From the IMG/VR virus record IMGVR_UViG_3300031999_000001, positions 1 to 64,000 of that record: DNA of 64,000 nucleotides; one strand, written 5' to 3'. This stretch comes from a virus (Duplodnaviria > Heunggongvirae > Uroviricota > Caudoviricetes). This document shows, piece after piece, positions 1 to 64,000 of this stretch (its first letter is position 1; each line of letters starts with the position of its first letter). A program made the position numbers and the translations under genes. The notes beneath the pieces were generated by a model. The model saw only the letters and a list, made by a program, of their open reading frames with translations. It searched no databases and was not told where the DNA came from.

Positions 1-457
1 AAAAAACACCATCAGCATTAGTTATTTTACTAACACTAAAAGGTTCACCAATTGTTTTATTTTTACAATCAACAACATATGAAATCAAATCATCACCTTC
101 TGGTGTACTAAATAACATAAAAATTATGTCCTGTTTTTCTTTAAGTTCTGAAATTTTAATATCACCATTCCTAACCAGTTTTGACATTTCACTATCAGTA
201 TCCATTTTTACACCATTAGCTTCAATAATAATACCTGCAGCAAGAACTGGATTTTCCTGACAAAAATTTTGTATCATTTTTGCAAAAAATTGTTTATTTT
301 CAGAACAAGAAAAAAGTTCAGACGGTACTGGAATTATCATTGGTTTATTTTCCATATAAAAGAAAAGTATTGGTGTTAAAAAACCATCCTTTTTAAAGTT
401 TGCAATCATTCCTTCTTTAAGGACTTTTTTAAATTCATTTAAATTTTTGCTTTTCAT
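1..457 (-). CDS. hypothetical protein, partial (3' end lies beyond window start)
   Basis: Open minus-strand frame running from the ATG at 457..455 to the window edge; promoter copy A sits just upstream. Confidence 0.35.
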   Translation of the reverse strand, partial: MKSKNLNEFKKVLKEGMIANFKKDGFLTPILFFYMENKPMIIPVPSELFSCSENKQFFAKMIQNFCQENPVLAAGIIIEANGVKMDTDSEMSKLVRNGDIKISELKEKQDIIFMLFSTPEGDDLISYVVDCKNKTIGEPFSVSKITNADGVF

Positions 458-590
458 TTTAATTCGAATTTGTTATATATACCATCTAACATAATATCCA
501 TCAATACCCAAAACAATTTCACCACAACGGATAAATTTTCCTGTGATGCAGTATTGATAAATATGATTTCCAACAATAAACATAATAATT

Positions 591-621
591 GTTATACGAT
601 AAAAATGAAAAAATGTTACAA
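591..621 (-). promoter_or_regulatory. conserved phage promoter-like motif, copy A (TTGTAA-N19-TATAAC)
   Basis: Matches the 9-copy motif with invariant TTTCGTAT; about 130 nt upstream of the ATG at 457. Confidence 0.4.
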
Positions 622-625
622 AAAT

Positions 626-823
626 TTATAGTTTTGTTATTTTATTTACCATCACAACCTTTAATCCATCAAACTTTATTAGATATTCATACATGACTGG
701 ATATTTTACTTTTGCCATTGGTAATTCATCTTCATGATATGCTTTTTTCCAGATAGGTGAACCATTGAGATTATTACGAATGTCTTTATCTTCAATTGGC
801 GAATAAACTTTTACGACTTCCAT
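626..823 (-). CDS. hypothetical protein (65 aa)
   Basis: ORF only; no recognisable motif. Confidence 0.3.
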   Translation of the reverse strand: MEVVKVYSPIEDKDIRNNLNGSPIWKKAYHEDELPMAKVKYPVMYEYLIKFDGLKVVMVNKITKL

Positions 824-905
824 AATTACTGATTTAAATATAATGTAAATGTAATATTATTTTATTTAAATACAAAATATTTTTTTATTGTTTTATTAAT
901 AAAAA

Positions 906-929
906 AAATGGGGCATATTATCCCCATTT
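906..929 (-). terminator. rho-independent terminator-like hairpin (TGGGG-N8-CCCCA)
   Basis: GC stem flanked by an A-tract upstream and a T-rich run downstream, in an intergenic position. Confidence 0.4.
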
Positions 930-962
930 CCTTAATTTCTGTGGAATCATACCACATTTTCT

Positions 963-1142
963 TTATTTTATTGGCTGTCCACTGAGAAATGCAACAATTT
1001 TAACAATCATATTAATGAAATCAACAACAACTATTGTTGACATTCCAATTGTGAAAAGAGCAAGTATTCCAATTCCTAATACAGCAACATTAGATTCAAC
1101 TTGTCTTAATTTTTCCATTAAGATTGACCAAAGTTCTTTCAT
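963..1142 (-). CDS. small membrane protein (59 aa), coupled to the SPFH gene
   Basis: Its ATG lies 3 nt after the SPFH stop. One strongly hydrophobic segment (VAVLGIGILALFTIGMSTIVVV). Absent from the ORF track only because it falls below 60 aa. Confidence 0.35.
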   Translation of the reverse strand: MKELWSILMEKLRQVESNVAVLGIGILALFTIGMSTIVVVDFINMIVKIVAFLSGQPIK

Positions 1143-1144
1143 AA

Positions 1145-2317
1145 TTACTTTTTATTATCAAGTTTATTCATAATATCCAATAGCATATTAACACCAATTG
1201 CATCCATTGGACTTACACCACCTGATTTATCACCACCAGTAACTACAATTGATGGAACATTTACTTTTGCAAGTTGTTCAGCTACGCCAACTTTAATTTT
1301 ATATTCCCATTCCATTTTTTCCTGTGGGGTAAGACCAGCCTGAACTTTCAAACGATTGAATTCATAAATTCCCTGACCTTCATAAATTTTGGCAAGTTTT
1401 TTCTGTTCTTCTTGCTTGGCATTAAGAGTAGCTACTTCATAAAGTTTTTGAGCAATAGTTACTTCTTTAACTTTTTCAACTTCCTGTTCGTATTTAGCCT
1501 TTGCTACGTTAGCCAAACCTTGCTGTTCTGCAGTAAGAGCATCCTGTTTAGCACGAATTGCTTCCTGTTTTGCAAGTTCAGTTTTCATTGCTTCGTCCTT
1601 ACGTTTGGCAATCATTTCCTCTACTTTGGCATCAAATTGAGGTACGTCAATAACACATTCAAGTACTTCACAACCTAATTGCTGTAACCTGTTTGGTGTT
1701 CTTAAAGGCTGTCCATTTTCATCATATACAAGTACGGTTACACGCTGTTCTTCAACATCACCAGTAGATGTAACTTTATTGACTTTATCAGATTTTGTTT
1801 TGTATATACCGTTTCTTAATTGGTCTTCGACTGCCTGTTGAAAAAGAGCAAGTGTGGTATATGCATCTTGTGCCGAACGTAAATTTGCCGATAATTTAAT
1901 AGCATTATTTACAATAGGTACAATACCTGATTGAATAAAATGATCAAAGCCGTTTGCATATTCTCTTTTAAGATTAATAGCACCTTCTGATGTTGCAGGT
2001 AATTTAACCCTGATAAGACCAGAAATTTTGGCTTTTGAACCATCATTAAAAATAACATCAACAGCATCAATATCAGCACTACCGTCACCTTTATGAGTGC
2101 CAATACCGCATGTTGTAACGTTTTTGTATTCGGTAATTGTACCGAACCACTGAAAGTAAGTACCTGCAGCAAATCTGACTGACATGTTACCTGTTATGGC
2201 AGCTTGTTTGACCTGAAAGTAACCAGCTTCATTTGTTTGGAAAATTCCTCTTGCCAATACCAAAAAGATAATAGCAAGCACCACAAAAGCAATCGCAATA
2301 ATTCTTTTCTTTTTCAT
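1145..2317 (-). CDS. SPFH/band-7 (stomatin/prohibitin/flotillin-like) membrane protein
   Basis: N-terminal TM helix followed by an SPFH-like core. The C-terminal half is a long Ala/Glu/Lys/Gln coiled coil (EAIRAKQDALTAEQQGLANVAKAKYEQE), typical of flotillin/YqiK proteins. Confidence 0.7.
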   Translation of the reverse strand: MKKKRIIAIAFVVLAIIFLVLARGIFQTNEAGYFQVKQAAITGNMSVRFAAGTYFQWFGTITEYKNVTTCGIGTHKGDGSADIDAVDVIFNDGSKAKISGLIRVKLPATSEGAINLKREYANGFDHFIQSGIVPIVNNAIKLSANLRSAQDAYTTLALFQQAVEDQLRNGIYKTKSDKVNKVTSTGDVEEQRVTVLVYDENGQPLRTPNRLQQLGCEVLECVIDVPQFDAKVEEMIAKRKDEAMKTELAKQEAIRAKQDALTAEQQGLANVAKAKYEQEVEKVKEVTIAQKLYEVATLNAKQEEQKKLAKIYEGQGIYEFNRLKVQAGLTPQEKMEWEYKIKVGVAEQLAKVNVPSIVVTGGDKSGGVSPMDAIGVNMLLDIMNKLDNKK

Positions 2318-2553
2318 TTGTTTGAATTTAAAAAATTAATAATTAATAGAATTTTAAAATTTGTGAATAATAATTATACTGTTATATCCCTTTTAAACCA
2401 ATAATAAAAAGGTATGAGAGCAAGAAATACATTTATTTCGATTTTTTTGAATATTTGAACACCGAAAAAATGTAAAGCAATAGTTACATAATAAAACAGA
2501 AGTAAAAAAATAATCGCTTCGATACAAAATTGAATTAACATAGCTTTTAAGAT

Positions 2554-3075
2554 TTAGTTATTAATCGTTTCAAAATAAATTGCATTCATATTACTATCAA
2601 GATATCCCACCACATTCAAATCCATATCACAATCATATCCACCATCAAGGTCATAAGTTACATTATACGTTAACTCCACAATAAGGTAATTACAATGTGG
2701 AAATCTAAAATATGATATGTTTTCTTCATTTTCGGGGGTGAAGTTAGATAATATTTTTTTAAAATCCAAATTTTTTAACAAATTTTCCATACCAGCATTA
2801 CTAATTTCTTCTCTCAAAGTAGCGTCAAGTGTCTCAATATTAAAGTATAGGTATTTTTCATTTTTATTATCATTTTGAAAACAACCGACAAACTGATGAA
2901 ACCATTCAGCATCTGCAATTTGATTATGTGCTTCCTTATTTGTATTAATAGTAAATTTTGGAAGATAATCAAATACTTTTTCTGATCTTGGATGACCTTG
3001 CCTGAGATTATAGATAAAACGTTCTGAAATCTCGTATAGCTCAACACCAAGTAATGTTTTTAATTTAGTTATCAT
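2554..3075 (-). CDS. hypothetical protein
   Basis: ORF only. Confidence 0.4.
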   Translation of the reverse strand: MITKLKTLLGVELYEISERFIYNLRQGHPRSEKVFDYLPKFTINTNKEAHNQIADAEWFHQFVGCFQNDNKNEKYLYFNIETLDATLREEISNAGMENLLKNLDFKKILSNFTPENEENISYFRFPHCNYLIVELTYNVTYDLDGGYDCDMDLNVVGYLDSNMNAIYFETINN

Positions 3076-3880
3076 TTTTTGGTTCTTTTAATATTTTAAT
3101 AATATCTTCAATAGGTGTTGTTTTATTGATTTCATTACATTGACTCCATTTGTTGAATTCTCCAAAATAATCAAAAAGAATATTATCACAACCATTATAA
3201 TATCCCATAAAAGTATTGTTTTTTGAAGAATAACCAATTTTCTTACCATATCCATAAGCGATTGCAATTTCACCTTCTTCTTCATTAACACTAACATCTT
3301 GTCCTGTATAGGCAGCAGCAGTTGAAAGTAAGGATGATATGAAATTAATATTTTTGCTTTTTACATTAACAATAAATCCATTAGAACGTAATGCATCTGT
3401 TAAATTTTTACTAAATTCACATGTATTGAAATTCTTAGAGAAATTAGGGTCACTAATTTCAAATTTAATATTGAATTTGTTTTCCTTTTTAATTTTAAAT
3501 TGATATGAAAGATCAATTTTTTTGCCGGGATGATACCAACTTTTGTTAAAATCAACAATAGTACCTGCTGGAATATTCATACAATTCAATGTTCTTCTAA
3601 TACAAGACTTTAAACTAATGTCTTTCCAACGTGTCCAATACAACATACAATTCTTATAATAATTATGTATAGTATCAATAAATCTGATATCGGTATAATA
3701 ACAAGGCAATCCCTTATATAATTTTTCTTCTTCAATTTCCGAATTATAGACAAAGTTATGTGATTTGCAGTATGCAAAATCTCCCTCAATTTCAATGGAA
3801 TTAAATCTATTTACTCTATATCCTTTTGGTGCTTGATGTCCTAATTTATTTTGTTTCATTATTATTTGTTTTAGTATCAA
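3065..3880 (-). CDS. hypothetical protein
   Basis: ORF only. Confidence 0.4.
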   Translation of the reverse strand: MILKQIIMKQNKLGHQAPKGYRVNRFNSIEIEGDFAYCKSHNFVYNSEIEEEKLYKGLPCYYTDIRFIDTIHNYYKNCMLYWTRWKDISLKSCIRRTLNCMNIPAGTIVDFNKSWYHPGKKIDLSYQFKIKKENKFNIKFEISDPNFSKNFNTCEFSKNLTDALRSNGFIVNVKSKNINFISSLLSTAAAYTGQDVSVNEEEGEIAIAYGYGKKIGYSSKNNTFMGYYNGCDNILFDYFGEFNKWSQCNEINKTTPIEDIIKILKEPKNDN

Positions 3881-3966
3881 AAATGGAAATGTTTGTTCCT
3901 AATATAATATGTGGAACATATTTAGGATACCATCTTTCTTTGCCCTTTCTACCAATTAATATTTTT

Positions 3967-4263
3967 TTATCTTTCCTTTTCATAATCTTCAATTTCCATA
4001 TTCATTGCGCCTCCATCAACGGTAAACCAAGCCTTGCATATTAATAAATTAATTCCAAACATATGCACATTAACCATATTATCTTTCCAATCTAATATGT
4101 CATGAAAATCTTTTTCACCAATTGCTTTATTATGTTTATACCAAAATCCCAATTCCCATTCACGCCACGTGGAATCATCATAAAAATCTTCTTTCTTTTC
4201 AAATCTGTGACGAAATACAAATGTGAAATTTAATTTTCCTATTTTTAAATGTCCAATCGCCAT
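3967..4263 (-). CDS. hypothetical protein
   Basis: ORF only. Confidence 0.3.
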   Translation of the reverse strand: MAIGHLKIGKLNFTFVFRHRFEKKEDFYDDSTWREWELGFWYKHNKAIGEKDFHDILDWKDNMVNVHMFGINLLICKAWFTVDGGAMNMEIEDYEKER

Positions 4264-4264
4264 A

Positions 4265-4642
4265 TTATCTGTATTTTGTTATAAAGTAAAAATTGAATTT
4301 GCCTTCCAAATTAAAATGTTTTTTCACCGAACCTTCGATATATTCTTTTTCAATATCTGTTAATTCAGGTATTGTAATTGGTTTGCCTGAACCTAAATAT
4401 TCACCATCACTTGATTTATCTAATATTCTGCCAATAATTATAAATTTGCCATCACGACCAGCAGATAAACAAAAAATTCCTTCTTTATGTTTAATTTTTG
4501 TATCAAAAGCACTATCATCCATAAATTCTTCGAAAGTTTCATTAAAACTTTTTTCAGTTTTTTCTTGCCATTCATTGCGCCACGTATATGGAACTAATAT
4601 TCCATACATAAAATATTGATTAATTTGTGTACTCATTTGCAC
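4265..4642 (-). CDS. hypothetical protein
   Basis: ORF only. Confidence 0.35.
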   Translation of the reverse strand: MQMSTQINQYFMYGILVPYTWRNEWQEKTEKSFNETFEEFMDDSAFDTKIKHKEGIFCLSAGRDGKFIIIGRILDKSSDGEYLGSGKPITIPELTDIEKEYIEGSVKKHFNLEGKFNFYFITKYR

Positions 4643-5055
4643 ATTTCTTTAAGTTCTTCAAATGTCGGTTTTGTATCTTCGGGCACAAAAAATTCCACAC
4701 CTTCATATATTTCTTCTTGTGTGATTATATAATTTGGGTCAGTTCTATCAACATATTTTAATACGGGTTTATCATTTTCCATATGTAGATATGCGCTATT
4801 ATATGGTGCACCATCCATGATAAAATGGTCAACATCGGAAGAATGACAGAAATGTGGTTCTTTATCAAGCAATTTTTGAATTATAAATTTACGCATATCA
4901 TACCAGTCTTTTATAAAATTGCCTGTTTTGAAAAGTTTCTTTTTATTGTTGCCATAGGAAATTCTAACGGATTCATATCCTAAATCCTTTTTATTTCCAT
5001 CAGTGTAGTTAATTCCAATTACAGCCATAGTTATTTTATTAAATTTACAAACCAT
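4633..5055 (-). CDS. hypothetical protein
   Basis: ORF only. Confidence 0.35.
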   Translation of the reverse strand: MVCKFNKITMAVIGINYTDGNKKDLGYESVRISYGNNKKKLFKTGNFIKDWYDMRKFIIQKLLDKEPHFCHSSDVDHFIMDGAPYNSAYLHMENDKPVLKYVDRTDPNYIITQEEIYEGVEFFVPEDTKPTFEELKEMCK

Positions 5056-5579
5056 TCGAAATTTTCAATGGATTTATCACCAGTTTCATTATCACAACGA
5101 TAAAATTTAACATATAAGTCCAAACAATTTTCAATCATCAGTGCTTGAATGAGATTAGTTGCACGCTTTTTGGCTTTATACCAATCACCATGTCTTCCAC
5201 CTGCAGACCATGCGTTATATGCATCATCATGATATTGAATAACTTGTAAAACATCTTGATGAATTGGAAATTTTTCAGCAAATCTTCTGGCAATCATACC
5301 ATGATGATTTTCACCAGTTTTTGGTAAATTCTGATTTACCTTATGTTTGAAAGTGTCATGAAGTATTGCAATTAAACGCAATTCTGCTCTTTCATTATCA
5401 TCTTTATAGTACTTGTCGATGTTATCGAGCACTTGCTCGATGTGATAAATCACCTGACCTTCTGGATGTCCGGGTCTTTTTTTTCCATAATTTGCACCAG
5501 TAATAAATGTATTATCATTACAAATTGCTATTTCAATTCCATTTTCTGGTTTAATAATATTTTTAATTAATTCATTCAT
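5031..5579 (-). CDS. HD-domain phosphohydrolase-like protein
   Basis: His/Asp pattern H..H ... HD ... HH ... HDD (YHIEQV, ILHDTFK, ENHHG, QYHDDAY) consistent with the HD metal-dependent phosphohydrolase fold. Size (~180 aa) is like the small phage dNTP hydrolases. Confidence 0.45.
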   Translation of the reverse strand: MNELIKNIIKPENGIEIAICNDNTFITGANYGKKRPGHPEGQVIYHIEQVLDNIDKYYKDDNERAELRLIAILHDTFKHKVNQNLPKTGENHHGMIARRFAEKFPIHQDVLQVIQYHDDAYNAWSAGGRHGDWYKAKKRATNLIQALMIENCLDLYVKFYRCDNETGDKSIENFEWFVNLIK

Positions 5580-5581
5580 TT

Positions 5582-5866
5582 TTACAATTTTTCATCAATA
5601 TGCATTATTGTGAATTTCTCCAATTGTGGCGAACCACAACCAACAGCTATACCATCAAATGGTTTTAACCACTTAATTATTTCCTCTTTATCTCCTTCAA
5701 TAACAACACTATCACCATACATCACCATACCCACTTCGTTGGATGAAAAAACAAATCCCTTTTTGCTGGGAAATATTACACCGATTCTACCAAAATTAAA
5801 ATTAATTTTAATTGTATCTGGCATTGTTGCCTTTATTTCTGATGTGAGTAGTAGATCAATTATCAT
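5582..5866 (-). CDS. hypothetical protein
   Basis: ORF only; promoter copy B lies immediately upstream. Confidence 0.3.
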   Translation of the reverse strand: MIIDLLLTSEIKATMPDTIKINFNFGRIGVIFPSKKGFVFSSNEVGMVMYGDSVVIEGDKEEIIKWLKPFDGIAVGCGSPQLEKFTIMHIDEKL

Positions 5867-5888
5867 AATATTGTTTTTCCGTTCTACA

Positions 5889-5919
5889 AGTATACGAAAA
5901 ATAAATTGAAAGGTTACAA
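5889..5919 (-). promoter_or_regulatory. conserved phage promoter-like motif, copy B (TTGTAA-N19-TATACT)
   Basis: Invariant TTTCGTAT core; 23 nt upstream of the ATG at 5866. Confidence 0.45.
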
Positions 5920-6154
5920 ATTTTGTTGATTTTTTTTATTTTATATTATTTTTCTTTTTAAAATATGGTTTCAAATCTTCTTTTGTAATTTTACCTGCTT
6001 CAAGCATTGCTTTAATAAAATGTTTTGCCTGTGTATTATAAAGTTTTCTCACACGAATTGTCTCTTGCAAAGCAGTACATCTTTTTTCATACGATTAATG
6101 TCTTTTTGAAGACTTGAACGTGTTTTATCATCACCAGTTTTCATATGTTTAAAT

Positions 6155-6907
6155 TTAATTTTTTTTCATTAAATATTTTAAATAACCAATATATCCTTTT
6201 AATTTTTCTTTTCCTCTTAATTCTTTTTTATTTAATCTATAATAAAAAAATAATTGAAAATAATAAGGAAGTCTTTGCATTAACATATTTCCATATCTGT
6301 CAGCATCATTTTCCGTATGTTCCATACCCATTGTCTTTATTGCAAAATGATGACCAAGTTCATGAAAGAATGTATAATAATAACTTTCCATTCCGAGTTT
6401 TTTTAATTCATTATCACACAATAAGATTCTTGGAAGTATGAAATTTTCTTTATTTCCAACTGTTTTATAACCAACAAATTCACATAATTCTTTATATGAC
6501 ATTTTATATTTAATTTCCAGTTCTTCAATATCAATAAGTAATTTGTTTAATGTTTGCTGATATTCTTGATTTATACTATAAATATATTTACCCAAAGATT
6601 TCTTATTTTCATCAGTAACATTAACATTTATTTCTTCATATGTTTTATGAAAAACTTTTATGTTTTCTTCATTACATATATTTTGTAAGGTGTTTTCAAT
6701 AATTGCCAGAAGTTTTGGATGATTATTAAAATTAAAACTTAAAAAATATAAATCAATATCAATAAAAACAATCATAAGACTACAAATTCCTAAACTTATG
6801 ATAATAATTCCTAACATTATACAAATAATTATTGTTTCCATTACATTAATCAGTATTATAATTTTCAAAATTCTGAACCCTGTAATAATAATCAATAGCA
6901 TTATCAA
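6155..6907 (-). CDS. membrane-anchored zinc metalloprotease (HExxH)
   Basis: Two N-terminal hydrophobic helices plus a HELGHH zincin motif (FFHELGHHFAIK) in the C-terminal domain. Confidence 0.45.
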   Translation of the reverse strand: MIMLLIIITGFRILKIIILINVMETIIICIMLGIIIISLGICSLMIVFIDIDLYFLSFNFNNHPKLLAIIENTLQNICNEENIKVFHKTYEEINVNVTDENKKSLGKYIYSINQEYQQTLNKLLIDIEELEIKYKMSYKELCEFVGYKTVGNKENFILPRILLCDNELKKLGMESYYYTFFHELGHHFAIKTMGMEHTENDADRYGNMLMQRLPYYFQLFFYYRLNKKELRGKEKLKGYIGYLKYLMKKN

Positions 6908-7343
6908 GATTGGCTAACCACATAACTTCCTTTAAATCAATATTATTTGCTAACATAACAATACCTTTCTTTGTATTTTTTGTTAATTTTTTTAATAGTT
7001 CAAAATTATTATCTGTTCTGTTTTCACCAAGAAAAATTGTCATAATATTTTGTGGTTTACCAATATCAATTACAGGTTTTCTTTTTATTTTAATTGGTAT
7101 CATTCGTTGATATTTTGGATTAATAACATTATTATCCACATCATACATAAATGATTGTTCACACACAAATTTGATTTTATTTAATTGAATTTGATTTTCT
7201 AAAAGAATGTTTTTACATGATTTAATTAATGTTATTTGATTATCAGTTAATTTATTATTATTCAAAGTAATTATTTTATATTTCTCAGACTTAAATTTCT
7301 TTTGAAATTTAATAAATGGAAATTTATTTGTAATAATAATCAT
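6846..7343 (-). CDS. hypothetical protein
   Basis: ORF only. Confidence 0.3.
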   Translation of the reverse strand: MIIITNKFPFIKFQKKFKSEKYKIITLNNNKLTDNQITLIKSCKNILLENQIQLNKIKFVCEQSFMYDVDNNVINPKYQRMIPIKIKRKPVIDIGKPQNIMTIFLGENRTDNNFELLKKLTKNTKKGIVMLANNIDLKEVMWLANLDNAIDYYYRVQNFENYNTD

Positions 7344-7345
7344 AA

Positions 7346-7630
7346 TTATTCTGTCCTATATATTTTTCTAAAATTAGTTACATATAATAATTTACCGTTA
7401 CTATACATACCATCAATAAGAACTTTGAATTCATATCTATCTGTTTTTGAAATAATTGTACTTTTTAAAATTTCAAATAATTCTGTGTTTTCAATAGTCA
7501 TTAATCTATGTTTATGATTTTCATTTTCGGCAATATATGAACAATAGGTTTTGGGTGTTCTTCCATATCCTGCTCTCCTGATAAATTTCCATGTTATTTG
7601 AAGTGTTTCTTTGTCCATTTTAATTATCAA
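7346..7630 (-). CDS. hypothetical protein
   Basis: ORF only. Confidence 0.3.
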   Translation of the reverse strand: MIIKMDKETLQITWKFIRRAGYGRTPKTYCSYIAENENHKHRLMTIENTELFEILKSTIISKTDRYEFKVLIDGMYSNGKLLYVTNFRKIYRTE

Positions 7631-9035
7631 TATTAGTTGTTAATACCGTTGCAGTCATACTTGGTCTGGTGAGTGCTACATATTTTAATTGATTGCGTTC
7701 CTTTAAAATCCAATTTTCATTTATGTCATTTTCCATTACCATAACATGTTGATATGTAGAACCTTGTACTTTATGGCAAGTTATAGCCAGTCCATAATCA
7801 AGGTCTTTATTTATAACATCACCACTGCCTCTAAGCATTCCATTCCTATATCTGTCTATGGTTTTCATTAAAAGATTACAGCGTCTGAAATCATAATATT
7901 TTATCCATAATTTTTTATTAGTTTTTCCCATGTCTCTGAAAAAATCATGCATTTCTGCATAATGATGAAGAATTTCATGATCATTAGCATTAATTATAAA
8001 AACATTCTGATATTTAAATTTACCACGTGCAAGATTTTCTTTTAATTTAACATTATAACCTTTGATATCATATTTATTTTCTTCCAACCCAGATTTTTCA
8101 ATAACACGGTAATCAGCAGAATTTTCAATAATATTATACTTTTGACTTTCATTACTAATGCTTCTGTAACCCATAAGAACATCACCAACCTCAATAATAT
8201 CTGTTTTTTCACCAAATAATGCGGTTCTAATGACTTTATTAGCTGCCATAACAGTATCATTCTTCCATGCGATTACCTTTACATAATCGGTGTCTTTTTT
8301 GAATTCATCAGAATTGAATTTATCAAGTATTGCTTTACGAAATTCTCTTTTATCAACAGTAAATATTACACCTTCACCTAAATCATTCATAACGCTTTTT
8401 CTTTTAAAACCGCCATCAAGTCTGTTGAGATTATTCCTTAAGGCATCATAAACAAATGCCAGAGGATTAGTATCGTTTTGTCTTTCAATTTTTGTAAGTT
8501 GATGAAATTCATTTGTTTCCTGACTAAACACAACACTTTCTTTTTCACCCACCGGGGGAATTTGTGCCGGGTCGCCCATGAATAATATTTTAGTACGACT
8601 ATTTTTAGTTTGGTCAAGAATCAAATCATATAATTCCTGATTAATCATAGATGCTTCATCAATAATAACAAAATTATAATCTGTAATTTTCGGTACAGCA
8701 ATAGGATTAAATTTAGGGTCATTAGGATTAAAATTATCCAGATCAACATCAGGTCTTAATCCAAGCAAAGCATGTAATGTTTGACCCTCTTTACCAGTAA
8801 AATTCATTACAACCTTTTTGGCTTTATGCGTTGGTGCTGAAACTACAACACCATAATGATAAGTATCAAGTATTTTTTTAATGATGGTTGATTTGCCGGT
8901 CCCCGCATAACCCGCTAATATAAAGAAAGTCTGACCATTTTTTAACCAACGCTTAATTTTCACCAAACCGTCAAATTGTTCGTCATTAAAAGTAATTATC
9001 TTACCTGTTGGTAATTGTAATTGATTTTCATCCAT
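7620..9035 (-). CDS. dda: SF1 DNA helicase, Dda/RecD-like
   Basis: Walker A GYAGTGKST, Walker B VIIDEASM, motif III GDPAQIPPV, and motif VI ITCHKVQGSTY. These are characteristic of RecD/Dda (AAA_30/UvrD_C_2) helicases. Confidence 0.8.
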   Translation of the reverse strand: MDENQLQLPTGKIITFNDEQFDGLVKIKRWLKNGQTFFILAGYAGTGKSTIIKKILDTYHYGVVVSAPTHKAKKVVMNFTGKEGQTLHALLGLRPDVDLDNFNPNDPKFNPIAVPKITDYNFVIIDEASMINQELYDLILDQTKNSRTKILFMGDPAQIPPVGEKESVVFSQETNEFHQLTKIERQNDTNPLAFVYDALRNNLNRLDGGFKRKSVMNDLGEGVIFTVDKREFRKAILDKFNSDEFKKDTDYVKVIAWKNDTVMAANKVIRTALFGEKTDIIEVGDVLMGYRSISNESQKYNIIENSADYRVIEKSGLEENKYDIKGYNVKLKENLARGKFKYQNVFIINANDHEILHHYAEMHDFFRDMGKTNKKLWIKYYDFRRCNLLMKTIDRYRNGMLRGSGDVINKDLDYGLAITCHKVQGSTYQHVMVMENDINENWILKERNQLKYVALTRPSMTATVLTTNIDN

Positions 9036-9301
9036 TATTCTTTTTTTGCAGATTTAATTATTTTTATAAGTTTTCTAATTTGTTTTGCCTTATAAAATTT
9101 TCCAATTTCTGGTTGTTCATAAAATTCAACAAAATATGAACCATCAATACGTTCATCATTTGTGTTTGAAAGAAATATATCCGTTTTATTTAATCTATAA
9201 ATAAAATAATGATATGTATTTTTTTGTCCGCTTTCTATAGGCTTTATTGTAATTTTTTTAAAACCCAAAGACATTAATTTTTTTTCTGTTAATTTTTTCA
9301 T
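9035..9301 (-). CDS. hypothetical protein
   Basis: ORF only. Confidence 0.3.
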   Translation of the reverse strand: MKKLTEKKLMSLGFKKITIKPIESGQKNTYHYFIYRLNKTDIFLSNTNDERIDGSYFVEFYEQPEIGKFYKAKQIRKLIKIIKSAKKE

Positions 9302-9810
9302 TAATTATTTTTTATTAATTTTTGTTTGAGCGACCAAATTCTCATGCAACCTAATTTTGCTATTTTCAATTGTTCTTTTTCCGTTAGTTTCCTTGCCATT
9401 CTAATTCTTTTTGATTCCCTTTTTATGTGTGCGCCTAATTGTTCCCTATCATTATAATCAGTCCATCTGTAACAAGTTATTATACCTGCGCCTTCTGGAA
9501 CTATGTCTTTACAACTTTCATACAGATTTTCAGGAAATGCAAAGTATAATTCTGTTATTCTATTTTGTCTGTCATGATGATTATGTCCTTTTTTAAAATC
9601 TGCAAGTAAGTCTGACTTACTTCTTTTAATTTCTACTTCTACCGCAACACCACTTTTTTTAATAATAAAAATATCACACTCATGCATTCCAAAACCCCAA
9701 CTGATATTTGGTACTATTATATTTTGTCTAATTCCAAAATATTTTGCAATTGCCACTTCCATTTCCATTGTTGTAAGTGGTTTTGTTTTAATCTTTTTTT
9801 GAACAGTCAC
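9301..9810 (-). CDS. possible PD-(D/E)xK-fold nuclease-like protein
   Basis: ECDIF ... VEVEIK arrangement resembles a D-x(n)-E-x-K active site; weak. Confidence 0.25.
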   Translation of the reverse strand: MTVQKKIKTKPLTTMEMEVAIAKYFGIRQNIIVPNISWGFGMHECDIFIIKKSGVAVEVEIKRSKSDLLADFKKGHNHHDRQNRITELYFAFPENLYESCKDIVPEGAGIITCYRWTDYNDREQLGAHIKRESKRIRMARKLTEKEQLKIAKLGCMRIWSLKQKLIKNN

Positions 9811-10075
9811 GATTCATTTGCATTGTCTTTAAAATTATTTTTCTTTCGGTTTTAATCTTTTTAACTTTTTCTTGCCAGTAAAGACCGCAAATAGCACGAA
9901 ATTGAAATTCAGTGCCATAATCAATGAGTTCATTTTCCAAATCCACTTCAATATTAAAACCTTTTTCTTTTAGAAATTCTTCAAGTAACAACATGATTGT
10001 TGTTTTACCTGCTCCTGCTTCTCCCGATATTATTATTTGTAATTCTTTCATATTTTTTTTGATTTTTATAATCAT
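9788..10075 (-). CDS. small P-loop NTPase (95 aa)
   Basis: Walker A GEAGAGKTT near the N-terminus; too short for a confident family call. Confidence 0.3.
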   Translation of the reverse strand: MIIKIKKNMKELQIIISGEAGAGKTTIMLLLEEFLKEKGFNIEVDLENELIDYGTEFQFRAICGLYWQEKVKKIKTERKIILKTMQMNRDCSKKD

Positions 10076-10092
10076 TTAAGATAAATTTATAA

Positions 10093-10650
10093 TCACGCCA
10101 AAATCTTATCCTTCAATAATTCACGAAGAAATACGTTTTTTATCCCACCAATTAATTGAATCCATTCTTTATAATATTCGGGATACTTTTTTATAATTGC
10201 ATCATTTTTCATTGTTTTTAAAAGAACTAATTCAACTGATGCTCGACTACTTTCCATTGGAATCCTTTCAATTAGGTACTCAATAAAATCAGGATAATCT
10301 TTTTTGTTAAATACTCTTTCATCAGCAATGAAACAAAGAGCAGTTAATGCATTGTTTAAATCAGGTTCTTTGAAATATGAAAAGAGTATTTCATTTTCAA
10401 GTAACTGATCACCAATTTGATTTAATGTTCCTTCAGCAATGCCATCAAAATCTCTTTGTTCATTGGTTGTGCCACCATTAAGAATTATCCACGTTTTCCA
10501 ATTAGTTGCAAAATCAATAAATTCTTTAGTTTGTCCATATTTGAGAGCATATTCCAATGCTGTGTGCCCGCACATAATGCCTTGTGATATACCCTTAAGT
10601 GATGAAACAACAAAAAAATACATACGAAATTCAAGTTTATTTTCTTCCAT
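10093..10650 (-). CDS. hypothetical protein, possible PTH2-like (peptidyl-tRNA hydrolase 2) fold
   Basis: N-terminal FFVVSSLKGISQGIMCGHTALEYA resembles the PTH2 signature (hhR.DL.MgkGKiaAQ.gHAa). The rest is divergent and the protein is longer than PTH2. Confidence 0.25.
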   Translation of the reverse strand: MEENKLEFRMYFFVVSSLKGISQGIMCGHTALEYALKYGQTKEFIDFATNWKTWIILNGGTTNEQRDFDGIAEGTLNQIGDQLLENEILFSYFKEPDLNNALTALCFIADERVFNKKDYPDFIEYLIERIPMESSRASVELVLLKTMKNDAIIKKYPEYYKEWIQLIGGIKNVFLRELLKDKILA

Positions 10651-10850
10651 AATTACTTATATTATCATACACAACCATAAAATCAACCATACCATCACTA
10701 TTATGAACAATAAGTTTTGCATCATAACGTGTGGCATAATGGAAAGCAAGGTCTCTATGTTTAAAATTTCGTAATGATCTATTACCATTTTTTTTATAAA
10801 CACCCCATTTTCTTCTGGATTTCATTATATGAATTTCTTCCATAATTTTA

Positions 10851-11216
10851 TTAATTTACACCAACAATTGATGCTGCTTTCATTGCACCACGTACTGTAG
10901 GCAACCATGATAATAATGGTGAATATTTTCCTTGATTCATCAACATTGCACTTACAACATTACAAACCCATTCAACTTCAAGTTGAAAGCAACGAAACCA
11001 CCAATAATTATCCCTTTGCTCACCAAATGCATCATTCATTTTTTTTGATGCTTCATTCCAGACTTCAATGAGTTCTTCTGGACTTTTATTACGACAGGCT
11101 TCAAATCCTGCAATTGAACCTTCTAATTCTAATTTTTTTGATTCTTCGGTATAATCTGATTTGGCTGCTTCTATACCTTCATCAATTACTTTTGTTAAAA
11201 ATTCTGTGTAACCCAT
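10851..11216 (-). CDS. hypothetical protein
   Basis: ORF only. Confidence 0.35.
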   Translation of the reverse strand: MGYTEFLTKVIDEGIEAAKSDYTEESKKLELEGSIAGFEACRNKSPEELIEVWNEASKKMNDAFGEQRDNYWWFRCFQLEVEWVCNVVSAMLMNQGKYSPLLSWLPTVRGAMKAASIVGVN

Positions 11217-11425
11217 ATGTATTTTCTCCTATTAATTATTAATTAATTTTCTCTCAATCAATATAGATTCTGATATCCAGTGCTTTTCGCAATAATTTGG
11301 GTAAACAGTATCAATACGATAAAGCACCAAATGTTGAATACCTAAAAATGGTAATTTTTTTATTTTCAAACTAACGCCTTCAAATCGAATCCCCGGACAG
11401 AATTCATAATAAATTAATTTTTTCA

Positions 11426-12331
11426 TTAGTTATCTTTTCTTATTTCTGTTAATTTTTTATCACCAGTAAGCCATTCACGAATTTCTTCGACTGTATACCA
11501 ACCATGATTATCATCATCATCACTGTAATTAACCCAATACCAAATATCATATTTGGTTTTAAGTTCTTTCTTACGTATTTCACGTGCTTCCGTATTCTCA
11601 TAATCAATCCATTTTGCAGAACATGCCATATAATATTTTGCTTTACCATAACCATTTTGATTGGCATATTTTTCTTTGATTTTTGTCATGCCAATTTTTT
11701 CCTCATAATCCTCACGATCATAATATTCTTTATCTGCTTCGTACATTTGGTCAAGTTCTTTTTGTGGTAAACGGTCAGCAATTAGTAATGAAAGACTGGA
11801 ATTGCTAAAAGGATTTTTTCGCATTAAATTAATATGAGCAATTGCAATATTACATTTCTGAAATGCTTCATATAATTCATTCAAATAACCAACCTCTTTT
11901 TCACCCATTACACCAACGCCAAAACTTCCTTCATCCCATGCACATGTAATTGGGTCTTTGAGTTCTCTGGTAGTACTTGGATGTTTTTCTTGCCACTCCA
12001 TGTTCCATAAAATATCCTCTTTATAATTCTTTAAATCATTTGGAATATTTTCTTCGGATTCAGTCATTCTTCTGCAACTATAACCAGTGTAAAGTAATGC
12101 ATATTTTTTCTTTTTAAAAGTTTCTTTTTTAAAAACAAGGTTATCAATATTTTTAGTTATTGTGCGATTTTTAATACCCATGTTTTTGTTTGTGCCTTCA
12201 GGTATGGCAAATCTTCTTCGTAAATCCTTAATGCCCCTTTCATGTTCGGCAGTATAATCATAACCAAGTGATATTCCGATAAATTTATCATCAATAATTA
12301 TAATTCCATAATCTTGACTTGCTTTTCTCAT
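11426..12331 (-). CDS. hypothetical protein
   Basis: ORF only. Confidence 0.4.
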   Translation of the reverse strand: MRKASQDYGIIIIDDKFIGISLGYDYTAEHERGIKDLRRRFAIPEGTNKNMGIKNRTITKNIDNLVFKKETFKKKKYALLYTGYSCRRMTESEENIPNDLKNYKEDILWNMEWQEKHPSTTRELKDPITCAWDEGSFGVGVMGEKEVGYLNELYEAFQKCNIAIAHINLMRKNPFSNSSLSLLIADRLPQKELDQMYEADKEYYDREDYEEKIGMTKIKEKYANQNGYGKAKYYMACSAKWIDYENTEAREIRKKELKTKYDIWYWVNYSDDDDNHGWYTVEEIREWLTGDKKLTEIRKDN

Positions 12332-12387
12332 TGTTTTATTTTTTTATTTATATGCAAATATAGAAAAATTTTTAATATATAGTATAT

Positions 12388-14349
12388 CTATTGTTTTAAA
12401 AAATGTTTAACCTTATCGTCATAAGAATATATTAATTTATCATTAATTTCTTTTTGCACAAGACCTAATCCATTATTATTGCATATGAAACGAAACTGTT
12501 CAACATTTATTGTGTTATTATCCATAGCAAATTTAACAAGCAATTTATATATCCTCAAATGTTTTGTTAAAATATCTTTTGCCCTTTTCTTTTCTTCTGC
12601 TAAAATATTTTCAATTATGTTATTTGTTGAATCAATATCATAATTTAATTCATGTGGTAATGGTGATTCTTTTTTTCCAATTCTTGATATATTTCCATCC
12701 ATACCATACATTCTAACATATTTTCCCGCAACATCTGTTGCATATAATATATCAATTGATGCACCATTTGACTTATATTCTTCACCAAATACAATTTCTT
12801 CCGCAACAAGACCTGCTAAATATATAACCATTTGATTTCTTATAAATGTTTTATTATCAATCAAAGTATGATTAATAACAAAACCATTTGAAAGACCAGC
12901 ACTATTAATATTTATTTGTTTTGGCGGTGTATTAAAAAGTAATGCGTATGTAAGTGCATGACCTAATTCATGAACAGCAAAAAGCATTTTTTCATCTACT
13001 GACTTACTCTCACGAATATTATCAATATCCAAAACAATTTCTTTTGTAATTTTTTTCTTGTTGATTTCACTAAAAAGTATCTTATTTTCGAAATCAAGAT
13101 AGAACTCGTTTACATTGTTTAAGAGAGCATGATACATGAAATGAGGTAGATTACTGCCAAGTACATTGAAAACCGTGGAAATTGCAGGTCTAACCCCTTG
13201 TGTGGGAAATACACCATTCCTATATATCACATCGAAAATATTATTTGATAATGTAATTTTTATGGCGTGTTCTTTTTCAATTCTATTTAAAATTTGATAA
13301 CAATTCTTTTTAATAATTGTATAATAACTTTGCTTATCTAAACAAGGATATATAACATGATTATTACCAAATCTGGCAATTTGTTCCGGTTTAAATTGAG
13401 TGGATAACGCATTTTTTATGTGAACGATATTAATTCGTTTTGATAATTCATGATATACGTCAGCGTCTGTTTCACTATCTTCGATATCATCAGCCATTTT
13501 AAACGCAGTATCAAGATTTCCAGATATAAAAATTAAAAGTTTCTCATATGATTTACCATCATTAACATTTCCAGCTTTTAATGTTTTTTCCATAATTTCC
13601 ATGCGTTCTTCAAGACTCATTCTCATAATTTCTTCTGCAGAGATTTGCAAATTAAGCATTTTTTTAAATCTATTTGCAGTCCAATGAGAAGTTTTGAACC
13701 GATAACTTTTTATTTTTTTTGGAACAGATTTTATCAAATTTTTACCACTTTGTCTTTTTGGTTTGTCTTTGGCTTCTGCTGATACTTCATCAGTATTTTC
13801 TCTTTGGTCAAGCCAATACATTTCTTCAAGCATCATTTCCATAATTTCAACTCTACGTTGTGAATTATTTTGAAATTTACCATCAGAAAGTAACGTCCAG
13901 ACATCATTAAAATATTTATTTTCAAGCATTTCACCTTGTTCATTCAAGGTACGATAACGTTGAATTTCATCAAGTAAAAGTATTGCGGGTTCATTTGAAT
14001 CAATGCCACTATTTTCTAAATAATTTTCAACATTTCTGGCATAATCATTTTTAATATCCATTTGAATTTCAATAAATTTATCATTAAAATTCAAAAGACT
14101 AACAAGGGTACGAACCAAATCTGTTTTACCAACACCAGTAATACCCCATAATGAAATAATAAGTGGTCTGAATTGAATTTTAGGTGTTAAATACCACAAT
14201 GAAATATTATCCATAATTTTGTCAATAACATCATTAATACCAATGAATTTTTCTTTTAAACCTATTTTAACATCTTCAAGTTTTTTTCTTTTGTTTTCAA
14301 TTTCTTTAAGAAATTCATTATTCATAATTTCGGGTTTTATATATATCAT
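12388..14349 (-). CDS. FtsH-like AAA+ ATPase / M41 zinc metalloprotease lacking transmembrane segments
   Basis: Walker A GITGVGKT and Walker B ILLLDEIQ. A second AAA region (LIFISGN ... FKPEQIARFGNNHVIYPCLD) tracks the FtsH box ATNRPD...RPGRFD. The C-terminal peptidase region tracks FtsH closely (AVHELGHALTYALL ~ HEAGHAL; LAGLVAEEIVFGEEYKSNGASIDILYATDVAGKYVRMYGM ~ FtsH LGGRAAEE..FG..TTGASNDIE.AT.IAR.MV..G). No hydrophobic segment is present. Confidence 0.65.
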   Translation of the reverse strand: MIYIKPEIMNNEFLKEIENKRKKLEDVKIGLKEKFIGINDVIDKIMDNISLWYLTPKIQFRPLIISLWGITGVGKTDLVRTLVSLLNFNDKFIEIQMDIKNDYARNVENYLENSGIDSNEPAILLLDEIQRYRTLNEQGEMLENKYFNDVWTLLSDGKFQNNSQRRVEIMEMMLEEMYWLDQRENTDEVSAEAKDKPKRQSGKNLIKSVPKKIKSYRFKTSHWTANRFKKMLNLQISAEEIMRMSLEERMEIMEKTLKAGNVNDGKSYEKLLIFISGNLDTAFKMADDIEDSETDADVYHELSKRINIVHIKNALSTQFKPEQIARFGNNHVIYPCLDKQSYYTIIKKNCYQILNRIEKEHAIKITLSNNIFDVIYRNGVFPTQGVRPAISTVFNVLGSNLPHFMYHALLNNVNEFYLDFENKILFSEINKKKITKEIVLDIDNIRESKSVDEKMLFAVHELGHALTYALLFNTPPKQININSAGLSNGFVINHTLIDNKTFIRNQMVIYLAGLVAEEIVFGEEYKSNGASIDILYATDVAGKYVRMYGMDGNISRIGKKESPLPHELNYDIDSTNNIIENILAEEKKRAKDILTKHLRIYKLLVKFAMDNNTINVEQFRFICNNNGLGLVQKEINDKLIYSYDDKVKHFLKQ

Positions 14350-15727
14350 TATTTATAATCCAAAAATTTATAGCAATTGAAATTGCTAATGCAAACACAT
14401 AAATAAATATTATTGCACCTGTCGATGGCTCTACGGTTAAATAACTAAATTCTTCGAAAGACCTTCTTTGAAATTTATTAAGATTTTGATTCAGATAATT
14501 ATAATAATCATCCCATGTTTGTTCTGTTAACATCGGATATTTTGATTTTATTTTAATTATGGTGTCAGTACTGATTTGCTTTGGAAATGGAAGAACATCA
14601 GGCAATTTTTCTCCAGCTTTACCCAATATGGCTTTTTTTGTTTTTTTATCAATAGGAATTACAGGTGGAAAATTTTCTTTTTTTACTGTACTATCTTTAT
14701 ATGTATAAAGGTTCAGTATTTCGTTTTTTACTTCAGCAGTTAACACATCGGAAGTTGCCCATGAAAATGCATGTGACCATAGTATTTGATTGCCTTTTTT
14801 ACCAATACATACCACTAACTCATTCTTATTGCTTTTAACCCAATAATTTTCCTGATATTGAGCAATTGACCTTGGTTTATTTTCAAATACCAATATCCAA
14901 AGTCTTAATTGGTTACTTACACCAAATTTACCATTGAGTCTTTTAAATTTTTCTTGGGTTTCTTTACTGATATTATCACCTAATATTGTTGGATATTCAA
15001 GACCTTGTGTCATATGAAATAAACTACTGCCTTCATATGATGGATATTTAAATAATCCCATACTGTCAGCTTCTTCTTCTTTAACAAGTTTAATATTAAA
15101 AATGGTTAAATCAGATGCTTTAATACGATTTTCATATGAATGTTGACTTACATATGCTTTACGAGTTTCATCAGTACCATCCCAAGTTGTCTGATATACA
15201 TATGATATTTCTCCCACACGTTTACCTTCGAATTTAGTTCCTTTACTACCAACACATCTATCACGTGATGCAAAATTATTATGAGAATCAATTGATGTTT
15301 TTTTGGTGCGAAATTGTTTTACTAATTCATCATGTTGTTTTTCAGCAATATTAAATTTTTCATTAATATCTGTAACTGCCCACCAAGACGGTCCAACATC
15401 ATCCTGATGTGAACAATCATATGTTTCCGTGCAGTAATTAGTATTTCCTTTGCTATCAGTACCACATGGATAAGTTCTTGTACAAATTTCAGTATGCCAA
15501 TAATTATATGGTTCTTCTTCATATACAGCAGTAACGGTTGAACCCCAATATTCACTAAATTGAACACTGGTATAATTAATAATTAATTTAGAAATTATTA
15601 TTGCAATAAGTACAGACCCAATAGGTATGAAAAATTCCCACCAAGTAAATTCATGTTTTTTTATAAAATAAAAAACTGCTGTTACCAATATGGGAACTAA
15701 TATTGCAAAATAATAAAATTCTGACAT
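14318..15727 (-). CDS. membrane protein (two N-terminal and one C-terminal TM helices, large Cys/Trp/Tyr-rich central domain)
   Basis: Hydrophobic helices at both ends; overlaps the FtsH-like gene by 32 nt, indicating translational coupling. Confidence 0.5.
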   Translation of the reverse strand: MSEFYYFAILVPILVTAVFYFIKKHEFTWWEFFIPIGSVLIAIIISKLIINYTSVQFSEYWGSTVTAVYEEEPYNYWHTEICTRTYPCGTDSKGNTNYCTETYDCSHQDDVGPSWWAVTDINEKFNIAEKQHDELVKQFRTKKTSIDSHNNFASRDRCVGSKGTKFEGKRVGEISYVYQTTWDGTDETRKAYVSQHSYENRIKASDLTIFNIKLVKEEEADSMGLFKYPSYEGSSLFHMTQGLEYPTILGDNISKETQEKFKRLNGKFGVSNQLRLWILVFENKPRSIAQYQENYWVKSNKNELVVCIGKKGNQILWSHAFSWATSDVLTAEVKNEILNLYTYKDSTVKKENFPPVIPIDKKTKKAILGKAGEKLPDVLPFPKQISTDTIIKIKSKYPMLTEQTWDDYYNYLNQNLNKFQRRSFEEFSYLTVEPSTGAIIFIYVFALAISIAINFWIINNDIYKTRNYE

Positions 15728-15729
15728 GC

Positions 15730-16578
15730 TTATTCGTTTTTAGGTATATAATTCAATAAAAATTCTCTATCTTGTGTAAATGTTGGGCATTCATCGGCAA
15801 CCCATTTACTACGAATGGTTGTTTGTAAACAATCGACAGGTGGCATTCCTTCTGGTAATTTAGGTGTGACAACTACTTCAACCTGTTGTTTAAAAATAAA
15901 TCTACCACGCTTATACTTAGGTGCATAGTCGTTCCAGTTAATACCCTTTTGGAATATCATTTCCTGCTGTTCACTCACATTTTTACCTGCAAGTTCTTTG
16001 TGACTGTAAAGACTCTGTGCAACACTTGAAATGCTATTGCGAACAGTATCTTGCTGTCTCCAAATGAAGTAGTTTTCAACCTCATAGTCACACGGAATGG
16101 TAAATACTCTGGCATCAAATTCAGCAAGTTTAGAACCAAGCACTTCACCAAGAAGAACCTGTTCAAATGCAGTAATTCCATGTGCCTCAATATCAACATT
16201 CATGCTTCCATATGCACGAAATATTCTTAACTGATTGAACTTAGCGGTAGCCATACTTGCAGCAACACTTGCCATTTTCTGGATATTACCGTCAAACCAC
16301 GCATCAGTACCTATCTTATCAAAGTCAGTAAGAAGAATGCTGATTTCATCACTCTGAACGAAACCAAACTTAGCACCCTGCATGTTCTTGCAGAGATAAC
16401 AAGCTGTTTCATCCATGTCAGCAATAAGACCATCATCAAACGGCTTATTCAGTCCACGTGTATATGTGTGGAATGCTTTGCCATCAATGCGAATGATTGT
16501 GTATGTTCTGCGGGGAAGTGTAATACGAGTTCTATCCTCATAATACTTCTTCATCCTATCACCAAATTCGTCTCTCAT
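15730..16578 (-). CDS. Thg1-like protein (tRNA-His guanylyltransferase family, 3'-5' nucleotidyltransferase, TLP)
   Basis: IIRIDGKAFHTY ~ Thg1 VVVRLDGRNFHRF. FGFVQSDEISILL ~ YGQSDEYSFVF. FDARVFTIP..E..NYFIWRQQD ~ FDGRVVVYPS...DYLSWRQAD. Confidence 0.75.
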   Translation of the reverse strand: MRDEFGDRMKKYYEDRTRITLPRRTYTIIRIDGKAFHTYTRGLNKPFDDGLIADMDETACYLCKNMQGAKFGFVQSDEISILLTDFDKIGTDAWFDGNIQKMASVAASMATAKFNQLRIFRAYGSMNVDIEAHGITAFEQVLLGEVLGSKLAEFDARVFTIPCDYEVENYFIWRQQDTVRNSISSVAQSLYSHKELAGKNVSEQQEMIFQKGINWNDYAPKYKRGRFIFKQQVEVVVTPKLPEGMPPVDCLQTTIRSKWVADECPTFTQDREFLLNYIPKNE

Positions 16579-16705
16579 TTTTTTTCTATTATTTTCTCGT
16601 ATTTTTTTTCCATGTCTCTTGCCATTGCAGCAAGTTCGAAATTTTGAATATTGAGGAATGCCACCTTTAATTCACGAATTTTTTTTAAAATTTTCGTAGA
16701 TTCTT

Positions 16706-17569
16706 TCATTGTAATTTGTTATTAAGTTTCTGTTTAAAAAGTTGAACTGTTTTATTACCAATTGCTTTTGATGCTTCTTTGGATTCAATGATTTCTTCAC
16801 GACCTTCCCGGTAAACATCTTCAACCATTGCTTTAATAACCTCACCCATTGATTCCATATTTACATCTGTGGGAAATTTCTGCAATACGTGTTCAAGTCT
16901 GAGATTAGTTACCCATTCTTCTGCAATTGCTTTTGCATCTTCCAAAACTTTTAGTGCTTCGGGACTAATTTCACGTTTAGTTTTAGTTTCCATTTGTTCA
17001 TCTGGCTTGTACTTGCAAATAACCCTTGCACCATTATTAAGACGCATTTCAACAAGTGGACGACAAACAATGCCTTCACGCTTATGGTCGTATCCCATGC
17101 CATTACGAACGGCTTGTATTGAATACATATCTCTTAATGCTGTAAGATTTTCCAATGTAACATCAATTTTGTTATAGTGTACAAATTCAACACCGAATTG
17201 ATAACATACATCTTGTGCATTTGGCACATCAAGCCAATTATCACCGACTTTTACATCAAAGCCAATGAATCTCAGTTCCTTGCCATAAGTATGTGACATA
17301 CCCTGTTGTTTTCCACCATAGGCTTCACCAAAAATAACAACATCAATATCGGGAAATATTTCCTGAAATTTTGATTTTAGAAAATTTTCATTGAATAATG
17401 CCACAAAGTTGTCGTGTTTTTCACCACCACTGGAAAAATGAATTATTTTCTCACTGAACTTCCAGCTTATATGTGCGGATGTGCCATGAATTTTTTCCAT
17501 AGCATAACATTCCTTAAATAAAAGGATTGTCTGGTCTTTGTAAAGGTTGTCAATGTGTAAATATCCCAT
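16706..17569 (-). CDS. RNA ligase, Rnl2 family
   Basis: Nucleotidyltransferase motifs collinear with T4 Rnl2: I EKIHGTS, III VIFGEAYG, IIIa FIGFDV, IV EGIVCRP, V RVICKYK. Confidence 0.8.
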   Translation of the reverse strand: MGYLHIDNLYKDQTILLFKECYAMEKIHGTSAHISWKFSEKIIHFSSGGEKHDNFVALFNENFLKSKFQEIFPDIDVVIFGEAYGGKQQGMSHTYGKELRFIGFDVKVGDNWLDVPNAQDVCYQFGVEFVHYNKIDVTLENLTALRDMYSIQAVRNGMGYDHKREGIVCRPLVEMRLNNGARVICKYKPDEQMETKTKREISPEALKVLEDAKAIAEEWVTNLRLEHVLQKFPTDVNMESMGEVIKAMVEDVYREGREEIIESKEASKAIGNKTVQLFKQKLNNKLQ

Positions 17570-17763
17570 ATTATTCTTTATTTGTTGTTTTTTCCAATCC
17601 CTTGCCCAATAAATCCAATCCTATAAAAACAGTGGAAGGTGTACTGTCCGCAAACATTACTTCTTCTTTCTTATATCGCATCATTTTTAAAAATTCTTCT
17701 TTTTCTTTTTCTGTTTTTACAACAGGTTTTCCGTCTGAATCTTCAAAGCCAATTATTATCATT

Positions 17764-18138
17764 TTATTCGGGTGTTTCGGTTAATGTTAATAAATCATTA
17801 AGTGAAGACATACTTCTCATTTTGAATGCTGTTTCCAACGTAGGTTTTAAATCACTTGGGCAATCATCTAAATTAGATTTGCTGTCAATTAAAAATTGAA
17901 CCTTACTGTTATCATCAAGCCGAAGGGTTGTAATAACAATTTGTTCTTTTTTCTCAAAATCATATTGCATCACAATACGAATTCTTTTTGAAAATTCATT
18001 TGTAATGCCTATTCTTTTAATATTCCTTTCAACCTGAAATTGAGAAGTAGTGAGATAAATATTACCCTCAATCAAGCCTTCATATAAGAATATTTTTTCG
18101 CCTTCTTCTGTTTCAATTTTATATTTCATGTCATACAA
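17764..18138 (-). CDS. hypothetical protein
   Basis: ORF only; it sits between the RNA ligase and the structured-RNA locus. Confidence 0.35.
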   Translation of the reverse strand: MYDMKYKIETEEGEKIFLYEGLIEGNIYLTTSQFQVERNIKRIGITNEFSKRIRIVMQYDFEKKEQIVITTLRLDDNSKVQFLIDSKSNLDDCPSDLKPTLETAFKMRSMSSLNDLLTLTETPE

Positions 18139-18293
18139 ATTTTAATTAAAAAAACCAGTTTTTATCTTCATCAAAACGGGCAAAACTTAGGTTTACGAAA
18201 TTTTTCCTACCGCCATTCCTTCTTTCTGGGCATTCAGTCCCTTTCAGGCACGTTATCTGGCATTGAACACGTAGCCACCGTGTTAGGATTCGT

Positions 18294-18408
18294 GGTCGGA
18301 GCAAGGTTCGAACTTGCATGATGATATTAACTCTACAACGGGCGTATCTCTTCGTAGTCACGTAATCATCTTATGTAGGTAAGCGACTGCCAATTTCGCC
18401 ATCCAACC
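18294..18408 (-). ncRNA. tRNA-like element with non-canonical length (~115 nt) inside a 510 bp ORF-poor, GC-enriched locus (18139..18648)
   Basis: Minus strand reads GGTTGGA-T-G-GCGA-AATTGGCAG-TCGC ... GCAAG-TTCGAAC-CTTGC-TCCGACC-A. This gives a 7-bp acceptor stem (one G-U), U8, a D-stem with A14/G18G19/A21, and a canonical T-arm (G53, T54-T55-C56-G57-A58, C61). An extra ~40 nt hairpin (GATGATTA ... TAATATCATC) replaces a normal anticodon arm. No CCA is encoded. Confidence 0.3.
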
Positions 18409-18648
18409 ATCAAAAAATCTTTCTGCCCGTTTCCACACGGAATACCAGAGTTGCCCTCTATTATGTACTTCGGTCTGCCCTTACCAGACTGCTTCACTTG
18501 GCGAAGGGTATTTTACGGCAAACAACGCCCCTTGGAATAGAACTGTAATCGAGCCACGCCTCACCTTTCCCTGTGACTCTGGTTTTTTAGGGTGTAATTA
18601 CTGTTTGCTTTCAGCAGAAAGACTTTATTTTCAAAGAACTAATACTCC

Positions 18649-19197
18649 TTAATTTTTCTTAAACAAATCAACCTCATTTTCCTGTCCGGTTTTATAGGCA
18701 TCTTCGGTTTTAAGCGATTTGATAATCACGATTGCCAAATCTTCACGTTTGCCTATAACAAGTTTCTTCGGGAAAGTCATACGCATATTTTTATGTTGAC
18801 GATCAATATCAATAAGTTTTTGCTGTTCAATAAAAAAACCTTCACGTTGTCCTTCAATTGATGCCATAAGTTTTTCATACAATTCAATTTTAAATTCTGG
18901 ATTATGTTCAGTAACCCATTTCATAAATGTTTGTTGACCCTGACCATCATCAGAATAACGACCTTCCATAAGTAATGGATATACTTCTTTAAAAGCATCT
19001 TTGTATTGATCAGCAACCTGTGCTTGCTGTTGAAGTATTTTCCATACTTTGTCAAAATATGCTGCACATGATTCTTGCTGGGCACTACCTCTGTTGCGGA
19101 GTTTAATTTCAGAATTGCTTAGACCTATTGCCCAAAAAGCAAAACTTATGCCCAATATTAATACAAGTCCTAATGTAATTAATGTTCCTGTTTTCAT
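18649..19197 (-). CDS. membrane-anchored hypothetical protein (N-terminal TM)
   Basis: Hydrophobic N-terminus MKTGTLITLGLVLILGISFAFWAIGL. Confidence 0.4.
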   Translation of the reverse strand: MKTGTLITLGLVLILGISFAFWAIGLSNSEIKLRNRGSAQQESCAAYFDKVWKILQQQAQVADQYKDAFKEVYPLLMEGRYSDDGQGQQTFMKWVTEHNPEFKIELYEKLMASIEGQREGFFIEQQKLIDIDRQHKNMRMTFPKKLVIGKREDLAIVIIKSLKTEDAYKTGQENEVDLFKKN

Positions 19198-19247
19198 TTT
19201 TTAATTTTTAATTAATTTTAAAATTTCATTTGACAAATATAATCAAA

Positions 19248-19646
19248 TTATAATAAGTTAGCAATATATTTAATAGAAATTTCACATTTATCAATTTCCT
19301 TATTAATAAATTTTTCTAAAATTTTCTTTTTTTCACTGTCTTGTTCCTTTTTTAAAAGTTTAAGCAATGCTAAAAGATTTTCTAATGGTGTGAGTTCATT
19401 TCTAATGTCTGCACCAACAACACCAGCTTCAATCAGATCAAACTCTACGAGTTCCATTCGCTCCCAATCCAATTCGAAACCTTCGTAAAAATCTTCCTCA
19501 TTAAATATTTTTTTCATGAGTTCAAGAGTTGCACTCTCTGGTTGTACTTTTGGTAATTCCGATGTGCAAATCTGTGGTTCATCATCAAATTGTTCGATAT
19601 GAACAAATTCTTTTGTATCTTTATAACGTAGTGCTTTTATTTTCAT
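19248..19646 (-). CDS. hypothetical acidic protein
   Basis: ORF only. Confidence 0.35.
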   Translation of the reverse strand: MKIKALRYKDTKEFVHIEQFDDEPQICTSELPKVQPESATLELMKKIFNEEDFYEGFELDWERMELVEFDLIEAGVVGADIRNELTPLENLLALLKLLKKEQDSEKKKILEKFINKEIDKCEISIKYIANLL

Positions 19647-20149
19647 GATGCATATATATAATCATTACTTGATTTTATTTTTGCTCCGCATTGTTTACAT
19701 TTAAAAACAGGATATTGATTTTGTATTGTTTTCCCATCTTTAACATCTCCTGAAAGAATCTGTATTAAACTACCATCATTCATTTCAATTTTTGGCGTTT
19801 CTTTATCAGTAGCAACATCATACCATATATGTGTTACATCACCACCACAATGCTTACAGGTATAAATATAATGTTCAAAACAATAAGGAATGCCAAGCAA
19901 GACTTTACCTTTAGGGTCTGTAAACCAGACGTTATCATAACCTTTGGTTTCTCTGGTAAATTCTTTATTACATTTCAGGCATCTGCAACGAGTATGTGTA
20001 TGATTTAAATCTTTACCAAAATAACCAACTAAAGTAGTCATAGTGCCAAAATTCTGCACTTCTTTTGATTTGCAATAAGGACAAAAGATTCCTTTTTTCC
20101 AGAGTTTTGGGTCTGGACGCTGTGTTACTAATTTTAAAAATTCGTTCAT
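19643..20149 (-). CDS. zinc-ribbon protein (four CxxC pairs)
   Basis: CPYC ... CLKC ... CKHC ... CKQC. Confidence 0.4.
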   Translation of the reverse strand: MNEFLKLVTQRPDPKLWKKGIFCPYCKSKEVQNFGTMTTLVGYFGKDLNHTHTRCRCLKCNKEFTRETKGYDNVWFTDPKGKVLLGIPYCFEHYIYTCKHCGGDVTHIWYDVATDKETPKIEMNDGSLIQILSGDVKDGKTIQNQYPVFKCKQCGAKIKSSNDYIYAS

Positions 20150-20337
20150 TCTAATAATGTATTTTTATATTTATAAACATCAAAAATTGTATTTTTTAAG
20201 TTTTGCAAGGCTTCTTCTTTTGTTTCCCCTACCGTTATTACATCTGGAAACTCTTTAAAATAGATAGTATAACCACCAATTTTTTTATCTTCAACATAAA
20301 TGGGTGTAACGGGTAATTCAATTAAAATTGTATTCAT
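20146..20337 (-). CDS. hypothetical protein
   Basis: ORF only; start overlaps the preceding stop. Confidence 0.3.
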   Translation of the reverse strand: MNTILIELPVTPIYVEDKKIGGYTIYFKEFPDVITVGETKEEALQNLKNTIFDVYKYKNTLLE

Positions 20338-20624
20338 TTTATTTCTTCTTTTTTTACTCTAAAACTTTTACCTTCTTTTTGGGCATCAGTTTTTATTTTT
20401 ATTTTTAATAATTTTCCAATTCTTTCTGCAGCAAGTTTGGCATTCACACAATGAGAAACGTCTTCTTTAATATATAATTGACCATCAAGTGTTGCCATAC
20501 CTTCCCATATATTTTGATATTTCTTAGGTATTCCCTCTATTTGTTTAAGTTGAATAATTAAAACCAAATCTTTTATTTTTTTATCAACAGTATATGTTAA
20601 TTTGTATGTTCCCTTAAGTTCCAT
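20334..20624 (-). CDS. hypothetical protein
   Basis: ORF only. Confidence 0.3.
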   Translation of the reverse strand: MELKGTYKLTYTVDKKIKDLVLIIQLKQIEGIPKKYQNIWEGMATLDGQLYIKEDVSHCVNAKLAAERIGKLLKIKIKTDAQKEGKSFRVKKEEIK

Positions 20625-20854
20625 TCTTCATTATTATTTTCGTTTAATCTTAATGCTCTAAAAAATCCGTTTGCCCAATGAATTCTTGCACGTAAATCAG
20701 TATGATTAAATTTACTAAGTATTTTACCATTTTCATCAGTAATTATCGATAAATAACCTTTAATGTTTTCTTTTTCATCTTCAAAATCCGATGTTTCAAT
20801 ATGAATTGTCATTGGAAAACCGTTTTCTTTAAAAAATGATACCATATTAATCAT
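20597..20854 (-). CDS. hypothetical protein (start trimmed to the internal ATG overlapping the SprT stop)
   Basis: The six-frame ORF extends to 20956, but the ATG at 20854 (or 20845) abuts the upstream stop. Confidence 0.3.
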   Translation of the reverse strand: MINMVSFFKENGFPMTIHIETSDFEDEKENIKGYLSIITDENGKILSKFNHTDLRARIHWANGFFRALRLNENNNEEWNLREHTN

Positions 20855-21299
20855 TATTAATTGTCCAAATAAATAAATATTTTGGATTATAAATACCACC
20901 ACAACATTTACCACATGAAATGTTTTTTCTTCTGTGCCTTTTAATAATTTTCCCACAAATAGGACATGTGCCTTTATATTTTGCTTTTATATTTGCTTCA
21001 CCACGATATAATCTCTGTCCATTACAACCAATTTCAATTGCTTGTTGTTTCCATATATGATTATGACCCTGTTTTCTACCAACAAGAGCATGCGCAATTT
21101 CATGAAGTATTGTGTCAATAACTTCTTTTTCATCAACCAAAGGTAAATAATTTTTTGATAATGAAATGATTTTCTTTGTGTGACTACAATTACCCAATCG
21201 TGTTTTGGCATTATCAAAAACAAATTTCCAACCTTTAATTAATAGATTGTGTTTGTCCATTAACTTGACAGCGATTGTCCTTACTGCTTCTTTTTCCAT
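20847..21299 (-). CDS. SprT-like zinc metalloprotease with C-terminal zinc ribbon
   Basis: HEIAH zincin motif followed by CPICGK ... CGKCCG. Confidence 0.6.
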   Translation of the reverse strand: MEKEAVRTIAVKLMDKHNLLIKGWKFVFDNAKTRLGNCSHTKKIISLSKNYLPLVDEKEVIDTILHEIAHALVGRKQGHNHIWKQQAIEIGCNGQRLYRGEANIKAKYKGTCPICGKIIKRHRRKNISCGKCCGGIYNPKYLFIWTINND

Positions 21300-21300
21300 A

Positions 21301-22935
21301 TTATAAATCTACTTTAAAACGTAATGCAACTGGAAAACGTGGTTTTTTGTTTTTTCTTGTATAACCTTGATACTGAACTGTTACTATTCTACCAATAACT
21401 AATGATTTGTCATCAGCATATAATTTAAGGTCATCCATTTTACCTTTGAGTTTACAATCAAATGTAATACCTGCTGGTAACTGTTGGTCTTCTTTGGTTC
21501 TTTCACAAATGAACACAGCTTTACCTGCCATGATACCTTTTGTACCTATCTTTATGTCAACAACACGAAATTCGTCATCATCAAATACTTTAACTTTTTG
21601 CAAATCGTATGAACGTTTGTTCACATACATTCCATCAAAGTTTCTGACAATTGCACCTTCATATCCCATTTCCATGAAGTCTTCATAGGCTTGCATCAGT
21701 TCCTCTTTACTGTTAACAATTCTTGATTCAACAATATGAATTGGAGAATTTTCAAATATTGAACGCCATCCTTCAAGTATTAAATACCTATCATAATTTG
21801 TAAGATTTGGAAGTGCTAAATCATAAACATGATATTGAATAACTTCATAACCATCTTGTGGTTCATCGGATGTTATTAAAGAAGTTAGTTTTTCGAATGT
21901 TATTTTTTCTTTTGGAAAATTAAGTACTGCATGATCACCAAATAATTCGAATGCTTTTTTATCATATGCTTTTGCAGCATCTTCAGCAGTATTAAAATAA
22001 CCAATATGAATTTTTTTATAATCATGAGTAATCTGAGCATGCCAATTTTCATCTCTTTTAAAAAACATAACACCTTTATATCCACTTGTATTGTTTATTC
22101 TTTTTTCAGAATTTGCACCATTATTTGATTCAGTAACTAATCTTAGATTACTTTTTCTTGCATCTAATTTATTTCTATTAATATGATCAACATCACTTTC
22201 TGGTAAATCTAAAACTAATTTATGTATATAATAAATTTTATGTTTATATGTTGTAATGGGATATCCATTTCCAGAGATTGTAATTTTATTACCTTGTAAT
22301 TTAGGTAAATCTTCTTCATCAAGAAAAACAATATTTCCATTAATATTAAATTCAAGAAATGGTATTTCTATTGATTTATTTTCTTGAATATTAATATCTG
22401 GATGCCATAATTCACCATCAAATCTATCAGCAAGTCCACAATTTTCTAAAGTATTGACAATATGAGGAATTGTTAAAATTTGTTTACGGGTTCTACTCCA
22501 CATAGTTACCTTTCCAATGTCATACTGACTGGTGCAACGGTGTCCATCCAATTTAGGTTGTGCTATTGCAGGAAATTTAATTTTATGCCCTTGTTCCCAA
22601 AATTTATGGGCAAGAATTGGAAATACACCACCTTCAATAATTGCATCGGTTGTACCTGCTTGTGCATCTTCAATACTCTGAACATAACCTTTTTTGAGTT
22701 GTTTATCCCATCTGGCTTTGGCTTGAAATATACCTTGTTCAATTGGAGTTGTTTCATTTGATCTACCAGTATTTTTACCTGATAAAACCTGTTCATGGCT
22801 GTATTGAATTTTACCCCCAACCTGACCAAATCTGTTGATTATGGTAGAGATGCCATTGATTTCATCAACACTGACTGTCCATTCTTGAATAGCACCAGTA
22901 CTGGTTTTCTTGTAAAGTTTTGGAAATTCTTTCAT
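21301..22935 (-). CDS. ATP-dependent DNA ligase carrying an in-frame HNH-AP2 endonuclease domain insertion
   Basis: Ligase motifs I KLDGHR, III FDGELW, IIIa YHVYDL, IV EGAIVR and V LQKVK, plus an OB-fold tail. About 180 aa (nt ~21858..22398) between motifs III and IIIa form an HNH (VDHINRNKLDARKSNLR) plus AP2 (SGYKGV...WHAQI...IGYFNTAEDAAKAYD) unit. Confidence 0.75.
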   Translation of the reverse strand: MKEFPKLYKKTSTGAIQEWTVSVDEINGISTIINRFGQVGGKIQYSHEQVLSGKNTGRSNETTPIEQGIFQAKARWDKQLKKGYVQSIEDAQAGTTDAIIEGGVFPILAHKFWEQGHKIKFPAIAQPKLDGHRCTSQYDIGKVTMWSRTRKQILTIPHIVNTLENCGLADRFDGELWHPDINIQENKSIEIPFLEFNINGNIVFLDEEDLPKLQGNKITISGNGYPITTYKHKIYYIHKLVLDLPESDVDHINRNKLDARKSNLRLVTESNNGANSEKRINNTSGYKGVMFFKRDENWHAQITHDYKKIHIGYFNTAEDAAKAYDKKAFELFGDHAVLNFPKEKITFEKLTSLITSDEPQDGYEVIQYHVYDLALPNLTNYDRYLILEGWRSIFENSPIHIVESRIVNSKEELMQAYEDFMEMGYEGAIVRNFDGMYVNKRSYDLQKVKVFDDDEFRVVDIKIGTKGIMAGKAVFICERTKEDQQLPAGITFDCKLKGKMDDLKLYADDKSLVIGRIVTVQYQGYTRKNKKPRFPVALRFKVDL

Positions 22936-22940
22936 GATTG

Positions 22941-22971
22941 TTTATACGAATTTTATTTAAAAATATTACAA
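22941..22971 (-). promoter_or_regulatory. conserved phage promoter-like motif, copy C (TTGTAA-N19-TATAAA)
   Basis: Invariant TTCGTATA; 6 nt upstream of the ligase ATG. Confidence 0.45.
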
Positions 22972-23769
22972 TTTTTCATGTCTTTGTTTCACCATTTCTT
23001 TTTGAATGTATTGCCAGAACCACTTATAAAACATATTTGGTAATATTCCATGATTTGCAAAACCATAGAGTCCACAACTGAAGAAATCATGTGCCTCAAT
23101 AATAATTGTAGCATAATCACATACAGCAACATCAAGTGTATATGCAACAGGTGCTGACTTGTATGTTTTAATCATGCTTTTAATTGTATCAACACTTGGG
23201 AATCTGGTGAAATCACCAGCATAATTCTGCAAACCAACAAATTTGTCTTGATATACAAATGCACGCCATTCACTTTCAATACAACTAATATAATCAGAAA
23301 TCTGATAGTTTCCAATTGGAATTTTAGTTGAATATTGTGTTCCATGATTACCAGTATCCTTACATTCAACAATTTCTGAAAAATATTTTATTCGGTCATT
23401 ACTTTTAACAAAATACTTACCACCACAATTTTCGAGAGATAAATGATTGCCATTAAATATGTGTCTTTGGGTAAAACAAGGGTCAAATAATTCTTCTGGA
23501 ACATTAATTGGCATCACATGAATACCATAAAAATGGTGTATAAACTCTGAAACGAATTCAACACTTCCCACTGGAATATATTTCTCATGTAATGATTTAA
23601 AAGGCATTGGATAAATATCAATTGGTTCGACAGTATCGTGGTATTCGACAAACTTTACTTTAATATTATTATCACGATGTAACCAATTTTGAAATTTAAT
23701 TGATTCAAGTAATGTAAATGAAAAATCATGTACAATTTTTCCCTTAATTTTTTGAATTAAAAATTTCAT
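22966..23769 (-). CDS. hypothetical protein (possible ATP-grasp-like C-terminal region)
   Basis: YTLDVAVCDYATIIIEAHDFFSCG loosely resembles the ATP-grasp E-x-N strand; weak. Confidence 0.3.
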   Translation of the reverse strand: MKFLIQKIKGKIVHDFSFTLLESIKFQNWLHRDNNIKVKFVEYHDTVEPIDIYPMPFKSLHEKYIPVGSVEFVSEFIHHFYGIHVMPINVPEELFDPCFTQRHIFNGNHLSLENCGGKYFVKSNDRIKYFSEIVECKDTGNHGTQYSTKIPIGNYQISDYISCIESEWRAFVYQDKFVGLQNYAGDFTRFPSVDTIKSMIKTYKSAPVAYTLDVAVCDYATIIIEAHDFFSCGLYGFANHGILPNMFYKWFWQYIQKEMVKQRHEKL

Positions 23770-23800
23770 AGTTCAAATATATATATTAATTTTTAATTAA

Positions 23801-24958
23801 TCAACAATTCTCCAATGTATATTGAAAACCCTTATCTGAATAACATGGAAATTTAAAATTTATACCACAATATGAACCAATTTCATTAAAATTCACTGTA
23901 ATTAATTTACCTTTTTTTGTTACTGGAATTGCTTCGGGGTTAACTTGGTCAAGACAAGTAATTACCATACTTCTTCGTGAAATAGGATTATGATATTTAT
24001 CACATTCAACAGCATATTTCAATAAATCCAAATCAAGTACAGTTTTTCTGAAAGTTCCCTGATAACATTCATTTATATTGGTTTCATTGGGATTTTCTTT
24101 AATGTATGATGTATCAAGTCTTTCATTGGTCATATATCCATTACCATGACGTGTTTGATATGCACGTGTTACATAATAAGTTTTTAAATTTTTCTTATCA
24201 ATAAAAATTCCATATTTATTTATAATTTCTATTGCATTTTTTGATGTGGTATTACTTCTTGTAACATGTGGAAAAAAACCATAATTAGCATCTAACATAA
24301 TGCCCTGACCGCCTTCAAAAATCCAATCATTATCCATGAAACCATATAAATCATTAACAATATTATATCTGGTAACAAGGTCATCACATGCAATAATAAA
24401 ATCATCATAGAGTTTTTTGATATAGGCATGTTGATGTTCATTTTCTGGATTAAAATTTAACCTATAATATATATTCATTATAAGTCTGAGTTTTTCATTA
24501 CGGATTGCGGGATAAAATAAATCCCTGACATAAAGATGATAATGATCTTCATTTCTTTGAATTGTTGTTCCAAATCCTACACCAACACTACCATGATTAT
24601 TTTTTTCTTCAAGTTTATGATTTTGCAATATATCAAATGGTGTTGTAATCATTGCATTGGCATTAAGATATAATATTGGATTTACATCCATTTCTCTTAA
24701 CACCTTACCTTCTTTTAATATTCCAACAGGACTTACCGTACAATATTCTGACCAATAAGTTGGTACATTTAAAAGTGTACCTGAACCAAAATTAGAAAAT
24801 ACATGTCTTTTATCATTGGTAATAACAGTATGTCCAGATTGATGACCTGAATTATGTCTTATAACTAATGGATTTTTTGCTTTTGAACACAAATAATTAA
24901 CAAAAGAACCCTTGCCTTCATCACCATATAAACATCCGAGAATTACATATATATTCAT
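23801..24958 (-). CDS. adenylosuccinate synthetase family protein (PurA/PurZ homologue)
   Basis: N-terminal VILGCLYGDEGKGS (PurA P-loop GDEGKGK). RHNSGHQSGHTV ~ GGHNAGHT. GFGTTIQRNEDHY ~ GTTGRGIGPAYEDK. EGGQGIMLDANYGFFPHVTRSNTT ~ [24 protein letters not shown]. At 385 aa it is shorter than bacterial PurA (~430 aa). Confidence 0.8.
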   Translation of the reverse strand: MNIYVILGCLYGDEGKGSFVNYLCSKAKNPLVIRHNSGHQSGHTVITNDKRHVFSNFGSGTLLNVPTYWSEYCTVSPVGILKEGKVLREMDVNPILYLNANAMITTPFDILQNHKLEEKNNHGSVGVGFGTTIQRNEDHYHLYVRDLFYPAIRNEKLRLIMNIYYRLNFNPENEHQHAYIKKLYDDFIIACDDLVTRYNIVNDLYGFMDNDWIFEGGQGIMLDANYGFFPHVTRSNTTSKNAIEIINKYGIFIDKKNLKTYYVTRAYQTRHGNGYMTNERLDTSYIKENPNETNINECYQGTFRKTVLDLDLLKYAVECDKYHNPISRRSMVITCLDQVNPEAIPVTKKGKLITVNFNEIGSYCGINFKFPCYSDKGFQYTLENC

Positions 24959-24972
24959 ATAATATTTTTTAA

Positions 24973-25146
24973 TTAAATTTCACCACGTTCTTCTTGATTA
25001 ATTGCTTCTAATTTTCTTTTTATGCCAACATTTTTGTTTTGTTGAGTATAACTACCACCAAGTTTTTTACAAACAATTCCCCTACCTCTTTTTTTTGAAG
25101 ATACGGTTGGCTTTGTTCTTTTTCTATTTTTTCTTGATTTTGTCAT
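24973..25146 (-). CDS. small basic protein (57 aa, Lys/Arg-rich)
   Basis: MTKSRKNRKRTKPTVSSKKRGRG... Lies directly behind promoter copy D and ahead of the PurA-like gene. Confidence 0.3.
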   Translation of the reverse strand: MTKSRKNRKRTKPTVSSKKRGRGIVCKKLGGSYTQQNKNVGIKRKLEAINQEERGEI

Positions 25147-25168
25147 TATAATTTTTTAACAATATATT

Positions 25169-25199
25169 TTTATACGAAAAATAAATAAAAATGTTACAA
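25169..25199 (-). promoter_or_regulatory. conserved phage promoter-like motif, copy D (TTGTAA-N19-TATAAA)
   Basis: Invariant TTTCGTATA; immediately follows the 25204..25227 terminator hairpin on the minus strand. Confidence 0.45.
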
Positions 25200-25203
25200 A
25201 AAA

Positions 25204-25234
25204 AGGGACATATATTTTCACATGTCCCCTTTTT
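25204..25234 (-). terminator. rho-independent terminator (GGGACAT-N10-ATGTCCC plus T-tract)
   Basis: 7-bp GC-containing stem with a T-run on one side and an A-run on the other, downstream of the vWA gene. Confidence 0.5.
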
Positions 25235-25260
25235 TCAATTATAACACAATTATATTTTAA

Positions 25261-26175
25261 TTAAAGATTAATAACACCCTCATCATTTTTTGATACTATG
25301 CTTCCGGTTATTACGGTTGCAAGTGCTGTTGTAACAATACCAGCAGTTTTTGCATCAAATTTACTTACAACAGATGCCATATCAACACCATATTGAACAG
25401 CAATAAGCGTAGCAATTGTTGCACAAATCGCATGATAATCATTTAGAACAATAAGTCTTTCGCCAAGAACAGTTTTCCAATAATTCAAAATATTCGGGTC
25501 ATCCCTGTAACTGGCTTCATTAATGTGTATATGATACACATTATAAAGTCTTTCAGCTTCTTCAAGAAGTTGTGAATCACTAACTTCTTCTGTCTGTGTA
25601 TAACCGAGTAAATGTTTCAGACTGTCTGCATCAACACAGTTCCAGCTTTTTTCGTCACCAATAGTGAAAAGGAAACCTTTGGTATTACGTTTTTCAAAAC
25701 AATCAATTGAGGTATGTCTTCCTGCAATAAGCCACGCAAGAAGATATGACTCCATATTCTGACCACCACCACCACCTTCAAGGTACATATTTTTCAGCCA
25801 TTTGTCAAGGTCTTCTGTACCTGATTCAAACTGACCTATTTGAAGTGGTGTACTATCGCAATGATGGTCACCAATTGCACCAAAAAGAATTTGAGGGTCT
25901 GAAACGCCATTATCAATAATGGTGTTCATGAGAGTACCGAGTTCATTTTTGATAATGGATTCGGGAATTTTACCCATACTTCCAGTCACATCAAGAAAAA
26001 CCATTACTGCTAATGATACAGGATGTGCATCACTGTCACGTGATTCTCTTACGGTAATATTTATTGGAAGCATTTCACTTACTGCTGATTTTGAAAAAAT
26101 CTCATCAGCATTTTTATCTACATAACTCGCACTTAGGTGAGCATATGCATCATTTGACCAAGTACTATAACCCAT
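25261..26175 (-). CDS. von Willebrand factor A (vWA) domain protein
   Basis: MIDAS-like DVTGSMG (DxSxS) after a beta strand VMVFLDVTG; Rossmann-like alternation downstream. Confidence 0.6.
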   Translation of the reverse strand: MGYSTWSNDAYAHLSASYVDKNADEIFSKSAVSEMLPINITVRESRDSDAHPVSLAVMVFLDVTGSMGKIPESIIKNELGTLMNTIIDNGVSDPQILFGAIGDHHCDSTPLQIGQFESGTEDLDKWLKNMYLEGGGGGQNMESYLLAWLIAGRHTSIDCFEKRNTKGFLFTIGDEKSWNCVDADSLKHLLGYTQTEEVSDSQLLEEAERLYNVYHIHINEASYRDDPNILNYWKTVLGERLIVLNDYHAICATIATLIAVQYGVDMASVVSKFDAKTAGIVTTALATVITGSIVSKNDEGVINL

Positions 26176-26353
26176 TGTTTTTGGTATTAGAAGTTTCAGT
26201 GTTATCAGCTACAACCTCTGCAGGTTTAGCATCTGTGTCATCACCTTCTTCTGTTGGTACAGTTTCGGGTATTGATTCAGGAATAGTCTCCTGTTCCTGT
26301 GTGCGAGCCATTTCTTCAAACGACTCAGAATTTTCATACTTACCAGTTCCCAT
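26165..26353 (-). CDS. small acidic protein
   Basis: Highly acidic, Glu/Thr/Pro-rich. Confidence 0.3.
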   Translation of the reverse strand: MGTGKYENSESFEEMARTQEQETIPESIPETVPTEEGDDTDAKPAEVVADNTETSNTKNNGL

Positions 26354-26392
26354 AATTAAAGTTTTTAATTGTTAGTATTAATTTAAAAAACA

Positions 26393-26423
26393 AACATACG
26401 AATAATTTTTCAATTTATTACAA
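26393..26423 (-). promoter_or_regulatory. conserved phage promoter-like motif, copy E (TTGTAA-N19-TATGTT, weaker)
   Basis: Same architecture and TTCGTAT core; upstream of 26353. Confidence 0.3.
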
Positions 26424-27302
26424 GTTTAATGAAAAAAATTTCTTTTTAAAATTTTTCTCCAGTATTTTTCTATATTTATCATATTCATTTTTATCATTTT
26501 CATGTTTTGTAAGAAGAAAATTTAAAACTTCTTGGTTTACATCTTTATCAGTTTTTAATTTTGTTCCTGCTGCTGATCTATCACCTAACAAATATAGTGC
26601 AATTTTTTTACAAAGCTCTAAATCAATATCAGGTGTTGCTATTTTTTTACTAAAAAGATTAGTAGGATACCACATTTTATACTTAGCTGATATTGTTTTT
26701 GCTTTCTTGTTTAAAATGTTCATATGATAAAAAGAAACCACTATAATTCCATGAGTCTCAGGTACAACAAATACTGTTGTGGGATTTAATCCCAAATGTG
26801 AATAATTAATTTGTCTCAACCATAATACAAATTCAAACATCCTACTGAACAACCAGTTAACATGATATTGAGGTAATTTTTGTCCTGTGAGTGGAACTGA
26901 GCGATCTTTTAAATTAATTGTGAGTTTGTCTTTTTCCAACATCATACTTTCTGGCAGGTATCTGTGAAAACTTTCTGACGCTTTGTCATGTTTTGTCATC
27001 AGAAGATTGTAATTATTTACTGATTTGGTAATTAATTTACGATTAACATCAGTGATTTCATATACAATTTTCTTTTCAAAAACCCGAAAAATGCCAGTTT
27101 CATCTGTATATTTAAGACCATTTTCAAGTATATCCTTATAATAATTCATTTTAGCCATTGCTTCAGCAGCCGAAGAATTTGAATTATAATCAGGATGAAT
27201 TAACTTACTATATGTATGATATAGTTTTTTCCAATCATCAGGAAAAATATCAGAAGGTTTTGTTGATTTCATAAGCATATCAATCAATTCTCTATCTGTC
27301 AT
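26418..27302 (-). CDS. J-domain (DnaJ-like) protein
   Basis: WKKLYHTYSKLIHPDYN with HPD at residues 36-38, followed by AEAMAKMNYYKDIL (helix III pattern). Confidence 0.45.
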   Translation of the reverse strand: MTDRELIDMLMKSTKPSDIFPDDWKKLYHTYSKLIHPDYNSNSSAAEAMAKMNYYKDILENGLKYTDETGIFRVFEKKIVYEITDVNRKLITKSVNNYNLLMTKHDKASESFHRYLPESMMLEKDKLTINLKDRSVPLTGQKLPQYHVNWLFSRMFEFVLWLRQINYSHLGLNPTTVFVVPETHGIIVVSFYHMNILNKKAKTISAKYKMWYPTNLFSKKIATPDIDLELCKKIALYLLGDRSAAGTKLKTDKDVNQEVLNFLLTKHENDKNEYDKYRKILEKNFKKKFFSLNL

Positions 27303-27307
27303 ATTAT

Positions 27308-28282
27308 TTATTTTTTTACACCCTTATCATTAAAAATCAAAAATTCAAATTCAAATCCTCTATCAATCACAGATTGTCTTTTTATATTAATTAAATCCAT
27401 ATTTAAATTTATTGTATATGTTGACTTTATTTCAAATATTTTATGTTTACTTTTAACATATATATCTGGGAAATATCTACGATTTTTATTTTTCTTTATA
27501 TCATAAAACCAAAAAGTACCAATTTCTTTTTCAATTTCTTTATTGCCAATAATAATATCATTTTCATTTATACTTTCACTTAATAAATATTCAATTCCAT
27601 AATTTTCATATCCTTGAATTTTAACAATTCTTCCTGATGGTAACACATATTTTTTTGCACAAATACCAGTAAGCAATTTTTTATCCATTACTTCTGAAAC
27701 TTGACTAACATTGGTGAATGTAATTCCATATTTTTTTTGAATTGTTTTTATGCATTCATCATGAACTTCTTTTGATTGAAATGGATAATCTACTCCATAA
27801 TGTTTTCTACTTGTGGCAATTTTTTTATTTTTAATTATAAGAGATTTGGACACATTATCAACTCCAAAATGTTTGATTGATGTATTCATTTTTTTATTTT
27901 TTATAATATCGGATTGAGAAATATTATCAACACCATATTTTTTTCTACATTTTTCAATTTTTTTTATTTTAGATATGTTTAATTGTGAAATATTATTAAC
28001 ATTATATTTTTCCTTTAAAAATTTTTTGGTACGTTTTATTCGACATTTTGAAGAACACACAAATCCCCTTTTACATCTCATATATTGTTTAAATGGTACT
28101 TTAACTTCTTTTTGACATTCTTCACAAATACATGAAACAATTTCATTACTATCAGGATTTAATTCAGATGATTTAATTTCAATAATATCACCATATTTAC
28201 AATTAATGCCACATTTTCTATAAAATTTCTTATTATTACCATAAATTTTTACTTTATGAATTTGTTCAATTAAATTTTTCAT
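27308..28282 (-). CDS. zinc-ribbon / repeat / PD-(D/E)xK-like putative DNA-binding nuclease
   Basis: N-terminal Cys cluster (CxxC..CxxC). Five ~25-aa repeats K(K/H)YGVDN(I/V)SQS..IIKNKK. C-terminal FPDIYVKSKHKIFEIKS (D-x10-E-x-K). Confidence 0.4.
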   Translation of the reverse strand: MKNLIEQIHKVKIYGNNKKFYRKCGINCKYGDIIEIKSSELNPDSNEIVSCICEECQKEVKVPFKQYMRCKRGFVCSSKCRIKRTKKFLKEKYNVNNISQLNISKIKKIEKCRKKYGVDNISQSDIIKNKKMNTSIKHFGVDNVSKSLIIKNKKIATSRKHYGVDYPFQSKEVHDECIKTIQKKYGITFTNVSQVSEVMDKKLLTGICAKKYVLPSGRIVKIQGYENYGIEYLLSESINENDIIIGNKEIEKEIGTFWFYDIKKNKNRRYFPDIYVKSKHKIFEIKSTYTINLNMDLINIKRQSVIDRGFEFEFLIFNDKGVKK

Positions 28283-28313
28283 GATTTTCTTTTTCTATAA
28301 ATACTTAAGAAAA

Positions 28314-28934
28314 TCATTTTCTATCGTCATCCAGTATAATATATCTATTTTTCAATCCGATGTTGAGTTCTTTGGCAATTATTCTCAGATTTGTTTTGGC
28401 GATGTTCAGACGATATTCCGTATTACGAATTTCGTTTTCAAGTTGATTGGCTTCTTTAAGCAATATTTGTTTGAACTCCGGGTCAGTAGATTTAATTACT
28501 TCTTTATGAATATCATTTTCTCCTGACATCCACATCCATTCAGGAAGTTCATTGTGTATTGCCGTACCAATATTATTTGAATATGTTGCACAAGAATTTG
28601 CTTGTTTGAAAGTATTGATACTATAATCTTTATCACGGATAAGATATCTTACAGGAAATTGTTTAAAATATTCAATGTCTTCAGCATCAATTTGTTTTTG
28701 ATATTCTTCATATGTTTTAACACTTATTCCTTCACCATAAAAATAATTAAAAAACTTTTTTAATTCATTTCTGAATTCTTCAAGTTCTTCCTGATTATCA
28801 AAATAAAAATCTTCTTCAAGTTTCCATTGGGATTCATTGATGCCAACTGATGGGTCACCTTTAGCTGTAATGTAAAAACCAGTTATTTTCATAATTTTTG
28901 ATATATTTTTTAAGAATTTTTTTGTAATTTTCAT
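28314..28934 (-). CDS. hypothetical protein
   Basis: ORF only. Confidence 0.4.
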   Translation of the reverse strand: MKITKKFLKNISKIMKITGFYITAKGDPSVGINESQWKLEEDFYFDNQEELEEFRNELKKFFNYFYGEGISVKTYEEYQKQIDAEDIEYFKQFPVRYLIRDKDYSINTFKQANSCATYSNNIGTAIHNELPEWMWMSGENDIHKEVIKSTDPEFKQILLKEANQLENEIRNTEYRLNIAKTNLRIIAKELNIGLKNRYIILDDDRK

Positions 28935-28945
28935 AATATTAATTG

Positions 28946-29122
28946 TTAATTAAGACTTGGATGTTCAATAACTTCATATCCAAAATCACGCAGAATTTCA
29001 CGCACAACATACCACTCGCCATTAAATTCCAATGCATCAACAGTTGATTGTGGTGCATTACTGTGAAATTTAATAATCTTTTCATTTATATCATCATGAT
29101 ATGTGCGTAATTCAATTTTCAT
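28946..29122 (-). CDS. small hypothetical protein (58 aa)
   Basis: Below the ORF-track threshold; promoter copy F sits 9 nt upstream. Confidence 0.25.
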   Translation of the reverse strand: MKIELRTYHDDINEKIIKFHSNAPQSTVDALEFNGEWYVVREILRDFGYEVIEHPSLN

Positions 29123-29130
29123 AATAATGT

Positions 29131-29161
29131 TTTATACGAATTATATTATAAAAGGTTACAT
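29131..29161 (-). promoter_or_regulatory. conserved phage promoter-like motif, copy F (ATGTAA-N19-TATAAA)
   Basis: TGTAAC and TTCGTATA cores conserved. Confidence 0.4.
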
Positions 29162-29692
29162 TTTTTCTTGTTTTATTATCTTAAGTTCGTACAAATATAG
29201 AAAAAGAAATTAATAAAACAATAAAAAGTATTTATCTTTTTAGGAATATTTGTAATAAGATCAAAAATAATTCGTATTATTGTAAAAATTATAAATATTC
29301 AGATTTATAAAAATTATCTTATATTTAATTAATTTTAAAATGAATGAATCATGGTGGTTTTTAATTGGAATTGCATCATTTATAATAATTGCGTTTACTT
29401 TATTAAAATATGGACTTTTTACTCAATCTAAAAGAAAAAAGAAATTGTAATTAGTATGCAGAGTATGTTGCTAAACAATTAAATAAGAAAACTGTATGGG
29501 TAGAATAAATGATGATTATGGTCCTGATTTAAAAAAGGAAGATATTAATATATATTTTAATATACATATTAATATTGAGATGAGTAAAGAAAATGTGTTA
29601 AATAAAAATGAACCTGACAATATATGTATAATATAATACATATTTCTTGCATTTTCAGATAATATGGTTTATATTAGCACAAATTTTAAATT

Positions 29693-30262
29693 ATGAAAAA
29701 CTTAGGACATTTAATGCTTGATCTTGAAACGATGGGCAAGCGAGCAGGATGTGCAATTGTATCAATTGGTGCAATCGAATTCGATTTGGAAACTGGTGAA
29801 ATGGGCAGAAAATTTTATGAACCTGTCGATCTTCAGTCTTGTTTAAATGTTGGTCTTTTTGTAGAAGCCAGTACAATTTATTGGTGGATGATGCAAAACG
29901 AAGAAGCAAGAAAAGAACTTTGTAAACCTGCCGTTAGTATTCAAAATGTTTTAGTGGCATTTACTTCATTTTTACATTGTCTTGGTGATTTTCAGCTTTG
30001 GGGAAATGGTGCAAGTTTTGATATGTCAATTCTTGAAGCAGCGTATTTTGCTATTGGTCTGGGAGAAATATTACCTTGGAAATTCAGAAATGAAAGAGAT
30101 GTTCGTACTTTAGTTTCTTTTGCTCCCGAAATCAAAGACAATTATCGTAAAATGGGAATAACGCATTGCGCTATTGATGATTGTAAACACCAAATTGAAT
30201 ATTGTGTTGCTATTTGGCAAAAATTAAAAAGTAATCATCTTACATCGCTTTCATTAAAATAA
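29693..30262 (+). CDS. DEDDh 3'-5' exonuclease (oligoribonuclease/ExoX-like)
   Basis: Exo I LMLDLETMG, Exo II WGNGASFDMSIL, Exo III HCAIDDCKHQ. The N-terminus resembles Orn (LIWIDLEMTGL). Confidence 0.6.
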   Translation: MKNLGHLMLDLETMGKRAGCAIVSIGAIEFDLETGEMGRKFYEPVDLQSCLNVGLFVEASTIYWWMMQNEEARKELCKPAVSIQNVLVAFTSFLHCLGDFQLWGNGASFDMSILEAAYFAIGLGEILPWKFRNERDVRTLVSFAPEIKDNYRKMGITHCAIDDCKHQIEYCVAIWQKLKSNHLTSLSLK

Positions 30263-30281
30263 ATTTTATAATAAGCATTAT

Positions 30282-30656
30282 ATGATAAAATGGAAAGAAG
30301 AATTTAAAAAATATCTTGCAAAAAAATTTAATGAAAAAATGGGGTATGAGATTAACCCCCAAAATATACATTCTATTGAAATAAATACTGAAATTAAAAT
30401 TGATTTATTGTCCGTTGAAGATTTGGCATTTACTTATGCTTTTGCAATAATGGACGAAAATTTTGAGCAGGCAAAGTTTATCAATGATGAATTTACCAAA
30501 AGAAATTGTGAGATTAAAATTAATATTGACGAAAAAAATCATTGTGGTACAATTGATGTTTATCAACTACCTGAAATTAGTTGTGCGTTATTGTCAATAT
30601 CTTTGAAAGTTTTACCAGATGGTATGATGATTGATTTTGAAAAACAAAATTTATAA
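30282..30656 (+). CDS. hypothetical protein
   Basis: ORF only. Confidence 0.4.
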   Translation: MIKWKEEFKKYLAKKFNEKMGYEINPQNIHSIEINTEIKIDLLSVEDLAFTYAFAIMDENFEQAKFINDEFTKRNCEIKINIDEKNHCGTIDVYQLPEISCALLSISLKVLPDGMMIDFEKQNL

Positions 30657-30662
30657 AATAAT

Positions 30663-31013
30663 ATGGAAAATTTAAAAACTGAAAAATTTAAAGAAAAAAT
30701 ATTTAATTTCATTGATAATACTGAATGGAATTTTATTGGAAATAAGCCTGTAATAATTGATTTTTATACCGATTGGTGTAGTCCATGTAAAAGAGTTGCT
30801 CCAATTCTTGAAGAACTCAGCACTGAATATTTAAGCATTGATTTTTATAAAGTAAATGCTGAAAATGAAAATGAATTGGCTACATTTTTTCATATTAAAA
30901 GTGTTCCTTCAATACTTTTTATACCATTAACAGGAACACCACAAATGGTAGTGGGTGGTGTTCCAAAAGGAATTTTAAAAGAAAAAATTAAAAATATTTT
31001 CAATATTGATTAA
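30663..31013 (+). CDS. trx: thioredoxin
   Basis: FYTDWCSPCKRVAP (WCxPC active site) in a ~115 aa protein. Confidence 0.8.
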   Translation: MENLKTEKFKEKIFNFIDNTEWNFIGNKPVIIDFYTDWCSPCKRVAPILEELSTEYLSIDFYKVNAENENELATFFHIKSVPSILFIPLTGTPQMVVGGVPKGILKEKIKNIFNID

Positions 31014-31028
31014 TATTTTCTCATTTTT

Positions 31029-31059
31029 TTGTAACATTTTAATTTATTTTTCGTATAAT
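31029..31059 (+). promoter_or_regulatory. conserved phage promoter-like motif, copy G (TTGTAA-N19-TATAAT)
   Basis: TTTCGTATAAT; 19 nt upstream of the ATG at 31079. Confidence 0.5.
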
Positions 31060-31078
31060 ACTTTAAATAATTACAAAA

Positions 31079-31879
31079 ATGACAAAGAAAAAAATAGTGA
31101 TTGACCCGCAGAAACATGCTGAAATGCTTTTGGAAAGAGAATTCACTGAAATCAAAGAAAACATTGCTTTTGGTATATTACCATTAAATCCCACAAGATT
31201 TTTTAAGGTTGGTGAACAGGTACAATTTGGTGCACATCATGAAACCTATATTCGTGAAATCTTTGAAAATGGATTATATTATAAAATTGAATCAATCGGT
31301 GTTCAACGTGAAAGAGATAAGCCACCTGTAAATGAATTTTATGTACTTGGATGGCATGATATATTTCCTATTGGTTGTTCTGGTCAAACTAAATTTGCAA
31401 AAAAAGAAGAACATTTTCTCAGCCTTTCAAATACTTCACTGGAGTCTTTATTATTTAAGGTGTATGGTGCTGGTGTCGATTTTGATGTTGATTATCAGCG
31501 TGATCATGTATGGACACTTGCAGATAAAATTGCCCTTATTGATAGTATTTTCAATAATATTGATATTGGTAAATTTGTTTTTGTTCAACGTAATATGGGT
31601 TATAATGGTAAACTTTATGAAGTTATTGATGGCAAACAAAGACTTACTGCCATTTATGAATTTTATGAAGATAGATTTCAATATAATGGTTTTTATTATT
31701 CACAATTGTCATTTGAAGATAAAAATAAATTTAAAAATCATGGAATTACTTACGGATATTTGGAAAATCCAAATAAAAGAAGTATATTTGAAACCTTTAT
31801 TAAACTTAATACTTGTGGAAAGCCAATGGCATTGAAACATATTGATAAAGTAAAAAAATTATTAGATGAACTTGGATAA
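31079..31879 (+). CDS. DUF262 (ParB-like / GmrSD N-terminal) domain protein
   Basis: YQRDHVW ... IDGKQRLTAI matches the DUF262 DGQQR motif; standalone, with no DUF1524/HNH partner. Confidence 0.55.
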   Translation: MTKKKIVIDPQKHAEMLLEREFTEIKENIAFGILPLNPTRFFKVGEQVQFGAHHETYIREIFENGLYYKIESIGVQRERDKPPVNEFYVLGWHDIFPIGCSGQTKFAKKEEHFLSLSNTSLESLLFKVYGAGVDFDVDYQRDHVWTLADKIALIDSIFNNIDIGKFVFVQRNMGYNGKLYEVIDGKQRLTAIYEFYEDRFQYNGFYYSQLSFEDKNKFKNHGITYGYLENPNKRSIFETFIKLNTCGKPMALKHIDKVKKLLDELG

Positions 31880-32261
31880 ACCCATAATTATACTTGATTT
31901 AGATGGAGTTATGTGCACCACACGTCAATATTATACCAATAAGAAAAAATGGCATCCAATATATGATTGTTATCGTTTTGATGAAAAATGTGTTAAGGTA
32001 CTCAATATTATAATTGAAAAAACAAATCCTATTATTGTACTTTCAAGTGATTGGAAAGACCATTATACCATTAATATGTTGAATGGAATATTTGAATGGA
32101 ATAAGGTTAATGCTAAAGTTTCTGATGTCACATCATCTTCTTGGGGTGTTCAGTTCACAAGTTTGCAACAATTGGAAGAATGTCGTTCATATGAAATCAA
32201 TAAATATCTTATATGTTCCACCAAAGGAATATGCAACAATACCAGATTCGTTAATTCGTAA
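31866..32261 (+). CDS. HAD-superfamily phosphatase-like protein
   Basis: Motif I IIILDLDGVM near the N-terminus; small size. Confidence 0.4.
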   Translation: MNLDKPIIILDLDGVMCTTRQYYTNKKKWHPIYDCYRFDEKCVKVLNIIIEKTNPIIVLSSDWKDHYTINMLNGIFEWNKVNAKVSDVTSSSWGVQFTSLQQLEECRSYEINKYLICSTKGICNNTRFVNS

Positions 32262-32276
32262 ATTACCATTTTAATT

Positions 32277-32522
32277 ATGAAAACAACATTATTAAAAATT
32301 CTTTGGAAAAAAGAAATTATTCATTGGAAACGAATTGGACAGATGTTCAAAAAATTCAATAGTTGGATAAGTAAATTAACTTTTGGTTTGATTGTTGCTG
32401 TTTTTATTACAATATTTCATTATGCATTTGCAATAATGCATACACTATATGAAATATTTTTGTTTATCTTTGCAAAACAATCATTTCAAGCTAATTTACA
32501 AAAATTAATATTAAAAGTATGA
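32277..32522 (+). CDS. small membrane protein
   Basis: One to two hydrophobic helices. Confidence 0.3.
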   Translation: MKTTLLKILWKKEIIHWKRIGQMFKKFNSWISKLTFGLIVAVFITIFHYAFAIMHTLYEIFLFIFAKQSFQANLQKLILKV

Positions 32523-33037
32523 GTTTGTTTGTAACAGATGTAGAATCAGATGGACAGATAATTGGAAAGCATAGTATTGTGTGCTTTGGTGTGGTTAAAC
32601 TAACTCCTGAATTAGATACAACTTTTTATGGTCAAATAAAGCCAATTTCTGATGAATGGATACCAAGCGCACTTGAAGTAAGTGGTTTTAGTCGTGAAGA
32701 ACATTTGAAATTTGATGAACCATTTATTGTTATGGATAATTTTGCTAATTGGTTAAAAGAACATTCTGTTGGCAGACCAATATTAATATCCGATAATAAT
32801 GGATATGATGCTTCATGGATTAATTATTATTTTCATGTTTATCATCATGGCAATCCCTTCGGATGGAGTTCACGTAGAATCGGTGACTTGTATTGTGGTA
32901 TGATGAAAGATACATATGCAAGCTGGAAAAAATTAAGAATAACTAAGCATTCTCATCATCCGGTTGATGATGCAATGGGTAATGCCGAAGCATTATTAAA
33001 AATGAAAGAAATGGGTTTGAAAATTGATACAAAATAA
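32519..33037 (+). CDS. DEDD-family 3'-5' exonuclease-like protein
   Basis: FVTDVESDG (Exo I D-x-E) and HHPVDDAMGN (Exo III H-x4-D). Confidence 0.45.
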   Translation: MSLFVTDVESDGQIIGKHSIVCFGVVKLTPELDTTFYGQIKPISDEWIPSALEVSGFSREEHLKFDEPFIVMDNFANWLKEHSVGRPILISDNNGYDASWINYYFHVYHHGNPFGWSSRRIGDLYCGMMKDTYASWKKLRITKHSHHPVDDAMGNAEALLKMKEMGLKIDTK

Positions 33038-33043
33038 ATTAAA

Positions 33044-33343
33044 ATGTTTGATTTTTTAAAAAATATATTATTTTTGATTCCAATAATGATATATTATCTT
33101 ATAGAATCAATAATTCTTGCACTTTTTATTAATTTAGTTTGGAAACTTATTTTACAATCAAAATTTAATATTTATCTATCATATCTTGATTGGGTTGCAA
33201 TAATCTGGATTATTAAAGTAGTATTTTTTGATATTTTTAAGTTGCTTGGTAATTTTTTCAATGTGATTTATGAGAAAATAGAAGGAATTGAAAAAGACCG
33301 AATTAATAAACAAAATAATAGCACTGGATATAAGACAAATTAA
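33044..33343 (+). CDS. membrane protein
   Basis: Multiple hydrophobic helices. Confidence 0.35.
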   Translation: MFDFLKNILFLIPIMIYYLIESIILALFINLVWKLILQSKFNIYLSYLDWVAIIWIIKVVFFDIFKLLGNFFNVIYEKIEGIEKDRINKQNNSTGYKTN

Positions 33344-33345
33344 TT

Positions 33346-33567
33346 ATGAAATACATAAAAAAAACACCAAGAATAATCGTTAAATTTATTAATGCTGATA
33401 CTGAGGAAATTCTTTTTGAAATAAAAGATAAAACTTGGATGGATGTTGGACAAAATTTCAGTGATTTTAATGTAAGTTCAATACTCACACAAGAACTAAA
33501 AAACAAATCAGTACCAAAAAATATTCTTATAATAGCAGTGGGGGAATTTAAATTAGTTAATTCTTGA
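33346..33567 (+). CDS. hypothetical protein
   Basis: ORF only. Confidence 0.25.
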   Translation: MKYIKKTPRIIVKFINADTEEILFEIKDKTWMDVGQNFSDFNVSSILTQELKNKSVPKNILIIAVGEFKLVNS

Positions 33568-33711
33568 CTTTTTAAATGCTGATTTATTGCAACAATACCA
33601 GACCCAACTAATACAAGCAATTAATTTATTATTTATAAAGGATATGTACACATTATACCCACCCGTACACAAATTGTGTACAACATAAATATTTAAAATA
33701 TATGCTTTTTT

Positions 33712-33742
33712 TTGTAACATTTTTAAATTATTTTCGTATAAT
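33712..33742 (+). promoter_or_regulatory. conserved phage promoter-like motif, copy H (TTGTAA-N19-TATAAT)
   Basis: TTTTCGTATAAT; 26 nt upstream of the ATG at 33769. Confidence 0.5.
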
Positions 33743-33768
33743 TGATTGTAACATTAAATTTAAAGAAA

Positions 33769-34602
33769 ATGAAAAACTTAATTAATTTACTCGTATTTGC
33801 ACTACTAATAAGTGCTAATGTGTTTTGTCAGGGAGATACTTTTGATGACGAAACACCGTTTGCCAATGAAAAATATGCTAATTATCTCTCATTAGATAAA
33901 AGCACGATTCAATATGTTCTTCCATATTTGGATAAACATATTTATTGTTTTATTGCAAATGATCTTTTATATGTTCTTGCATATCGTATTGATGAAGATG
34001 AAAAAGATTGGAAAAGGGAATATAATTATAAAATAGTAAATGATGTTTCTTATAGAAAAAGAGAATGGATGCTTTATTATGTTGATAAAACAAACAATTT
34101 GATTGAAGCGTCAAATGTTGTTCAAACCGATTGTCGATTTGTTTCGGTTGTCAAAGATTATGGCACACATAAAAGTTATAGTGAGGGTAATTATGACTTA
34201 CTGATTCAAAAAGGATTAGGCGATGGTCAAATACGTATACTTAATAATGGTTGTGTGGTTATGTTGCTTTGTAATAGATATAGAAGTGTAGGTATTGATT
34301 ATAATGAAGAGTATAATTACAATGCTATTGCTATATTTGTGCCAAATGGTGATGGAACTTATATCTCAACACGTTTTGAACCACTAAACAAAAAACCAAG
34401 AGAATTATGTGCAAATGACACATTAATAATATCTGAATCTGAAAATAGAATTAAACTTGAATTCTGGAATAAAATGATTTGTGATGAAAATGAAAAACCT
34501 GATGGTTATTCTACATATAACTCAGATACTAATGGTAAAATAATTAAAATTCCTTTTAAAAGAGAATTTATTGCCACATTGAATTTTGATTTAATTCAAT
34601 AA
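33769..34602 (+). CDS. secreted protein / lipoprotein candidate
   Basis: Signal peptide MKNLINLLVFALLISANVFCQG. Start moved from the track's TTG at 33742 to the ATG at 33769. Confidence 0.45.
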   Translation: MKNLINLLVFALLISANVFCQGDTFDDETPFANEKYANYLSLDKSTIQYVLPYLDKHIYCFIANDLLYVLAYRIDEDEKDWKREYNYKIVNDVSYRKREWMLYYVDKTNNLIEASNVVQTDCRFVSVVKDYGTHKSYSEGNYDLLIQKGLGDGQIRILNNGCVVMLLCNRYRSVGIDYNEEYNYNAIAIFVPNGDGTYISTRFEPLNKKPRELCANDTLIISESENRIKLEFWNKMICDENEKPDGYSTYNSDTNGKIIKIPFKREFIATLNFDLIQ

Positions 34603-34604
34603 TA

Positions 34605-35054
34605 ATGATTAAGGTTGTTCCATTTATTCAAACAATAAATAGCGAGAGATTTAAAGAATTTCTCGCCAAACCTTTTACCATTGATATGTTATATCCCGTA
34701 TTTAACAATAAGTCAGTTGAAACCCTTTTTGAAGGATGGCGTGGAAAGGATATGAATAACTGGTACAGATTCACCAATGAAGAAAATTTTATTCTTGAAT
34801 TTTATTTAAATTATTATATTATAAAAAAAGAAGCAAAGACATTTAAAGCAAATGATGTTGTAAAATATCAAATGCCAATACCAAGAAATATTAATGATTT
34901 TATCAATGATATGTATAGATTTGGAATTCAACTTTATTGGACAAAATGGATTGATGAAAACTTTGAACCAAAAGATTATCTTGATAAAGATATGATTTTC
35001 AAATACTATAAAGACTTGTTATTTAAAATGGGCAAATTTAACGATTTGCAATAA
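34605..35054 (+). CDS. hypothetical protein
   Basis: ORF only. Confidence 0.4.
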   Translation: MIKVVPFIQTINSERFKEFLAKPFTIDMLYPVFNNKSVETLFEGWRGKDMNNWYRFTNEENFILEFYLNYYIIKKEAKTFKANDVVKYQMPIPRNINDFINDMYRFGIQLYWTKWIDENFEPKDYLDKDMIFKYYKDLLFKMGKFNDLQ

Positions 35055-35058
35055 TTAT

Positions 35059-35853
35059 TTGTATTTTATGAAAAATTTTATTAATTTTGACACTAATTTT
35101 AACCATATGAATAAGGAAAATGGAATTATTTGGGATAACCTCACATTTAAAACAATTAATTATTGTAAAAATTTTGATTTGGTTAATGATAATGAAAATA
35201 TCATCACTGAACATTCGGGTACAATATCTGAAATAAGAATTGTAGAACATAAACCACCAATCACTGCTGGTGAATTTGGTCTTTCGGTCTGGAATATTGA
35301 ATTAGGTAAAAAATTTAACGTTGATTTTAATAAATTGATTGAAGAACATAAATTTGAGCTTACGTATAGTGAATTGATGAAAATTATTCAGAATAAAAAT
35401 ATTAATATTGAAAATTTTGATAAGCTAATATTGATCAATAATCTTATATTACATCCAAATTATCGAAAACATGGTGTAACTGAAGAATTTGTTGAATATC
35501 TGCACAGGGTTTTCCATACTAAAAATAATGCAATTATTGCTCTTGTTATGCCATTTCAAGACAATCCTGTTGATGCAGATTTTTATTTTAATCAACAGAC
35601 AGTTGAAGTTCGACATTCAATTCAAAAAACACATGAATTTGAAACAATTCCTGCACATATTTATTATTCATTAAGTGAATTTCAAAAAAGAACTGATAAA
35701 GAATTAAATGAATATAAATTATTTTCAGTTGCCACTAAATGTGGGTTTACCAGACTTGATAATTCATATTTGTTTATATATTCACCAGAAAAAATATTCC
35801 AAAGAATGTTGAAAAAAAGAGAAGAAATAAAAAAAGTTAATGTAACAGTATAA
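35059..35853 (+). CDS. hypothetical protein
   Basis: ORF only. Confidence 0.4.
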   Translation: MYFMKNFINFDTNFNHMNKENGIIWDNLTFKTINYCKNFDLVNDNENIITEHSGTISEIRIVEHKPPITAGEFGLSVWNIELGKKFNVDFNKLIEEHKFELTYSELMKIIQNKNINIENFDKLILINNLILHPNYRKHGVTEEFVEYLHRVFHTKNNAIIALVMPFQDNPVDADFYFNQQTVEVRHSIQKTHEFETIPAHIYYSLSEFQKRTDKELNEYKLFSVATKCGFTRLDNSYLFIYSPEKIFQRMLKKREEIKKVNVTV

Positions 35854-35856
35854 TAT

Positions 35857-36096
35857 ATGGGAAAAAAGAAAATTAAACTCGATGAATTTCATTATCATGA
35901 AGCATTGGATAGATCATATATCATTGCAGACATGATTGAAAATGTACTTATTACACATCCAGTTATTGAAAATAACAAAGATTTGAAAATAAAAGTAGAA
36001 AAAGCACAAGACATTATTTGTGAGGTTTATCAGATGATTGGCGGTTTGGTTGTAAAAGAATTTCCCAAACAATCAGAAATAATAAAAAATGAATAA
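35857..36096 (+). CDS. hypothetical protein
   Basis: ORF only. Confidence 0.3.
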   Translation: MGKKKIKLDEFHYHEALDRSYIIADMIENVLITHPVIENNKDLKIKVEKAQDIICEVYQMIGGLVVKEFPKQSEIIKNE

Positions 36097-36360
36097 CATA
36101 TTTGACTTTTTAGTATTTATATTGAATAAATAATGAATAATATTTTTAAAATATTAATAAATTTTCGACAAAAAATACCTTCATGGAAGGTTAATATAAT
36201 TAAAAATTTGGACATACCAAATTTTCTAATACCCAGAAAAACAAATATTTCTGGGCATTTTTGTTTAAATACCGTATTAATTTTCGGTAAAATTTTGAAA
36301 ATTAATTATTGTAATTCATTGATTTTCAATTAAAAATAACATTTATTAACTTTAATAATT

Positions 36361-37047
36361 ATGAAAAAATTAATTTTATTATTTTTAATCTTTTTAGTTA
36401 TTTCATTTGTTTTAAACAATACTTTCATTAGTAATGCAAGAAATAATATTGATAATGACATGAGTAATATCTTGGTAAAAGAAAGATTAATTAAGTTGGA
36501 AAAAGAAGTATATTTAAAAGATTTAATACAATATATTGAATTTGAATCTGAAATAATTATTCCAGAATATTTTGATGTTAAGTATGTTGAATATACCCAT
36601 AGTCTTGCAGATACTCTTAAAATACCAATCAGAACTGCTTTCAGATTAATATATAAAGAATCTTGTTTCAGAGATACGGTTGTATCAGGAAAGGGTGCAA
36701 AGGGTCTTATGCAATTAATGCCTAATACACGTAAAATGTATTACGAACTTTTATGTGTTGATACATTAAATCTTGATAAAAATCAAGAAGATATTTATAT
36801 TGGTATGAATTATTTAAAAAATTTATATGATTTTTGGATTTCGAGAGGTAATTCCCAAAAATATTCGTGGAAATTATCGCTTGCATCATATAATGCAGGT
36901 GAAGGTACTGTACTTGATAATAATGGTATTCCGCCAATTAAAGAAACTACTGATTTCATTGCTTTTATATTAAAAACACATTCAAATCCTGAATTTTTTG
37001 CAAATTATGTTAAAAAATATGAAAACGAAATTAAAGACGGCACATGA
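36361..37047 (+). CDS. lytic transglycosylase (SLT domain) with signal peptide
   Basis: GAKGLMQLMPNT (catalytic Glu-Ser context, GLMQ-MP) and ASYNAGEG. Confidence 0.7.
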   Translation: MKKLILLFLIFLVISFVLNNTFISNARNNIDNDMSNILVKERLIKLEKEVYLKDLIQYIEFESEIIIPEYFDVKYVEYTHSLADTLKIPIRTAFRLIYKESCFRDTVVSGKGAKGLMQLMPNTRKMYYELLCVDTLNLDKNQEDIYIGMNYLKNLYDFWISRGNSQKYSWKLSLASYNAGEGTVLDNNGIPPIKETTDFIAFILKTHSNPEFFANYVKKYENEIKDGT

Positions 37048-37312
37048 AGAAGAATATTCTGATAAAAGCAGAATCATTGGTATTTTATTGAATTATTCAA
37101 TTGATGATGATTGGAAAGATAGTTTAATTTATCTTTACAGAAAAAATACCTATATTTTTTTCAACACAATTATTGACATGATTGATTATCTTCTTTATGG
37201 TGACAATAAAGTTAAAAGAGCATATATGGAAGAAAAAGATTTTGATAATTATTGGGATGCTGAATATATTGAAGGTACTTTTACTGAAAAATTAAAATGG
37301 CAATTTACCTAA
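36998..37312 (+). CDS. hypothetical protein
   Basis: ORF only; overlaps the SLT 3' end. Confidence 0.3.
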   Translation: MQIMLKNMKTKLKTAHEEEYSDKSRIIGILLNYSIDDDWKDSLIYLYRKNTYIFFNTIIDMIDYLLYGDNKVKRAYMEEKDFDNYWDAEYIEGTFTEKLKWQFT

Positions 37313-37326
37313 ATTTCGATTTTAAG

Positions 37327-37380
37327 TGGGGTATAAGAATCATCATGGTCATGGTATTATATTTTTTACCATGAATATAT
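37327..37380. terminator. convergent-transcription terminator hairpin (GGTATA..CATGGTA-N10-TACCATG..TATACC)
   Basis: Nested inverted repeats sit where the plus-strand island meets the minus-strand genes. Confidence 0.35.
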
Positions 37381-37468
37381 ACCAGAACACCTTAAAGAGA
37401 TATTAATGCGTACAATCGAAGATAATAAGCCAATTTTGTCATAATTTATCACCTGCTGATGTTATTCA

Positions 37469-38263
37469 TTAAAATTGTCTTAGTTCATTTATAAGCTGAA
37501 TAACAAGATTTGTTTGTGTTGCTGATTGTAATGCTACGAATTCTAATGTCTCTTCTGGTTTAGTACCAACATTATCCCAATAATATTTTGATAATTCATT
37601 AAGTAGTAGTAAATCAGTTGTTTTTTTTAGTCCAAGATAATCACTAATAAGCATTAAAGGAGCATATTCAAAACCATTAAATTTCCAGACATTGACAATA
37701 TCAACAAGTCCAGAATCCCAAGGTTTAAGACTTAATGATTTTTTTAATATATATGGTAATGTTTTATTCATTTTAAATTTATCTCTGTAGTAAAAAAATT
37801 TTTTAATTAAAAATGGAATATCATAAGCAATAATATTATGACCACAAAGAATTGAAGAAAATGACGGTTGAGATTTTGCATCATCTTTTGATAATTGATG
37901 CAATACATCCATGAATGTTTCAACAATTATATATTCATCTTCATTTACAATCTTTTTGAAATATCTTTTAATTACACCCTTTTCAGTATATAATGACGCA
38001 TATGTTATTGCAATAATTTTACAAAACTCTGGATGTTGTACTGCATTATCTTGATATGCGGTTTCGAAATAAGATTTGTCTTTCATTCCATCATCCAAAT
38101 CAATTTTATATTTAGTTTTTGATAAATATTTCCAACATTCAAATAGTGATTTATTTTTTATTTTAAATTCTTCAAGTGTTGGATATATTAAAACTGCTTT
38201 AATATTGAAAAAAAGCATATCATACATGCTTAATTTATTAAAAACATCATCAAATAATGTCAT
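37469..38263 (-). CDS. putative 3'-5' exonuclease (PolB-exo-like / RNase H fold)
   Basis: LCGHNIIAYDIPFL resembles the Exo II motif (G.N...FD.P[YF]L); LISDYLGL resembles Exo III Y...D. No clear Exo I motif. Confidence 0.35.
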   Translation of the reverse strand: MTLFDDVFNKLSMYDMLFFNIKAVLIYPTLEEFKIKNKSLFECWKYLSKTKYKIDLDDGMKDKSYFETAYQDNAVQHPEFCKIIAITYASLYTEKGVIKRYFKKIVNEDEYIIVETFMDVLHQLSKDDAKSQPSFSSILCGHNIIAYDIPFLIKKFFYYRDKFKMNKTLPYILKKSLSLKPWDSGLVDIVNVWKFNGFEYAPLMLISDYLGLKKTTDLLLLNELSKYYWDNVGTKPEETLEFVALQSATQTNLVIQLINELRQF

Positions 38264-38297
38264 TGTTTTTTTTTTATTATATGTAAAAATAAAATTA

Positions 38298-38648
38298 TTA
38301 TAAGTTAAATAAAAAGCGAAAAAATTTAATAATTACTGGTTTTCTCTGTATTTTAATTTCAGTATAAATATCTTTAATGTCTTTAAAACTATAACTTTTC
38401 AATTCTTTTTCATCATATTTACCATCACAATTTTTTAAAATATAAAGAATTAATTTATTACTTTTAATCGTATTATTTTTATTTTTCCTGTCAATTTCTT
38501 TTAGAAACACTTCACCCATTTCTCCAATTTCATTAACAGTTTTATTTTTTTTTCTTTTTGTATCATTTTCAAGATATTCCGAAAATGCCTCATAATTTTC
38601 ATTATCATCATCAGAATCAATTGATAATATATTCTTATCTAAAGACAT
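38298..38648 (-). CDS. hypothetical protein
   Basis: ORF only. Confidence 0.3.
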   Translation of the reverse strand: MSLDKNILSIDSDDDNENYEAFSEYLENDTKRKKNKTVNEIGEMGEVFLKEIDRKNKNNTIKSNKLILYILKNCDGKYDEKELKSYSFKDIKDIYTEIKIQRKPVIIKFFRFLFNL

Positions 38649-38657
38649 TTGAATTTA

Positions 38658-39134
38658 TTATGTTACAATATTTTCTGATGGATTAGATACTAAAGGTTTT
38701 TCTTTTGATTTCCTGCCTCTCGTTTCCTTTTTTTCATTTATAAAATTCTCACTAAGATTTTTAAATGAATTTTCTTTAAGTTCATCAAGTTCCTTATAAA
38801 ATTTATTTGCTTCTTTTTCAAGAACACCTTTCATTTCTTCCATTCTGTCAGTAAATTGTTTTTCCTTCTCAGCAATTTTTCTATTTGTTTCAATAATGAT
38901 TTCAACAAATACAATTAAATCATCAATAATAACATCGTCTTTTTTTGGAAAAATTTTGAGAAGTTTACCATCATCATTTTTAGATAAAACTTCAACACTA
39001 ATTTCATCGTTCTGATTAAAAACCCATGAACTCGGTATGCCAATTTCAAGTTCATATCTACCCTGAACAGTATCTCTTGTGATTGAGATTAAATAACCAG
39101 TTATTGGTTTTAATGCTAAATCTATTGTATTCAT
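38658..39134 (-). CDS. hypothetical coiled-coil protein
   Basis: ORF only. Confidence 0.35.
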   Translation of the reverse strand: MNTIDLALKPITGYLISITRDTVQGRYELEIGIPSSWVFNQNDEISVEVLSKNDDGKLLKIFPKKDDVIIDDLIVFVEIIIETNRKIAEKEKQFTDRMEEMKGVLEKEANKFYKELDELKENSFKNLSENFINEKKETRGRKSKEKPLVSNPSENIVT

Positions 39135-39142
39135 TTATGTTA

Positions 39143-39337
39143 TTAAAATATATATGAAAAAAATATTGTTAATGAAATCCAAAGCATAACTTTTTCAAAT
39201 TTTGTTAAAACAAATTGTGTGTTTTCATTTAATATAAATCTTCCATACATTCTTAAAATTAAATTACAAAAAACGTAAATCATAAAAATGATGGAAGATA
39301 TAAATAAAATTTGATATATCTCGGTTAATATTGTCAT
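39143..39337 (-). CDS. small membrane protein
   Basis: Two hydrophobic helices. Confidence 0.3.
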   Translation of the reverse strand: MTILTEIYQILFISSIIFMIYVFCNLILRMYGRFILNENTQFVLTKFEKVMLWISLTIFFSYIF

Positions 39338-39340
39338 GTA

Positions 39341-39628
39341 TTATTCTCCATGACTTTGACCCGGATGTACCTGTCCGACAGGTTTTTGTCCCATAGTTGC
39401 TGCATCTGGTTGTACTACTGGTGGAACTGGTACTGGTTCTTGAAAATATTGTTCAACCAAATTCATTTGGGCATTTAGAATCGCAAGAGTTGAAAGCCTA
39501 TATGACATTGAATTAATTTTTTCAAGATAATTAGTATTTGGGTCTTGTGCAAGACGTACTAATTCAAGTTCTTCGTAATATTTATCATTTTTCAGTTTGT
39601 TTAAAAGGTCAAGTTTTAAATTTGCCAT
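39341..39628 (-). CDS. hypothetical protein
   Basis: ORF only. Confidence 0.3.
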   Translation of the reverse strand: MANLKLDLLNKLKNDKYYEELELVRLAQDPNTNYLEKINSMSYRLSTLAILNAQMNLVEQYFQEPVPVPPVVQPDAATMGQKPVGQVHPGQSHGE

Positions 39629-39704
39629 AATTGTTTTAATTTAAAATAAAATTATTTTTTATGTTTCCAAAAATAATGATAATAAATACGAGATGCAAGA
39701 CTTT

Positions 39705-40139
39705 TTATACAATTTCAAGAATATTTTTTTCTATATTAATTGATTTGTCATATATATTATATATTTCAATAAGAATATTTAAAATATTTTTATTTTTTTG
39801 TTTATCAGCCTCAAATATGTTCTTCCAAAAATTTTCATAATATACTAATGATGTATCTTGATTAAGATTATTTTTATTGAGTTTATAAAATTGGTTATAA
39901 TAATATGCATAAAAATATTCTTTCAGTTCAGTATTTTTTGTAAAATCAATGCCTTCTATTAAAAATTCTTCACACACTTTTTTAAAACACCACGAATAAT
40001 GATTATAAATATCCTCATCCATACTAAGACTTTCTCTGTCAATATAATAATATTGAATATAATATAATAAATTTAATGCGAAATCTTTATATATTTCAAT
40101 TCTGTCTTTAACAATTATATATTTTTGAGTAGTGCCCAT
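39705..40139 (-). CDS. hypothetical protein
   Basis: ORF only. Confidence 0.35.
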   Translation of the reverse strand: MGTTQKYIIVKDRIEIYKDFALNLLYYIQYYYIDRESLSMDEDIYNHYSWCFKKVCEEFLIEGIDFTKNTELKEYFYAYYYNQFYKLNKNNLNQDTSLVYYENFWKNIFEADKQKNKNILNILIEIYNIYDKSINIEKNILEIV

Positions 40140-40140
40140 A

Positions 40141-40959
40141 TTATTTTAAAGATTTAAGCATATTAATTAATCTTTCATCTGGATAACAATCCGATTTTTC
40201 GTTTCCTCTAAAACTTACATGTGTCCAGATACCTGCCTGACCATTTAATGCTTTATTTGAAAGTGCCCACATATCAAAATTATATTCTAATGGAATTTTA
40301 TATTTTACATTCCAGAATATTAAAAGTTTTTTAATTGCTTCAATTTGTGCATCAGTATATTTTTCAAAACCATAAAATCCATTAAAACCTTGTGGACATT
40401 CTTGTACGTTTGTTATTGGTTTAATAGCAATATTTGCTACATTTTTCTTTTGTATATCATCCCATTTTGCTGGATACCATTTATCATTGATTTTCACTAA
40501 TGCACCCCAAGAATCAATTTCAATTCCAATAGATGCTTTATTTAAGGCTGTATTATTTAAAGCATGTGTACCAAGATGATGTGCCCAATATTTTGTTGAA
40601 AAACATTGATATATTTTACCATCCCAGCCAATAATAACTGCAGTGCCAATTCTTTCAACAGTACTTCTCCACCATGCAATATCACCTTCAGTGCCTTGTC
40701 CCGATACTGTATGATGTAATACAATTTGTTTTTTATTAGTTTCTTCTCTAAAATATTGGTTATCGGGAAAATCAACTTGAATAATATCATTTAAATTTAA
40801 TTTAAGATATTCAACACTTTCATTACATTTTTGTTTTTCTGCTTGTCCTTTTGTGTCTTTAAACAAACCAAATGAAAATTTATATAAACTATCCATAACT
40901 TTTTTACATAAATACTTTCTATCTAATATAAAATAAAAAAGGTGTTGATTATTCAACAC
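40141..40959 (-). CDS. N-acetylmuramoyl-L-alanine amidase (Amidase_2/PGRP family)
   Basis: VLHHTVSG ... WHAHHLG ... KASIGIEIDSWG match the zinc-ligand and substrate motifs of T7-lysozyme/PGRP amidases. Confidence 0.65.
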   Translation of the reverse strand: MLNNQHLFYFILDRKYLCKKVMDSLYKFSFGLFKDTKGQAEKQKCNESVEYLKLNLNDIIQVDFPDNQYFREETNKKQIVLHHTVSGQGTEGDIAWWRSTVERIGTAVIIGWDGKIYQCFSTKYWAHHLGTHALNNTALNKASIGIEIDSWGALVKINDKWYPAKWDDIQKKNVANIAIKPITNVQECPQGFNGFYGFEKYTDAQIEAIKKLLIFWNVKYKIPLEYNFDMWALSNKALNGQAGIWTHVSFRGNEKSDCYPDERLINMLKSLK

Positions 40960-41008
40960 CTTATAAAATTAATTGAAAATTTTATTTATTCCTAATATTT
41001 TTTAATAT

Positions 41009-43579
41009 CTAAAATCCACGATTTTTTTTAACATTTTTGGTGTCAATAAAATCATTAGGTTTATAACCAAGTAAATGTTTCATTTTATTAAATTGTTCAT
41101 TAATTACTGGTTTTTCTTCCTTATGTTCATTTTCATTCAATTTCTGAACAGGATTTTTCAAAACAAATATCTTTTTACCATCAGTATAATATTTATTTTC
41201 CGATAATATAGATTCAACACCTTCATTAATACTAACTTTTTTGTTTTGTGCTTTGCTCTTATATTTGTTACCAAATCCAGTGAAATCAAGTTTGAACATT
41301 TCTTCAACTTCCTTTACATCATCAACAATTTTGGCTTCATTCAATCTAAAATCCATAATAAATTTTTTGCCAAGAGCATCCACAAATCTACCAGTAATCA
41401 TAGATTCTTTAATACCTTCTCTTTCACTCCAACCAGTTTGTTCTTTATTGAATTGTACTTTATCGGATGTCGTATCTTCAACAGGTTGGGGGTCTTTATT
41501 ATACATAGGTGCTTTTCCACGGAATTTAAGTTGTTTTTGTCTTTGATCATAAAGTTTATCGCCCATATCTTTCTTCATACGATCTTCGAAACGTTTACCC
41601 GGTTCATTATCATACACTAAACTCTGTTGACCAAGACGATACATATTAACTTCATCCTGTTCGTCTTTAGTTAAATTACGTTTTGGAATTTCATCACCTT
41701 TATCATTAGCCGAATCGCCAACATTTTTTAATGCTTCATCGCTTTCAGCATCAGTTATTTTAATTTCTTTCTTTTCAATGTCCTGACCTAATTTTTGTGG
41801 GTCTTTGCCAACATCGGTTTGTTGGTCTTTCCATTGCAATTCTTTTTCAACATCAATAACATCTTTAGTTACACTATGTTGTAAGTCTTTTTTGAAATTT
41901 ACCTCATTTTCAGACCCAAGACGATCTCTTAATACCAATGCTGATGGTTTTCTTTCTTCACTCATATTTTTTAATTTATTATGATGAACTGAATACGCAT
42001 TCAATTCATCATTTATTTCTTCTAATAATTTAATATCACTTTCGTTCATTGTTTTAGTGCCTACATCCATAGTTGAACTTAGTTCGCCAGTTGGATTTGC
42101 TTTATTAGACATCGATGTGTTATTTGATTGTATCATAGTTTGTGTTTCTTCTTTAACTTTTTCAGGTAATTTTTTATGTTTGGTTGAAGCAAAATCTTCC
42201 GCATCATTTTTACTCATACTTGCTGCTGCTTTTTCAACATCACTCCCAACTTTTTCAGGACTTAATTCACCTTTTTGTACAGCATGAACCATTCCCATGA
42301 AACGTTGTTGTGACTTAGAAACTGCTTTTTCATTTACTGGTTGTTTTTCCATTTTTTCGTTTTTATTTATTGTATTATCAATACCATCTTGTTCCATAAC
42401 ATTAAGATTCGGTTTATCTAATTGACCAGTTTTAATATCGGTATCAATTGTATTAATATCTTTATTGGGCATATTATTTGTTTCAGTACCATAAGCATCT
42501 GATGTTTTACCAATAAAATCTATTTCTTTTCCCCTATCAAATTGTTCATTTAAAACATTAACATACTTTTCAAATCCACTTGGGTCTATTAAATAATTAC
42601 CTTCCTGAATAATAGTACCGCCTTTCCAAATAGGTTTTCTCATTATATTTGATTTACCCTTTGTTTTCATCAAATCACCATCACCCCATGCTGAAGGACC
42701 AGCATAACCCACATATCCTGCAGCACCACCAGCACTACCAGCAGTTGTTGTTTCTTCTACTTTTTTCTCATATCCTAATGCAGGAGCAAATGCACCAGCA
42801 CTTGCAGCACCAGTTGTTTCATTTGTTGAATTTAACACATTTAAGTTATATCCAATACTTTCAAGTTCTGTCTTAAGGTCTTGATATTCTTCAGGTGTTG
42901 CTGGTCTGCTTTCTTCAGCATAATTAGGATGAACGGCAGAATGTTGTCCTATGTGTGAATACGCAGTTTTATATTCTCCTTTTGAATCAAAATTTTCCTC
43001 TGGAAAATATGCAAATACATCAGGATTTTCAGGGTCTTTTTCATTAACTAAAAATAATATTTTAGTTTTTTCATTATCACTTTCAGTAACTTCTGGTTTT
43101 AAACCAGTTTGAGCAAGTGGTTTTGGTTCTGATTTTTTCATAATTTCTTTTCCTGCCTTTCTTAATTGGTTAATACCACTTTGATCTCTTCTTTTTTTCT
43201 CTTTTGGTATTGCCATTTTATATTTCTGTAAATATTTTGGACTATTAAGAACATAGTCATTAAATAACATATTCATAATGGTTTCATTATAATGATATCC
43301 ATATTTTTCTTCACCATTTACAGACATTTCGTTATAAACCGCTAATAATTTTGGGTCTGAGAAAACCAATGCTTCCATTTTAGCTAAATTAAAAATTTTC
43401 TTTTTTAACGATTGTTCCTTCTCTGTTAACAATTCATCCGTTTCATTTAATTTAACATTATATTGATTCATGGTTTTTTTAAAATTTTTTTCAAACCCCT
43501 GAGATTGTTTATTTATTGGTTTACCTAATGTTGGTTTAAATGTTTCTTCATTTCTCATCATAATCCAATATCTTTTCAA
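41009..43579 (-). CDS. large hypothetical protein (856 aa) with Gly/Ala/Ser low-complexity segment; possible virion-associated protein
   Basis: ORF size and its position next to the amidase; no catalytic motif recognised. Confidence 0.45.
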   Translation of the reverse strand: MKRYWIMMRNEETFKPTLGKPINKQSQGFEKNFKKTMNQYNVKLNETDELLTEKEQSLKKKIFNLAKMEALVFSDPKLLAVYNEMSVNGEEKYGYHYNETIMNMLFNDYVLNSPKYLQKYKMAIPKEKKRRDQSGINQLRKAGKEIMKKSEPKPLAQTGLKPEVTESDNEKTKILFLVNEKDPENPDVFAYFPEENFDSKGEYKTAYSHIGQHSAVHPNYAEESRPATPEEYQDLKTELESIGYNLNVLNSTNETTGAASAGAFAPALGYEKKVEETTTAGSAGGAAGYVGYAGPSAWGDGDLMKTKGKSNIMRKPIWKGGTIIQEGNYLIDPSGFEKYVNVLNEQFDRGKEIDFIGKTSDAYGTETNNMPNKDINTIDTDIKTGQLDKPNLNVMEQDGIDNTINKNEKMEKQPVNEKAVSKSQQRFMGMVHAVQKGELSPEKVGSDVEKAAASMSKNDAEDFASTKHKKLPEKVKEETQTMIQSNNTSMSNKANPTGELSSTMDVGTKTMNESDIKLLEEINDELNAYSVHHNKLKNMSEERKPSALVLRDRLGSENEVNFKKDLQHSVTKDVIDVEKELQWKDQQTDVGKDPQKLGQDIEKKEIKITDAESDEALKNVGDSANDKGDEIPKRNLTKDEQDEVNMYRLGQQSLVYDNEPGKRFEDRMKKDMGDKLYDQRQKQLKFRGKAPMYNKDPQPVEDTTSDKVQFNKEQTGWSEREGIKESMITGRFVDALGKKFIMDFRLNEAKIVDDVKEVEEMFKLDFTGFGNKYKSKAQNKKVSINEGVESILSENKYYTDGKKIFVLKNPVQKLNENEHKEEKPVINEQFNKMKHLLGYKPNDFIDTKNVKKNRGF

Positions 43580-43598
43580 TATAAATACATAAATATTA

Positions 43599-44423
43599 TC
43601 AATTATTTATAATTATAATATTTCCAGACTTAATGTGTCTATTTGTATATGAACAAAGTGGTTGTAAATTTGTATAATGATTTAATTTTAAAACCTCTTC
43701 TTCGGTTTTTGCTGTAGACAGAGGAATTATATGATCAATATCCCACCCAACATTTATTTTTCTTGGCTCGCCATTCCAATTACCATAATTATCCCAATTC
43801 ATCCATGATTCAAATTTTGATTCTAAATGTTTTTTAAAATCCTTTAATGTACAACCAAGAATATTTTGCGTTTTTGACGCTTTCTTATAACCACTTAATT
43901 TTATTGAACTTATTATTAAACTTCTAACATTACATTTTAACTTATACAACATATCATATGATTTTCTATCATTTCTATGTTCCACACTTTGTTTATTTAT
44001 TTTATTTTTATTCTTTCGATAGTATTCTTTTTTATTTTCTAAAATTTCGTTTCTATTATTTGAATAGTATTCTTTTTTATTTTCTAAAATTTCGTTTCTA
44101 TTATTTAAATGATATTCTTTGTTGTATTTATCATAATATTCTTTATGGTTTAAACGATATTCTTCAATTTTTTTAATATTGTTCGAATAATATTCTTTTT
44201 TATGTTTTAAAATTTTTTCTCTATTATTTGAATAATATTTAACATCTCTTTCTTTAATTTTTTCTTTGTTATTCAAATAATAATCATTAACTCTGTTTTT
44301 AATTTTTTCACCATTATTTAAATAACGGTTTTTTTCACGTTTTAATTTCTTTTCTTTATTTTTTAAATAATAATCTCTATCGTATTTTCTTCTATCTAAT
44401 GATATTTCTTCAATTATTTTCAT
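43599..44423 (-). CDS. HNH endonuclease with N-terminal 15-aa tandem repeats
   Basis: C-terminal WDIDHIIPLS ... NLQPLC ... N HNH motif. The N-terminus carries ~8 repeats YYSNN(R/K)EKI..(N/H)KKE. Confidence 0.65.
   Translation of the reverse strand: MKIIEEISLDRRKYDRDYYLKNKEKKLKREKNRYLNNGEKIKNRVNDYYLNNKEKIKERDVKYYSNNREKILKHKKEYYSNNIKKIEEYRLNHKEYYDKYNKEYHLNNRNEILENKKEYYSNNRNEILENKKEYYRKNKNKINKQSVEHRNDRKSYDMLYKLKCNVRSLIISSIKLSGYKKASKTQNILGCTLKDFKKHLESKFESWMNWDNYGNWNGEPRKINVGWDIDHIIPLSTAKTEEEVLKLNHYTNLQPLCSYTNRHIKSGNIIIINN
43958..44176 (-). repeat. 45-bp tandem direct repeats (2 perfect plus degenerate flanking copies) inside the HNH gene
   Basis: agtattcttttttattttctaaaatttcgtttctattatttgaat occurs twice in tandem with divergent neighbouring copies. 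In frame, it encodes NRNEILENKKEYYSN. Confidence 0.6.
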
Positions 44424-44443
44424 AACTATTTCTAAATGAATGA

Positions 44444-44650
44444 TTAGTGGATATCCGTCTTCCAGAAATCACGTTTAGACCAAAGAACTTTATAAACAGA
44501 TTCCATTGCGTTTTTAATTGTTGTAATCAATTCATCTCTTGATTGACTACTTGAATTATGAAGTACTTTTTTTATTTCTTTATCAAAAGAATCATTAATG
44601 AATTTTTTTATTTCATCATTAACAATATCCTTAATATCATTTTTATCCAT
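44444..44650 (-). CDS. hypothetical protein
   Basis: ORF only. Confidence 0.3.
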   Translation of the reverse strand: MDKNDIKDIVNDEIKKFINDSFDKEIKKVLHNSSSQSRDELITTIKNAMESVYKVLWSKRDFWKTDIH

Positions 44651-44715
44651 ATTATCTTTATTCGTTGTTTATAAATACTTAGTCGACACAAAAAATTGAT
44701 AATAAATAAAAGGCA

Positions 44716-45537
44716 TTATTTCATTAATAAATATACAGTACCCGCACCAATAGCACCGCCCATTCCAATATATAATACAGTTTTACCGTTTTTAATAAAA
44801 AAGTTACCAAATTTTTGCCAACCATTTGGATTAATATTTAACTTATCAAGTGATGGTATTGCATAACTTTCAACGTTTATTGTTTTGATATATTTATTTG
44901 AATTGCTTACACTAAATGATATTGGATAACCTTTTTTCTTTTCATTTTTCCAGTGAAATTCAATAAATTGCTTGTTTGGAAGTTCAATGGATTTGAACAA
45001 TAAATCGGGGTTGATATCAAGATGTGCGGGAAGAACATGAAGCACATCAATATCATATCTGAAAGTACTGTCTTGTGTTTTTAAATTATTAAAATTAATT
45101 TTTTTCTTTGTAGTATCAATAATAGTTTCTGCACCATCCAGAAGTTCGTGTTTTAATGAATCAATATGTGCATTAGTTTCAATAAGTGCTGCTGCAATAA
45201 TTGTATTTTTTTTGTTTAATTCTTTCACTCTATCAATCAATTCTTTTTGTGAATCAGATAATTTTTCATATATTTCTTTAAGATTTTTTATATTTTCTTG
45301 CATTGTGAGTTTTTCACTAACCCATTCATCACGTTGATTCTGATAAATTTTAACAGTATCAATTAATGCATCTTTTAATTTAACTTCAGTTTGATATTTA
45401 TCTTTTAGATTTGCAATTCTATTATGTTGAAAATAAACAATTGCTGATAATATTAATATTATTGCAATTATGATTGCAATTAACATATGATTTTTTTGTT
45501 TTAAAAAATTCCAAAAAATTCCTAATATATTTTTCAT
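44716..45537 (-). CDS. membrane protein with coiled-coil (N- and C-terminal TM helices)
   Basis: Hydropathy pattern. Confidence 0.4.
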   Translation of the reverse strand: MKNILGIFWNFLKQKNHMLIAIIIAIILILSAIVYFQHNRIANLKDKYQTEVKLKDALIDTVKIYQNQRDEWVSEKLTMQENIKNLKEIYEKLSDSQKELIDRVKELNKKNTIIAAALIETNAHIDSLKHELLDGAETIIDTTKKKINFNNLKTQDSTFRYDIDVLHVLPAHLDINPDLLFKSIELPNKQFIEFHWKNEKKKGYPISFSVSNSNKYIKTINVESYAIPSLDKLNINPNGWQKFGNFFIKNGKTVLYIGMGGAIGAGTVYLLMK

Positions 45538-45577
45538 GGTTATAATTTTTTATAATAAATACTTATGGGTAAAAAAA

Positions 45578-45597
45578 CCTGACATTTATTTGTCAGG
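45578..45597 (-). terminator. rho-independent terminator (CCTGACA-N6-TGTCAGG plus T-tract on minus strand)
   Basis: Hairpin followed on the minus strand by TTTTTTT. Confidence 0.5.
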
Positions 45598-45623
45598 TAA
45601 TCATCAAGTTTTTAATTTTTTTA

Positions 45624-46130
45624 TTATTGAAGTATGTTATTTCTCCAATATTTATAAAATGAATCATAATAAGATTCAATTTTTTTAATAATTATGTCAT
45701 TATCGGGATTATCGGGAGAAAAATCTTCCAAATAATTGAATTCAACACCGCTTGTTTTTTCATCTGGTGTTACTTTATAAACAAATTGTATAATTCCATC
45801 AACAGTACCGCCCCAAAAAATCAAATCATCATATACTTCCAAATCAATAAATTTAATATTAACATTCATATCATTAAAAAAATTTTTTAATTTTTCTTCT
45901 TCTTTACTCTGGTCATAAACGGTTTTTTTATTTTCTGCTTTTTTTTCATCATTTTCTTCTGCCTGTTCATTTAAACTGCGTGTAATTTTTAACATGTCAC
46001 GCATTGTTAAATCTTTTTTTGATGTTTTAACATCTTCGTTTACAACATATTTTTCACCACGCATTCTACGTAATAAAATTCTTATTTGATTTGGTGCAGG
46101 TTTGTTATTCATATTTAATTTTATAATCAT
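45624..46130 (-). CDS. hypothetical protein
   Basis: ORF only. Confidence 0.4.
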   Translation of the reverse strand: MIIKLNMNNKPAPNQIRILLRRMRGEKYVVNEDVKTSKKDLTMRDMLKITRSLNEQAEENDEKKAENKKTVYDQSKEEEKLKNFFNDMNVNIKFIDLEVYDDLIFWGGTVDGIIQFVYKVTPDEKTSGVEFNYLEDFSPDNPDNDIIIKKIESYYDSFYKYWRNNILQ

Positions 46131-46154
46131 ATTTTATTATTTAATATAAATACT

Positions 46155-46766
46155 TTAAGGGATATCATTATTTAACATTTCATTAAATTTTAGAATATCA
46201 AATAATGGATTAATATCGCTACTGTCCTCAATATAATTACTTCTAAACACAATACCTCTAAATTTGACAGTTTCTTTATGAAAATGATGAAAATCCATAC
46301 AATTTTTTGGTATGTTATGTTCTTCACATAACTGTTTACATAACAAAACAATACTTTTTATTTGTTCCTCTGTAAATTTTTCCCAATAACTATATCCAAG
46401 CCAATTTTTAATAATAACATTATTTTCATCACAAATTTCATTTAACCAATTAATATATTTACCTGCAGGTGTTTTAAATAAACAACCCATATTTTCAATT
46501 ACAATTGATATTGATTGTTTGTCAGCTTCTTTAATGCCAAGAAAATCACTATGAAATTTATTTTCATAATGTTGATATATAATTCCGTCTCTGGAAATAG
46601 TATATGTATTCCATTTTTTTGTTTTACCATATTCTTTATGTAATAATCTGGTAATATGATAATTGTTTTTTCTCAAACTTGTTGCCAAAACAATCTGTGT
46701 TTTTACATTTTGAGTTTTATAACGATTAATTTCTTTAATACCATATGTTGTATTATCTATTTGCAT
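46155..46766 (-). CDS. Amidase_2/PGRP-like peptidoglycan amidase paralogue
   Basis: HITRLLH ... YHYT/ISRDG ... H ... QSISIVIEN pattern like the 40141 amidase but divergent. Confidence 0.45.
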   Translation of the reverse strand: MQIDNTTYGIKEINRYKTQNVKTQIVLATSLRKNNYHITRLLHKEYGKTKKWNTYTISRDGIIYQHYENKFHSDFLGIKEADKQSISIVIENMGCLFKTPAGKYINWLNEICDENNVIIKNWLGYSYWEKFTEEQIKSIVLLCKQLCEEHNIPKNCMDFHHFHKETVKFRGIVFRSNYIEDSSDINPLFDILKFNEMLNNDIP

Positions 46767-46767
46767 T

Positions 46768-47208
46768 TTATTCGTTAATATATTCTATTTTAACTCCACT
46801 TTCATTTAATATTGTTTCGGCAATTTTCCAATTTTCACCCCATCGTTCATCATTAAAATTTGGTTTGTTTTTACAAATAACTTTAATAATACCAGCATTA
46901 ACTATTAATCCAGCACAATTTGCACATGGAAAAAGTGTTACATACATAATACAACCTTCAGTTTTTTGTCCATGTTTTGCTGCTTGAATTAATGAGTTGG
47001 CTTCACTATGAATTGTCCACATATACTTCTGCGGAGGTTCTAATCTTTCTTTAATTCCATCATTGCACTTAATTGGTAAACCATTAAATCCAATTGAAAT
47101 CACACTTTTATCTCTTACGATTGCAGACCCAACTTTTGTTCTCAAATCTTTACTCCATGAAGCTGCTTCAATAGCAAGTTTCATAAATCTTAAATCCCAT
47201 TTATTCAT
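46768..47208 (-). CDS. dCMP deaminase (CMP/dCMP deaminase zinc-binding family)
   Basis: HSEANSL (H-x-E) and LFPCANCAGLI (PCxxC) zinc ligands with ComEB-like spacing. Confidence 0.8.
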   Translation of the reverse strand: MNKWDLRFMKLAIEAASWSKDLRTKVGSAIVRDKSVISIGFNGLPIKCNDGIKERLEPPQKYMWTIHSEANSLIQAAKHGQKTEGCIMYVTLFPCANCAGLIVNAGIIKVICKNKPNFNDERWGENWKIAETILNESGVKIEYINE

Positions 47209-47234
47209 AATTATTGATTATAAAAAAAATCATT

Positions 47235-47429
47235 TCATGTTAAGTTCCACCAACGACTCTTCTTTAACGTTTTCGCTTTTATTACTAATTTTTGTAATTC
47301 TTCACTGTCAAAATCATCAGTAGTAAATTTGCCGTCAATGTCTGCAATATTATTTTTTGCAAGCTGATCAACAATTCTTAATGCTTCTTTAAGTAATTTG
47401 CCCTTTTCCAATGCTTCTAAATCTTTCAT
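47235..47429 (-). CDS. hypothetical protein
   Basis: ORF only; promoter copy I lies just upstream, inside the 3' end of the preceding gene. Confidence 0.3.
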   Translation of the reverse strand: MKDLEALEKGKLLKEALRIVDQLAKNNIADIDGKFTTDDFDSEELQKLVIKAKTLKKSRWWNLT

Positions 47430-47430
47430 A

Positions 47431-48582
47431 TTATTTCATATTTTCAAGTATACGAAATGCATCATCAAAATTTTCAATAATATTGATTGCTTCATTATAT
47501 GGTATTGCAATATGTCTTCTTTTTCCATTGGTTGTAAATATACCTATTCTATCCATATTTTCCAAGAAATTTTCAACCACTTTATTTGAATTTATAATAT
47601 TTGTGTTGTCGGCGACATGTTTTTTTAATTCTAAACCACTCATTACCTTATCGCCAATTATTGCTTTACCATTACCATACACAAATGTAAGTAATGCACG
47701 ATATCTATCTTTTTTTTGATAAATTTTTTCAAATTTTTGCTGATTTATTTCAAATAATGTATATTCAAAATATTCTCTGAAATATATACCACCAATAATA
47801 ATTAATTCATTGAATATAACAATAATAATAAATAAAAATATATTTTTAGTATCTTCCGTTTTATTACTTAATCTTGCCGAATTTAAACGATTATTAAGTT
47901 CAGAAACTCTGGCATTTAATTCAGTATCAATTTTAGTTATTTCAACTTGATTATCCCCAATAATTTTTGTATTTTTATCAATGCTTGTTTGATATTCTCT
48001 TCTTGCTGTTATATAATTTAATGGTGTTTCTGCTAATTTCTGACGTAAATCATTTGTCACCATTCTTAATGTTTCATTATCATTAAGATATATCGTTTTT
48101 TTATTTTCATATGCTAATGATATACTATCTGTTTGCACTAAAATTTGCATTTCGGTAACTGTGTTCTTAAATATACTTGTTGATGCCAGATTTTTTGAAC
48201 CAGATATTGATAAATAAAAACTTAATATAATAATTGTCATTGCAGTAGTAAACCATCCCATTATTTTAGGATTTGGTTTTCTGTTATTTCTCATATAATC
48301 ACTGGAAAAATTTCTAATTAAATATCTTTTTGTTACTTCAAATATTGTTAAAAATATCAATGTTAATGAAACTGCAATTGCAGCACCCCAAAATCCAGAA
48401 ATAAAATGTAATGTAATTGTTTTTAATAATGCTGGATATACTAAAAAATATGCAAAAAATATCGCACTTGCATTACCAATAAATGAAAATCTAAACAACC
48501 ATTTATCTAACCCATTATTATTACCTTCAAAATCTTTGGTGTTGATTTTCTTTTTTAATTCATCATATTTTTTTAAATCCAT
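47431..48582 (-). CDS. membrane protein with coiled-coil
   Basis: Several TM helices. Confidence 0.4.
   Translation of the reverse strand: MDLKKYDELKKKINTKDFEGNNNGLDKWLFRFSFIGNASAIFFAYFLVYPALLKTITLHFISGFWGAAIAVSLTLIFLTIFEVTKRYLIRNFSSDYMRNNRKPNPKIMGWFTTAMTIIILSFYLSISGSKNLASTSIFKNTVTEMQILVQTDSISLAYENKKTIYLNDNETLRMVTNDLRQKLAETPLNYITARREYQTSIDKNTKIIGDNQVEITKIDTELNARVSELNNRLNSARLSNKTEDTKNIFLFIIIVIFNELIIIGGIYFREYFEYTLFEINQQKFEKIYQKKDRYRALLTFVYGNGKAIIGDKVMSGLELKKHVADNTNIINSNKVVENFLENMDRIGIFTTNGKRRHIAIPYNEAINIIENFDDAFRILENMK
47447..47477 (-). promoter_or_regulatory. conserved phage promoter-like motif, copy I (TTGAAA-N19-TATACT)
   Basis: Invariant TTTCGTATA; embedded in the C-terminal codons of 47431..48582. 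Confidence 0.4.
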
Positions 48583-48617
48583 TTTTTAGTTTTTTTATAA
48601 ATACTAAAAAATATGAT

Positions 48618-51600
48618 TTATTCTATTGTTAACGAAGATATTCCACTTTCATTTAATTGTACATTAATTAGATAATCAGGATTAATTTCCCAATTATGTT
48701 CAACAATTAGAATCTTTTTTATATTTGTTTTAATTAATTGTAAAATTTCAATAAATTCTTCACCGCTTTCTTCAGTTAATTTACCCATGACTTCATCAAG
48801 CAAGAATATTGTTGGCTTGGCTTTTACATTAATTTGATTTAATGCAAATTTTAATACAACACTTGCAAATGTTCTTTCTTTACCACTGGCACTAATACAA
48901 TCAATAATTGCTGCAGGTCTGTTGTTATAAATCAATTTTGGTTTTAAATCATCAACATCAAGCCAAACTTTAAATGGAGCAACAGATAATATATTTTCAA
49001 GCGTTAAATTAATTTTGGGTAAAATATAATTAACTAACATTTGTCTTGGTATTCCATCTCTATGAACACATTTTTTATAAAGATTCATTATCATATCACG
49101 ATATTCCTGATTTTTAAATTCAGTAATTAATGTTTCGTTATTTTTTATTCTAATCTGCCTTTCGCCAATACTTGTTTTTCTAATGAAAATATTTTCCTTT
49201 TTATCACCTTCTTCAATTTCAAGTTCACCAATTTTAAGTTTAGCCGTGGTAATTCCTTTTTCAATTTTTTGATTTTCTTCGATTTGTTTTAAACTATTTT
49301 CATGATTATCAATTTTTTGTTGAAGAATATTAATTTTTAACTGTTCATTTTGAACTAATATAGGAATTTGATTTAATTCTGTTTGAAGTTCCTTGCGTTT
49401 ATCAACATCATTCTTATCATTTGTAAGTGTACCAATTTCTTTTAGTATTGATTCCATTTCAAGTGCTGCACTTTGAATTTCTTTTTGAACTTTTTCAATT
49501 TCCAAATTTTTAGCATTAATAACATCCTGATGCTTTTTCTTATCAATAGTTTCTTTTGTTGTTATTTGATTAGCAATTTTAAACATTTCTGTTTCTTTTT
49601 GTTTAACCAAATCATCAATATGTACTTGATGTTCTGGTTGCAACGGTTGTTTACATGTGGGACATATCTTACTTTGTTTTAAATCATTAATTTCTTTTTT
49701 ATATTTAGCACCATCTTGTTTTAATCTAAAAATATCACCACCAATTATTTCAATTTGATGTTCTTCATCACGAATAATTTGTTCGAAACCTTTGATTTTT
49801 AACCTTTCATTATACTCATTTGTTTTATGTGTTTCCTTTTTAGTTGTAAGTTCCGTTAATTTTTTTTCATCATAAGTTTCTTTAAGTGGTTTAATACTTA
49901 CTTCTAAAACTAATTGTCGTGCGTTATAATCAATTATGTTCTTATTATGAGTACTTATATCACCTTGGACTTCTTCTGCGTTTAAATTGTAAATTTCGGG
50001 GTCTATTTTGAATAATTTCTTAGTAAGGTCTTCTACATATTTTCGTCCAGTTTGAATTCTATTTTGAACATCAGGTAATTTTATTGTTTCAATTTCAGTA
50101 ATTTCACCTTCAAGTTGACGAATTTCTTGAGTTAATTGAGAATTTTGTTCGGTTGTAATATCAATATTACAATTAATTCTACTTTTTTCATTAACTCTTT
50201 TTTGATATTCTTTAAGTCCTTCTAATTTTTTATCAAAAATATCCAAACCACTATCAAATAATAATGAATCAATAAATATTGCCATATCATTTGATAATAT
50301 TCTATTAAGCGTATCTGATGTGGTCATAACAATTCGCATAAAATTATCATATGTTCCAATAATTGTTTCGATCTTCTTTTGTGTTTTTATGCGTCTATCT
50401 TCATCCAATTTCTCCAATGAATTTTCATTGGTCATTTCTTCATCGGGATTTGATAATATATAATAATTTAATGTGGTTGGTGCACCTATAATTTCATCGC
50501 CTTTGTTTTTTGTAATTTCTGTTTTCTTTTTGATGCCAAAAAATTCACCATTGGCTTCCAATACAAGATATCCCTCACAATGATTTGAATTGTTTCTGTT
50601 ATTAACAAAACGCTTATCGCCATATTTCATTCTGGTTTCGGTTTCCAATGTTTTACCAAAAAGAATATATGAAATTAATTTCATTATTGTGGTTTTTCCT
50701 GCCGTATTTATTCCTGTTATTTGAAACAAACCATCCATATCTCTCCAATCAATATCTAATTCCCCATATGACATAAAATTTTTACAACCAAATTTAATTA
50801 TATTCCATTCACCATTTAATTCATCAATTATGTTAATCTCATTAAGAATTTCTTCATCGAGAACAATAACATCATTAATCATATTTTCATCAGTACCAAT
50901 TTTTGTAAGAAATTCTTTAAAAATTTCATGTTGAACCGCTTTATTTGTAACATTTTGTAATGTTATGTTTTCGTTTGTTTGAATTTTTTCACTTTCAAGA
51001 AATTCGTTTTTATGTGAAATTATTATATTTTGATATTTTAATTTTATATATTCAGTTAGTTTTCTTTCATTTTCTTTTGTTCTTGTTTGTGGTAATGTAC
51101 CCCAAACAAATCTGATTTTCATGTATTTGGTTGGATTATTTATTTCAAAATCCAAATCATCAAAATCGGTATAAGGTGTTATTTTTATATTTTTGAATGA
51201 ATATTCATTATTGATTGGGATTTCTTCTGCAGTTTTTGTGTCAAAATGCCATAAAAGGTAACCATGAAAAGCATCATCACCTTCTGTAACATCCTGTGCA
51301 ATTAATGACCCACAATATGCTTTAGTTTTATTTTTATCCAAATATTGTAATTTATGAATATGGGCAAAAAATGAAAAATCACTCTTAAAATCACTTATTT
51401 TATAAAACGATTTACTTTTCATTTCAAAACCAGTTGTAGTCTTACAACCATTTACAGATTCATGAAATAAATCGATAAATATATAATTTTTATGTTCTTC
51501 TGCCGTAAATTGTTTTACTGCTTTTGTTTTCCAAGGATTGTTTTTGGGTTCACCATAATGCCACACTGCCCATATAATATTATCATCATAATAAAAACCA

Positions 51601-51947
51601 GTTTTATCATAATAAATTACATTTGGATTATTAAGTGTTTTAACAATTGCTTCAATACTATCAACACGTTTTAAATTTTTTTTACGACAATCATGATTTC
51701 CTCTTGTTATTCTAACTGGTGCAATTTTACTCAACGTATTAAGTAATTCATGTGCCATAATTAATTGTTCACCTTGTAAATCAAGATAATCATGAACCAA
51801 ATCACCACCAATTACAATTCTATCTGGTTTTTTTTCCTCTAAAGATATTTTTAGATTATTAAATACTTGTTGGTACTCTTCGTTGCGGGTTGGTGTTTTA
51901 CGTATATGAATATCTGCAATTTGAGCAATATGAGAAATTTTATTCAT
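48618..51947 (-). CDS. fused Mre11-Rad50 (SbcD-SbcC) recombination nuclease/ATPase
   Basis: N-terminal calcineurin-like phosphoesterase motifs (DIH ... GGDLVHD ... GNHD). A P-loop GINTAGKTT follows, then a long heptad coiled-coil and a zinc hook CPTCKQP. The C-terminus has Walker B/D-loop ILLVDEVMG. Confidence 0.75.
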   Translation of the reverse strand: MNKISHIAQIADIHIRKTPTRNEEYQQVFNNLKISLEEKKPDRIVIGGDLVHDYLDLQGEQLIMAHELLNTLSKIAPVRITRGNHDCRKKNLKRVDSIEAIVKTLNNPNVIYYDKTGFYYDDNIIWAVWHYGEPKNNPWKTKAVKQFTAEEHKNYIFIDLFHESVNGCKTTTGFEMKSKSFYKISDFKSDFSFFAHIHKLQYLDKNKTKAYCGSLIAQDVTEGDDAFHGYLLWHFDTKTAEEIPINNEYSFKNIKITPYTDFDDLDFEINNPTKYMKIRFVWGTLPQTRTKENERKLTEYIKLKYQNIIISHKNEFLESEKIQTNENITLQNVTNKAVQHEIFKEFLTKIGTDENMINDVIVLDEEILNEINIIDELNGEWNIIKFGCKNFMSYGELDIDWRDMDGLFQITGINTAGKTTIMKLISYILFGKTLETETRMKYGDKRFVNNRNNSNHCEGYLVLEANGEFFGIKKKTEITKNKGDEIIGAPTTLNYYILSNPDEEMTNENSLEKLDEDRRIKTQKKIETIIGTYDNFMRIVMTTSDTLNRILSNDMAIFIDSLLFDSGLDIFDKKLEGLKEYQKRVNEKSRINCNIDITTEQNSQLTQEIRQLEGEITEIETIKLPDVQNRIQTGRKYVEDLTKKLFKIDPEIYNLNAEEVQGDISTHNKNIIDYNARQLVLEVSIKPLKETYDEKKLTELTTKKETHKTNEYNERLKIKGFEQIIRDEEHQIEIIGGDIFRLKQDGAKYKKEINDLKQSKICPTCKQPLQPEHQVHIDDLVKQKETEMFKIANQITTKETIDKKKHQDVINAKNLEIEKVQKEIQSAALEMESILKEIGTLTNDKNDVDKRKELQTELNQIPILVQNEQLKINILQQKIDNHENSLKQIEENQKIEKGITTAKLKIGELEIEEGDKKENIFIRKTSIGERQIRIKNNETLITEFKNQEYRDMIMNLYKKCVHRDGIPRQMLVNYILPKINLTLENILSVAPFKVWLDVDDLKPKLIYNNRPAAIIDCISASGKERTFASVVLKFALNQINVKAKPTIFLLDEVMGKLTEESGEEFIEILQLIKTNIKKILIVEHNWEINPDYLINVQLNESGISSLTIE

Positions 51948-52049
51948 TATATTGAAATTTTCACAAATATATTTATATCAACCCAATAATGCAAGGTTTT
52001 TTTAAATTCCCAATAAGTAACATATTGTAAAAGTCCCAAAAATAATAAA

Positions 52050-52067
52050 GGTGTCGAATTCGACACC
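52050..52067. terminator. bidirectional terminator hairpin (GGTGTCGAATTCGACACC)
   Basis: Perfect 18-nt palindrome flanked by T-rich runs on both strands. Confidence 0.5.
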
Positions 52068-52074
52068 CTTATTT

Positions 52075-53343
52075 TTATTTCATTATTACTTCTGCAGTTT
52101 TATTAATTTCTTTTATCATATAATTTGCCACTTTTCTAATAATTTCAATATTATTTTTAATATCACTACCTTTTATTTTCCAAAGTGCTAAATATGTTGG
52201 CTGATGACCAGTAGGAATGCCAAAATGTTTTGAAATAACTGCAGATACTGCTTCGGCTTGTAATTCTCTAAGTTGTTTTAATTCACCATATGTTATTGTT
52301 CCCTTTTCAAGTGCTATTTGTACTTTAGGGTCTTTAATGGGACTGTCTTTTTGATGCATTAATTCGTGCGCCCATTCATGTACTAATGTTTGTAATGCAT
52401 TCAAACCTGCAGAACCAGCACTGATATTAATATGTCCACCAGCACTATAACCACCCTCACCACGCATTGCCTGTAGTTTGGTTAATTCAATTCCCATGTC
52501 TTGAAGTTTTTTGGTTATAATCTGATGTAAAACATTTGCTGTTGGATTATCAATATTTTCTGCATGCCATTTAGGTTCTTCAGGAATTTCACCTTTTTCA
52601 TCAATTGGTTCAGTATCACTAACATCAAAAACAAGGCATGGTTTAAACCTTACTCTTTCTACTTCCCTACCATTTTTTACTGTATCATCAAGACTGGTAT
52701 TATCACCGGGGTTAGCATCATCCTTTTCTTCACCACTTACAGTATATTTATATACCTCTGCACACCAAATAAATATTGGTATAGCACCTTGTTTTAATTT
52801 TCTATGAAATTCCTTAAACCATTTACCCTTACCAGCAATTCTTGTTGCATTTTGTTTTTGTAAATAAATTAACATTGAATTTGCAAAACTATAATTATGA
52901 AATCTTCCCATGAAATCAAAAAATCTTTTTAATTCTGCCATTGCTGCCCTATCATCAGTAGCATTTGCAATGTCTTCAATATATTGATTAAGTTTTGTAT
53001 CTAATTCTTTTGCTTTTGTTTCAGGAATATCTTGATTTACAAGCCAATCTTGAAGATGTTCTAATCCGGCAATAATTGTTTTTTTCTTGTCCTGCAATCC
53101 TTTATCTTTGAATTTAGCAGCAATTGTATTATTAATATTATTTAATGCATCAACGGCTTTTTGCATATCATTAAGTGAAATAGACCAACTATTGATATTT
53201 CTATCAAAGATAAAACCCGCTTTTTTTAATGCATCTTTATTCCAATAAGTTTCTTTTTGTGTATTCCAATCAGAAAAAACAACAAGTCTGTTATTTTTTG
53301 TGTCCTTTTTTAAATCAAGATATTCAAATAATTTATGTACCAT
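52075..53343 (-). CDS. zincin-like metallopeptidase domain protein (ArdC / MPTase-PolyVal-like)
   Basis: HEWAHELMH (HExxH-x2-H) in the C-terminal third with a long non-catalytic N-terminus, an architecture like ArdC-type polyvalent proteins. Confidence 0.4.
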   Translation of the reverse strand: MVHKLFEYLDLKKDTKNNRLVVFSDWNTQKETYWNKDALKKAGFIFDRNINSWSISLNDMQKAVDALNNINNTIAAKFKDKGLQDKKKTIIAGLEHLQDWLVNQDIPETKAKELDTKLNQYIEDIANATDDRAAMAELKRFFDFMGRFHNYSFANSMLIYLQKQNATRIAGKGKWFKEFHRKLKQGAIPIFIWCAEVYKYTVSGEEKDDANPGDNTSLDDTVKNGREVERVRFKPCLVFDVSDTEPIDEKGEIPEEPKWHAENIDNPTANVLHQIITKKLQDMGIELTKLQAMRGEGGYSAGGHINISAGSAGLNALQTLVHEWAHELMHQKDSPIKDPKVQIALEKGTITYGELKQLRELQAEAVSAVISKHFGIPTGHQPTYLALWKIKGSDIKNNIEIIRKVANYMIKEINKTAEVIMK

Positions 53344-53373
53344 GCAATTAAATATTTTTTATAAATACTTAAT

Positions 53374-53997
53374 TTACTCACAAATGATTTTCGAATTATT
53401 CTTTTTTAATTTAGTTTTTATATAATTTACCCTATTGCTAATTGTATCACTTGAAAGATTAAATTCTTTTCCAATTTCACAATACTTATAACCTTGAACA
53501 TATTTCATATCCAATAATGTATAATCAACTGGTGATAATTGATTAGAAATATAATTAATTGAATTACAATTTTCAAAATCAACAACATTTGATAATGTAT
53601 AACTACAATTAGCAACAAGCGCAATGTTATTTGTTCTAATTATTTCATTATAATTATCGGACAAATCAATACAATCATTAGATGATATTAGCGAATTATC
53701 AAGAGATGTTAATGATATTGTATTACATCTCCATTTATCAATCATATAATTATTTGTAATACTGAAAACCCATGACTTAAATTTTGATTTTGTTTGATTA
53801 AATTCTTTCAAATTTAAAAAAATTTTAATCATTATTTCTGACACATCATCATCAAGGTCATAAATAATTGAATATTTGATTTTTATGAAATTTTTAACTA
53901 TTCTTTTATACTTTTCATATAGCGTTTTTTGTGCTATTTGATTTCCATCCAAAATATTTTGGATAAGAATTGTATCTTCCTGTTCTTTTATAATCAT
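53374..53997 (-). CDS. sigma-70 family (ECF-like) RNA polymerase sigma factor
   Basis: Region 2-like KSKFKSWVFSITNNYMIDKWR and a C-terminal HTH LLDMKYVQGYKYCEIGKEFNLSSDTISNRV. Start trimmed to the internal ATG; still overlaps the primase 3' end. Confidence 0.55.
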   Translation of the reverse strand: MIIKEQEDTILIQNILDGNQIAQKTLYEKYKRIVKNFIKIKYSIIYDLDDDVSEIMIKIFLNLKEFNQTKSKFKSWVFSITNNYMIDKWRCNTISLTSLDNSLISSNDCIDLSDNYNEIIRTNNIALVANCSYTLSNVVDFENCNSINYISNQLSPVDYTLLDMKYVQGYKYCEIGKEFNLSSDTISNRVNYIKTKLKKNNSKIICE

Positions 53998-54991
53998 AGG
54001 GTTTTTGCAATTTATTAATAAAATAATCATCGACAGTTAAACCCCTTGCAGTACGTAGACTTTTAATAACTGCATCAATACCTTGATTTCTTTTAAGTTC
54101 ATCCAAGTCTTCCATTGTAGGTAATTTAACCATTTTTACCCTTTCTTCACAATTAACATAAATAGAATGCAATTTATAATATAATTCAATTGCATTTTTG
54201 TAAGCATCAGGGTCTAACAAAACAACAACATCGGGTTTTATTTCTTTTAGTTTAAAAAATAATGTGGTTGATATTGTTTTTCCCAATAATGGTATCGCAT
54301 TTAATAAAGATAACATATCGAATACCCCCTCAACAAGGTATACACAAGAATCCCAATTTACAAGACCCTCATTAAAAATAATTCTATCCTTATCTGAACG
54401 TGGATTATCATATTTTTTCTTTTTTTCAGTAGGGTCATAAGTTCTTCCAACAAAATAATTAATTTCACCGTTGTTATTGTATGAAGGTATTATTATTCTC
54501 TTGGCATATTTTCCGGTAGTACAAAAACCAAGCCGATATTTTAAAATAATATCTCTTGATATTTTTCTTTCGTTTATTAAGTAATTATATGCTTCAAAAT
54601 GTTCCAGATTTCCAACTTCCATTTGAGAAAAATAAATCATTTCATCAGGAAGTTTTACTTGAACATATTCTTTTTCATCATCTTCATATCTATAATCATA
54701 ATCATCGAATGTACCTGCATATGATTTATACATTTCATAATCGGCACTCGTGCCATACATTCTAATCAATTTTTTTAATGAACCACTAAAACGGGGTTCT
54801 TCACAACACCAACATCGAAATAAACGCTTTGCAGTATTGATTTCAAGATTAAATTTTCCATCAGAATGTCCAAGTAATTCAGCACATCTTGGACAATCAA
54901 CTTGAAGTTGTTCGCTAACGTTCAATCCTTTAACCTCTCCAAAGATATTTTCAATGATGGTATGAAATTCTAATCCTCTAATATTATTCAT
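53915..54991 (-). CDS. DNA primase (zinc-binding domain plus TOPRIM)
   Basis: CPRCAE ... FRCWCCE zinc ribbon; TOPRIM VYLVEGVFDMLSL and VVLLDPD. Confidence 0.65.
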   Translation of the reverse strand: MNNIRGLEFHTIIENIFGEVKGLNVSEQLQVDCPRCAELLGHSDGKFNLEINTAKRLFRCWCCEEPRFSGSLKKLIRMYGTSADYEMYKSYAGTFDDYDYRYEDDEKEYVQVKLPDEMIYFSQMEVGNLEHFEAYNYLINERKISRDIILKYRLGFCTTGKYAKRIIIPSYNNNGEINYFVGRTYDPTEKKKKYDNPRSDKDRIIFNEGLVNWDSCVYLVEGVFDMLSLLNAIPLLGKTISTTLFFKLKEIKPDVVVLLDPDAYKNAIELYYKLHSIYVNCEERVKMVKLPTMEDLDELKRNQGIDAVIKSLRTARGLTVDDYFINKLQKPYDYKRTGRYNSYPKYFGWKSNSTKNAI

Positions 54992-55040
54992 TTTATTTTT
55001 TCTTTAGTCCATTTCATATTAACAAAAATATAAAAAAAAA

Positions 55041-55071
55041 TTTGTTCCAAAACAAATGATTTTGGAACAAA
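55041..55071 (-). terminator. rho-independent terminator (12-bp stem TTTGTTCCAAAA/TTTTGGAACAAA plus T-tract on minus strand)
   Basis: Long hairpin preceded by A8 on the plus strand. Confidence 0.5.
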
Positions 55072-55089
55072 TTTTCATTTAAGGTTATA

Positions 55090-55629
55090 TTAAAATCTCT
55101 TTTCGCTTGCCAAAAACGGAAAAAACATAATAAGTCTATTCAAAAATGCGGGTGGAACAATAACGAAATTTTTTCCAAGTGCAATATAATTTGCTTGAAT
55201 TTCAGAAAATAATTTAATGATACTTACTTTTAGTGCCGTATCACTCGCAGTATCAGATAAAATAACATCACCCCCTTGTTTTAATTTCTGATAATCTGTT
55301 AAAATTTTTAAATAATCTTCTTTAGTAAGAACCAATTCACTTTTTAGTTTTTCATTATTCTCTGATAATTTAGAAACTTGTTCTCCAAGCCATTCAACAC
55401 TTTTTTCATTTCCTTCGGATTCTATTTCAAAAATTTCATCATTTTTTAGAGATGTGTGTGGTACACCTTCTAATAATTCTTGTACTTTTTGTTTGGCTTT
55501 TATGTCTCTTTCTTCTGCTGATGTGAGAGGTTTTTCAACTACTTTTTTTTCTGTTGATTTTTTTGTGGTAGATGTTTTGGTTTTATTACCACTACCTTTT
55601 GCCAATTTAACTAAATTTTTATTTGCCAT
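55090..55629 (-). CDS. hypothetical protein with Lys/Thr-rich N-terminus
   Basis: ORF only. Confidence 0.4.
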   Translation of the reverse strand: MANKNLVKLAKGSGNKTKTSTTKKSTEKKVVEKPLTSAEERDIKAKQKVQELLEGVPHTSLKNDEIFEIESEGNEKSVEWLGEQVSKLSENNEKLKSELVLTKEDYLKILTDYQKLKQGGDVILSDTASDTALKVSIIKLFSEIQANYIALGKNFVIVPPAFLNRLIMFFPFLASEKRF

Positions 55630-55633
55630 ATGA

Positions 55634-57139
55634 TTATAAAATTAAATTTGAATTTATGTGTGCAACAAGACCAGTTTCATCATTCCAAATAAAACCATCT
55701 GCTGCTTTTATCGCACCAATAAAACCTTTTTTATGATGCCATTCTTCTGTTCCCGTAAGACTTGAAAGATATCTTACTGTAACACCCAAATCTTCATTTA
55801 ACACTCTCACCTTATCAAGTGTTGCAGAATATTTCATGTCCCTTTTTCTATGAATATGACCAACATGAAATTCATGATATAAAGTTTCACTCCACATTGG
55901 TTTAGATTCAATATCATTTGCCATAATCATTGGAAGTGAACCTTCCTTTTCTTCACTACCATGTGTAAAACCAAGTAATACCTTACCAAAACGATAATAT
56001 TTTCTTGGTGATGCACCAGTATTAATTGAAACATTTGGGTCTTCATTAAACCATGCTTCTAAGAATTTACCAATATAAAAACTGCGTTCAAAATCATGAT
56101 TACCCGGTATTACCAATACATCAATAGGTCTTCCAGTTTGCATTAACATATTAATACCATCAACAAGTAGTCTTACACCAACATTAAATGTTTTTTGCCA
56201 ACGCAAATCTTCATCCTGCTGAGTTCCCTGTGTGGTTGTATTAAATATTGTATCGCTGTTAAAAAAATCATTTCCAACTGGAAATAATATACGTGAATAT
56301 GGAAATCTGTTTGCGGTATGTAATAAATCTTGAATTGCATATAAAAATCTTTCACGAGCAATTTTAGTATCATAATTCTCACCAGTTTCGCCACCCCATG
56401 CAAGTTTACCTAAATGAAGGTCAAATATTGCCACTTCAAGAAGATTGTTTTCATCGTTAGGATTTTGTTTAATCAAACCCCAATCAATTAATGGTGCTGA
56501 ATAGTCTTTAATCATTTGAAGAAAAACATCACCAGCCATTCTGTCTTTAACAAGTTCAACATTTCTAATAAGTCTTGCTTTAACTTGAAAATTTTGAATT
56601 GTTCTGGCATAACCATCTTTCCAACCAGTAACATCCCATTTATTAACTCGATGTTCTGCTACTTTCCATACTTCAGGGTCTACTTTACAATATTCAAGTA
56701 GTCCTGCAAGTGTTGTTATGTGGTTTTTAGGATAACTTTCATCACCATTGCATGGATTGCATATGGTTTCCATTTTCTTTTCATCGGTAATAAGATTGAG
56801 AATTGCAGTATTTCCTTTTTGATCAAAAGTTACTTGTTCTTTACCATCTATTGCTGGCGGAATATCTATTGGTTTTTGTCTTTTTATAACTTCCGTAATA
56901 TCGTCAGTTTTTAAACCAAATCCTTTATAATATGCATATTGCTTATATGCATCATTAAATAAAGTAAAATATTCATCTTCAAGTGTGCCATTTTCATATT
57001 TTTCATAAACAAGAGCTTTAATGTTTTTTACATAAGTATCTGCAAATCCACATTTAACGGATGCTTCTTTAACAGATATTTTATTTTTAATTGCATAATT
57101 GATGATTTCTATTGCTTTTTCGATTCGTTCTTTTGTCAT
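55634..57139 (-). CDS. calcineurin-like metallophosphoesterase domain protein
   Basis: VLVIPGNHDFE and FHVGHIHR motifs in the C-terminal half. Confidence 0.55.
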   Translation of the reverse strand: MTKERIEKAIEIINYAIKNKISVKEASVKCGFADTYVKNIKALVYEKYENGTLEDEYFTLFNDAYKQYAYYKGFGLKTDDITEVIKRQKPIDIPPAIDGKEQVTFDQKGNTAILNLITDEKKMETICNPCNGDESYPKNHITTLAGLLEYCKVDPEVWKVAEHRVNKWDVTGWKDGYARTIQNFQVKARLIRNVELVKDRMAGDVFLQMIKDYSAPLIDWGLIKQNPNDENNLLEVAIFDLHLGKLAWGGETGENYDTKIARERFLYAIQDLLHTANRFPYSRILFPVGNDFFNSDTIFNTTTQGTQQDEDLRWQKTFNVGVRLLVDGINMLMQTGRPIDVLVIPGNHDFERSFYIGKFLEAWFNEDPNVSINTGASPRKYYRFGKVLLGFTHGSEEKEGSLPMIMANDIESKPMWSETLYHEFHVGHIHRKRDMKYSATLDKVRVLNEDLGVTVRYLSSLTGTEEWHHKKGFIGAIKAADGFIWNDETGLVAHINSNLIL

Positions 57140-57322
57140 TTTTAATAATTTATATAAAAATAATTTTTAATTTTTGTCAAACTTATAACAAAAATATTAT
57201 AAACACAAGGTTTTTTATAAATACGTTGCATTTTTTTCAGAAAAATCAATGTTTCTTCAATTTTCTGACATTCTTTACGAAAAGAAACTTCATTACTAAT
57301 AGATATATTAAATCACAATATA

Positions 57323-58123
57323 TTATGTTTTATTTAAAACAGTTAGTGACTTAGATGCTTTTGGTATTGAATGGATTAATTCTCTTTTTTTCATAATAAT
57401 CATAGCCGATTTTATATATTTAATTGGCTTATTACTAAAAATTTTATATATTTCATTAATTTCTAAAAAACCGTTGTTATTTTTTAATTCGGTAATTAGT
57501 TGAGAAATGAACCATTCATATTTTTTATCCGTTTTAATTCTAAGTGCCAAACGTGCTTTTTCTAAGCTATGTGAATTTTTTCTTGCCTCTCTTATTTTTT
57601 CTTTAACCTCTTTGCTTCTATTTAATGCCACTTCTCGCATTTTAAGTTTAGTTTCTTCCGAATATAATTGAGGAACTGGTTTATAACCTATTTTAGCTTT
57701 TTTTAGTTTTTCTTTAACATCAGTGCGTTTTGCTATATTACTTTCGCCAGTCATTCGTATTGAAGCATCCAATCTTTTTTTACCAAACATTGGATTATTT
57801 TTGCCAGTAACATCTCTACCAAACATTCCATTTGTCTTTGCGAATGATTTGTTTATATATTGGTCAGATTTTACAACATCATTTTTTATTTGCAAATTCA
57901 ATTCTTCTTTCAAAGCATCTGTTCTAAATTCATGTTTAGATAAAATTTCTATTGAAAATAAATGTGAATTATTCAATAATTCACATTTAAATATTTTTTT
58001 CCATTTTTTTGAACTGATGCTGCCAAAATATTTGCCCGAATTAATTTTTTCAATTGATGTACTTCCAATATAAAATTTAGGTAATAATTTACCCTCATAT
58101 TTTGTTAGATAAACACAATACAT
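57323..58123 (-). CDS. GIY-YIG homing endonuclease with NUMOD3 motifs
   Basis: VYLTKYEGKLLPKFYIGST (GIY...YIG), GKNNPMFGKK and YSEETKLKM (NUMOD3). Confidence 0.7.
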   Translation of the reverse strand: MYCVYLTKYEGKLLPKFYIGSTSIEKINSGKYFGSISSKKWKKIFKCELLNNSHLFSIEILSKHEFRTDALKEELNLQIKNDVVKSDQYINKSFAKTNGMFGRDVTGKNNPMFGKKRLDASIRMTGESNIAKRTDVKEKLKKAKIGYKPVPQLYSEETKLKMREVALNRSKEVKEKIREARKNSHSLEKARLALRIKTDKKYEWFISQLITELKNNNGFLEINEIYKIFSNKPIKYIKSAMIIMKKRELIHSIPKASKSLTVLNKT

Positions 58124-58175
58124 TTTTTTATTAGCAAATTCAATTAATTTTTCAATAAAAATTTTTCAACTCATA

Positions 58176-58784
58176 CTATTTTATAATTCCTGTTTGTTTA
58201 AGAAAAGCATAACCTACAGCATATGAGTCAGTTAAATCAAAATTCATATTTTTTAATGTACCATCTTTTTTATAATACCACTCAATTAGGGGTTCTAATT
58301 TACAAACTTTTTTCCAAATATATAACTTTTTTTCTTTAATATATTCGGGTGGAAATGATAATACTTCAACTATTTCACCTTTTCTTTTTTCAGTATGAAC
58401 TAACTCGTTGCAGAATATCTTTCTGGAATCGTATACAGTAATATCTTTTGGATAAATATCAAAAATTTTATATAAAATATATAGTACAATTCCATTAAAT
58501 CCATAAAGCATTGATACGGTATTAGAATTATTACTTCCACCTAAAGGTTTTTCAACCACAATATGAATTATTTCACCATTTAATTCGCTTAATATGCGTT
58601 CACGATATTCAATAGCATATTTTCTGAATATTTCGGCTTTATGTATTATCCGATTTTCTACTGGAATGTTTTTATCAATTTTTAATTCAAGATGTTTGAG
58701 TTCAATTAATTTTCCTGTTGAATCCCATAGAGCAGAACCAATATTAGTGGTACTTATATCTAATGACCAAATATATTTTTCCAT
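58176..58784 (-). CDS. putative RuvC/YqgF-like Holliday-junction resolvase
   Basis: N-terminal WSLDISTTNIGSALWD (D-x-G/S-x-x-N-x-G-x-A) and second acidic HIVVEKP. Confidence 0.35.
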   Translation of the reverse strand: MEKYIWSLDISTTNIGSALWDSTGKLIELKHLELKIDKNIPVENRIIHKAEIFRKYAIEYRERILSELNGEIIHIVVEKPLGGSNNSNTVSMLYGFNGIVLYILYKIFDIYPKDITVYDSRKIFCNELVHTEKRKGEIVEVLSFPPEYIKEKKLYIWKKVCKLEPLIEWYYKKDGTLKNMNFDLTDSYAVGYAFLKQTGIIK

Positions 58785-58789
58785 AAAAA

Positions 58790-59005
58790 TTATTTGTGAA
58801 GTTCTTCGTAATTAAATTCCTTTGATTCTTCAATCATTATTTGAATTCCTTTAGGGTTACGAAGATAAAGTCTAATTAAATCTTCAATAACACCACCAAT
58901 TTTTAAACTTTTCCCTTTACATAATGTTTTAAATTTATTATGTAAATCACCACCAATAATAATTGATTTTGGCTTAGTTTCATTAACTGTAAGTAAATCT
59001 TTCAT
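58790..59005 (-). CDS. hypothetical protein
   Basis: ORF only. Confidence 0.3.
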   Translation of the reverse strand: MKDLLTVNETKPKSIIIGGDLHNKFKTLCKGKSLKIGGVIEDLIRLYLRNPKGIQIMIEESKEFNYEELHK

Positions 59006-59092
59006 ATTTATTATAAATTTTTTATTTCATAATTTATAATAAATACTAAGAATTTATAAAAAAATATAAAATTTTGGAATTATTTTGAATAA

Positions 59093-59821
59093 TTAAAAAT
59101 CTATTGCAAATGCTATTGTTCTGGAAATTGTCGAATCTTTAGTTATTGGATTATTTAATTTACCAATAGCAACTAAATTATAGTTATCATCATATATTCC
59201 AATTTCTGTTATTGCTACTGATGATACCCCATCCCAAGTCGGATTGGTTGTTGAATTAAATTCATTCAATGGTAAATTTATTGAAAGGTCTGTTACGTAA
59301 ACATCAGCATGTATTTCTGTGGTTACATTTCCAAAAAAATAAATTTCATCACCAAAACATAATTTATTATTATCTGTCGTACCTGTTGTTGGATAATTTA
59401 AATAATTTAAATTATATGATTGCATTGAATCATAATTAAATAATGATACTTTATATATTGTAGATGTAATTCCTAATTTTGTTAGGGTTTGTCCTGATAT
59501 ATACCCATTTGTTTGTGTGGTCACATCATATATTTTCCAATGACTTGAATCTGGCTTTATGTCAGAAATACTTGTGTATCCACTATTATTAACTAATTGT
59601 AATAATATTTGTATTTTTTGTGTGGTAAATCCTGTATTACCAGTAATATTATCATTTAAGAATTTAAAATCACCAATAGATGAAAAATTTATATTGATTT
59701 GTTGAAGATATGGACTACCCACATCCAATTGTATTGATTTAATATAATTACAATGAATTGCTTGTGTGTATCCACTTAATGATATTAAAGAATATGATAT
59801 GAAAACTGTATAACCTTCCAT
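59093..59821 (-). CDS. putative structural protein (tail-fibre-associated)
   Basis: Ser/Thr/Asn/Gly/Tyr-rich composition and its position next to large fibre-like ORFs. Confidence 0.3.
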   Translation of the reverse strand: MEGYTVFISYSLISLSGYTQAIHCNYIKSIQLDVGSPYLQQININFSSIGDFKFLNDNITGNTGFTTQKIQILLQLVNNSGYTSISDIKPDSSHWKIYDVTTQTNGYISGQTLTKLGITSTIYKVSLFNYDSMQSYNLNYLNYPTTGTTDNNKLCFGDEIYFFGNVTTEIHADVYVTDLSINLPLNEFNSTTNPTWDGVSSVAITEIGIYDDNYNLVAIGKLNNPITKDSTISRTIAFAIDF

Positions 59822-59836
59822 TTTTTATTAAATAAT

Positions 59837-61462
59837 TTAATGCCAATTACCACCATAATAATGGTCGCTTGGATAATTAATACCTGTAATACATTTACCA
59901 ATATAACTTAACGGACCACCTATAGATGGGGATAACACACATATATTAGAATCATCAATACTATCACGTACATAAATAGTACCACCACCTGCTGTCATAC
60001 CAAAACACACACAAACTTTATAACCAGTACATGTTACATTATTTAAAGCTATTGTAGTACCACTTGGAAATGATGTCCATCCACATGTTGAATGACAATA
60101 ATATTGAGATACAAGTGTCATTAATGGATTGGATATTATTGGTGTTGTCCATCTAACAGTAGGTAAGCATGGTACTGTAATAATATCTGTTGTACCTGCA
60201 AGATAATCCGGTAAAGTCCAAGACCTATTTGCTTTATAAGACATTGCAAATAATAATTCTTGATCTTCAATTACAAATAGTTTTAAATCGGTAAATACTT
60301 TACCCACAATATTACCACCAGCATCACCCAAATTATAATATGTTGTATTAAGTGATGTTGTTACACCAGTTAATAATTTAGAAGTACCTTGTGCCGTTAA
60401 TATAACCCCTAATGTAGCTCCCATTGATTTATGCCACATTATTGTAGGAATTTCAAGTTTTGGGGTGTTTAAATAAAATCCCTCACCATAAACATTTGCA
60501 GGTGATGAATTTGTATAATGTATTACACCCAATTTTTTATAAATTGGTGCTTGGTTTTGAATATATGAAACAAAACCATTATATGCTGCACTGTTAAATT
60601 GACCAAATGTTCTATTATTACCACTAACACCAGCAATTTCATCAGTATATATAATTGACATATTCCAAAACGGAAATACAATTGTTGGACATTGACTGTT
60701 TTGTAAAAACGTTAAAACTGCTTCATCAAGATAATCTGTTGAATAGTCTGTAAATATTGTACTACCACTATAATTAATGAAATTATAATATATTAAAACA
60801 CCTGCTTTACCTGTGAGTACAAATCCACCGAAATCGGGTAATTCTCTATCAACACCAATAACCAAATTATTGGCAGCTAATGTACCTGTTTTGCCAGTAA
60901 TTTGATAAATTAAAAACGGTGTTGGATTAAATTTATTTATTGTATGTCCCGTAGTATCAACATTTAATGTCCATTTTATTAAAACCAAATCACCAATTGC
61001 GGGTTCTTCACCACTTATACCATATGTTGGTGCTTTTTTCAAATATAAAGTTTTACCACCAGTAATTCCACTCATATAAACCATTGCATCGGGTTGTTTA
61101 ACATGATTACTATCTGTAATAAATGCAGTACAACCACTTGTAAAAAATCCTATTGATTGTTGCGGATTTGTAACTAAATATGATGATAATGGAATGCTTG
61201 GTATTTCGTTATATGTATAACCAGTATCTCCAGATAAATTTCGAGTAATAAATGATAAAATATTTGGGTTTACATCTGCAGGTCTTAATATGTTAGAATT
61301 AAAAGGAATGTGACCTGTTTCATTATTAAATGCATAATTAATTTCACTATCACCAATGGCAAAATATTTAAAACTTAACATTCCTTGAGATAATTGTTCC
61401 CTGCCTTTTGATGTTAATCTGATATTTAAAACAATTGGGTCTTTTTTTTCAATAAATGCCAT
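59837..61462 (-). CDS. putative tail fibre / receptor-binding protein
   Basis: 541 aa, Gly/Thr/Ser/Asn/Tyr-rich beta-type composition. Confidence 0.35.
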   Translation of the reverse strand: MAFIEKKDPIVLNIRLTSKGREQLSQGMLSFKYFAIGDSEINYAFNNETGHIPFNSNILRPADVNPNILSFITRNLSGDTGYTYNEIPSIPLSSYLVTNPQQSIGFFTSGCTAFITDSNHVKQPDAMVYMSGITGGKTLYLKKAPTYGISGEEPAIGDLVLIKWTLNVDTTGHTINKFNPTPFLIYQITGKTGTLAANNLVIGVDRELPDFGGFVLTGKAGVLIYYNFINYSGSTIFTDYSTDYLDEAVLTFLQNSQCPTIVFPFWNMSIIYTDEIAGVSGNNRTFGQFNSAAYNGFVSYIQNQAPIYKKLGVIHYTNSSPANVYGEGFYLNTPKLEIPTIMWHKSMGATLGVILTAQGTSKLLTGVTTSLNTTYYNLGDAGGNIVGKVFTDLKLFVIEDQELLFAMSYKANRSWTLPDYLAGTTDIITVPCLPTVRWTTPIISNPLMTLVSQYYCHSTCGWTSFPSGTTIALNNVTCTGYKVCVCFGMTAGGGTIYVRDSIDDSNICVLSPSIGGPLSYIGKCITGINYPSDHYYGGNWH

Positions 61463-61510
61463 TTTTTTATTCTTTAAATATAAATACTAATTATTAAATA
61501 TTTTAATAAA

Positions 61511-64000
61511 TTATATTATTGCAACATCTGTATAATATGTATTACAAATATCAACACAAATACCACTACTATAAGATACACTTTGTAATTTAAGTCTACT
61601 ACATGAACCATTATTGGCAGAAGTACAAACATTATAACAAAGCTCATCTCCACTATATATTGTTATTGAACATGAATCTGTAAAACAAACAAACCCTGAT
61701 GGTGCTTTAAATGTTTGTGCATCAAGTACTGGTGTTGGATTATAAAGTGAAGAACCATTTGGTTTACAACATACCTTTACCATACTTATTCCGGGAGTTC
61801 CGGGAGGAATTGGTGAACCATATACTGATTGTTCAATTTCAAAATTCAATGTAATCCATTCTGGTTCTGATAAATGTGCTGGTGACAAACAAATACAACC
61901 ATGTGCATCCGAACTATCTCCCATATAACCTGTTCTACAAAGACTAACATCATATTGTTTCGGCTCAGTTTTTTGTGTACAAACTATACCATATCCAAAA
62001 CCTTTATCATTTTCCGCAAATGCTCTGAAATATGTTGTGGTATTTATTCCAAGATGATTAGTACAACTACTATATGTAAACGGAATTGTACCCCCACTAC
62101 CAATAACTGATGTTTTAGAAATATGTGTTGGATAATTTTGATTTTTTAATGTTAAGTTTGTCCCATAAGTACTATTTTGTGTGTAAAATAATCCATATTC
62201 AGTAATTGGTGTATTACCATTATTTGTTATTCTATTACCACTTATATTAAAATTAGTAGTTCCAATATTAAATGCTTTACCTGTTAATACTGTGGGTACA
62301 TATGTTGGTATTGCTAATGTCGCAATTTGTTTTATTTGACCATAATATCTTGTTCCATTTATTGACATAAATGCACGATATTCATAATTTGTTACTGGTG
62401 ATAATCCCGTTATTGCGCGTAAGAAATTATTTACATGAAGATGTCCATTTGATGGTGGTGCTGGTGAATATGACCAAGGAATTAAACCATAAACTCTATA
62501 TTGCATTCCATAATAATCAATATTTGCATATCCAGTAATATCAATACCACCAGTATCATCAATAGAATATATTCCTGCAGTACCCGTCCTTGTTGTAATT
62601 GATGAAATAATTGGTGCTGGTAATGTGGTTATTTGTAATGTATTTCCACTATATTCATAAATACCTGATTTAACATATGCTCTATATTGATATATTGTAT
62701 TATTTTCCAAATCTGATAATGTCATTGAGAAATTATCAACATTAAGTGAAGCACTTACTGATTTTTTCATCCACACACCCCAACCATCAATATTATCCAT
62801 TTCAGTTATTCCTTCTAATAAATTTTGTAATCCAATTGGAATATTACCATAAGGATAAACATCATGCCATTTTCTATATTTAATACCATATTCAGTAAGA
62901 ATATTAGACCCAATTATGTTTTTACCACCCGTAATTAAACTACCAAGAATACCATCAACTGTTTCTACGTATAGTGTTGGTGGAGGTGGAGGTGGAAATG
63001 TTCCTTCTTGTTTACTTAAAAATACACTACCATCATCACCCAAATAATTTACATCAACATTAAAATTTACACCTCTTTTATATGTAAATTTTTGTTTTGT
63101 AAACACACTATTTCTAATTAATAAACCACTCTTTTTCAATATAATTGTTGCGGATAATAACTGATCAACAAATCTTTGAAAAAAGGTATTGTATTTACTC
63201 AAAAATGAATATAAATTTTCAAAAGTATACCCATTTGATATTAAAGTATCGCCATTTGCTCTTTTTAGATATTCAATATATATTCTTAATAAAGTTGGAT
63301 ACCAACCATTCCTAAAATCAGTTATTGTTTTTCTATTTCTTACATTTATTAATCTTCTTTGAATTAATTCAATAAATTCAAGAAATGATAATTGGCTTAT
63401 ATCGCCAACACCAAATAAGTTTGAAACAATTGGTGTAAAATATGCATTACCACCAACAAGATAATATACACTGATAACAGTACCGTATCTAATACCATTT
63501 GGTAAAAAAATTTCAAACGGATTCATTACATTGATATCATAATCTTTTATTGGTTCTAATGCAATGCCATTTATCAAAACTTTTAAGTCGGATACGTTAT
63601 TTACCTTATAATTAAGTTTATATACATATTTATTTGCGGTATGGTTAAAATATATTTTACTGCTATTAAAACTATCTACTCTTAAAACTTCACTTCTTGC
63701 AGCAATATCATTACTACCAATAACAGTAATATACGCAACTTGTACATCTGGGTTAATTGCCAAATATGAAATTACTTCAGGATTTTGTATTATAATTTGA
63801 CTCGAACCAGTTGTGTTATTTGGGTCAACAATATAATCAGCAGTAAATTGACTCGTACCTTTTGTAAGTGCAATACCATTCATTGTAACCTGAATATCAC
63901 CACGTGGATAACTTGGTAATGGAATTGCAGTTCCAATAATACTTGGTTTAACTCTTGTTACAATATATTCAACAGTAATTCCAGTAACGGGATGTGTACC
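61511..64000 (-). CDS. putative tail fibre protein, partial (5' end beyond window)
   Basis: The track ORF starts at 63883, but the frame stays open to the window edge (no stop in 63884..64000). It contains a PPPPPPT linker and Cys-rich C-terminal region. Confidence 0.4.
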   Translation of the reverse strand, partial: GTHPVTGITVEYIVTRVKPSIIGTAIPLPSYPRGDIQVTMNGIALTKGTSQFTADYIVDPNNTTGSSQIIIQNPEVISYLAINPDVQVAYITVIGSNDIAARSEVLRVDSFNSSKIYFNHTANKYVYKLNYKVNNVSDLKVLINGIALEPIKDYDINVMNPFEIFLPNGIRYGTVISVYYLVGGNAYFTPIVSNLFGVGDISQLSFLEFIELIQRRLINVRNRKTITDFRNGWYPTLLRIYIEYLKRANGDTLISNGYTFENLYSFLSKYNTFFQRFVDQLLSATIILKKSGLLIRNSVFTKQKFTYKRGVNFNVDVNYLGDDGSVFLSKQEGTFPPPPPPTLYVETVDGILGSLITGGKNIIGSNILTEYGIKYRKWHDVYPYGNIPIGLQNLLEGITEMDNIDGWGVWMKKSVSASLNVDNFSMTLSDLENNTIYQYRAYVKSGIYEYSGNTLQITTLPAPIISSITTRTGTAGIYSIDDTGGIDITGYANIDYYGMQYRVYGLIPWSYSPAPPSNGHLHVNNFLRAITGLSPVTNYEYRAFMSINGTRYYGQIKQIATLAIPTYVPTVLTGKAFNIGTTNFNISGNRITNNGNTPITEYGLFYTQNSTYGTNLTLKNQNYPTHISKTSVIGSGGTIPFTYSSCTNHLGINTTTYFRAFAENDKGFGYGIVCTQKTEPKQYDVSLCRTGYMGDSSDAHGCICLSPAHLSEPEWITLNFEIEQSVYGSPIPPGTPGISMVKVCCKPNGSSLYNPTPVLDAQTFKAPSGFVCFTDSCSITIYSGDELCYNVCTSANNGSCSRLKLQSVSYSSGICVDICNTYYTDVAII

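What the first reader, a model, noticed from the sequence alone, without database searches (positions are those of the whole stretch)
12388..15727. Phage-encoded FtsH-like AAA+/M41 protease lacking its own membrane anchor, translationally coupled to a three-TM membrane protein
ORF 12388..14349 combines an AAA+ module (Walker A GITGVGKT, Walker B LLLDEIQ, second-region-of-homology-like FKPEQIARFGNNH) with a peptidase region. The peptidase region aligns well to the FtsH M41 domain: AVHELGHAL matches the zinc-binding helix, and LAGLVAEEIVFGEEYKSNGASIDILYATDVAGKYVRMYGM matches FtsH LGGRAAEE..FG..TTGASNDIE.AT.IAR.MV. Cellular FtsH has two N-terminal TM helices and this protein has none. Instead, the gene just upstream on the minus strand (14318..15727) overlaps it by 32 nt and encodes two N-terminal and one C-terminal TM helices around a large Cys/Trp-rich domain. 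This could be a split, membrane-tethered FtsH-type machine brought by the phage, for example to degrade host proteins or to regulate the lysis/lysogeny-like proteolysis normally done by host FtsH. A ~260 aa insertion separates the Walker B and sensor regions.
Basis: partly seen in the sequence, partly recalled or inferred. Interest (0 to 1): 0.7.

Follow-up and report, generated by a model that had tools for sequence, protein, structure and literature searches.

The report
Soluble Clp-motor/FtsH-protease fusion in phage
A large uncultured phage encodes a membrane-free, ATP-driven zinc protease whose cutting domain is FtsH-type but whose motor is Clp/Hsp100-type; it belongs to a large family I found no study of, present in big phages and in some bacteria, and the neighbouring membrane protein is not its conserved partner.

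Summary

The ATPase half is not FtsH-type. By sequence and by fold it matches the second nucleotide-binding domain (D2) of Clp/Hsp100 proteins (ClpB, ClpA, ClpX, Skd3). It carries a ~105-115 aa helical insertion, not ~260 aa. No pore-loop aromatic is conserved.

The protein scores 60.8 bits against a 600-bit cut-off on the FtsH equivalog model, so it is not an FtsH orthologue. It belongs to a large family of ~640 aa proteins: 875 representatives of 50%-identity clusters at E<=1e-30, 168 IMG/VR contigs (many 200-550 kb), and at least 547 matching stretches in bacterial reference genomes. I found no paper on it.

The upstream 3-TM gene (phrog_2087) abuts the protease only in part of the closest clade: 2/2, 13/41, 1/13 and 0/150 loci as identity falls. 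Its homologues also occur in phages with no detectable relative of the protease. The "split membrane-tethered FtsH" reading is therefore not supported.

Best reading: a soluble, self-contained AAA+ metalloprotease. Its substrates are unknown.

The parts
12388..14349 (-). ORF for the AAA+/M41 protease. It is 653 aa from the first ATG; the probable true start is M9 at 14325, giving 645 aa.
   Evidence: homologues start MNxEFL. The 8-nt ATGAATAA overlap with the upstream stop also occurs in L003.
14122..14145 (-). Walker A, GITGVGKT (res 69-76).
   Evidence: G69, T71, G72, G74, K75 and T76 are invariant in the 36-sequence family alignment A2.
13960..13980 (-). Walker B, LLLDEIQ (res 124-130). It is followed by the family-specific conserved QR[FY]RT motif.
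   Evidence: D127, E128 and Q130 are invariant.
13552..13869 (-). Helical insertion of about 105 aa (res ~161-266) between the DGKF motif and the sensor-1 strand. It consists of a long helix (164-195), a low-confidence, variable, charged linker (~196-221) and three short helices (222-258).
   Evidence: query 169-294 lies opposite ClpB 709-720. AF2 model with pLDDT 86; the linker is variable.
13516..13539 (-). Sensor-1 strand, LLIFISGN (res 271-278; N278).
   Evidence: G277 and N278 are invariant. Assigned as sensor-1 by position (strand 271-278 in the model) and from my recollection of the ClpB D2 sequence; one search's alignment does not cover this stretch.
13357..13395 (-). Arg-finger motif, FKPEQIARFGNNH (res 319-331; R326). 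It is the counterpart of the ClpB D2 motif FRPEFINRIDE.
   Evidence: alignment. F319, E322, I324, R326 and G328 are invariant.
13030..13341 (-). Small (lid) subdomain resembling ClpB_D2-small, including the sensor-2 motif GVRP (res 385-388, nt 13186..13197).
   Evidence: PF10431 scores 17.2 bits, below threshold. PF10431 is precomputed in many homologues; matches to the ClpB/ClpA/ClpV C-terminal region. R387 and P388 are invariant.
12391..13008 (-). Peptidase M41 domain (res 448-653). It holds HELGH (nt 12958..12972) and the third zinc ligand, D533, within GASID (nt 12751..12765).
14318..15727 (-). Upstream neighbour: a 469 aa membrane protein of family phrog_2087. TM helices lie at res 4-22 (nt 15662..15718), ~30-50 (15578..15640) and 439-457 (14357..14413). 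A Cys cluster lies at res 82-105. This is a clade-limited neighbour, probably not part of the protease machine.
15730..17569 (-). Context: a Thg1-like tRNA-His guanylyltransferase (15730..16578) and an RNA ligase (16706..17569). These two gene types recur upstream of the protease in the close relatives examined.

Best explanation
ORF 12388..14349(-) encodes a soluble, self-contained, ATP-dependent zinc metalloprotease.

Architecture:
- An N-terminal helical region.
- A Clp/Hsp100-D2-type (HCLR-clade) AAA+ module. It carries a ~105 aa helical arm inserted before the sensor-1 strand.
- A C-terminal FtsH-type M41 peptidase domain.

Inferred mechanism, by analogy with FtsH and Clp machines, not shown here:
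- It assembles as a hexamer, with an ATPase ring stacked on an M41 ring.
- ATP hydrolysis feeds cytoplasmic substrates to the HExxH/Asp zinc sites.
- The inserted arm and N-terminal helices probably recruit substrates or adaptors, much as the HslU I-domain or the ClpB M-domain do.

It is not membrane-anchored and does not need the upstream 3-TM protein. That gene is an accessory insertion between the Thg1-like gene and the protease, found in a subset of one phage clade.

Biological role (inference only): the gene sits in the replication/RNA-repair gene block. The likely role is remodelling of the host or phage proteome during infection, for example removing host regulators or defence proteins. 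Substrates are unknown.
For: Domain identity:
- Pfam M41 at 64 bits.
- PDB FtsH protease domains at E 1e-13.

Catalytic and ATPase residues invariant across 36 sequences down to 33% identity:
- Walker A and Walker B.
- N278, R326 and R387.
- H460, E461, H464, E517 and D533.

Clp-D2 type of motor:
- phmmer of residues 1-440 hits only ClpB, Clp and Lon chains and no FtsH ATPase domain. The VIGQ-like, FRPEFxNR and GARP motifs align.
- The NCBIfam ClpA, ClpB and ClpV models match residues ~260-425 across family members. The FtsH model matches only the protease part.
- Foldseek gives TM 0.60-0.68 to ClpB NBD2.

Solubility:
- No TM segment in the window protein.
- No TM segment in nearly all of ~160 family members.

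Independence from the membrane gene:
- Adjacency is 2/2, 13/41, 1/13 and 0/150 as identity falls.
- The upstream gene varies among close relatives.
- The membrane family occurs without the protease in Tenacibaculum and Lak phages.
- No neighbour is conserved across the family.

Selection for function:
- 875 representatives of 50%-identity clusters at E<=1e-30.
- 168 IMG/VR contigs.
- At least 547 matching stretches in bacterial genome contigs, in housekeeping neighbourhoods.
Against: - No biochemical data exist. Hexamer formation, unfoldase activity and proteolysis are all inferred.
- The pore-loop-1 region (res ~97-106) varies in length and sequence and has no conserved aromatic-hydrophobic motif. 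That is unusual for a processive unfoldase.
- The structure is a monomer AF2 model from 36 sequences: pLDDT 86, with the 189-212 linker at low confidence.
- The biological role in infection is a guess from gene position only.
- Where the membrane gene is present, it always lies immediately upstream. A clade-specific interaction is therefore not excluded.
Confidence: 0.7

Rival explanations
1. First reader's model. The protease is one half of a split FtsH-type machine. The translationally coupled 3-TM protein (14318..15727) supplies the missing membrane anchor and tethers the hexamer to the inner membrane.
For: - The two genes overlap, by 8 or 32 nt.
- Whenever a homologue of the membrane gene is present in a protease locus, it lies immediately upstream. 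This holds in all 16 such loci, with a 12-70 nt gap or an 8-nt overlap in those measured.
- At least 18 contig lengths are shared between the two top-120 hit lists.
- In Chryseobacterium an unrelated membrane protein (DUF4407) also abuts the protease gene.
Against: - Adjacency is absent in 28/41 loci at 65-75% identity, in 12/13 at 50-65% and in 150/150 below 50%.
- Close relatives have a Thg1-like gene, a likely homing-endonuclease gene, a likely transposase gene or a small soluble ORF upstream instead.
- TM-bearing upstream neighbours are no commoner than background among viral loci: 12 of 83 loci against 12% of all ORFs.
- The membrane family occurs in Tenacibaculum, Lak and Xanthomonas phages. 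No full-length relative of the protease was found in any phage record.
- The positive-inside count (4 vs 2 K/R) and the Cys cluster suggest that the large domain faces outward. That would leave only an ~8 aa loop and a short C-tail in the cytoplasm, and the C-tail is not conserved. This topology is a weak inference.
- Tight gene packing is general in this block.
Confidence: 0.1
2. The ATPase is not a threading unfoldase. It acts as a nucleotide-dependent switch or remodeller, like Torsin. It gates the M41 site toward one or a few specific substrates through the inserted arm, giving site-specific processing rather than processive degradation.
For: - Pore-loop 1 is not conserved and lacks the GYVG-type aromatic.
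- The window protein is ~14 residues shorter than ClpB between the IQMD strand and Walker B.
- Family-specific motifs are conserved instead: QR[FY]RT and F.D[IV]W.LLSDGK.
Against: - Walker B, sensor-1, the Arg finger and sensor-2 are all invariant, which indicates an active hydrolysing ring.
- The M41 fold matches the FtsH protease domain closely. In FtsH that domain forms a degradation chamber (established knowledge).
- The AF2 model shows a short hairpin after Walker B (~res 135-141) that could act as a pore loop.
Confidence: 0.15
3. It is simply a phage copy of cellular FtsH that has lost its TM helices, that is, a truncated orthologue captured from the host.
For: - JGI annotates many homologues as 'cell division protease FtsH'.
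- Whole-length Foldseek alignments to FtsH reach E 5e-11.
- FtsH-like genes have been reported in the jumbo phages MIJ3 and PA5oct (PMC6892783).
Against: - The FtsH equivalog model TIGR01241 scores 60.8 bits against a 600-bit cut-off and matches only the protease part.
- The ATPase gives no FtsH hit at E<=1.
- The phage collection gave only partial matches, within query residues 387-627, to the phage-borne FtsH genes such as those of MIJ3 and PA5oct.
- Bacterial members of the family have the same TM-less ~640 aa architecture and sit in ordinary chromosomal neighbourhoods. The architecture is therefore old and not a phage truncation.
Confidence: 0.03

Closest known systems
FtsH / Yme1 / AFG3L2 (MEROPS M41; TIGR01241)
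   Same: - A single polypeptide with an AAA+ module followed by an M41 zinc peptidase.
- HExxH plus an Asp ligand.
- The AEE...FG...GASxD...AT block aligns.
   Different: - No N-terminal TM helices or periplasmic domain.
- The ATPase is not the classic-clade AAA with SRH and an FVG pore loop. It is Clp-D2-like.
- The equivalog score is a tenth of the cut-off.
- There is an extra ~105 aa insertion.
Clp/Hsp100 second nucleotide-binding domain (ClpB/ClpA/ClpC NBD2, Skd3, ClpX, HslU; HCLR clade)
   Same: - The pre-Walker-A 'xIGxxxxI' helix, Walker A and B, and the DGK/R motif.
- The FRPEFxNR-type Arg finger and the GxRP sensor-2.
- A D2-small-like lid.
- These are the best sequence and fold matches for residues 1-440.
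   Different: - Fused to a protease domain in cis, instead of docking on ClpP or HslV. The tools here cannot show whether it could dock ClpP.
- The GYVG pore loop is missing.
- A ~105 aa helical insertion precedes the sensor-1 strand.
- Pfam AAA_2 is not reached at threshold.
Lon protease (LonA/LonB)
   Same: - A soluble or self-contained HCLR-clade AAA+ module fused in cis to its protease domain.
- A single-gene ATP-dependent protease.
- Weak sequence hits to the Lon ATPase.
   Different: - The protease domain is a Ser-Lys S16 fold in Lon and a zinc M41 fold here.
- No Lon N-domain.
FtsH-like genes of the jumbo phages PA5oct and MIJ3, and of Microcystis phage MaAM05
   Same: A phage-borne AAA+/M41 gene of unknown role (PMC6892783).
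   Different: - They match only within query residues 387-627, the peptidase half, at 25-30% identity.
- They are annotated as FtsH in their records.
- They do not belong to this family.

Membership tests
FtsH (TIGR01241 equivalog) | Two N-terminal transmembrane helices flanking a periplasmic domain. | tested here: not met
   No segment with KD19 >= 1.6; the maximum is 1.15. The same holds for nearly all of ~160 family members.
FtsH (TIGR01241 equivalog) | Classic-clade AAA module (PF00004 full length, SRH, FVG pore loop). | tested here: not met
FtsH (TIGR01241 equivalog) | Whole-protein score above the curated cut-off. | tested here: not met
   60.8 bits against a cut-off of 600. The match covers only model positions 412-597.
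Peptidase family M41 (PF01434) | Domain score above the gathering threshold, with HExxH and the downstream Asp zinc ligand. | tested here: met
Clp/Hsp100 D2-type (HCLR clade) AAA+ | Walker A/B, sensor-1 Asn, FRPEFxNR-type Arg finger, GxRP sensor-2 and a D2-small lid. | tested here: met
   Aligned to ClpB D2, apart from the sensor-1 Asn, which is assigned by position. The residues are invariant. The ClpA, ClpB and ClpV models hit this region across family members. PF10431 is sub-threshold here (17.2 against 21.9) but is recorded in many homologues.
Clp/Hsp100 D2-type (HCLR clade) AAA+ | Pre-sensor-1 beta-hairpin. | tested here: inconclusive
   The AF2 model shows single bridge residues near 158 and 267, flanking the helical insertion. 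That fits a hairpin with an insertion at its tip, but it rests on the model alone.
Clp/Hsp100 D2-type (HCLR clade) AAA+ | Conserved aromatic-hydrophobic pore-loop 1 (GYVG). | tested here: not met
   The region between the IQMD strand and the next helix varies in length and sequence across 36 members.
Hypothesised split, membrane-tethered FtsH-type two-gene system | The membrane partner is conserved next to (co-inherited with) the protease. | tested here: not met
   Adjacency is 2/2 (>=75% identity), 13/41 (65-75%), 1/13 (50-65%) and 0/150 (<50%). No neighbour cluster is shared across the family.
Hypothesised split, membrane-tethered FtsH-type two-gene system | A conserved cytoplasmic docking element on the membrane protein. 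| tested here: inconclusive
   The C-terminal tail after TM3 varies in length and sequence. Topology was inferred only from a charge count. No interaction prediction was possible.
phrog_2087 (the 469 aa membrane protein) | Profile match. | tested here: met
   E 4.7e-24 over residues 4-350. Homologues occur in Tenacibaculum phages PTm1, PTm5 and pT24, in Lak phages and in Xanthomonas phage X1.

The most novel reading that the evidence does not exclude
This family may be a previously unrecognised class of soluble, single-chain ATP-dependent protease: a Clp/Hsp100-D2-type motor fused in cis to an FtsH-type M41 zinc chamber. [quoted passage not shown] It appears to be vertically inherited in Bacteroidota and Comamonadaceae and repeatedly present in jumbo phages, which may use it for host takeover or counter-defence. 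The inserted helical arm would be its substrate or adaptor receptor.
Probability: 0.5. Interest if true: 0.7.

Novelty: new variant of a known kind. Interest (0 to 1): 0.55.

Why it matters
- A widespread family that pairs an HCLR-clade motor with the M41 chamber, without a membrane anchor, would show that protease and motor modules have been shuffled between those machines.
- It would also give Bacteroidota, Comamonadaceae and many jumbo phages an unstudied cytosolic degradation route.
- For phage biology it would be a virus-encoded protein-destruction machine, with obvious candidate roles in host shut-off or anti-defence.
- On the practical side, these genes are currently labelled 'cell division protease FtsH' or 'AAA family ATPase'. 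Both labels are misleading.

Tried and rejected
1. Megablast of the region against 50,697 phage records gave no match. tblastn gave only partial matches, within query residues 387-627 (peptidase half), to true FtsH genes.
2. The first related-loci run, with the single protein, found nothing. An alignment query was needed.
3. The first AF2 model, from 18 close sequences, was poor (pLDDT 62.6) and was discarded. The 36-sequence alignment gave pLDDT 86.2.
4. PADLOC gave no defence-system match for the protease, the membrane protein or the downstream ORF.
5. I tested for an ArfA-like identity of the small basic ORF upstream of the Comamonadaceae homologues. There was no Pfam hit even at E<=10, so the idea was dropped.
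6. I tested for Bacteroidota-type promoter enrichment. TANNTTTG is not enriched (99 matches against 136 expected), so it supports no host inference.
7. I asked whether membrane-protein neighbours are a recurring theme across the family. They are not commoner than background among viral loci (12 of 83 loci against 12% of ORFs). The Chryseobacterium DUF4407 case is lineage-specific.
8. Literature searches found no paper on this architecture. The only related item is the MIJ3/PA5oct FtsH-like report.
9. The afdb50 fold library was unavailable. BFVD held no viral structure above 17% identity to the model.
10. The exact-sequence contig look-up for the window protein returned nothing, so the sample and habitat remain unknown.
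Full report
**1. Observation**

Both ORFs exist as described, on the minus strand: 12388..14349 (653 aa) and 14318..15727 (469 aa). All quoted motifs are present at residues 69-76 (GITGVGKT), 124-130 (LLLDEIQ), 319-331 (FKPEQIARFGNNH), 460-464 (HELGH) and 529-533 (GASID).

Homologues begin at MNxEFL. The real start is therefore probably M9, at ATG 14325. That start overlaps the upstream stop by 8 nt (ATGAATAA), exactly as in the relative L003.

The protease has no hydrophobic segment (maximum 19-residue Kyte-Doolittle score 1.15). The upstream protein has three TM helices, at 4-22, about 30-50 and 439-457. It is Trp-rich (2.8%) but has only six Cys, four of them in a C-x5-C-x10-C-x5-C cluster.

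**2. The protease half is M41**

- Pfam Peptidase_M41 scores 64.2 bits, E 1.9e-17, against a gathering score of 29.9, over residues 452-620.
- H460, E461, H464, E517 and D533 are invariant in an alignment reaching 33% identity. D533 aligns with the Asp of the FtsH GAxND block. That Asp is the third zinc ligand in FtsH crystal structures; this last point is my own knowledge.

**3. The ATPase half is not FtsH-type**

- PF00004 matches only its first 79 positions.
- Residues 1-440, searched alone against PDB sequences, hit ClpB, Clp and Lon chains. They hit no FtsH ATPase domain at E<=1.
- Three elements align with ClpB D2: the pre-Walker-A helix (KFIGINDVIDKI with RVIGQNEAVDAV), the Arg-finger motif (FKPEQIARF with FRPEFINRI) and sensor-2 (QGVRP with YGARP).
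- NCBIfam shows the same split in six family members. The FtsH models match only the protease part. The ClpA, ClpB and ClpV models match residues ~260-425 in five of the six. The FtsH equivalog scores 60.8 bits against a cut-off of 600.
- Foldseek gives TM 0.60-0.68 to ClpB NBD2.

The 'second region of homology' reading is therefore wrong.

The insertion is smaller than claimed. Query residues 169-294 lie opposite ClpB residues 709-720. In the model, a helical arm (helix 164-195, a low-confidence charged linker, helices 222-258) sits between DGKF and the sensor-1 strand LLIFISGN. That makes about 105-115 aa, not ~260.

One oddity remains. The pore-loop-1 region varies in length and sequence and has no conserved aromatic. 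The motifs QR[FY]RT and F.D[IV]W.LLSDGK are conserved instead.

**4. The family**

- HMMER against 1.84 billion cluster representatives finds 875 at E<=1e-30. Almost all of those listed are ~620-700 aa and match end to end.
- The window's protein is on a 200,057-bp JGI contig. Relatives sit on contigs of up to 345 kb.
- IMG/VR holds 168 confirmed stretches, many on contigs of 200-550 kb.
- The family is also chromosomal in bacteria. At least 547 stretches in GTDB species-representative genomes encode a relative. They include isolates of Chryseobacterium, Arcicella, Acidovorax, Polaromonas and Delftia, and many Saprospiraceae MAGs.
- In the bacterial loci examined the neighbours are ordinary genes. 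HflX-type GTPase domains were confirmed by Pfam. RuvC-, IMPDH- and ArgA-like genes were judged by eye from their N-termini.
- A rough NJ tree places the Betaproteobacteria and Bacteroidota copies in two largely contiguous blocks among very diverse phage copies.
- No record in the 50,697-record phage collection has a full-length member.
- BFVD holds no viral structure above 17% identity to the model.
- PADLOC gives nothing.
- Eight literature searches found no description of this architecture. The only phage 'FtsH-like' report, on MIJ3 and PA5oct, concerns a different protein. It matches this one only within the peptidase half.

**5. The membrane protein**

It belongs to phrog_2087, a family of unknown function.

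Among all fetched loci with at least 1.4 kb upstream of the protease, a homologue is present as follows:

| Protease identity to the window protein | Loci with the membrane gene | Loci examined |
|---|---|---|
| >=75% | 2 | 2 |
| 65-75% | 13 | 41 |
| 50-65% | 1 | 13 |
| <50% | 0 | 150 |

- When present, it always lies immediately upstream.
- Close relatives that lack it have other genes directly upstream: a Thg1-like gene with a 4-nt overlap, a likely homing-endonuclease gene, a likely transposase gene, a 109 aa or 94 aa soluble ORF, or an unrelated 58 aa 2-TM ORF.
- Clustering of all neighbours shows no partner conserved across the family.
- TM-bearing upstream genes are not commoner than background among viral loci.
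- Conversely, homologues of the membrane protein occur in Tenacibaculum phages PTm1, PTm5 and pT24, in Lak megaphages and in Xanthomonas phage X1. The two Tenacibaculum loci inspected have no such protease next door. No relative of the protease was detected in any of these records.
- The charge count (4 K/R against 2) weakly favours an outward-facing large domain. The tail after TM3 is not conserved.
- Gene overlap is the norm in this block. For example, 2 nt separate the Thg1-like stop from the membrane gene's start.

A clade-specific interaction cannot be excluded, and I rate it at about 0.1.

**6. Mechanism**

Shown:
- An intact Clp-D2-type ATPase fused to an intact M41 zinc site.
- No membrane anchor.
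- Conservation of this architecture across phages and bacteria.

Inferred:
- A hexameric ATPase ring on an M41 ring that degrades cytoplasmic proteins.
- Substrate or adaptor docking through the inserted arm and N-terminal helices.

The missing pore-loop aromatic keeps open a rival in which the ATPase gates site-specific cleavage rather than threading (rated about 0.15).

The role in infection is a guess from position in the replication and RNA-repair block. Nearby genes include RNA ligase, Thg1-like, DNA ligase, a Dda-like helicase and SbcCD-like proteins.

**7. Verdict**

The 'FtsH minus anchor plus split membrane partner' interpretation does not hold. What is there is a member of a large family that carries misleading labels and for which I found no published study. 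The family is a new variant of AAA+ protease architecture. It is neither an FtsH orthologue nor a two-gene machine.

Noticed in passing
window 23801..24958 (-): A 385 aa adenylosuccinate-synthetase-like ORF. Pfam PF00709 scores 138 bits, and phrog_1211 (labelled '2-aminooxy adenylosuccinate synthetase') matches at E 6.6e-50. From my own knowledge it resembles the PurZ-type enzymes of phages that replace adenine with 2-aminoadenine. That would hint at a Z-base genome. PurZ was not distinguished from PurA here.
   Followed up: partly
window 15730..17569 (-); L005, L007, L009, L014, L019, L020: A tRNA-repair-like pair, Thg1-like guanylyltransferase plus RNA ligase, sits directly upstream of the finding. 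These two gene types recur next to the protease in the close relatives examined. In some relatives the RNA ligase appears to be interrupted by an intein or homing-endonuclease-like insert (L014, L020; judged by eye). In relatives the nearby helicase carries an intein with a LAGLIDADG domain (L005: 897 aa, against 471 aa in the window).
   Followed up: partly
window 21301..22935 (-): An ATP-dependent DNA ligase ORF with an HNH endonuclease domain embedded at residues ~219-348 (phrog_114 plus phrog_99).
   Followed up: no
L148:7658-7888, L122:7601-7846, L093:7596-7862: In Comamonadaceae and other Burkholderiales genomes, a conserved 76-88 aa basic ORF ends 0-1 nt before the start of the bacterial homologue of the protease. 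It contains the motif ...RMKQP..L......RNPV..AL.... It has no Pfam hit even at E<=10. It could be a dedicated partner or regulator of the bacterial enzyme.
   Followed up: partly
L144:6931-8004 and 12 other Chryseobacterium loci: A DUF4407 membrane protein (312 bits in L144) lies directly upstream of the Chryseobacterium homologue, with a 1-nt overlap or a 14-nt gap. This is a second, unrelated, lineage-specific pairing of a membrane gene with the protease.
   Followed up: partly
window 12355, 19234, 23774, 51964 (- strand): TATATTTG lies 5-40 nt upstream of several minus-strand start codons. From my own knowledge it resembles the Bacteroidota -7 promoter element TAnnTTTG. The degenerate motif is not enriched in the window overall (99 matches against 136 expected).
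   Followed up: partly
L088 (JAKPTO010000038.1), L089 (JBAZIW010000032.1): MAG contigs labelled 'bacterium' and 'Candidatus Paceibacterota' carry 70-71% identical copies of the protease. L089 has the same Thg1-like-then-protease order as the IMG/VR phage contig L019, and L088 has phage-like neighbours. They are probably mis-binned phage contigs.
   Followed up: no
window ~28000..38000: GC skew changes sign and the genes switch to the + strand (ORFs 29693..37047). Minus-strand gene blocks flank this stretch on both sides.
   Followed up: no

What the first reader, a model, noticed from the sequence alone, without database searches (positions are those of the whole stretch)
15730..17569. Adjacent Thg1-like 3'-5' nucleotidyltransferase and Rnl2-type RNA ligase: a two-enzyme tRNA repair module
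Two neighbouring minus-strand genes carry clear family signatures. Gene 15730..16578 has Thg1/TLP motifs IRIDGKAFH, QSDEIS and FDARVF..NYFIWRQQD. Gene 16706..17569 has all five Rnl2 nucleotidyltransferase motifs (EKIHGTS, FGEAYG, FIGFDV, EGIVCRP, RVICKYK). Bacterial-type Thg1-like proteins rebuild damaged tRNA 5' ends in a template-dependent way. Rnl2-family ligases seal nicked tRNA. Together they could repair both tRNA 5'-end and anticodon-loop damage, a plausible counter-defence against anticodon or acceptor-stem nucleases. A 510 bp structured-RNA locus with a tRNA-like element lies ~500 bp further along the same strand. No Pnkp-type end-healing enzyme is obvious in the window. The only candidates are a small P-loop protein (9788..10075) and a HAD-like protein (31866..32261).
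Basis: partly seen in the sequence, partly recalled or inferred. Interest (0 to 1): 0.8.

Follow-up and report, generated by a model that had tools for sequence, protein, structure and literature searches.

The report
Phage RNA ligase–TLP tRNA-maintenance gene pair
An uncultured giant phage carries an RNA-sealing enzyme and a 'reverse' RNA polymerase that rebuilds tRNA 5' ends as overlapping genes, a pairing already proposed in the literature, and the more unusual feature is an unclassified 500-nt structured RNA with a tRNA-like core just upstream.

Summary
ORF 15730..16578(-) is a bacterial-type Thg1-like protein (TLP): Pfam Thg1 2.6e-26, B. thuringiensis TLP 4KGK 7e-59, all catalytic residues invariant. 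ORF 16706..17569(-) is a compact, divergent Rnl2-type ATP-dependent RNA ligase: PF09414 5.6e-13, profile to T4 Rnl2 1.9e-10, Foldseek top hit T4 Rnl2, motifs I–V invariant.

The two genes are joined by a conserved 44-aa ORF through ATGA stop/start overlaps. The linkage looks selected. Of 64 dereplicated phage TLP lineages, 16 have a PF09414 ligase within 10 kb and 11 within 1.5 kb, always on the same strand. In relatives of this phage, three non-orthologous ligases fill the same slot upstream of the TLP. Both enzymes also sit inside or beside tRNA gene arrays in other phages.

The "repair against host nucleases" function remains an inference. No polynucleotide kinase is present in the window; there is only a HAD 'Swiss-army-knife' phosphatase 14 kb away. 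The idea itself is published (Anantharaman 2010; Iyer 2021). I rate it a new member of a known kind, of moderate interest.

The adjacent RNA (18139..18648) is real, covariation-supported, absent from Rfam, and contains a tRNA-like cloverleaf without an anticodon loop. Whether it is a substrate is open.

The parts
15730..16578 (-). Thg1-like protein (TLP), 282 aa: bacterial-type 3'-5' template-dependent nucleotidyltransferase
   Evidence: Pfam Thg1 2.6e-26; Thg1C 6.5e-5, just below its cutoff. PHROG 4717 3e-86. BtTLP 4KGK 7e-59, with 'RNSISS' where eukaryal Thg1 has HINNLYN. R30/D32/G33, Q75-S76-D77-E78, F154-D155-R157 and W173-R174-Q175-D177 are invariant in 20 phage homologues; residues 118-150 are a hypervariable insert.
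16575..16709 (-). 44-aa ORF bridging ligase and TLP by ATGA stop/start overlaps at both ends; contains a UVR-like 'FELAAMARDMEKKY' motif (recognised by eye only)
   Evidence: Coordinates; both overlaps read directly. Homologous small ORFs follow the ligase in L006 and L009. No Pfam or PHROG hit.
16706..17569 (-). Compact Rnl2-type ATP-dependent RNA ligase, 287 aa (nucleotidyltransferase domain of about 190 aa plus a four-helix C-terminal domain)
   Evidence: PF09414 5.6e-13. TIGR02307 Rnl2 6e-12 but far below the equivalog cutoff. Profile against PDB: T4 Rnl2 full length 1.9e-10, aligned across residues 20-266 of the query and 30-308 of the target, versus 1.2e-4 for the NTase-only construct. 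K26 (motif I), E82 (III), F101/F104 (IIIa), E165-G166 (IV) and K186/K188 (V) are invariant in 18 homologues. AF2 model with Foldseek top hits 2HVR/2HVQ at E 1e-10.
17571..18138 (-). Two small ORFs of unknown function (63 aa at 17571..17762; 124 aa at 17764..18138), packed 1 nt apart between the RNA locus and the ligase; this is the variable part of the block
   Evidence: No family hits. Only the 63-aa ORF has a homologue, in L003. Relatives carry other small ORFs or none at this position.
18151..18317 (-). T-arm plus conserved 3' domain and terminator-like hairpin/T-run of the structured RNA
   Evidence: Alignment A4: 27 pairs, 13 of them with compensatory changes. Covariance model R1 scores 157 bits here and 70-189 bits in every clade member. 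No Rfam family.
18292..18408 (-). tRNA-like core: 7-bp acceptor helix GGTTGGA/TCCGACC, D-arm, canonical T-arm GCAAG-TTCGAAC-CTTGC, discriminator A, no encoded CCA; a ~50-nt extended arm replaces the anticodon arm
   Evidence: ARAGORN in default mode finds nothing. With introns allowed it calls tRNA-Tyr(gta) with a 39-nt insert at a non-canonical site. The acceptor helix covaries across relatives, with a unique 5' partner in 10 of 11 copies at 2-18% chance each. MFE cloverleaf.
18410..18630 (-). 5' domain of the structured RNA (about 220 nt), closed by the long-range helix AGTCTTTCTGC / GCAGAAAGAT
   Evidence: Alignment A3: 35 pairs, 8 of them with compensatory changes. GC 0.40-0.55 against a background of 0.28. 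Left uncalled by independent gene callers.
31866..32261 (+). Stand-alone HAD phosphatase of the 'Swiss-army-knife' RNA-repair type; candidate 3'-phosphate end-healing enzyme (14 kb away, opposite strand; link inferred)
   Evidence: Pfam HAD_SAK_2 1.4e-13, above its cutoff. This family is described as the stand-alone RNA-repair phosphatase of jumbo phages in PMC7824862.

Best explanation
The two genes form a co-expressed tRNA-maintenance pair of an uncultured jumbo phage. Related contigs reach 148-363 kb, the window is about 28% GC, and the host is possibly a Bacteroidota.

Shown here:
- One gene encodes an intact bacterial-type TLP and the other an intact Rnl2-type ATP-dependent RNA ligase.
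- They are linked by overlapping stop/start codons through a 44-aa ORF.
- TLP–ligase linkage recurs across phage lineages, with several ligase subtypes.
- Both gene families sit in or next to tRNA gene arrays.

Inferred from the known biochemistry of BtTLP/archaeal TLPs and T4 Rnl2:
- The TLP activates the 5'-monophosphate of a 5'-shortened tRNA (or tRNA-like RNA) with ATP. It then adds the missing nucleotides in the 3'-5' direction, using the 3' strand of the acceptor stem as template.
- The ligase, via Lys26-AMP and an AppRNA intermediate, seals 3'-OH/5'-PO4 nicks in base-paired parts of the same RNAs.
- Acting in series, they could fill and then seal a gap in a tRNA stem.
- The likely purpose is to keep the tRNA pool translatable during infection, despite host tRNA-directed nucleases or processing errors. 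The HAD_SAK_2 phosphatase may clear 3'-phosphates.
For: - Family membership and catalytic residues.
- Translational coupling.
- Synteny in 7 close relatives, always in the order ligase then TLP on the same strand.
- Non-orthologous ligases in the same slot of related phages. These are the window type of 287 aa, the L046 type of 345 aa with PF09414 only, and the L043 type with PHA02142-OB plus PF09414 (2e-35 / 1.3e-21).
- Further independent adjacencies: L081 (OB type), L098 (T4_Rnl2_C type), L048, L050, L070, L074.
- After dereplication, 16 of 64 TLP lineages have a ligase within 10 kb and 11 within 1.5 kb, all on the same strand.
- tRNA context of the TLP: 22 of 80 loci have tRNAs nearby. The TLP lies inside arrays of 24-30 tRNAs in L056 and L068, and a tRNA-His starts 18 nt after the TLP in L072.
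- tRNA context of the ligase. tRNAs end 30-90 nt before its start in L026/27/32/38. In L148 it is embedded in a ~30-tRNA array. A tRNA-His lies 1.1-1.5 kb upstream in L014/21.
- RNA-repair-type HAD phosphatase in the window.
- Published precedent for Thg1–RNA-ligase and Thg1–PNK neighbourhoods and a predicted tRNA repair role: PMC2904730. For jumbo-phage RNA-repair toolkits: PMC7824862.
Against: - No enzymatic or expression data exist for any phage TLP that I could find.
- No 5'-kinase, 2H/cyclic phosphodiesterase, RtcB or CCA-adding enzyme was found in the 64 kb. The rest of the genome, roughly 140-300 kb, is unseen.
- No canonical tRNA gene occurs in the window.
- The pairing is dispensable. 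L007 and L018 keep the ligase without a TLP. Most distant ligase loci and 48 of 64 TLP lineages show no partner within 10 kb. Three cultured phages (XacN1, Eldridge, PMBT8) lack it next to the TLP.
- Within the close clade, part of the adjacency could be inherited gene order.
- None of the defence nucleases I looked up truncates tRNA 5' ends. Prokaryotic Schlafen cuts the T-loop, Cas12a3 cuts 3' tails, and PtuAB depletes tRNA-Tyr.
Confidence: 0.55

Rival explanations
1. The two enzymes work independently and are merely neighbours in a variable 'accessory' region. The TLP would mature phage or host tRNAs (for example templated G-1 addition to tRNA-His with C73, or 5'-end proofreading of phage tRNAs). 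The ligase would have a separate RNA-sealing task.
For: - Each gene occurs without the other in some close relatives (L007, L018) and in most distant loci.
- 8 TLP loci have a tRNA-His nearby, and in L072 one directly follows the TLP.
- Cultured TLP phages lack an adjacent ligase.
- The interval between the genes is a hot spot for small ORFs and homing endonucleases.
Against: - Three non-orthologous ligases occupy the same slot upstream of the TLP in related phages.
- 11 of 64 lineages have a ligase within 1.5 kb, always on the same strand. A single random gene would be expected within 1.5 kb in only about 1% of ~300-kb genomes (my rough estimate).
- The ATGA-coupled reading frames here imply stoichiometric co-expression.
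Confidence: 0.25
2. The ligase and the TLP act primarily on the adjacent ~500-nt structured RNA, or on its tRNA-like core. They might finish, repair, circularise or re-join it after processing, or the RNA might recruit or regulate them. The functional unit would then be an RNA–ligase–TLP triad.
For: - The order RNA, ligase, TLP is kept throughout the clade even when the ligase type changes.
- The ligase start codon lies 11-30 nt after the RNA's terminal hairpin in L004, L009, L010, L011/L036 and L043.
- The RNA has a covarying acceptor helix and T-arm, so it presents the duplex 5' end that TLPs recognise.
- In distant phages, ordinary tRNAs occupy the equivalent position in front of the ligase.
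Against: - The RNA is also present where the TLP is missing (L007, L018), so it is a backbone feature of the clade.
- It is not found next to ligases or TLPs outside the clade.
- Its acceptor helix is intact in the genomic sequence, with no encoded 5' mismatches that would call for editing.
- A terminator-like hairpin separates it from the protein genes.
- No experimental data exist.
Confidence: 0.15
3. The ligase is not an RNA-repair enzyme at all. It could be a DNA or DNA/RNA-hybrid nick-sealer or an RNA 5'-adenylyltransferase, and the TLP could make 5'-extended or capped small RNAs unrelated to tRNA.
For: - T4 Rnl2 can seal nicks in RNA:DNA hybrids, and its biological role is unknown (established knowledge).
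- Anantharaman et al. noted that Thg1 could also create 5'-App ends.
- The ligase is far below the Rnl2 equivalog cutoff.
Against: - The window already encodes a separate ATP-dependent DNA ligase at 21301..22935.
- tRNA genes recur next to both families.
- The closest structural and sequence relatives are all RNA ligases.
Confidence: 0.05

Closest known systems
Bacillus thuringiensis Thg1-like protein (BtTLP; PDB 4KGK/4KGM) and archaeal TLPs (5AXK)
   Same: - Same family and domain order.
- 7e-59 to BtTLP over residues 3-117 and 150-234.
- Identical catalytic motifs (RIDG, QSDEIS, FDxR, WRQQD) and the TLP-type 'RNSIS' in place of the eukaryal HINNLYN.
- The expected chemistry is therefore ATP/GTP activation of a 5'-phosphate followed by templated 3'-5' addition.
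   Different: - It is phage-encoded.
- It carries a ~30-residue hypervariable insertion (118-150) between the two conserved halves, and a longer C-terminus.
- Substrate and activity are untested.
Bacteriophage T4 RNA ligase 2 (RnlB; PDB 2HVQ/2HVR/1S68)
   Same: - Nucleotidyltransferase motifs I, III, IIIa, IV and V, including the adenylylated lysine.
- An all-helical C-terminal domain that aligns with the T4 Rnl2 C-domain.
- T4 Rnl2 is the best PDB hit by both profile (1.9e-10) and fold (E 1e-10).
   Different: - 287 aa against 334 aa, at about 20% identity.
- It fails the TIGR02307 equivalog cutoff (45.7 against 197 bits), and Pfam T4_Rnl2_C is not detected.
- It forms its own abundant metagenomic family of more than 4,000 proteins, seen only in viral or MAG contigs.
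- In T4, rnlB is not next to a TLP (own knowledge).
Thg1–polynucleotide kinase–(Macro)–RNA ligase gene neighbourhoods in bacteria (Anantharaman, Iyer & Aravind 2010, PMC2904730) and the jumbo-phage RNA-repair toolkit (Iyer et al. 2021, PMC7824862)
   Same: - The association of a Thg1-family polymerase with an ATP-dependent RNA ligase, and the predicted role in tRNA repair or splicing, were stated there.
- Stand-alone 'Swiss-army-knife' HAD phosphatases, Rnl2 and Thg1 are all listed as jumbo-phage RNA-repair components.
   Different: - No polynucleotide kinase or Macro domain was found in this window, although that is the most persistent partner in bacteria.
- The phage survey lists the enzymes per genome but does not describe ligase–TLP adjacency.
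- It also does not describe the ligase-type replacement in one slot, or the adjacent structured RNA.
T4 Pnkp + Rnl1 repair of PrrC-cleaved tRNA-Lys
   Same: A phage-encoded enzymatic reversal of tRNA damage, ending in an ATP-dependent sealing step (established knowledge; cited in PMC2610378 and PMC7824862).
   Different: - A different ligase family (Rnl1, specialised for anticodon-loop breaks).
- It needs Pnkp end-healing, which is not found here.
- No 3'-5' polymerase is involved.
Rsr(Ro60)–YrlA–RtcB loci of bacteria (own knowledge; ROT/TROVE with a 'tRNA-like partner' is mentioned in PMC7824862)
   Same: A non-coding RNA with a tRNA-like module (T-arm, D-arm, acceptor-like helix, no decoding anticodon loop) encoded beside an RNA ligase.
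   Different: - No Ro/TROVE protein was detected among the scanned ORFs.
- The ligase is ATP-dependent Rnl2-type rather than RtcB.
- The RNA is about 500 nt with two extra domains and does not match Rfam Y RNA/YrlA models.

Membership tests
Thg1 superfamily (Pfam PF04446) | Thg1 catalytic (palm) domain scoring above the curated threshold | tested here: met
   92.5 bits against a cutoff of 29.2, E 2.6e-26, covering profile positions 2-130 of 130.
Thg1 superfamily (Pfam PF04446) | Metal-binding carboxylates and nucleotide-binding residues (D of R-x-D-G; S-D-E; F-D-x-R; W-R-Q-x-D) | tested here: met
   D32, D77, E78, D155, R157, R174 and D177 are invariant in 20 phage homologues and align with BtTLP.
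Thg1 superfamily (Pfam PF04446) | Thg1 C-terminal domain (PF14413) | tested here: inconclusive
   23.6 bits against a cutoff of 26.3. However, residues 150-234 align with the corresponding part of BtTLP and Candida/human Thg1.
Bacterial-type TLP (as opposed to eukaryal tRNA-His-specific Thg1) | Closest to characterised TLPs, and lacks the HINNLYN motif used by eukaryal Thg1 for the tRNA-His anticodon | tested here: met
   BtTLP 7e-59 against eukaryal Thg1 at about 1e-10. 'VRNSISS' aligns where Candida Thg1 has 'HINNLYN'.
Bacterial-type TLP | Template-dependent 3'-5' nucleotide addition to 5'-truncated tRNA | not testable with these tools
   Needs an enzyme assay.
ATP-dependent RNA ligase, Rnl2-like clade (Pfam PF09414) | RNA_ligase nucleotidyltransferase domain above the curated threshold | tested here: met
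   49.8 bits against a cutoff of 27, covering profile positions 2-171 of 171.
ATP-dependent RNA ligase, Rnl2-like clade (Pfam PF09414) | Motif I lysine and motifs III, IIIa, IV and V | tested here: met
   E25-K26-x-H28-G29, G81-E82, F101/F104, E165-G166 and K186/K188 are invariant in 18 homologues of 47-81% identity and align with T4 Rnl2 K35, E99, F119, E204 and K225/K227.
T4 Rnl2 family proper | All-helical C-terminal domain homologous to the T4 Rnl2 C-domain | tested here: met
   The profile alignment runs to residue 308 of 2HVQ and scores 43.9 bits, against 24.8 bits for the NTase-only chain 1S68. The AF2 model has four C-terminal helices, and Foldseek ranks full-length T4 Rnl2 first. Caveat: Pfam T4_Rnl2_C itself did not hit, and the model linker has low confidence.
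T4 Rnl2 family proper | Equivalog-level similarity (NCBIfam TIGR02307) | tested here: not met
   45.7 bits against a cutoff of 197. It is a divergent sister subfamily, not an RnlB orthologue.
Pnkp/Rnl-type RNA repair system | 5'-kinase plus 2',3'-phosphatase end-healing enzyme encoded with the ligase | tested here: not met
   No PNK, 2H, Metallophos-Pnkp or RtcB was found among the scanned ORFs of the window. Only HAD_SAK_2 and an HD-domain protein turned up. The 95-aa P-loop ORF has only generic sub-threshold hits. The rest of the genome was not available.
tRNA (for the element at 18292..18408) | Detected by tRNA models, with a 7-nt anticodon loop | tested here: not met
   ARAGORN in default mode and Rfam found nothing. 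ARAGORN makes a call only with a 39-nt 'intron' at a non-canonical site and a mismatched anticodon stem. The relatives' equivalent arms end in 5-6-nt loops.
tRNA-like structure | Acceptor helix and T-arm supported by covariation | tested here: met
   In the T-arm, 4 of 5 pairs show compensatory changes. The acceptor 7-mers covary (GGTTGGA/TCCGACC, GATTGGG/CCCAATC, GCGTAGA/TCTACGC, GCGAGAA/TTCTCGC…), with a unique partner in 10 of 11 copies.

The most novel reading that the evidence does not exclude
The conserved block is a three-part RNA-centred system: a ~500-nt structured RNA with a non-decoding tRNA-like core, an RNA ligase whose type is interchangeable, and a 3'-5' polymerase. The RNA would be the dedicated substrate, scaffold, decoy or sensor for the two enzymes. 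For example, it could be a tRNA mimic that soaks up or reports host tRNA-directed nucleases and is rebuilt by TLP plus ligase. If so, this would also point to a natural substrate class for Rnl2-type ligases, whose biological role has been unknown since T4 Rnl2 was described.
Probability: 0.15. Interest if true: 0.75.

Novelty: new member of a known kind. Interest (0 to 1): 0.4.

Why it matters
tRNA-directed nucleases are now recognised as a major arm of bacterial immunity (PrrC, RloC, PARIS, retron PtuAB, Cas12a3, prokaryotic Schlafens, OLD). Phage countermeasures beyond 'bring your own tRNA' are poorly characterised. No phage TLP has been studied experimentally in the literature I could search, and the physiological substrate of Rnl2-type ligases is still unknown.

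This locus offers a compact, co-translated ligase–TLP pair. Comparative evidence (ligase-type swapping in a fixed slot, recurrent same-strand adjacency, embedding in tRNA arrays) makes a joint tRNA-directed function testable. The practical value is modest, because the hypothesis is already in print and the enzymes belong to known families. The adjacent unclassified structured RNA is the element most likely to give something new.

Tried and rejected
- Nucleotide search against 50,697 deposited phages found nothing. The genome has no sequenced close relative. The closest deposited ligase homologue is in a 485-kb uncultured phage, with no TLP within 12 kb.
- Rfam, at gathering thresholds and at a permissive setting, gave no family for the RNA locus. 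This argues against tmRNA, RNase P RNA, group I/II introns, Y RNA, GOLLD/ROOL and known ribozymes.
- tmRNA, including the permuted form, is rejected. ARAGORN finds none, no CCA is encoded, and the T-arm and acceptor lie in the middle of the RNA.
- 'Intron-containing tRNA-Tyr spliced by the ligase' was considered because of the ARAGORN -i call and rejected as the main reading. The insert position 31/32 is non-canonical and the predicted anticodon stem has a mismatch. Relatives have inserts of 40-115 nt at differing places and no 7-nt anticodon loop. No splicing endonuclease was found.
- My first profile search wrongly suggested that the L043 group has a TLP but no ligase. Reading the ORFs showed an OB-fold DraRnl-type ligase in the same slot, and I rescanned with all ligase types.
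- The 347-aa ORF upstream of the TLP in Staphylococcus phage PMBT8 was suspected to be a ligase. It is not.
- The 95-aa P-loop ORF as a polynucleotide kinase: it has only generic sub-threshold P-loop hits and is too short. Not supported.
- The sigma-70 promoter and terminator scan of 12000..19400 was no better than shuffles and uninformative.
- The cellular-genome scan returned only MAG contigs of inconsistent taxonomy, so the host remains unknown. The Bacteroidota bins are only a hint.
Full report
**1. Observation**

The two minus-strand ORFs exist exactly as described: 15730..16578 (282 aa) and 16706..17569 (287 aa).

The window is AT-rich (about 28% GC), with nearly all genes on the minus strand. 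It has no megablast match among deposited phages. Exact copies of the ligase occur on metagenomic contigs from JGI, ENA and Logan, up to 200 kb. Close relatives lie on IMG/VR contigs of 148-363 kb. So this is a jumbo phage known only from metagenomes. A scan of 185,579 species' genomes returned only MAG contigs of scattered taxonomy. That fits a phage-borne gene; several of the closer hits are in Bacteroidota bins, which is a weak host hint.

**2. What the two proteins are**

*TLP*
- Pfam Thg1 2.6e-26 (92.5 bits, cutoff 29.2); Thg1C is just below its cutoff; PHROG 4717 'tRNA-His guanylyltransferase' 3e-86.
- The best solved relative is Bacillus thuringiensis TLP (4KGK, 7e-59). Eukaryal Thg1 proteins score only about 1e-10. 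Where they carry HINNLYN, this protein has VRNSISS, as BtTLP does.
- In an alignment of 20 phage homologues (50-84% identical), the catalytic residues are invariant: R30-x-D32-G33, Q75-S76-D77-E78, F154-D155-x-R157, W173-R174-Q175-x-D177. Residues 118-150 are a hypervariable insertion.

*Ligase*
- Pfam RNA_ligase PF09414 5.6e-13.
- NCBIfam Rnl2 6e-12, but far below the equivalog cutoff.
- There is no single-sequence PDB hit. A profile of 18 homologues matches full-length T4 Rnl2 at 1.9e-10, across both the nucleotidyltransferase and C-terminal domains.
- All five nucleotidyltransferase motifs, including K26, are invariant.
- An AlphaFold model (pLDDT 67.6; core confident; four C-terminal helices) finds T4 Rnl2 first by Foldseek (E 1e-10), ahead of archaeal Rnl3, T. 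brucei REL1 and Naegleria Rnl5.
- It is therefore a compact, divergent Rnl2-type ligase. It belongs to an abundant family (4,297 database proteins) seen only in viral or metagenomic contigs.

**3. Organisation**

The genes form a tight minus-strand array: 124-aa ORF, 63-aa ORF, ligase, 44-aa ORF, TLP, a 469-aa membrane protein, then an FtsH-like AAA+/M41 protease. Gaps are 1-2 nt or the frames overlap. The 44-aa ORF overlaps the ligase stop and the TLP start by ATGA in both cases. It has homologues after the ligase in L006 and L009. This implies co-transcription and translational coupling of ligase and TLP.

**4. Is the pairing meaningful?**

Among 37 IMG/VR ligase loci, the TLP follows the ligase on the same strand in all seven close relatives with enough flank, except L007 and L018. 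The interval (0.2-1.4 kb) accumulates small conserved ORFs and homing endonucleases. In L004 a GIY-YIG ORF appears to split the TLP N-terminus.

Distant ligase homologues (47-59% identical) mostly lack a TLP within 10 kb.

A group of relatives (L043/44/45/54/114) at first seemed to have the TLP without a ligase. In fact they carry a different ligase in the same slot, a PHA02142-OB plus PF09414 DraRnl-type enzyme. L046 carries a third type. So in one conserved backbone, three non-orthologous ATP-dependent RNA ligases sit between the same RNA gene and the TLP.

Outside the clade, further ligases of OB type (L081), T4_Rnl2_C type (L098) and others lie next to TLPs. After dereplication at 90% identity, 16 of 64 TLP lineages have a PF09414 ligase within 10 kb and 11 within 1.5 kb, always on the same strand. 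That is well above what a single randomly placed gene in a ~300-kb genome would give (roughly 7% and 1%, my estimate).

The linkage is frequent but not obligatory. Three cultured TLP phages that I inspected (XacN1, Eldridge, PMBT8) have no adjacent ligase.

**5. Link to tRNA**

The 64-kb window has no canonical tRNA or Rfam hit. In other phages both families are tRNA-gene-associated.
- 22 of 80 TLP loci have tRNAs within 10 kb.
- The TLP sits inside arrays of 24 and 30 tRNAs in L056 and L068, and a tRNA-His follows it by 18 nt in L072.
- The ligase family is preceded within 30-90 nt by tRNAs in L026/27/32/38 and by tRNA-His in L014/21. It is embedded in a ~30-tRNA array in L148.

**6. End-healing**

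Pfam scans of about 60 window ORFs found no polynucleotide kinase, 2H phosphoesterase, RtcB or CCA-adding enzyme.

This is the stand-alone 'Swiss-army-knife' RNA-repair phosphatase that Iyer et al. describe in jumbo phages. It lies 14 kb away on the other strand. An Rv2179c-like 3'-5' exoribonuclease (8e-53) and an HD-domain protein are also present. The 95-aa P-loop ORF is not a credible kinase.

With what is visible, only 3'-OH/5'-P or 3'-P/5'-P ends could be handled. The 5'-OH ends left by classical anticodon nucleases could not.

**7. The neighbouring RNA**

*It is a real, unclassified structured RNA.* The 510-nt gap at 18139..18648 is GC-rich and is left uncalled by independent gene callers. 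It is conserved by blastn in relatives and absent from Rfam.

*It has three parts.*
- A ~220-nt 5' domain, closed by a long-range helix: 35 pairs, 8 with compensatory changes.
- A tRNA-like core.
- A ~150-nt 3' domain ending in a hairpin plus T-run: 27 pairs, 13 with compensatory changes.

*The core looks like a tRNA but cannot decode.*
- It has a covarying 7-bp acceptor helix, with a unique partner in 10 of 11 copies at 2-18% chance each.
- It also has a D-arm and a canonical T-arm. It spans 102-184 nt and has no 7-nt anticodon loop.
- ARAGORN calls it only as a tRNA-Tyr with a 39-nt insert at a non-canonical site, which I do not accept as an intron.

*Its distribution is limited to this clade.*
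- A covariance model of the 3' half finds it in every member of this phage clade, including members with other ligase types or without a TLP, and nowhere else among the loci held.
- In several relatives the ligase start codon follows its terminal hairpin by 11-30 nt.
- It may be a substrate, scaffold or regulator for the enzymes, or simply a backbone neighbour. The present data cannot decide.

**8. Mechanism proposed**

*Shown:* intact TLP and Rnl2-type ligase, co-expressed, recurrently linked, and tRNA-associated.

*Inferred from characterised homologues:* the TLP rebuilds 5'-shortened acceptor strands by templated 3'-5' addition after 5'-adenylylation. The ligase seals 3'-OH/5'-P nicks in base-paired RNA. 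In series they could fill and seal gaps in tRNA stems, keeping tRNAs or tRNA-like RNAs functional during infection.

*Rivals:* independent functions, for example tRNA-His G-1 addition or phage tRNA 5' maturation by the TLP; a dedicated role on the adjacent RNA; or non-tRNA substrates.

**9. Comparison with what is known, and novelty**

Anantharaman, Iyer & Aravind (2010) already reported Thg1–RNA ligase and Thg1–PNK neighbourhoods in bacteria. [quoted passage not shown] Iyer et al. (2021) list Rnl2, SAK-HAD phosphatases and Thg1 in the jumbo-phage RNA-repair arsenal. I found no experimental study of a phage TLP.

The finding is thus a new member of a known kind. It adds three things:
- same-strand adjacency statistics in phages;
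- ligase-type replacement in a fixed slot;
- a conserved unclassified RNA next door.

Interest is moderate (0.4). The most novel reading still open is an RNA–ligase–TLP triad, which I put at about 0.15 probability.

Noticed in passing
window 18139..18648 (-); also L003, L004, L006, L008-L012, L018, L033, L036, L037, L043, L046, L129, L130, L134: An unclassified ~500-nt structured RNA, conserved in this jumbo-phage clade. It has a 5' domain, a non-decoding tRNA-like cloverleaf (102-184 nt, with a covarying acceptor helix and T-arm), a highly conserved 3' domain (…CCTAACACGGTGGCTACGTGTT…AGGAAAG…AAACCTAA…), and a terminator-like hairpin. There is no Rfam match. Some relatives carry two tRNA-like modules in tandem. 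The expanded arm often holds a palindromic GGTGCACC / CGTGCAYG motif.
   Followed up: partly
L004 11385..12238 (and L009 11261..12196): In L004 the TLP reading frame starts (MRDELGDRMK…), breaks off, and resumes about 850 nt later. A 254-aa GIY-YIG-like ORF lies in between, so this may be an intron or intein-less insertion with a homing endonuclease. In L009 a 311-aa LAGLIDADG-like ORF sits directly in front of the TLP.
   Followed up: no
L043 9172..9990: A 272-aa CxxxCxxC protein with a sub-threshold Radical_SAM match (27.8 bits) lies between the OB-type RNA ligase and the TLP in the L043 group. It could be an RNA-modifying partner.
   Followed up: no
L003, L004, L006, L009, L010, L012, L033 (interval between ligase and TLP): Two families of small conserved proteins recur between the ligase and the TLP in relatives but are absent from the window. 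One is a Cys-rich 64-71-aa protein (…C-S-x-C-P-x-F…D-W-C-P-C-K-I). The other is a 'MGRYSRKDMIEFA…' protein.
   Followed up: no
L026/L027 9628..9703 / 4695..4770; L038 9628..9703; L029 12490..12564; L056 4160..4235 and 5333..5405; L111 6208..6280: Suppressor-type tRNAs (anticodons TTA, TCA, CTA) occur next to ligase or TLP genes in several related phage contigs. This suggests stop-codon reassignment or read-through in some of these phages.
   Followed up: no
window 21301..22935 (-): An ATP-dependent DNA ligase (DNA_ligase_A_M plus OB) whose sequence is interrupted by HNH_3 and AP2 domains. The catalytic-domain match comes in two stretches, suggesting an inserted homing-endonuclease module.
   Followed up: no
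window 29693..30262 (+) and 32519..33037 (+), 31079..31879 (+): A plus-strand island contains an Rv2179c-like 3'-5' exoribonuclease (8e-53), a second weak copy, a GmrSD_N/DUF262 protein, a thioredoxin, and the HAD_SAK_2 phosphatase. It may be a second RNA- or conflict-related cluster.
   Followed up: no
window 12388..14349 (-) and 14318..15727 (-): An FtsH-like protein (AAA plus Peptidase_M41) and a 469-aa protein with terminal hydrophobic segments (PHROG 2087) always follow the TLP in this clade. The function of a phage-encoded M41 protease here is unexplained.
   Followed up: no
window 48618..51947 (-); 22966..24958 (-): A single 1,109-aa Mre11 (Metallophos)–Rad50 (AAA_23, zinc hook, SMC_N) fusion protein. 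Separately, an R2K ATP-grasp protein lies next to an adenylosuccinate synthetase homologue.
   Followed up: no

What the first reader, a model, noticed from the sequence alone, without database searches (positions are those of the whole stretch)
18139..18648. ORF-poor, GC-enriched 510 bp locus containing a tRNA-like element with canonical T-arm and acceptor stem but an insertion in place of the anticodon arm
The only sizeable stretch without a credible ORF sits just past the Thg1/RNA-ligase pair and is visibly GC-richer than its surroundings. On the minus strand, 18408..18294 reads GGTTGGA-U8-G-[GCGA AATTGGCAG TCGC]-...-[GCAAG TTCGAAC CTTGC]-TCCGACC-A. That gives a 7-bp acceptor stem, a D-arm with A14/GG/A21, and a textbook T-arm (G53-TΨCGAAC-C61). 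The acceptor 3' strand follows the T-stem directly, exactly as in tRNA. The segment between D- and T-arms is 65 nt instead of ~22 and folds into a long hairpin (GATGATTA/TAATATCATC). It could be a tRNA with a small intron or insertion, a tRNA-like decoy or regulatory element, or a disrupted tRNA gene. The other ~390 bp (18409..18648 and 18139..18290) also contain several GC-rich hairpins and may hold further structured RNA. The only ORF here (18146..18361) is Arg-rich and looks like an artefact of the GC content.
Basis: seen in the sequence. Interest (0 to 1): 0.7.

Follow-up and report, generated by a model that had tools for sequence, protein, structure and literature searches.

The report
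Anticodon-less tRNA-Leu mimic in phage RNA operon
A phage gene encodes an RNA with the acceptor stem, D-arm and T-arm of a leucine tRNA but an unrelated, lineage-specific 65-base insert where the anticodon should be, and it sits between two other conserved structured RNAs in what looks like a previously undescribed non-coding RNA operon of large environmental phages.

Summary
On the minus strand, 18408..18293 carries a 7-bp acceptor stem, a tRNA-Leu-type D-arm, a canonical T-arm and A73. A 65-nt segment replaces the anticodon and variable arms. A strict pattern finds this one site in both strands of the 64-kb window, against 0.02 per shuffle.

Relatives keep the frame with compensatory changes, but the central cassette is unalignable even in the closest relative. 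No anticodon stem-loop can be recovered, and ARAGORN's "tRNA-Tyr with intron" call recurs in 75% of shuffled cassettes. So this is a non-decoding tRNA-Leu mimic, not a demonstrable intron-containing tRNA.

It is the middle of three RNAs:
- a ~215-nt upstream RNA closed by a covarying stem and a U-run;
- the mimic;
- a 148-nt trailer RNA that starts directly after A73 and ends at a terminator.

The trailer RNA is a new family with no Rfam match. It has one copy in each of 46 phage or metagenome loci searched and a fully covarying helix.

My best guess at function (inferred, about 0.45) is that the mimic acts as an RNase P / RNase Z processing and stabilising hub, and as a scaffold that displays a variable cassette. 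The suggested link to Thg1 is not supported.

The parts
18293..18408 (-). tRNA-Leu-derived tRNA mimic, 116 nt: acceptor 5' 18408-18402; U8 and G9 18401-18400; D-arm 18399-18383; cassette 18382-18318; T-arm 18317-18301; acceptor 3' 18300-18294; A73 18293
   Evidence: Read directly and reproduced by the fold. It is the unique pattern hit in the window, against 0.02 expected. The frame is conserved in relatives. T-stem covariation is shown and acceptor pairing. The D-arm best matches tRNA-Leu(UAA).
18318..18382 (-). 65-nt central cassette that replaces the anticodon and variable arms; lineage-specific
   Evidence: Identity to the cassettes of 7 related frames equals the shuffled level. There is no match or complement elsewhere in the window or in the fetched loci. 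The hairpin is not thermodynamically special. No recoverable anticodon stem-loop exists; the ARAGORN -i call is non-specific.
18145..18292 (-). Conserved trailer RNA that starts immediately after A73. P1 hairpin 18284-18279 / 18271-18266. Long-range P2 18261-18258 / 18215-18212. Invariant single-stranded blocks GAUAACGUGCC, AGGAAA and AAACCU. Terminator hairpin plus U-run 18154-18148.
   Evidence: Alignment of 29 copies. P2 has 4/4 pairs with compensatory changes and none broken, and the terminator covaries. Covariance model R1 finds exactly one copy in each of 46 loci, with the window copy at 146 bits. No Rfam hit.
18412..18626 (-). Upstream structured RNA. Closing stem AAAGUCUUUCUGC (18626-18614) with GCAGAAAGA(UUU) (18426-18418 plus the start of the U-run). 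U-run 18417-18412, three bases before the mimic.
   Evidence: MFE pairs the two ends. The same architecture (closing stem with a different sequence, U-run, then a tRNA-like 5' end) occurs in 7 units of 6 loci, with dG from -10.8 to -17.3. The scaffold is homologous in L071, L072 and L067.
18545..18601 (-). Inner module of the upstream RNA: ACACCCUAAAAAACCAGAGUCACAGGGAAAGGUGAGGCGUGGCUC (18595-18551), enclosed by the stem GUAAU (18601-18597) / AUUAC (18549-18545)
   Evidence: The same module is present in L016 inside a stem of different sequence (UGAUU/AAUCA). L071 has GUAAC/GUUAC around a different module. The pseudoknot-compatible pairing was seen by eye only and was not tested.
18627..18639 (-). 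Motif GTTCTTTGAAAAT at the head of the RNA unit, 9 nt after the stop codon of the 182-aa gene
   Evidence: It recurs before RNA units and after tRNA-likes or terminators in L007, L009, L064, L067, L069, L034 and L051. It is not enriched in the window as a whole. Its role is unknown; promoter or processing site is a guess.

Best explanation
The element is a phage gene for a tRNA-shaped RNA derived from tRNA-Leu. It keeps everything that makes the L-shaped body and the acceptor end:
- a 7-bp acceptor stem;
- U8;
- a Leu-type D-arm with A14, G18, G19 and A21;
- a T-arm with G53, T54, Psi55, C56, A58 and C61;
- discriminator A73.

Its anticodon arm and variable arm are replaced by a 65-nt cassette that differs completely between related phages. 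It therefore cannot read a codon.

It is the middle gene of a three-part non-coding unit on the minus strand:
- a ~215-nt structured RNA closed by a terminal stem and a U-run;
- the mimic;
- a 148-nt conserved trailer RNA that begins at the base after A73 and ends at an intrinsic terminator.

The most likely mechanism is as follows. The unit is transcribed as one precursor. Host RNase P cuts at 18409/18408. RNase Z, or an equivalent 3' endonuclease, cuts after A73 at 18293/18292. The mimic would then work as a built-in processing and stabilising module. It would release the upstream RNA and give the trailer RNA its exact 5' end. It would itself persist as a stable tRNA-like scaffold. That scaffold is probably CCA-tailed. 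It may also be leucylated, because LeuRS does not read the anticodon and both A73 and the Leu-type D-arm are kept. The scaffold would display the variable cassette.

Shown: the anatomy, the homology of the frame, covariation, the absence of an anticodon loop, the non-coding nature, and the adjacency rule between the tRNA 3' end and the trailer RNA.

Inferred: co-transcription, the cleavage sites, CCA addition or charging, and what the cassette and the trailer RNA do.
For: - Anatomy and significance.
- Frame conserved, cassette not. Window against 7 relatives gives 18-23 of 26 identical in the 5' frame and 17-21 of 25 in the 3' frame, while cassette identity equals the shuffled level.
- The closest relative found is L075, whose flanking protein is 93% identical. 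It has the same frame (T-stem GCAAG/CTTGC) around an unrelated 50-nt centre.
- T-stem, in an alignment anchored only on the trailer-RNA start: 93% of cells paired against 66.5% in shuffles, 5/5 pairs with double changes, and slid controls at 38-66%.
- Acceptor: where the 5' strand is located only by its Leu-type D-arm, 5/5 loci pair 7/7, using four different stem sequences. Most mislocated controls pair 0-5 of 7.
- Rfam tRNA model: the orthologue L009 e3 scores 45.6 bits and L009 e2 scores 32.9 bits. In e3 the insertion falls in the anticodon loop; in e2 it replaces the anticodon-arm region.
- The D-arm best matches a genuine tRNA-Leu(UAA) among 49 canonical tRNAs in the fetched loci (compare the L025 and L032 sequences).
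- The trailer RNA starts at N73+1 in every locus. This holds whether the preceding gene is a mimic, a normal 72-nt tRNA-Glu (L021, L027) or an intron-containing tRNA-Gln (L017). That is what a tRNA-3'-end-defined RNA would look like.
- Closing stem plus U-run directly upstream of the tRNA-like 5' end in 6 of 7 units.
- Sister families have 'anticodon' hairpins capped by GGAA, GGGA or GGGAA loops, so they are clearly non-decoding.
Against: - There are no expression or end-mapping data. Co-transcription and processing are inferred from geometry alone.
- A pure processing signal would not need a Leu-type D-arm and A73 to be kept across distant phages. It would also not explain wholesale cassette replacement between close relatives, or cassette modules conserved across phages (family C in L006, L050, L052 and L063; family D in L016, L018 and L069). 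The cassette therefore probably has a function of its own that I cannot name.
- The stem plus U-run just upstream looks like an intrinsic terminator. If it is efficient, the mimic would be left without an obvious promoter.
- The window copy fails the Rfam tRNA model outright.
Confidence: 0.45

Rival explanations
1. Anti-defence decoy or sponge. The mimic (and its sister mimics in related phages) binds and blocks or diverts host proteins that recognise the tRNA body, such as immune tRNA nucleases, or tRNA-modifying or -charging enzymes. The hypervariable cassette reflects an arms race. The neighbouring RNA ligase and Thg1-like enzyme repair real tRNAs in the same conflict. This is compatible with the processing-hub role.
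For: Cassettes are replaced wholesale between close relatives while the frame is kept. Several mimics with one frame and different cassettes can occur in one genome: at least 7 in L060 and 3 in L009. The locus lies in a tRNA-repair neighbourhood, with an RNA ligase in most relatives and Thg1 here. tRNA-targeting immunity and phage tRNA countermeasures are established (papers listed).
Against: No target is known. The cassettes do not resemble anticodon arms, which many anticodon nucleases need. The cassette has no complementarity to anything in the window or the fetched loci. There is no experimental data.
Confidence: 0.2
2. Functional tRNA gene interrupted by a small intron. The 65-nt region contains an intron that is removed by an unknown endonuclease and sealed by the adjacent phage RNA ligase, giving a decoding tRNA. 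ARAGORN suggests Tyr-GUA; the frame suggests Leu.
For: ARAGORN with -i calls tRNA-Tyr(gta) with a 39-nt intron. Large Bacteroidota phages do carry intron-containing tRNAs (Lak phages). L017 has a tRNA-Gln with a 562-nt intron bearing an HNH ORF at 37/38. L009 e3 aligns to the tRNA model with a 43-nt insertion in the anticodon loop, and its 5' side reads UUUAAAG, like a Leu-UAA loop. An RNA ligase gene is nearby.
Against: The ARAGORN call is reproduced in 226 of 300 constructs with a shuffled cassette. It needs a mismatched stem, no nucleotide 26, and a non-canonical 31/32 insertion site. Predicted intron positions differ from locus to locus (29 to 40). No AGGUA-type partner exists for the bases after the D-arm. 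The Lak tRNA-Tyr example I read keeps an intact anticodon stem. Sister mimics have tetraloop-capped 'anticodon' hairpins. No bulge-helix-bulge motif is evident. No Rfam intron family matches.
Confidence: 0.12
3. Decaying tRNA-Leu pseudogene whose anticodon region was destroyed by an insertion. It is retained only because it has not yet been deleted.
For: There is no anticodon loop. The window copy fails the Rfam tRNA model and default ARAGORN. The cassette has no detectable conservation or exceptional stability.
Against: All tertiary-interaction nucleotides are kept, and both stems are maintained through compensatory changes across many diverged phages. The junction with the conserved trailer RNA is fixed to the base. 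The sequence is identical in five samples. A compact phage genome argues against retained junk.
Confidence: 0.08
4. The cassettes, and the large inserts inside the upstream stem-loop, are small mobile or recombining RNA/DNA modules that colonise hairpin loops of this RNA island. The tRNA frame is merely a tolerant landing site.
For: The same hairpin is a plain 12-nt-loop stem in L007 but holds inserts of roughly 60 to 220 nt in the other loci, within units of 43-254 nt overall. Identical modules appear in different frames and phages: family D in L016, L018 and L069, and the pseudoknot-like module in the window and L016. These genomes are rich in HNH and intein insertions.
Against: No terminal repeats, target duplications or associated transposase/endonuclease were seen for the short cassettes. 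The family C module was not found elsewhere in IMG/VR. The window cassette has no second copy.
Confidence: 0.1

Closest known systems
Bacterial type II tRNA-Leu
   Same: 7-bp acceptor stem, U8, D-arm G-GCG-AAAUUGG(U/C)AG(A/U)-CGC, canonical T-arm and A73. The window D-arm best matches a genuine tRNA-Leu(UAA) among 49 canonical tRNAs (L025 and L032 sequences).
   Different: It has no 5-bp anticodon stem, no 7-nt loop and no ordered variable arm. 65 unrelated nucleotides stand in their place. It fails the Rfam tRNA model and default ARAGORN.
Intron-containing tRNAs of Lak megaphages (Devoto et al. 2019, PMC6784885)
   Same: Oversized tRNA genes in large phages of Bacteroidota, with inserts of tens to about 100 nt that match no Rfam family.
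   Different: The Lak tRNA-Tyr example I read keeps an intact anticodon stem and anticodon, with the insert at the canonical 37/38 position. The window element has no recoverable anticodon stem-loop.
tRNA-like / small-RNA fusions processed by tRNA enzymes: MHV68 TMERs (vtRNA-pre-miRNA) and MALAT1-mascRNA (from my own knowledge)
   Same: A non-decoding tRNA-shaped module is fused to another functional RNA, and the junction lies exactly at the tRNA-like end, where RNase P or RNase Z cut.
   Different: Those are eukaryotic or herpesviral. Here the system is a bacteriophage one, processing is only inferred, and the tRNA-like carries a large variable cassette.
E. coli 3'ETS-leuZ, a small RNA made from the trailer of a tRNA-Leu operon (from my own knowledge)
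   Same: A functional RNA that runs from just after a tRNA 3' end to the operon's intrinsic terminator.
   Different: The sequence and structure are unrelated. The phage trailer RNA is longer (about 148 nt), highly structured and conserved across many phages. Sponge activity was not tested.
tmRNA tRNA-like domain and YrlA (Y RNA-like) tRNA mimics
   Same: tRNA mimics that lack an anticodon arm.
   Different: There are no hits to the Rfam tmRNA, permuted tmRNA or YrlA models in the window, and ARAGORN finds no tmRNA. There is no G3.U70, and I saw no tag reading frame or pseudoknot series. YrlA has the opposite topology, with a closed acceptor end (from my own knowledge).
GOLLD and ROOL large phage RNAs found next to tRNA genes
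   Same: Phage-borne structured RNAs associated with tRNA genes, of unknown function.
   Different: No match to either Rfam model even at E<=10. The RNAs here are much smaller (about 148 and 215 nt).

Membership tests
tRNA (Rfam RF00005 / ARAGORN) | 7-bp acceptor stem with the 3' strand directly after the T-stem | tested here: met
   GGTTGGA/TCCGACC, 7/7 pairs. Conserved with compensatory changes.
tRNA (Rfam RF00005 / ARAGORN) | D-arm with A14, G18, G19 and A21, and T-arm with G53-T54-Psi55-C56-A58-C61 | tested here: met
   Read directly. T-stem covariation: 93% paired, 5/5 pairs with double changes.
tRNA (Rfam RF00005 / ARAGORN) | 5-bp anticodon stem with a 7-nt loop (U33, purine 37) | tested here: not met
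   No such hairpin follows the D-arm. Only a forced ARAGORN -i solution exists, and it recurs in 75% of shuffles.
tRNA (Rfam RF00005 / ARAGORN) | Covariance-model score at or above the gathering threshold (29 bits) | tested here: not met
   The window copy gets no tRNA hit even at E<=10. Default ARAGORN finds 0 genes. Orthologues L009 e3 (45.6 bits) and e2 (32.9 bits) do pass.
Protein-spliced or Lak-type intron-containing tRNA | Intact anticodon stem flanking an insert in the anticodon loop (canonically 37/38) | tested here: not met
   Absent in the window element. Present in the Lak example and in the L017 tRNA-Gln.
Protein-spliced or Lak-type intron-containing tRNA | Bulge-helix-bulge or other recognisable splice motif; spliced product | not testable with these tools
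   No BHB is evident by eye. RNA data are required.
Group I / group II intron | Catalytic-core covariance-model match | tested here: not met
   No Rfam intron hit in 18050-18750 at E<=10. 65 nt is too short.
tmRNA | tRNA-like domain plus tag ORF and pseudoknots; ARAGORN or Rfam detection | tested here: not met
   ARAGORN tmRNA mode and the Rfam tmRNA and permuted-tmRNA models give nothing in the window.
YrlA / Y RNA-like | Match to RF02553; associated Ro (TROVE) protein | tested here: not met
   No hit in the window. L009 gives only 16.9 bits against a gathering score of 69. No TROVE domain was found among the ten neighbouring ORFs scanned.
GOLLD / ROOL | Match to the Rfam models | tested here: not met
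   No hit at the gathering threshold or at E<=10.
tRNA-trailer (3'ETS-type) or tRNA-linked small RNA | RNA begins at the base after the tRNA discriminator and ends at an intrinsic terminator | tested here: met
   The junction N73|CGA is fixed in the aligned loci, although the preceding tRNA-like is shifted by 1 nt or degenerate in 5 of 26. The terminator hairpin covaries and is followed by a U-run.
tRNA-trailer (3'ETS-type) or tRNA-linked small RNA | Release by RNase Z or RNase E and accumulation as a separate RNA | not testable with these tools
   Needs 5'/3' end mapping.

The most novel reading that the evidence does not exclude
The Leu-type frames with exchangeable centres would be a new class of phage RNA. 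A constant tRNA scaffold would be processed, CCA-tailed and perhaps leucylated by host enzymes, and it would display a rapidly exchanged cassette. Related genomes carry one to at least seven such frames. The class would be deployed in phage-host conflict, for example as decoys or inhibitors of tRNA-directed immunity or as charged non-decoding tRNAs. It would act together with a new, highly conserved 148-nt trailer RNA and a modular upstream RNA, forming a dedicated non-coding RNA island.
Probability: 0.25. Interest if true: 0.85.

Novelty: new variant of a known kind. Interest (0 to 1): 0.62.

Why it matters
Phage tRNA genes are usually read as codon-usage helpers or as replacements for tRNAs destroyed by host defences. 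Here a tRNA-Leu body is kept under clear selection while its decoding part is swapped for unrelated sequence. The same design recurs in many large environmental phages, sometimes several times per genome, so a function other than decoding is likely.

The locus also defines a new conserved RNA family with covariation support, the trailer RNA. It also gives a simple rule, that the trailer RNA starts at the base after the tRNA discriminator. That rule makes the processing model directly testable.

Standard annotation misses all of this. ARAGORN and Rfam return nothing for the window, and a spurious 71-aa ORF covers part of the locus.

Tried and rejected
- Rfam at the gathering threshold on the whole window, and at E<=10 on 18050-18750, gave only a chance snoRNA match. 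This rejects tmRNA, YrlA, GOLLD/ROOL, group I/II introns, riboswitches, RNase P and SRP for all three RNAs.
- Default ARAGORN found nothing.
- ARAGORN -i called tRNA-Tyr(gta). I rejected this as evidence after the shuffled-cassette control, where 226 of 300 constructs were still called. Intron positions are also inconsistent across homologues.
- BLAST of the 510 bp and of 7 kb of context against 50,697 phage records found no relative of the locus.
- Searches of IMG/VR with the two flanking proteins and with the exact T-arm/acceptor string found nothing.
- The trailer-RNA pattern has 0 hits in 185,579 bacterial and archaeal genomes. It therefore appears to be phage-only, and no host can be inferred from it.
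- The family C cassette pattern has 0 hits in IMG/VR.
- I searched the window and all loci for a target or second copy of the window cassette, and only chance 10-12-mers turned up.
- The motif GTTCTTTGAAA is not enriched in the window (5 matches against 4.6 expected). The sigma-70 promoter and terminator scan was uninformative.
- I considered a resemblance of GGAAAGUCCG...AAACCUGCUUA in divergent trailer RNAs to RNase P CR-I/CR-V, and of AGGAAGGAAAG to SRP domain IV. I dropped both because the spacing is wrong and no covariance-model hit exists.
- I looked for k-turn or box C/D-like GAUGA/GUGA motifs in the cassettes. These were not convincing.
- Six literature searches found no description of this class. 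The nearest published case is the 'enigmatic introns' of Lak phages.
Full report
**Observation**

- GGTTGGA (18408-18402) pairs 7/7 with TCCGACC (18300-18294).
- U8 and G9 follow the 5' strand.
- The D-arm is GCGA-AATTGGCAG-TCGC (18399-18383).
- The T-arm is GCAAG-TTCGAAC-CTTGC (18317-18301), and it abuts the 3' acceptor strand.
- The discriminator is A at 18293.
- 65 nt (18382-18318) lie where about 22 would be expected.

The MFE fold recovers the frame and the insert hairpin. I scanned both strands of the 64-kb window with a strict pattern: a 7-bp acceptor stem, U8, GG in the D-loop, a 5-bp T-stem closed by G53-C61, and a TTYRA loop. It hits only this site, and 100 composition-preserving shuffles give a mean of 0.02 hits. 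GC is 0.43-0.47 here against about 0.29 in the flanks.

Three corrections apply.
- Other ORF-free gaps exist, for example 28935-29692, but they are AT-rich.
- The insert hairpin is no more stable than shuffled sequence (z = -0.65).
- Default ARAGORN and Rfam find nothing in the window.

The element is identical in contigs from four other samples.

**Context**

The window is from a large phage. It carries a Dda-like helicase and SbcCD-like nucleases. It also carries an FtsH-like protease, a DNA ligase with an HNH insert, an R2K ATP-grasp protein, a Thg1-like protein and an RNA ligase.

The gap lies between a 182-aa gene (PHROG 1383) and a 121-124-aa gene, all on the minus strand. The 182-aa protein has more than 170 homologues on metagenomic contigs of up to 345 kb. 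Fetching their loci showed a gene-free, RNA-rich gap of 260-1200 bp after this gene in most relatives. The gap is absent in L076.

**Related loci: frame conserved, centre not**

The gaps contain one to four tRNA-like genes. The Rfam tRNA model scores the orthologue L009 e3 at 45.6 bits with a 43-nt insertion in the anticodon loop. It scores L009 e2 at 32.9 bits.

A conserved RNA (described below) begins directly after the discriminator, so I used it as a pairing-independent anchor. In that alignment the T-stem is paired in 93% of cells, against 66.5% in shuffles and 38-66% when partners are slid. All 5 pairs show double changes. I then located the 5' acceptor strand only by its Leu-type D-arm. 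It pairs 7/7 with the anchored 3' strand in 5 of 5 loci, using four different stem sequences. Most mislocated controls pair 0-5 of 7.

The window's D-arm is that of bacterial tRNA-Leu. Among 49 canonical tRNAs in the fetched loci, the best match is tRNA-Leu(UAA) (compare the genuine tRNA-Leu genes in L025 and L032). A73 fits this identity as well.

Against seven relatives, the 5' frame is 18-23 of 26 identical and the 3' frame is 17-21 of 25 identical. The central cassettes are no more similar than shuffled sequence. Even L075, whose flanking protein is 93% identical, has the same frame around an unrelated 50-nt centre. One marine contig (L060) carries at least seven such frames, most with essentially the same acceptor stem, and with centres from about 22 to 121 nt, alongside normal tRNAs.

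**Is it an intron-containing tRNA?**

ARAGORN in intron mode calls tRNA-Tyr(gta) with a 39-nt intron at position 31/32. I kept the frame and shuffled the 65-nt centre. ARAGORN still called an intron-tRNA in 226 of 300 constructs, so the call carries no information.

Several other points argue the same way.
- Predicted intron positions differ among homologues, from 29 to 40.
- No partner exists for the bases following the D-arm.
- Sister families have 'anticodon' hairpins capped by GGAA, GGGA or GGGAA loops.
- The published Lak-phage tRNA-Tyr intron I read keeps an intact anticodon stem with the insert at 37/38. So does the L017 tRNA-Gln, whose intron carries an HNH ORF.

I therefore read the window element as a non-decoding tRNA-Leu mimic. 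Splicing is not excluded, but nothing supports it.

**The rest of the 510 bp**

(a) Trailer RNA, 18292-18145. A pattern taken from window/L009/L006 conservation retrieved 5 IMG/VR loci and 45 metagenome stretches, at least 8 of which are GC-rich chance matches.

An alignment of 29 distinct copies shows these features:
- an invariant P1 hairpin (AACACG-GUGGCUA-CGUGUU);
- a long-range P2 helix in which all 4 pairs show compensatory changes and none is broken;
- invariant single-stranded blocks GAUAACGUGCC, AGGAAA and AAACCU;
- a covarying terminator hairpin with a U-run.

A covariance model finds exactly one copy in each of 46 loci. The window copy scores 146 bits. The non-training loci L075 and L071 score 102 and 43 bits. 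There is no match in 185,579 bacterial or archaeal genomes and none in Rfam.

The RNA starts at N73+1 (CGA...) in the aligned copies. This holds whether the preceding gene is a mimic, a normal tRNA-Glu (L021, L027) or the intron-bearing tRNA-Gln (L017).

(b) Upstream RNA, 18626-18412. Its ends form a stem (AAAGUCUUUCUGC with GCAGAAAGAUUU) followed by six U, three bases before the mimic.

The same design occurs in 7 units of 6 loci: a closing stem of different sequence (dG -10.8 to -17.3), then a U-run, then in 6 of the 7 units a tRNA-like 5' end within 2-5 nt. Total unit length ranges from 43 nt (a plain hairpin in L007) to 254 nt. An inner module (18595-18551) recurs in L016 inside a stem of different sequence.

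(c) The motif GTTCTTTGAAAAT (18639-18627) heads the unit here and in relatives. It is not enriched in the window.

(d) The 71-aa Arg-rich ORF overlaps RNAs whose homologues differ by indels that are not multiples of three and by compensatory pairs. It is an artefact.

**Mechanism**

Shown:
- a conserved L-shape-competent tRNA-Leu frame without an anticodon;
- a hypervariable centre;
- a fixed junction to a conserved, structured trailer RNA that ends in a terminator;
- a stem-closed upstream RNA abutting the 5' end.

Inferred: one precursor is cut by RNase P at 18409/18408 and by RNase Z (or an equivalent) after A73. The mimic would then punctuate and stabilise a polycistronic non-coding transcript, and would itself persist as a scaffold displaying its cassette. 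The model follows established knowledge of tRNA end processing. It also draws on tRNA-linked RNAs known elsewhere: MHV68 TMERs, MALAT1-mascRNA and E. coli 3'ETS-leuZ, all cited from my own knowledge.

Two things hint at a further function. LeuRS does not read the anticodon, yet A73 and the Leu-type D-arm are retained. Cassettes are exchanged wholesale and sometimes shared between phages. The mimic may therefore act as a charged non-decoding tRNA, or as a decoy in tRNA-centred phage-host conflict. I cannot test either idea.

The Thg1 link is weak, because relatives carry the island without Thg1. An RNA ligase is often nearby.

**Comparison and novelty**

The element fails membership of tRNA proper (no anticodon arm, no covariance-model hit). 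It also fails for intron-containing tRNAs, tmRNA, YrlA, GOLLD/ROOL and group I/II introns. It works most like tRNA-like modules fused to other small RNAs.

Six literature searches found no description of this class. I rate it a new variant of a known kind, a tRNA mimic or tRNA-linked small RNA. It has a realistic chance of representing a new class of cassette-bearing tRNA scaffolds, together with a new trailer-RNA family.

Noticed in passing
window 18145-18292 (-); L006, L009, L014-L022, L024, L026-L034, L037, L040-L048, L050-L053, L055, L057, L059-L063, L069, L071, L075: A new conserved RNA family of about 148-175 nt begins at the base after a tRNA or tRNA-like discriminator and ends at a terminator. 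It has one copy per locus, a fully covarying long-range helix, and the invariant blocks GAUAACGUGCC and AAACCU. It has no Rfam match and was not found in bacterial genomes.
   Followed up: yes
window 18412-18626 (-); L071 3053-3300; L069 3246-3410 and 3684-3940; L009 4332-4430; L007 4247-4295: An upstream RNA is closed by a covarying terminal stem plus a U-run directly before the tRNA-like gene. The unit ranges from a plain 43-nt hairpin to 254 nt, as if modules were inserted into a hairpin loop.
   Followed up: partly
window 18545-18601 (-); L016 about 10-65: A pseudoknot-compatible module (ACACCCUAAAAAACCAGAGUCACAGGGAAAGGUGAGGCGUGGCUC) is shared by the window and L016. The enclosing stems have different sequences.
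   Followed up: no
L009 4222-4326; L075 774-877; L064 3347-3450; L071 3308-3420; L033, L037, L055, L061: A second tRNA-like family (GCGUGG...CUGCGC-U, about 105 nt) has its 'anticodon' hairpin capped by a GGAA, GGGA or GGGAA loop. Its long extra arm presents the palindrome GGUGCACC, which could form a kissing dimer.
   Followed up: partly
L060 2385-5401 (-): A marine contig carries at least seven tRNA-Leu-type frames, most with essentially the same acceptor stem (AGUCAGG/CCUGACU). Their central cassettes differ and run from about 22 to 121 nt. They are interspersed with normal tRNAs.
   Followed up: partly
L006, L050, L052, L063 (tRNA-likes just upstream of the trailer RNA): A cassette module (GAAAGUGAGCCAAUCUAACC-hairpin-GGUGAAAAGGAUGAAC) is conserved across four phages inside closing stems that covary. 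It was not found elsewhere in IMG/VR.
   Followed up: partly
L017 (-), about 549-1188 of the 1.2-kb stretch upstream of the trailer RNA: A tRNA-Gln(UUG) carries a 562-nt intron at position 37/38. The intron encodes an HNH-type ORF and is closed by an 11-bp stem, with no room for a group I core.
   Followed up: no
L007 about 4300-4400; L064 about 3255-3335; L067 about 3640-3720: A third conserved small RNA (GUGACUGCCGAAUCAGGUUAAGAU...GUCAGAGGUAGAAGUCAC, about 85 nt) occurs in the same island of some relatives. It is absent from the window.
   Followed up: no
L019, L041, L048, L052 (about 40-130 nt downstream of the trailer-RNA core): In some loci the trailer RNA is followed by a further GC-rich hairpin (GGGAGACUCCC...GGGAGUCUCC) and a second U-run.
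   Followed up: no
window 21301-22935 (-): The ATP-dependent DNA ligase ORF carries HNH and AP2 domains inserted between its ligase domains. The homologue in L006 instead carries an intein with a LAGLIDADG domain.
   Followed up: no
window 28935-29692: This is the largest internal ORF-free stretch (758 bp). It is very AT-rich (GC 0.21) and was not examined.
   Followed up: no
window 18627-18639 (-) and related loci: The motif GTTCTTTGAAAAT recurs at the head of RNA units and after tRNA-likes or terminators in related phages, and also in marine tRNA arrays (L027). It may be a promoter or a processing signal. It is not enriched in the window overall.
   Followed up: partly
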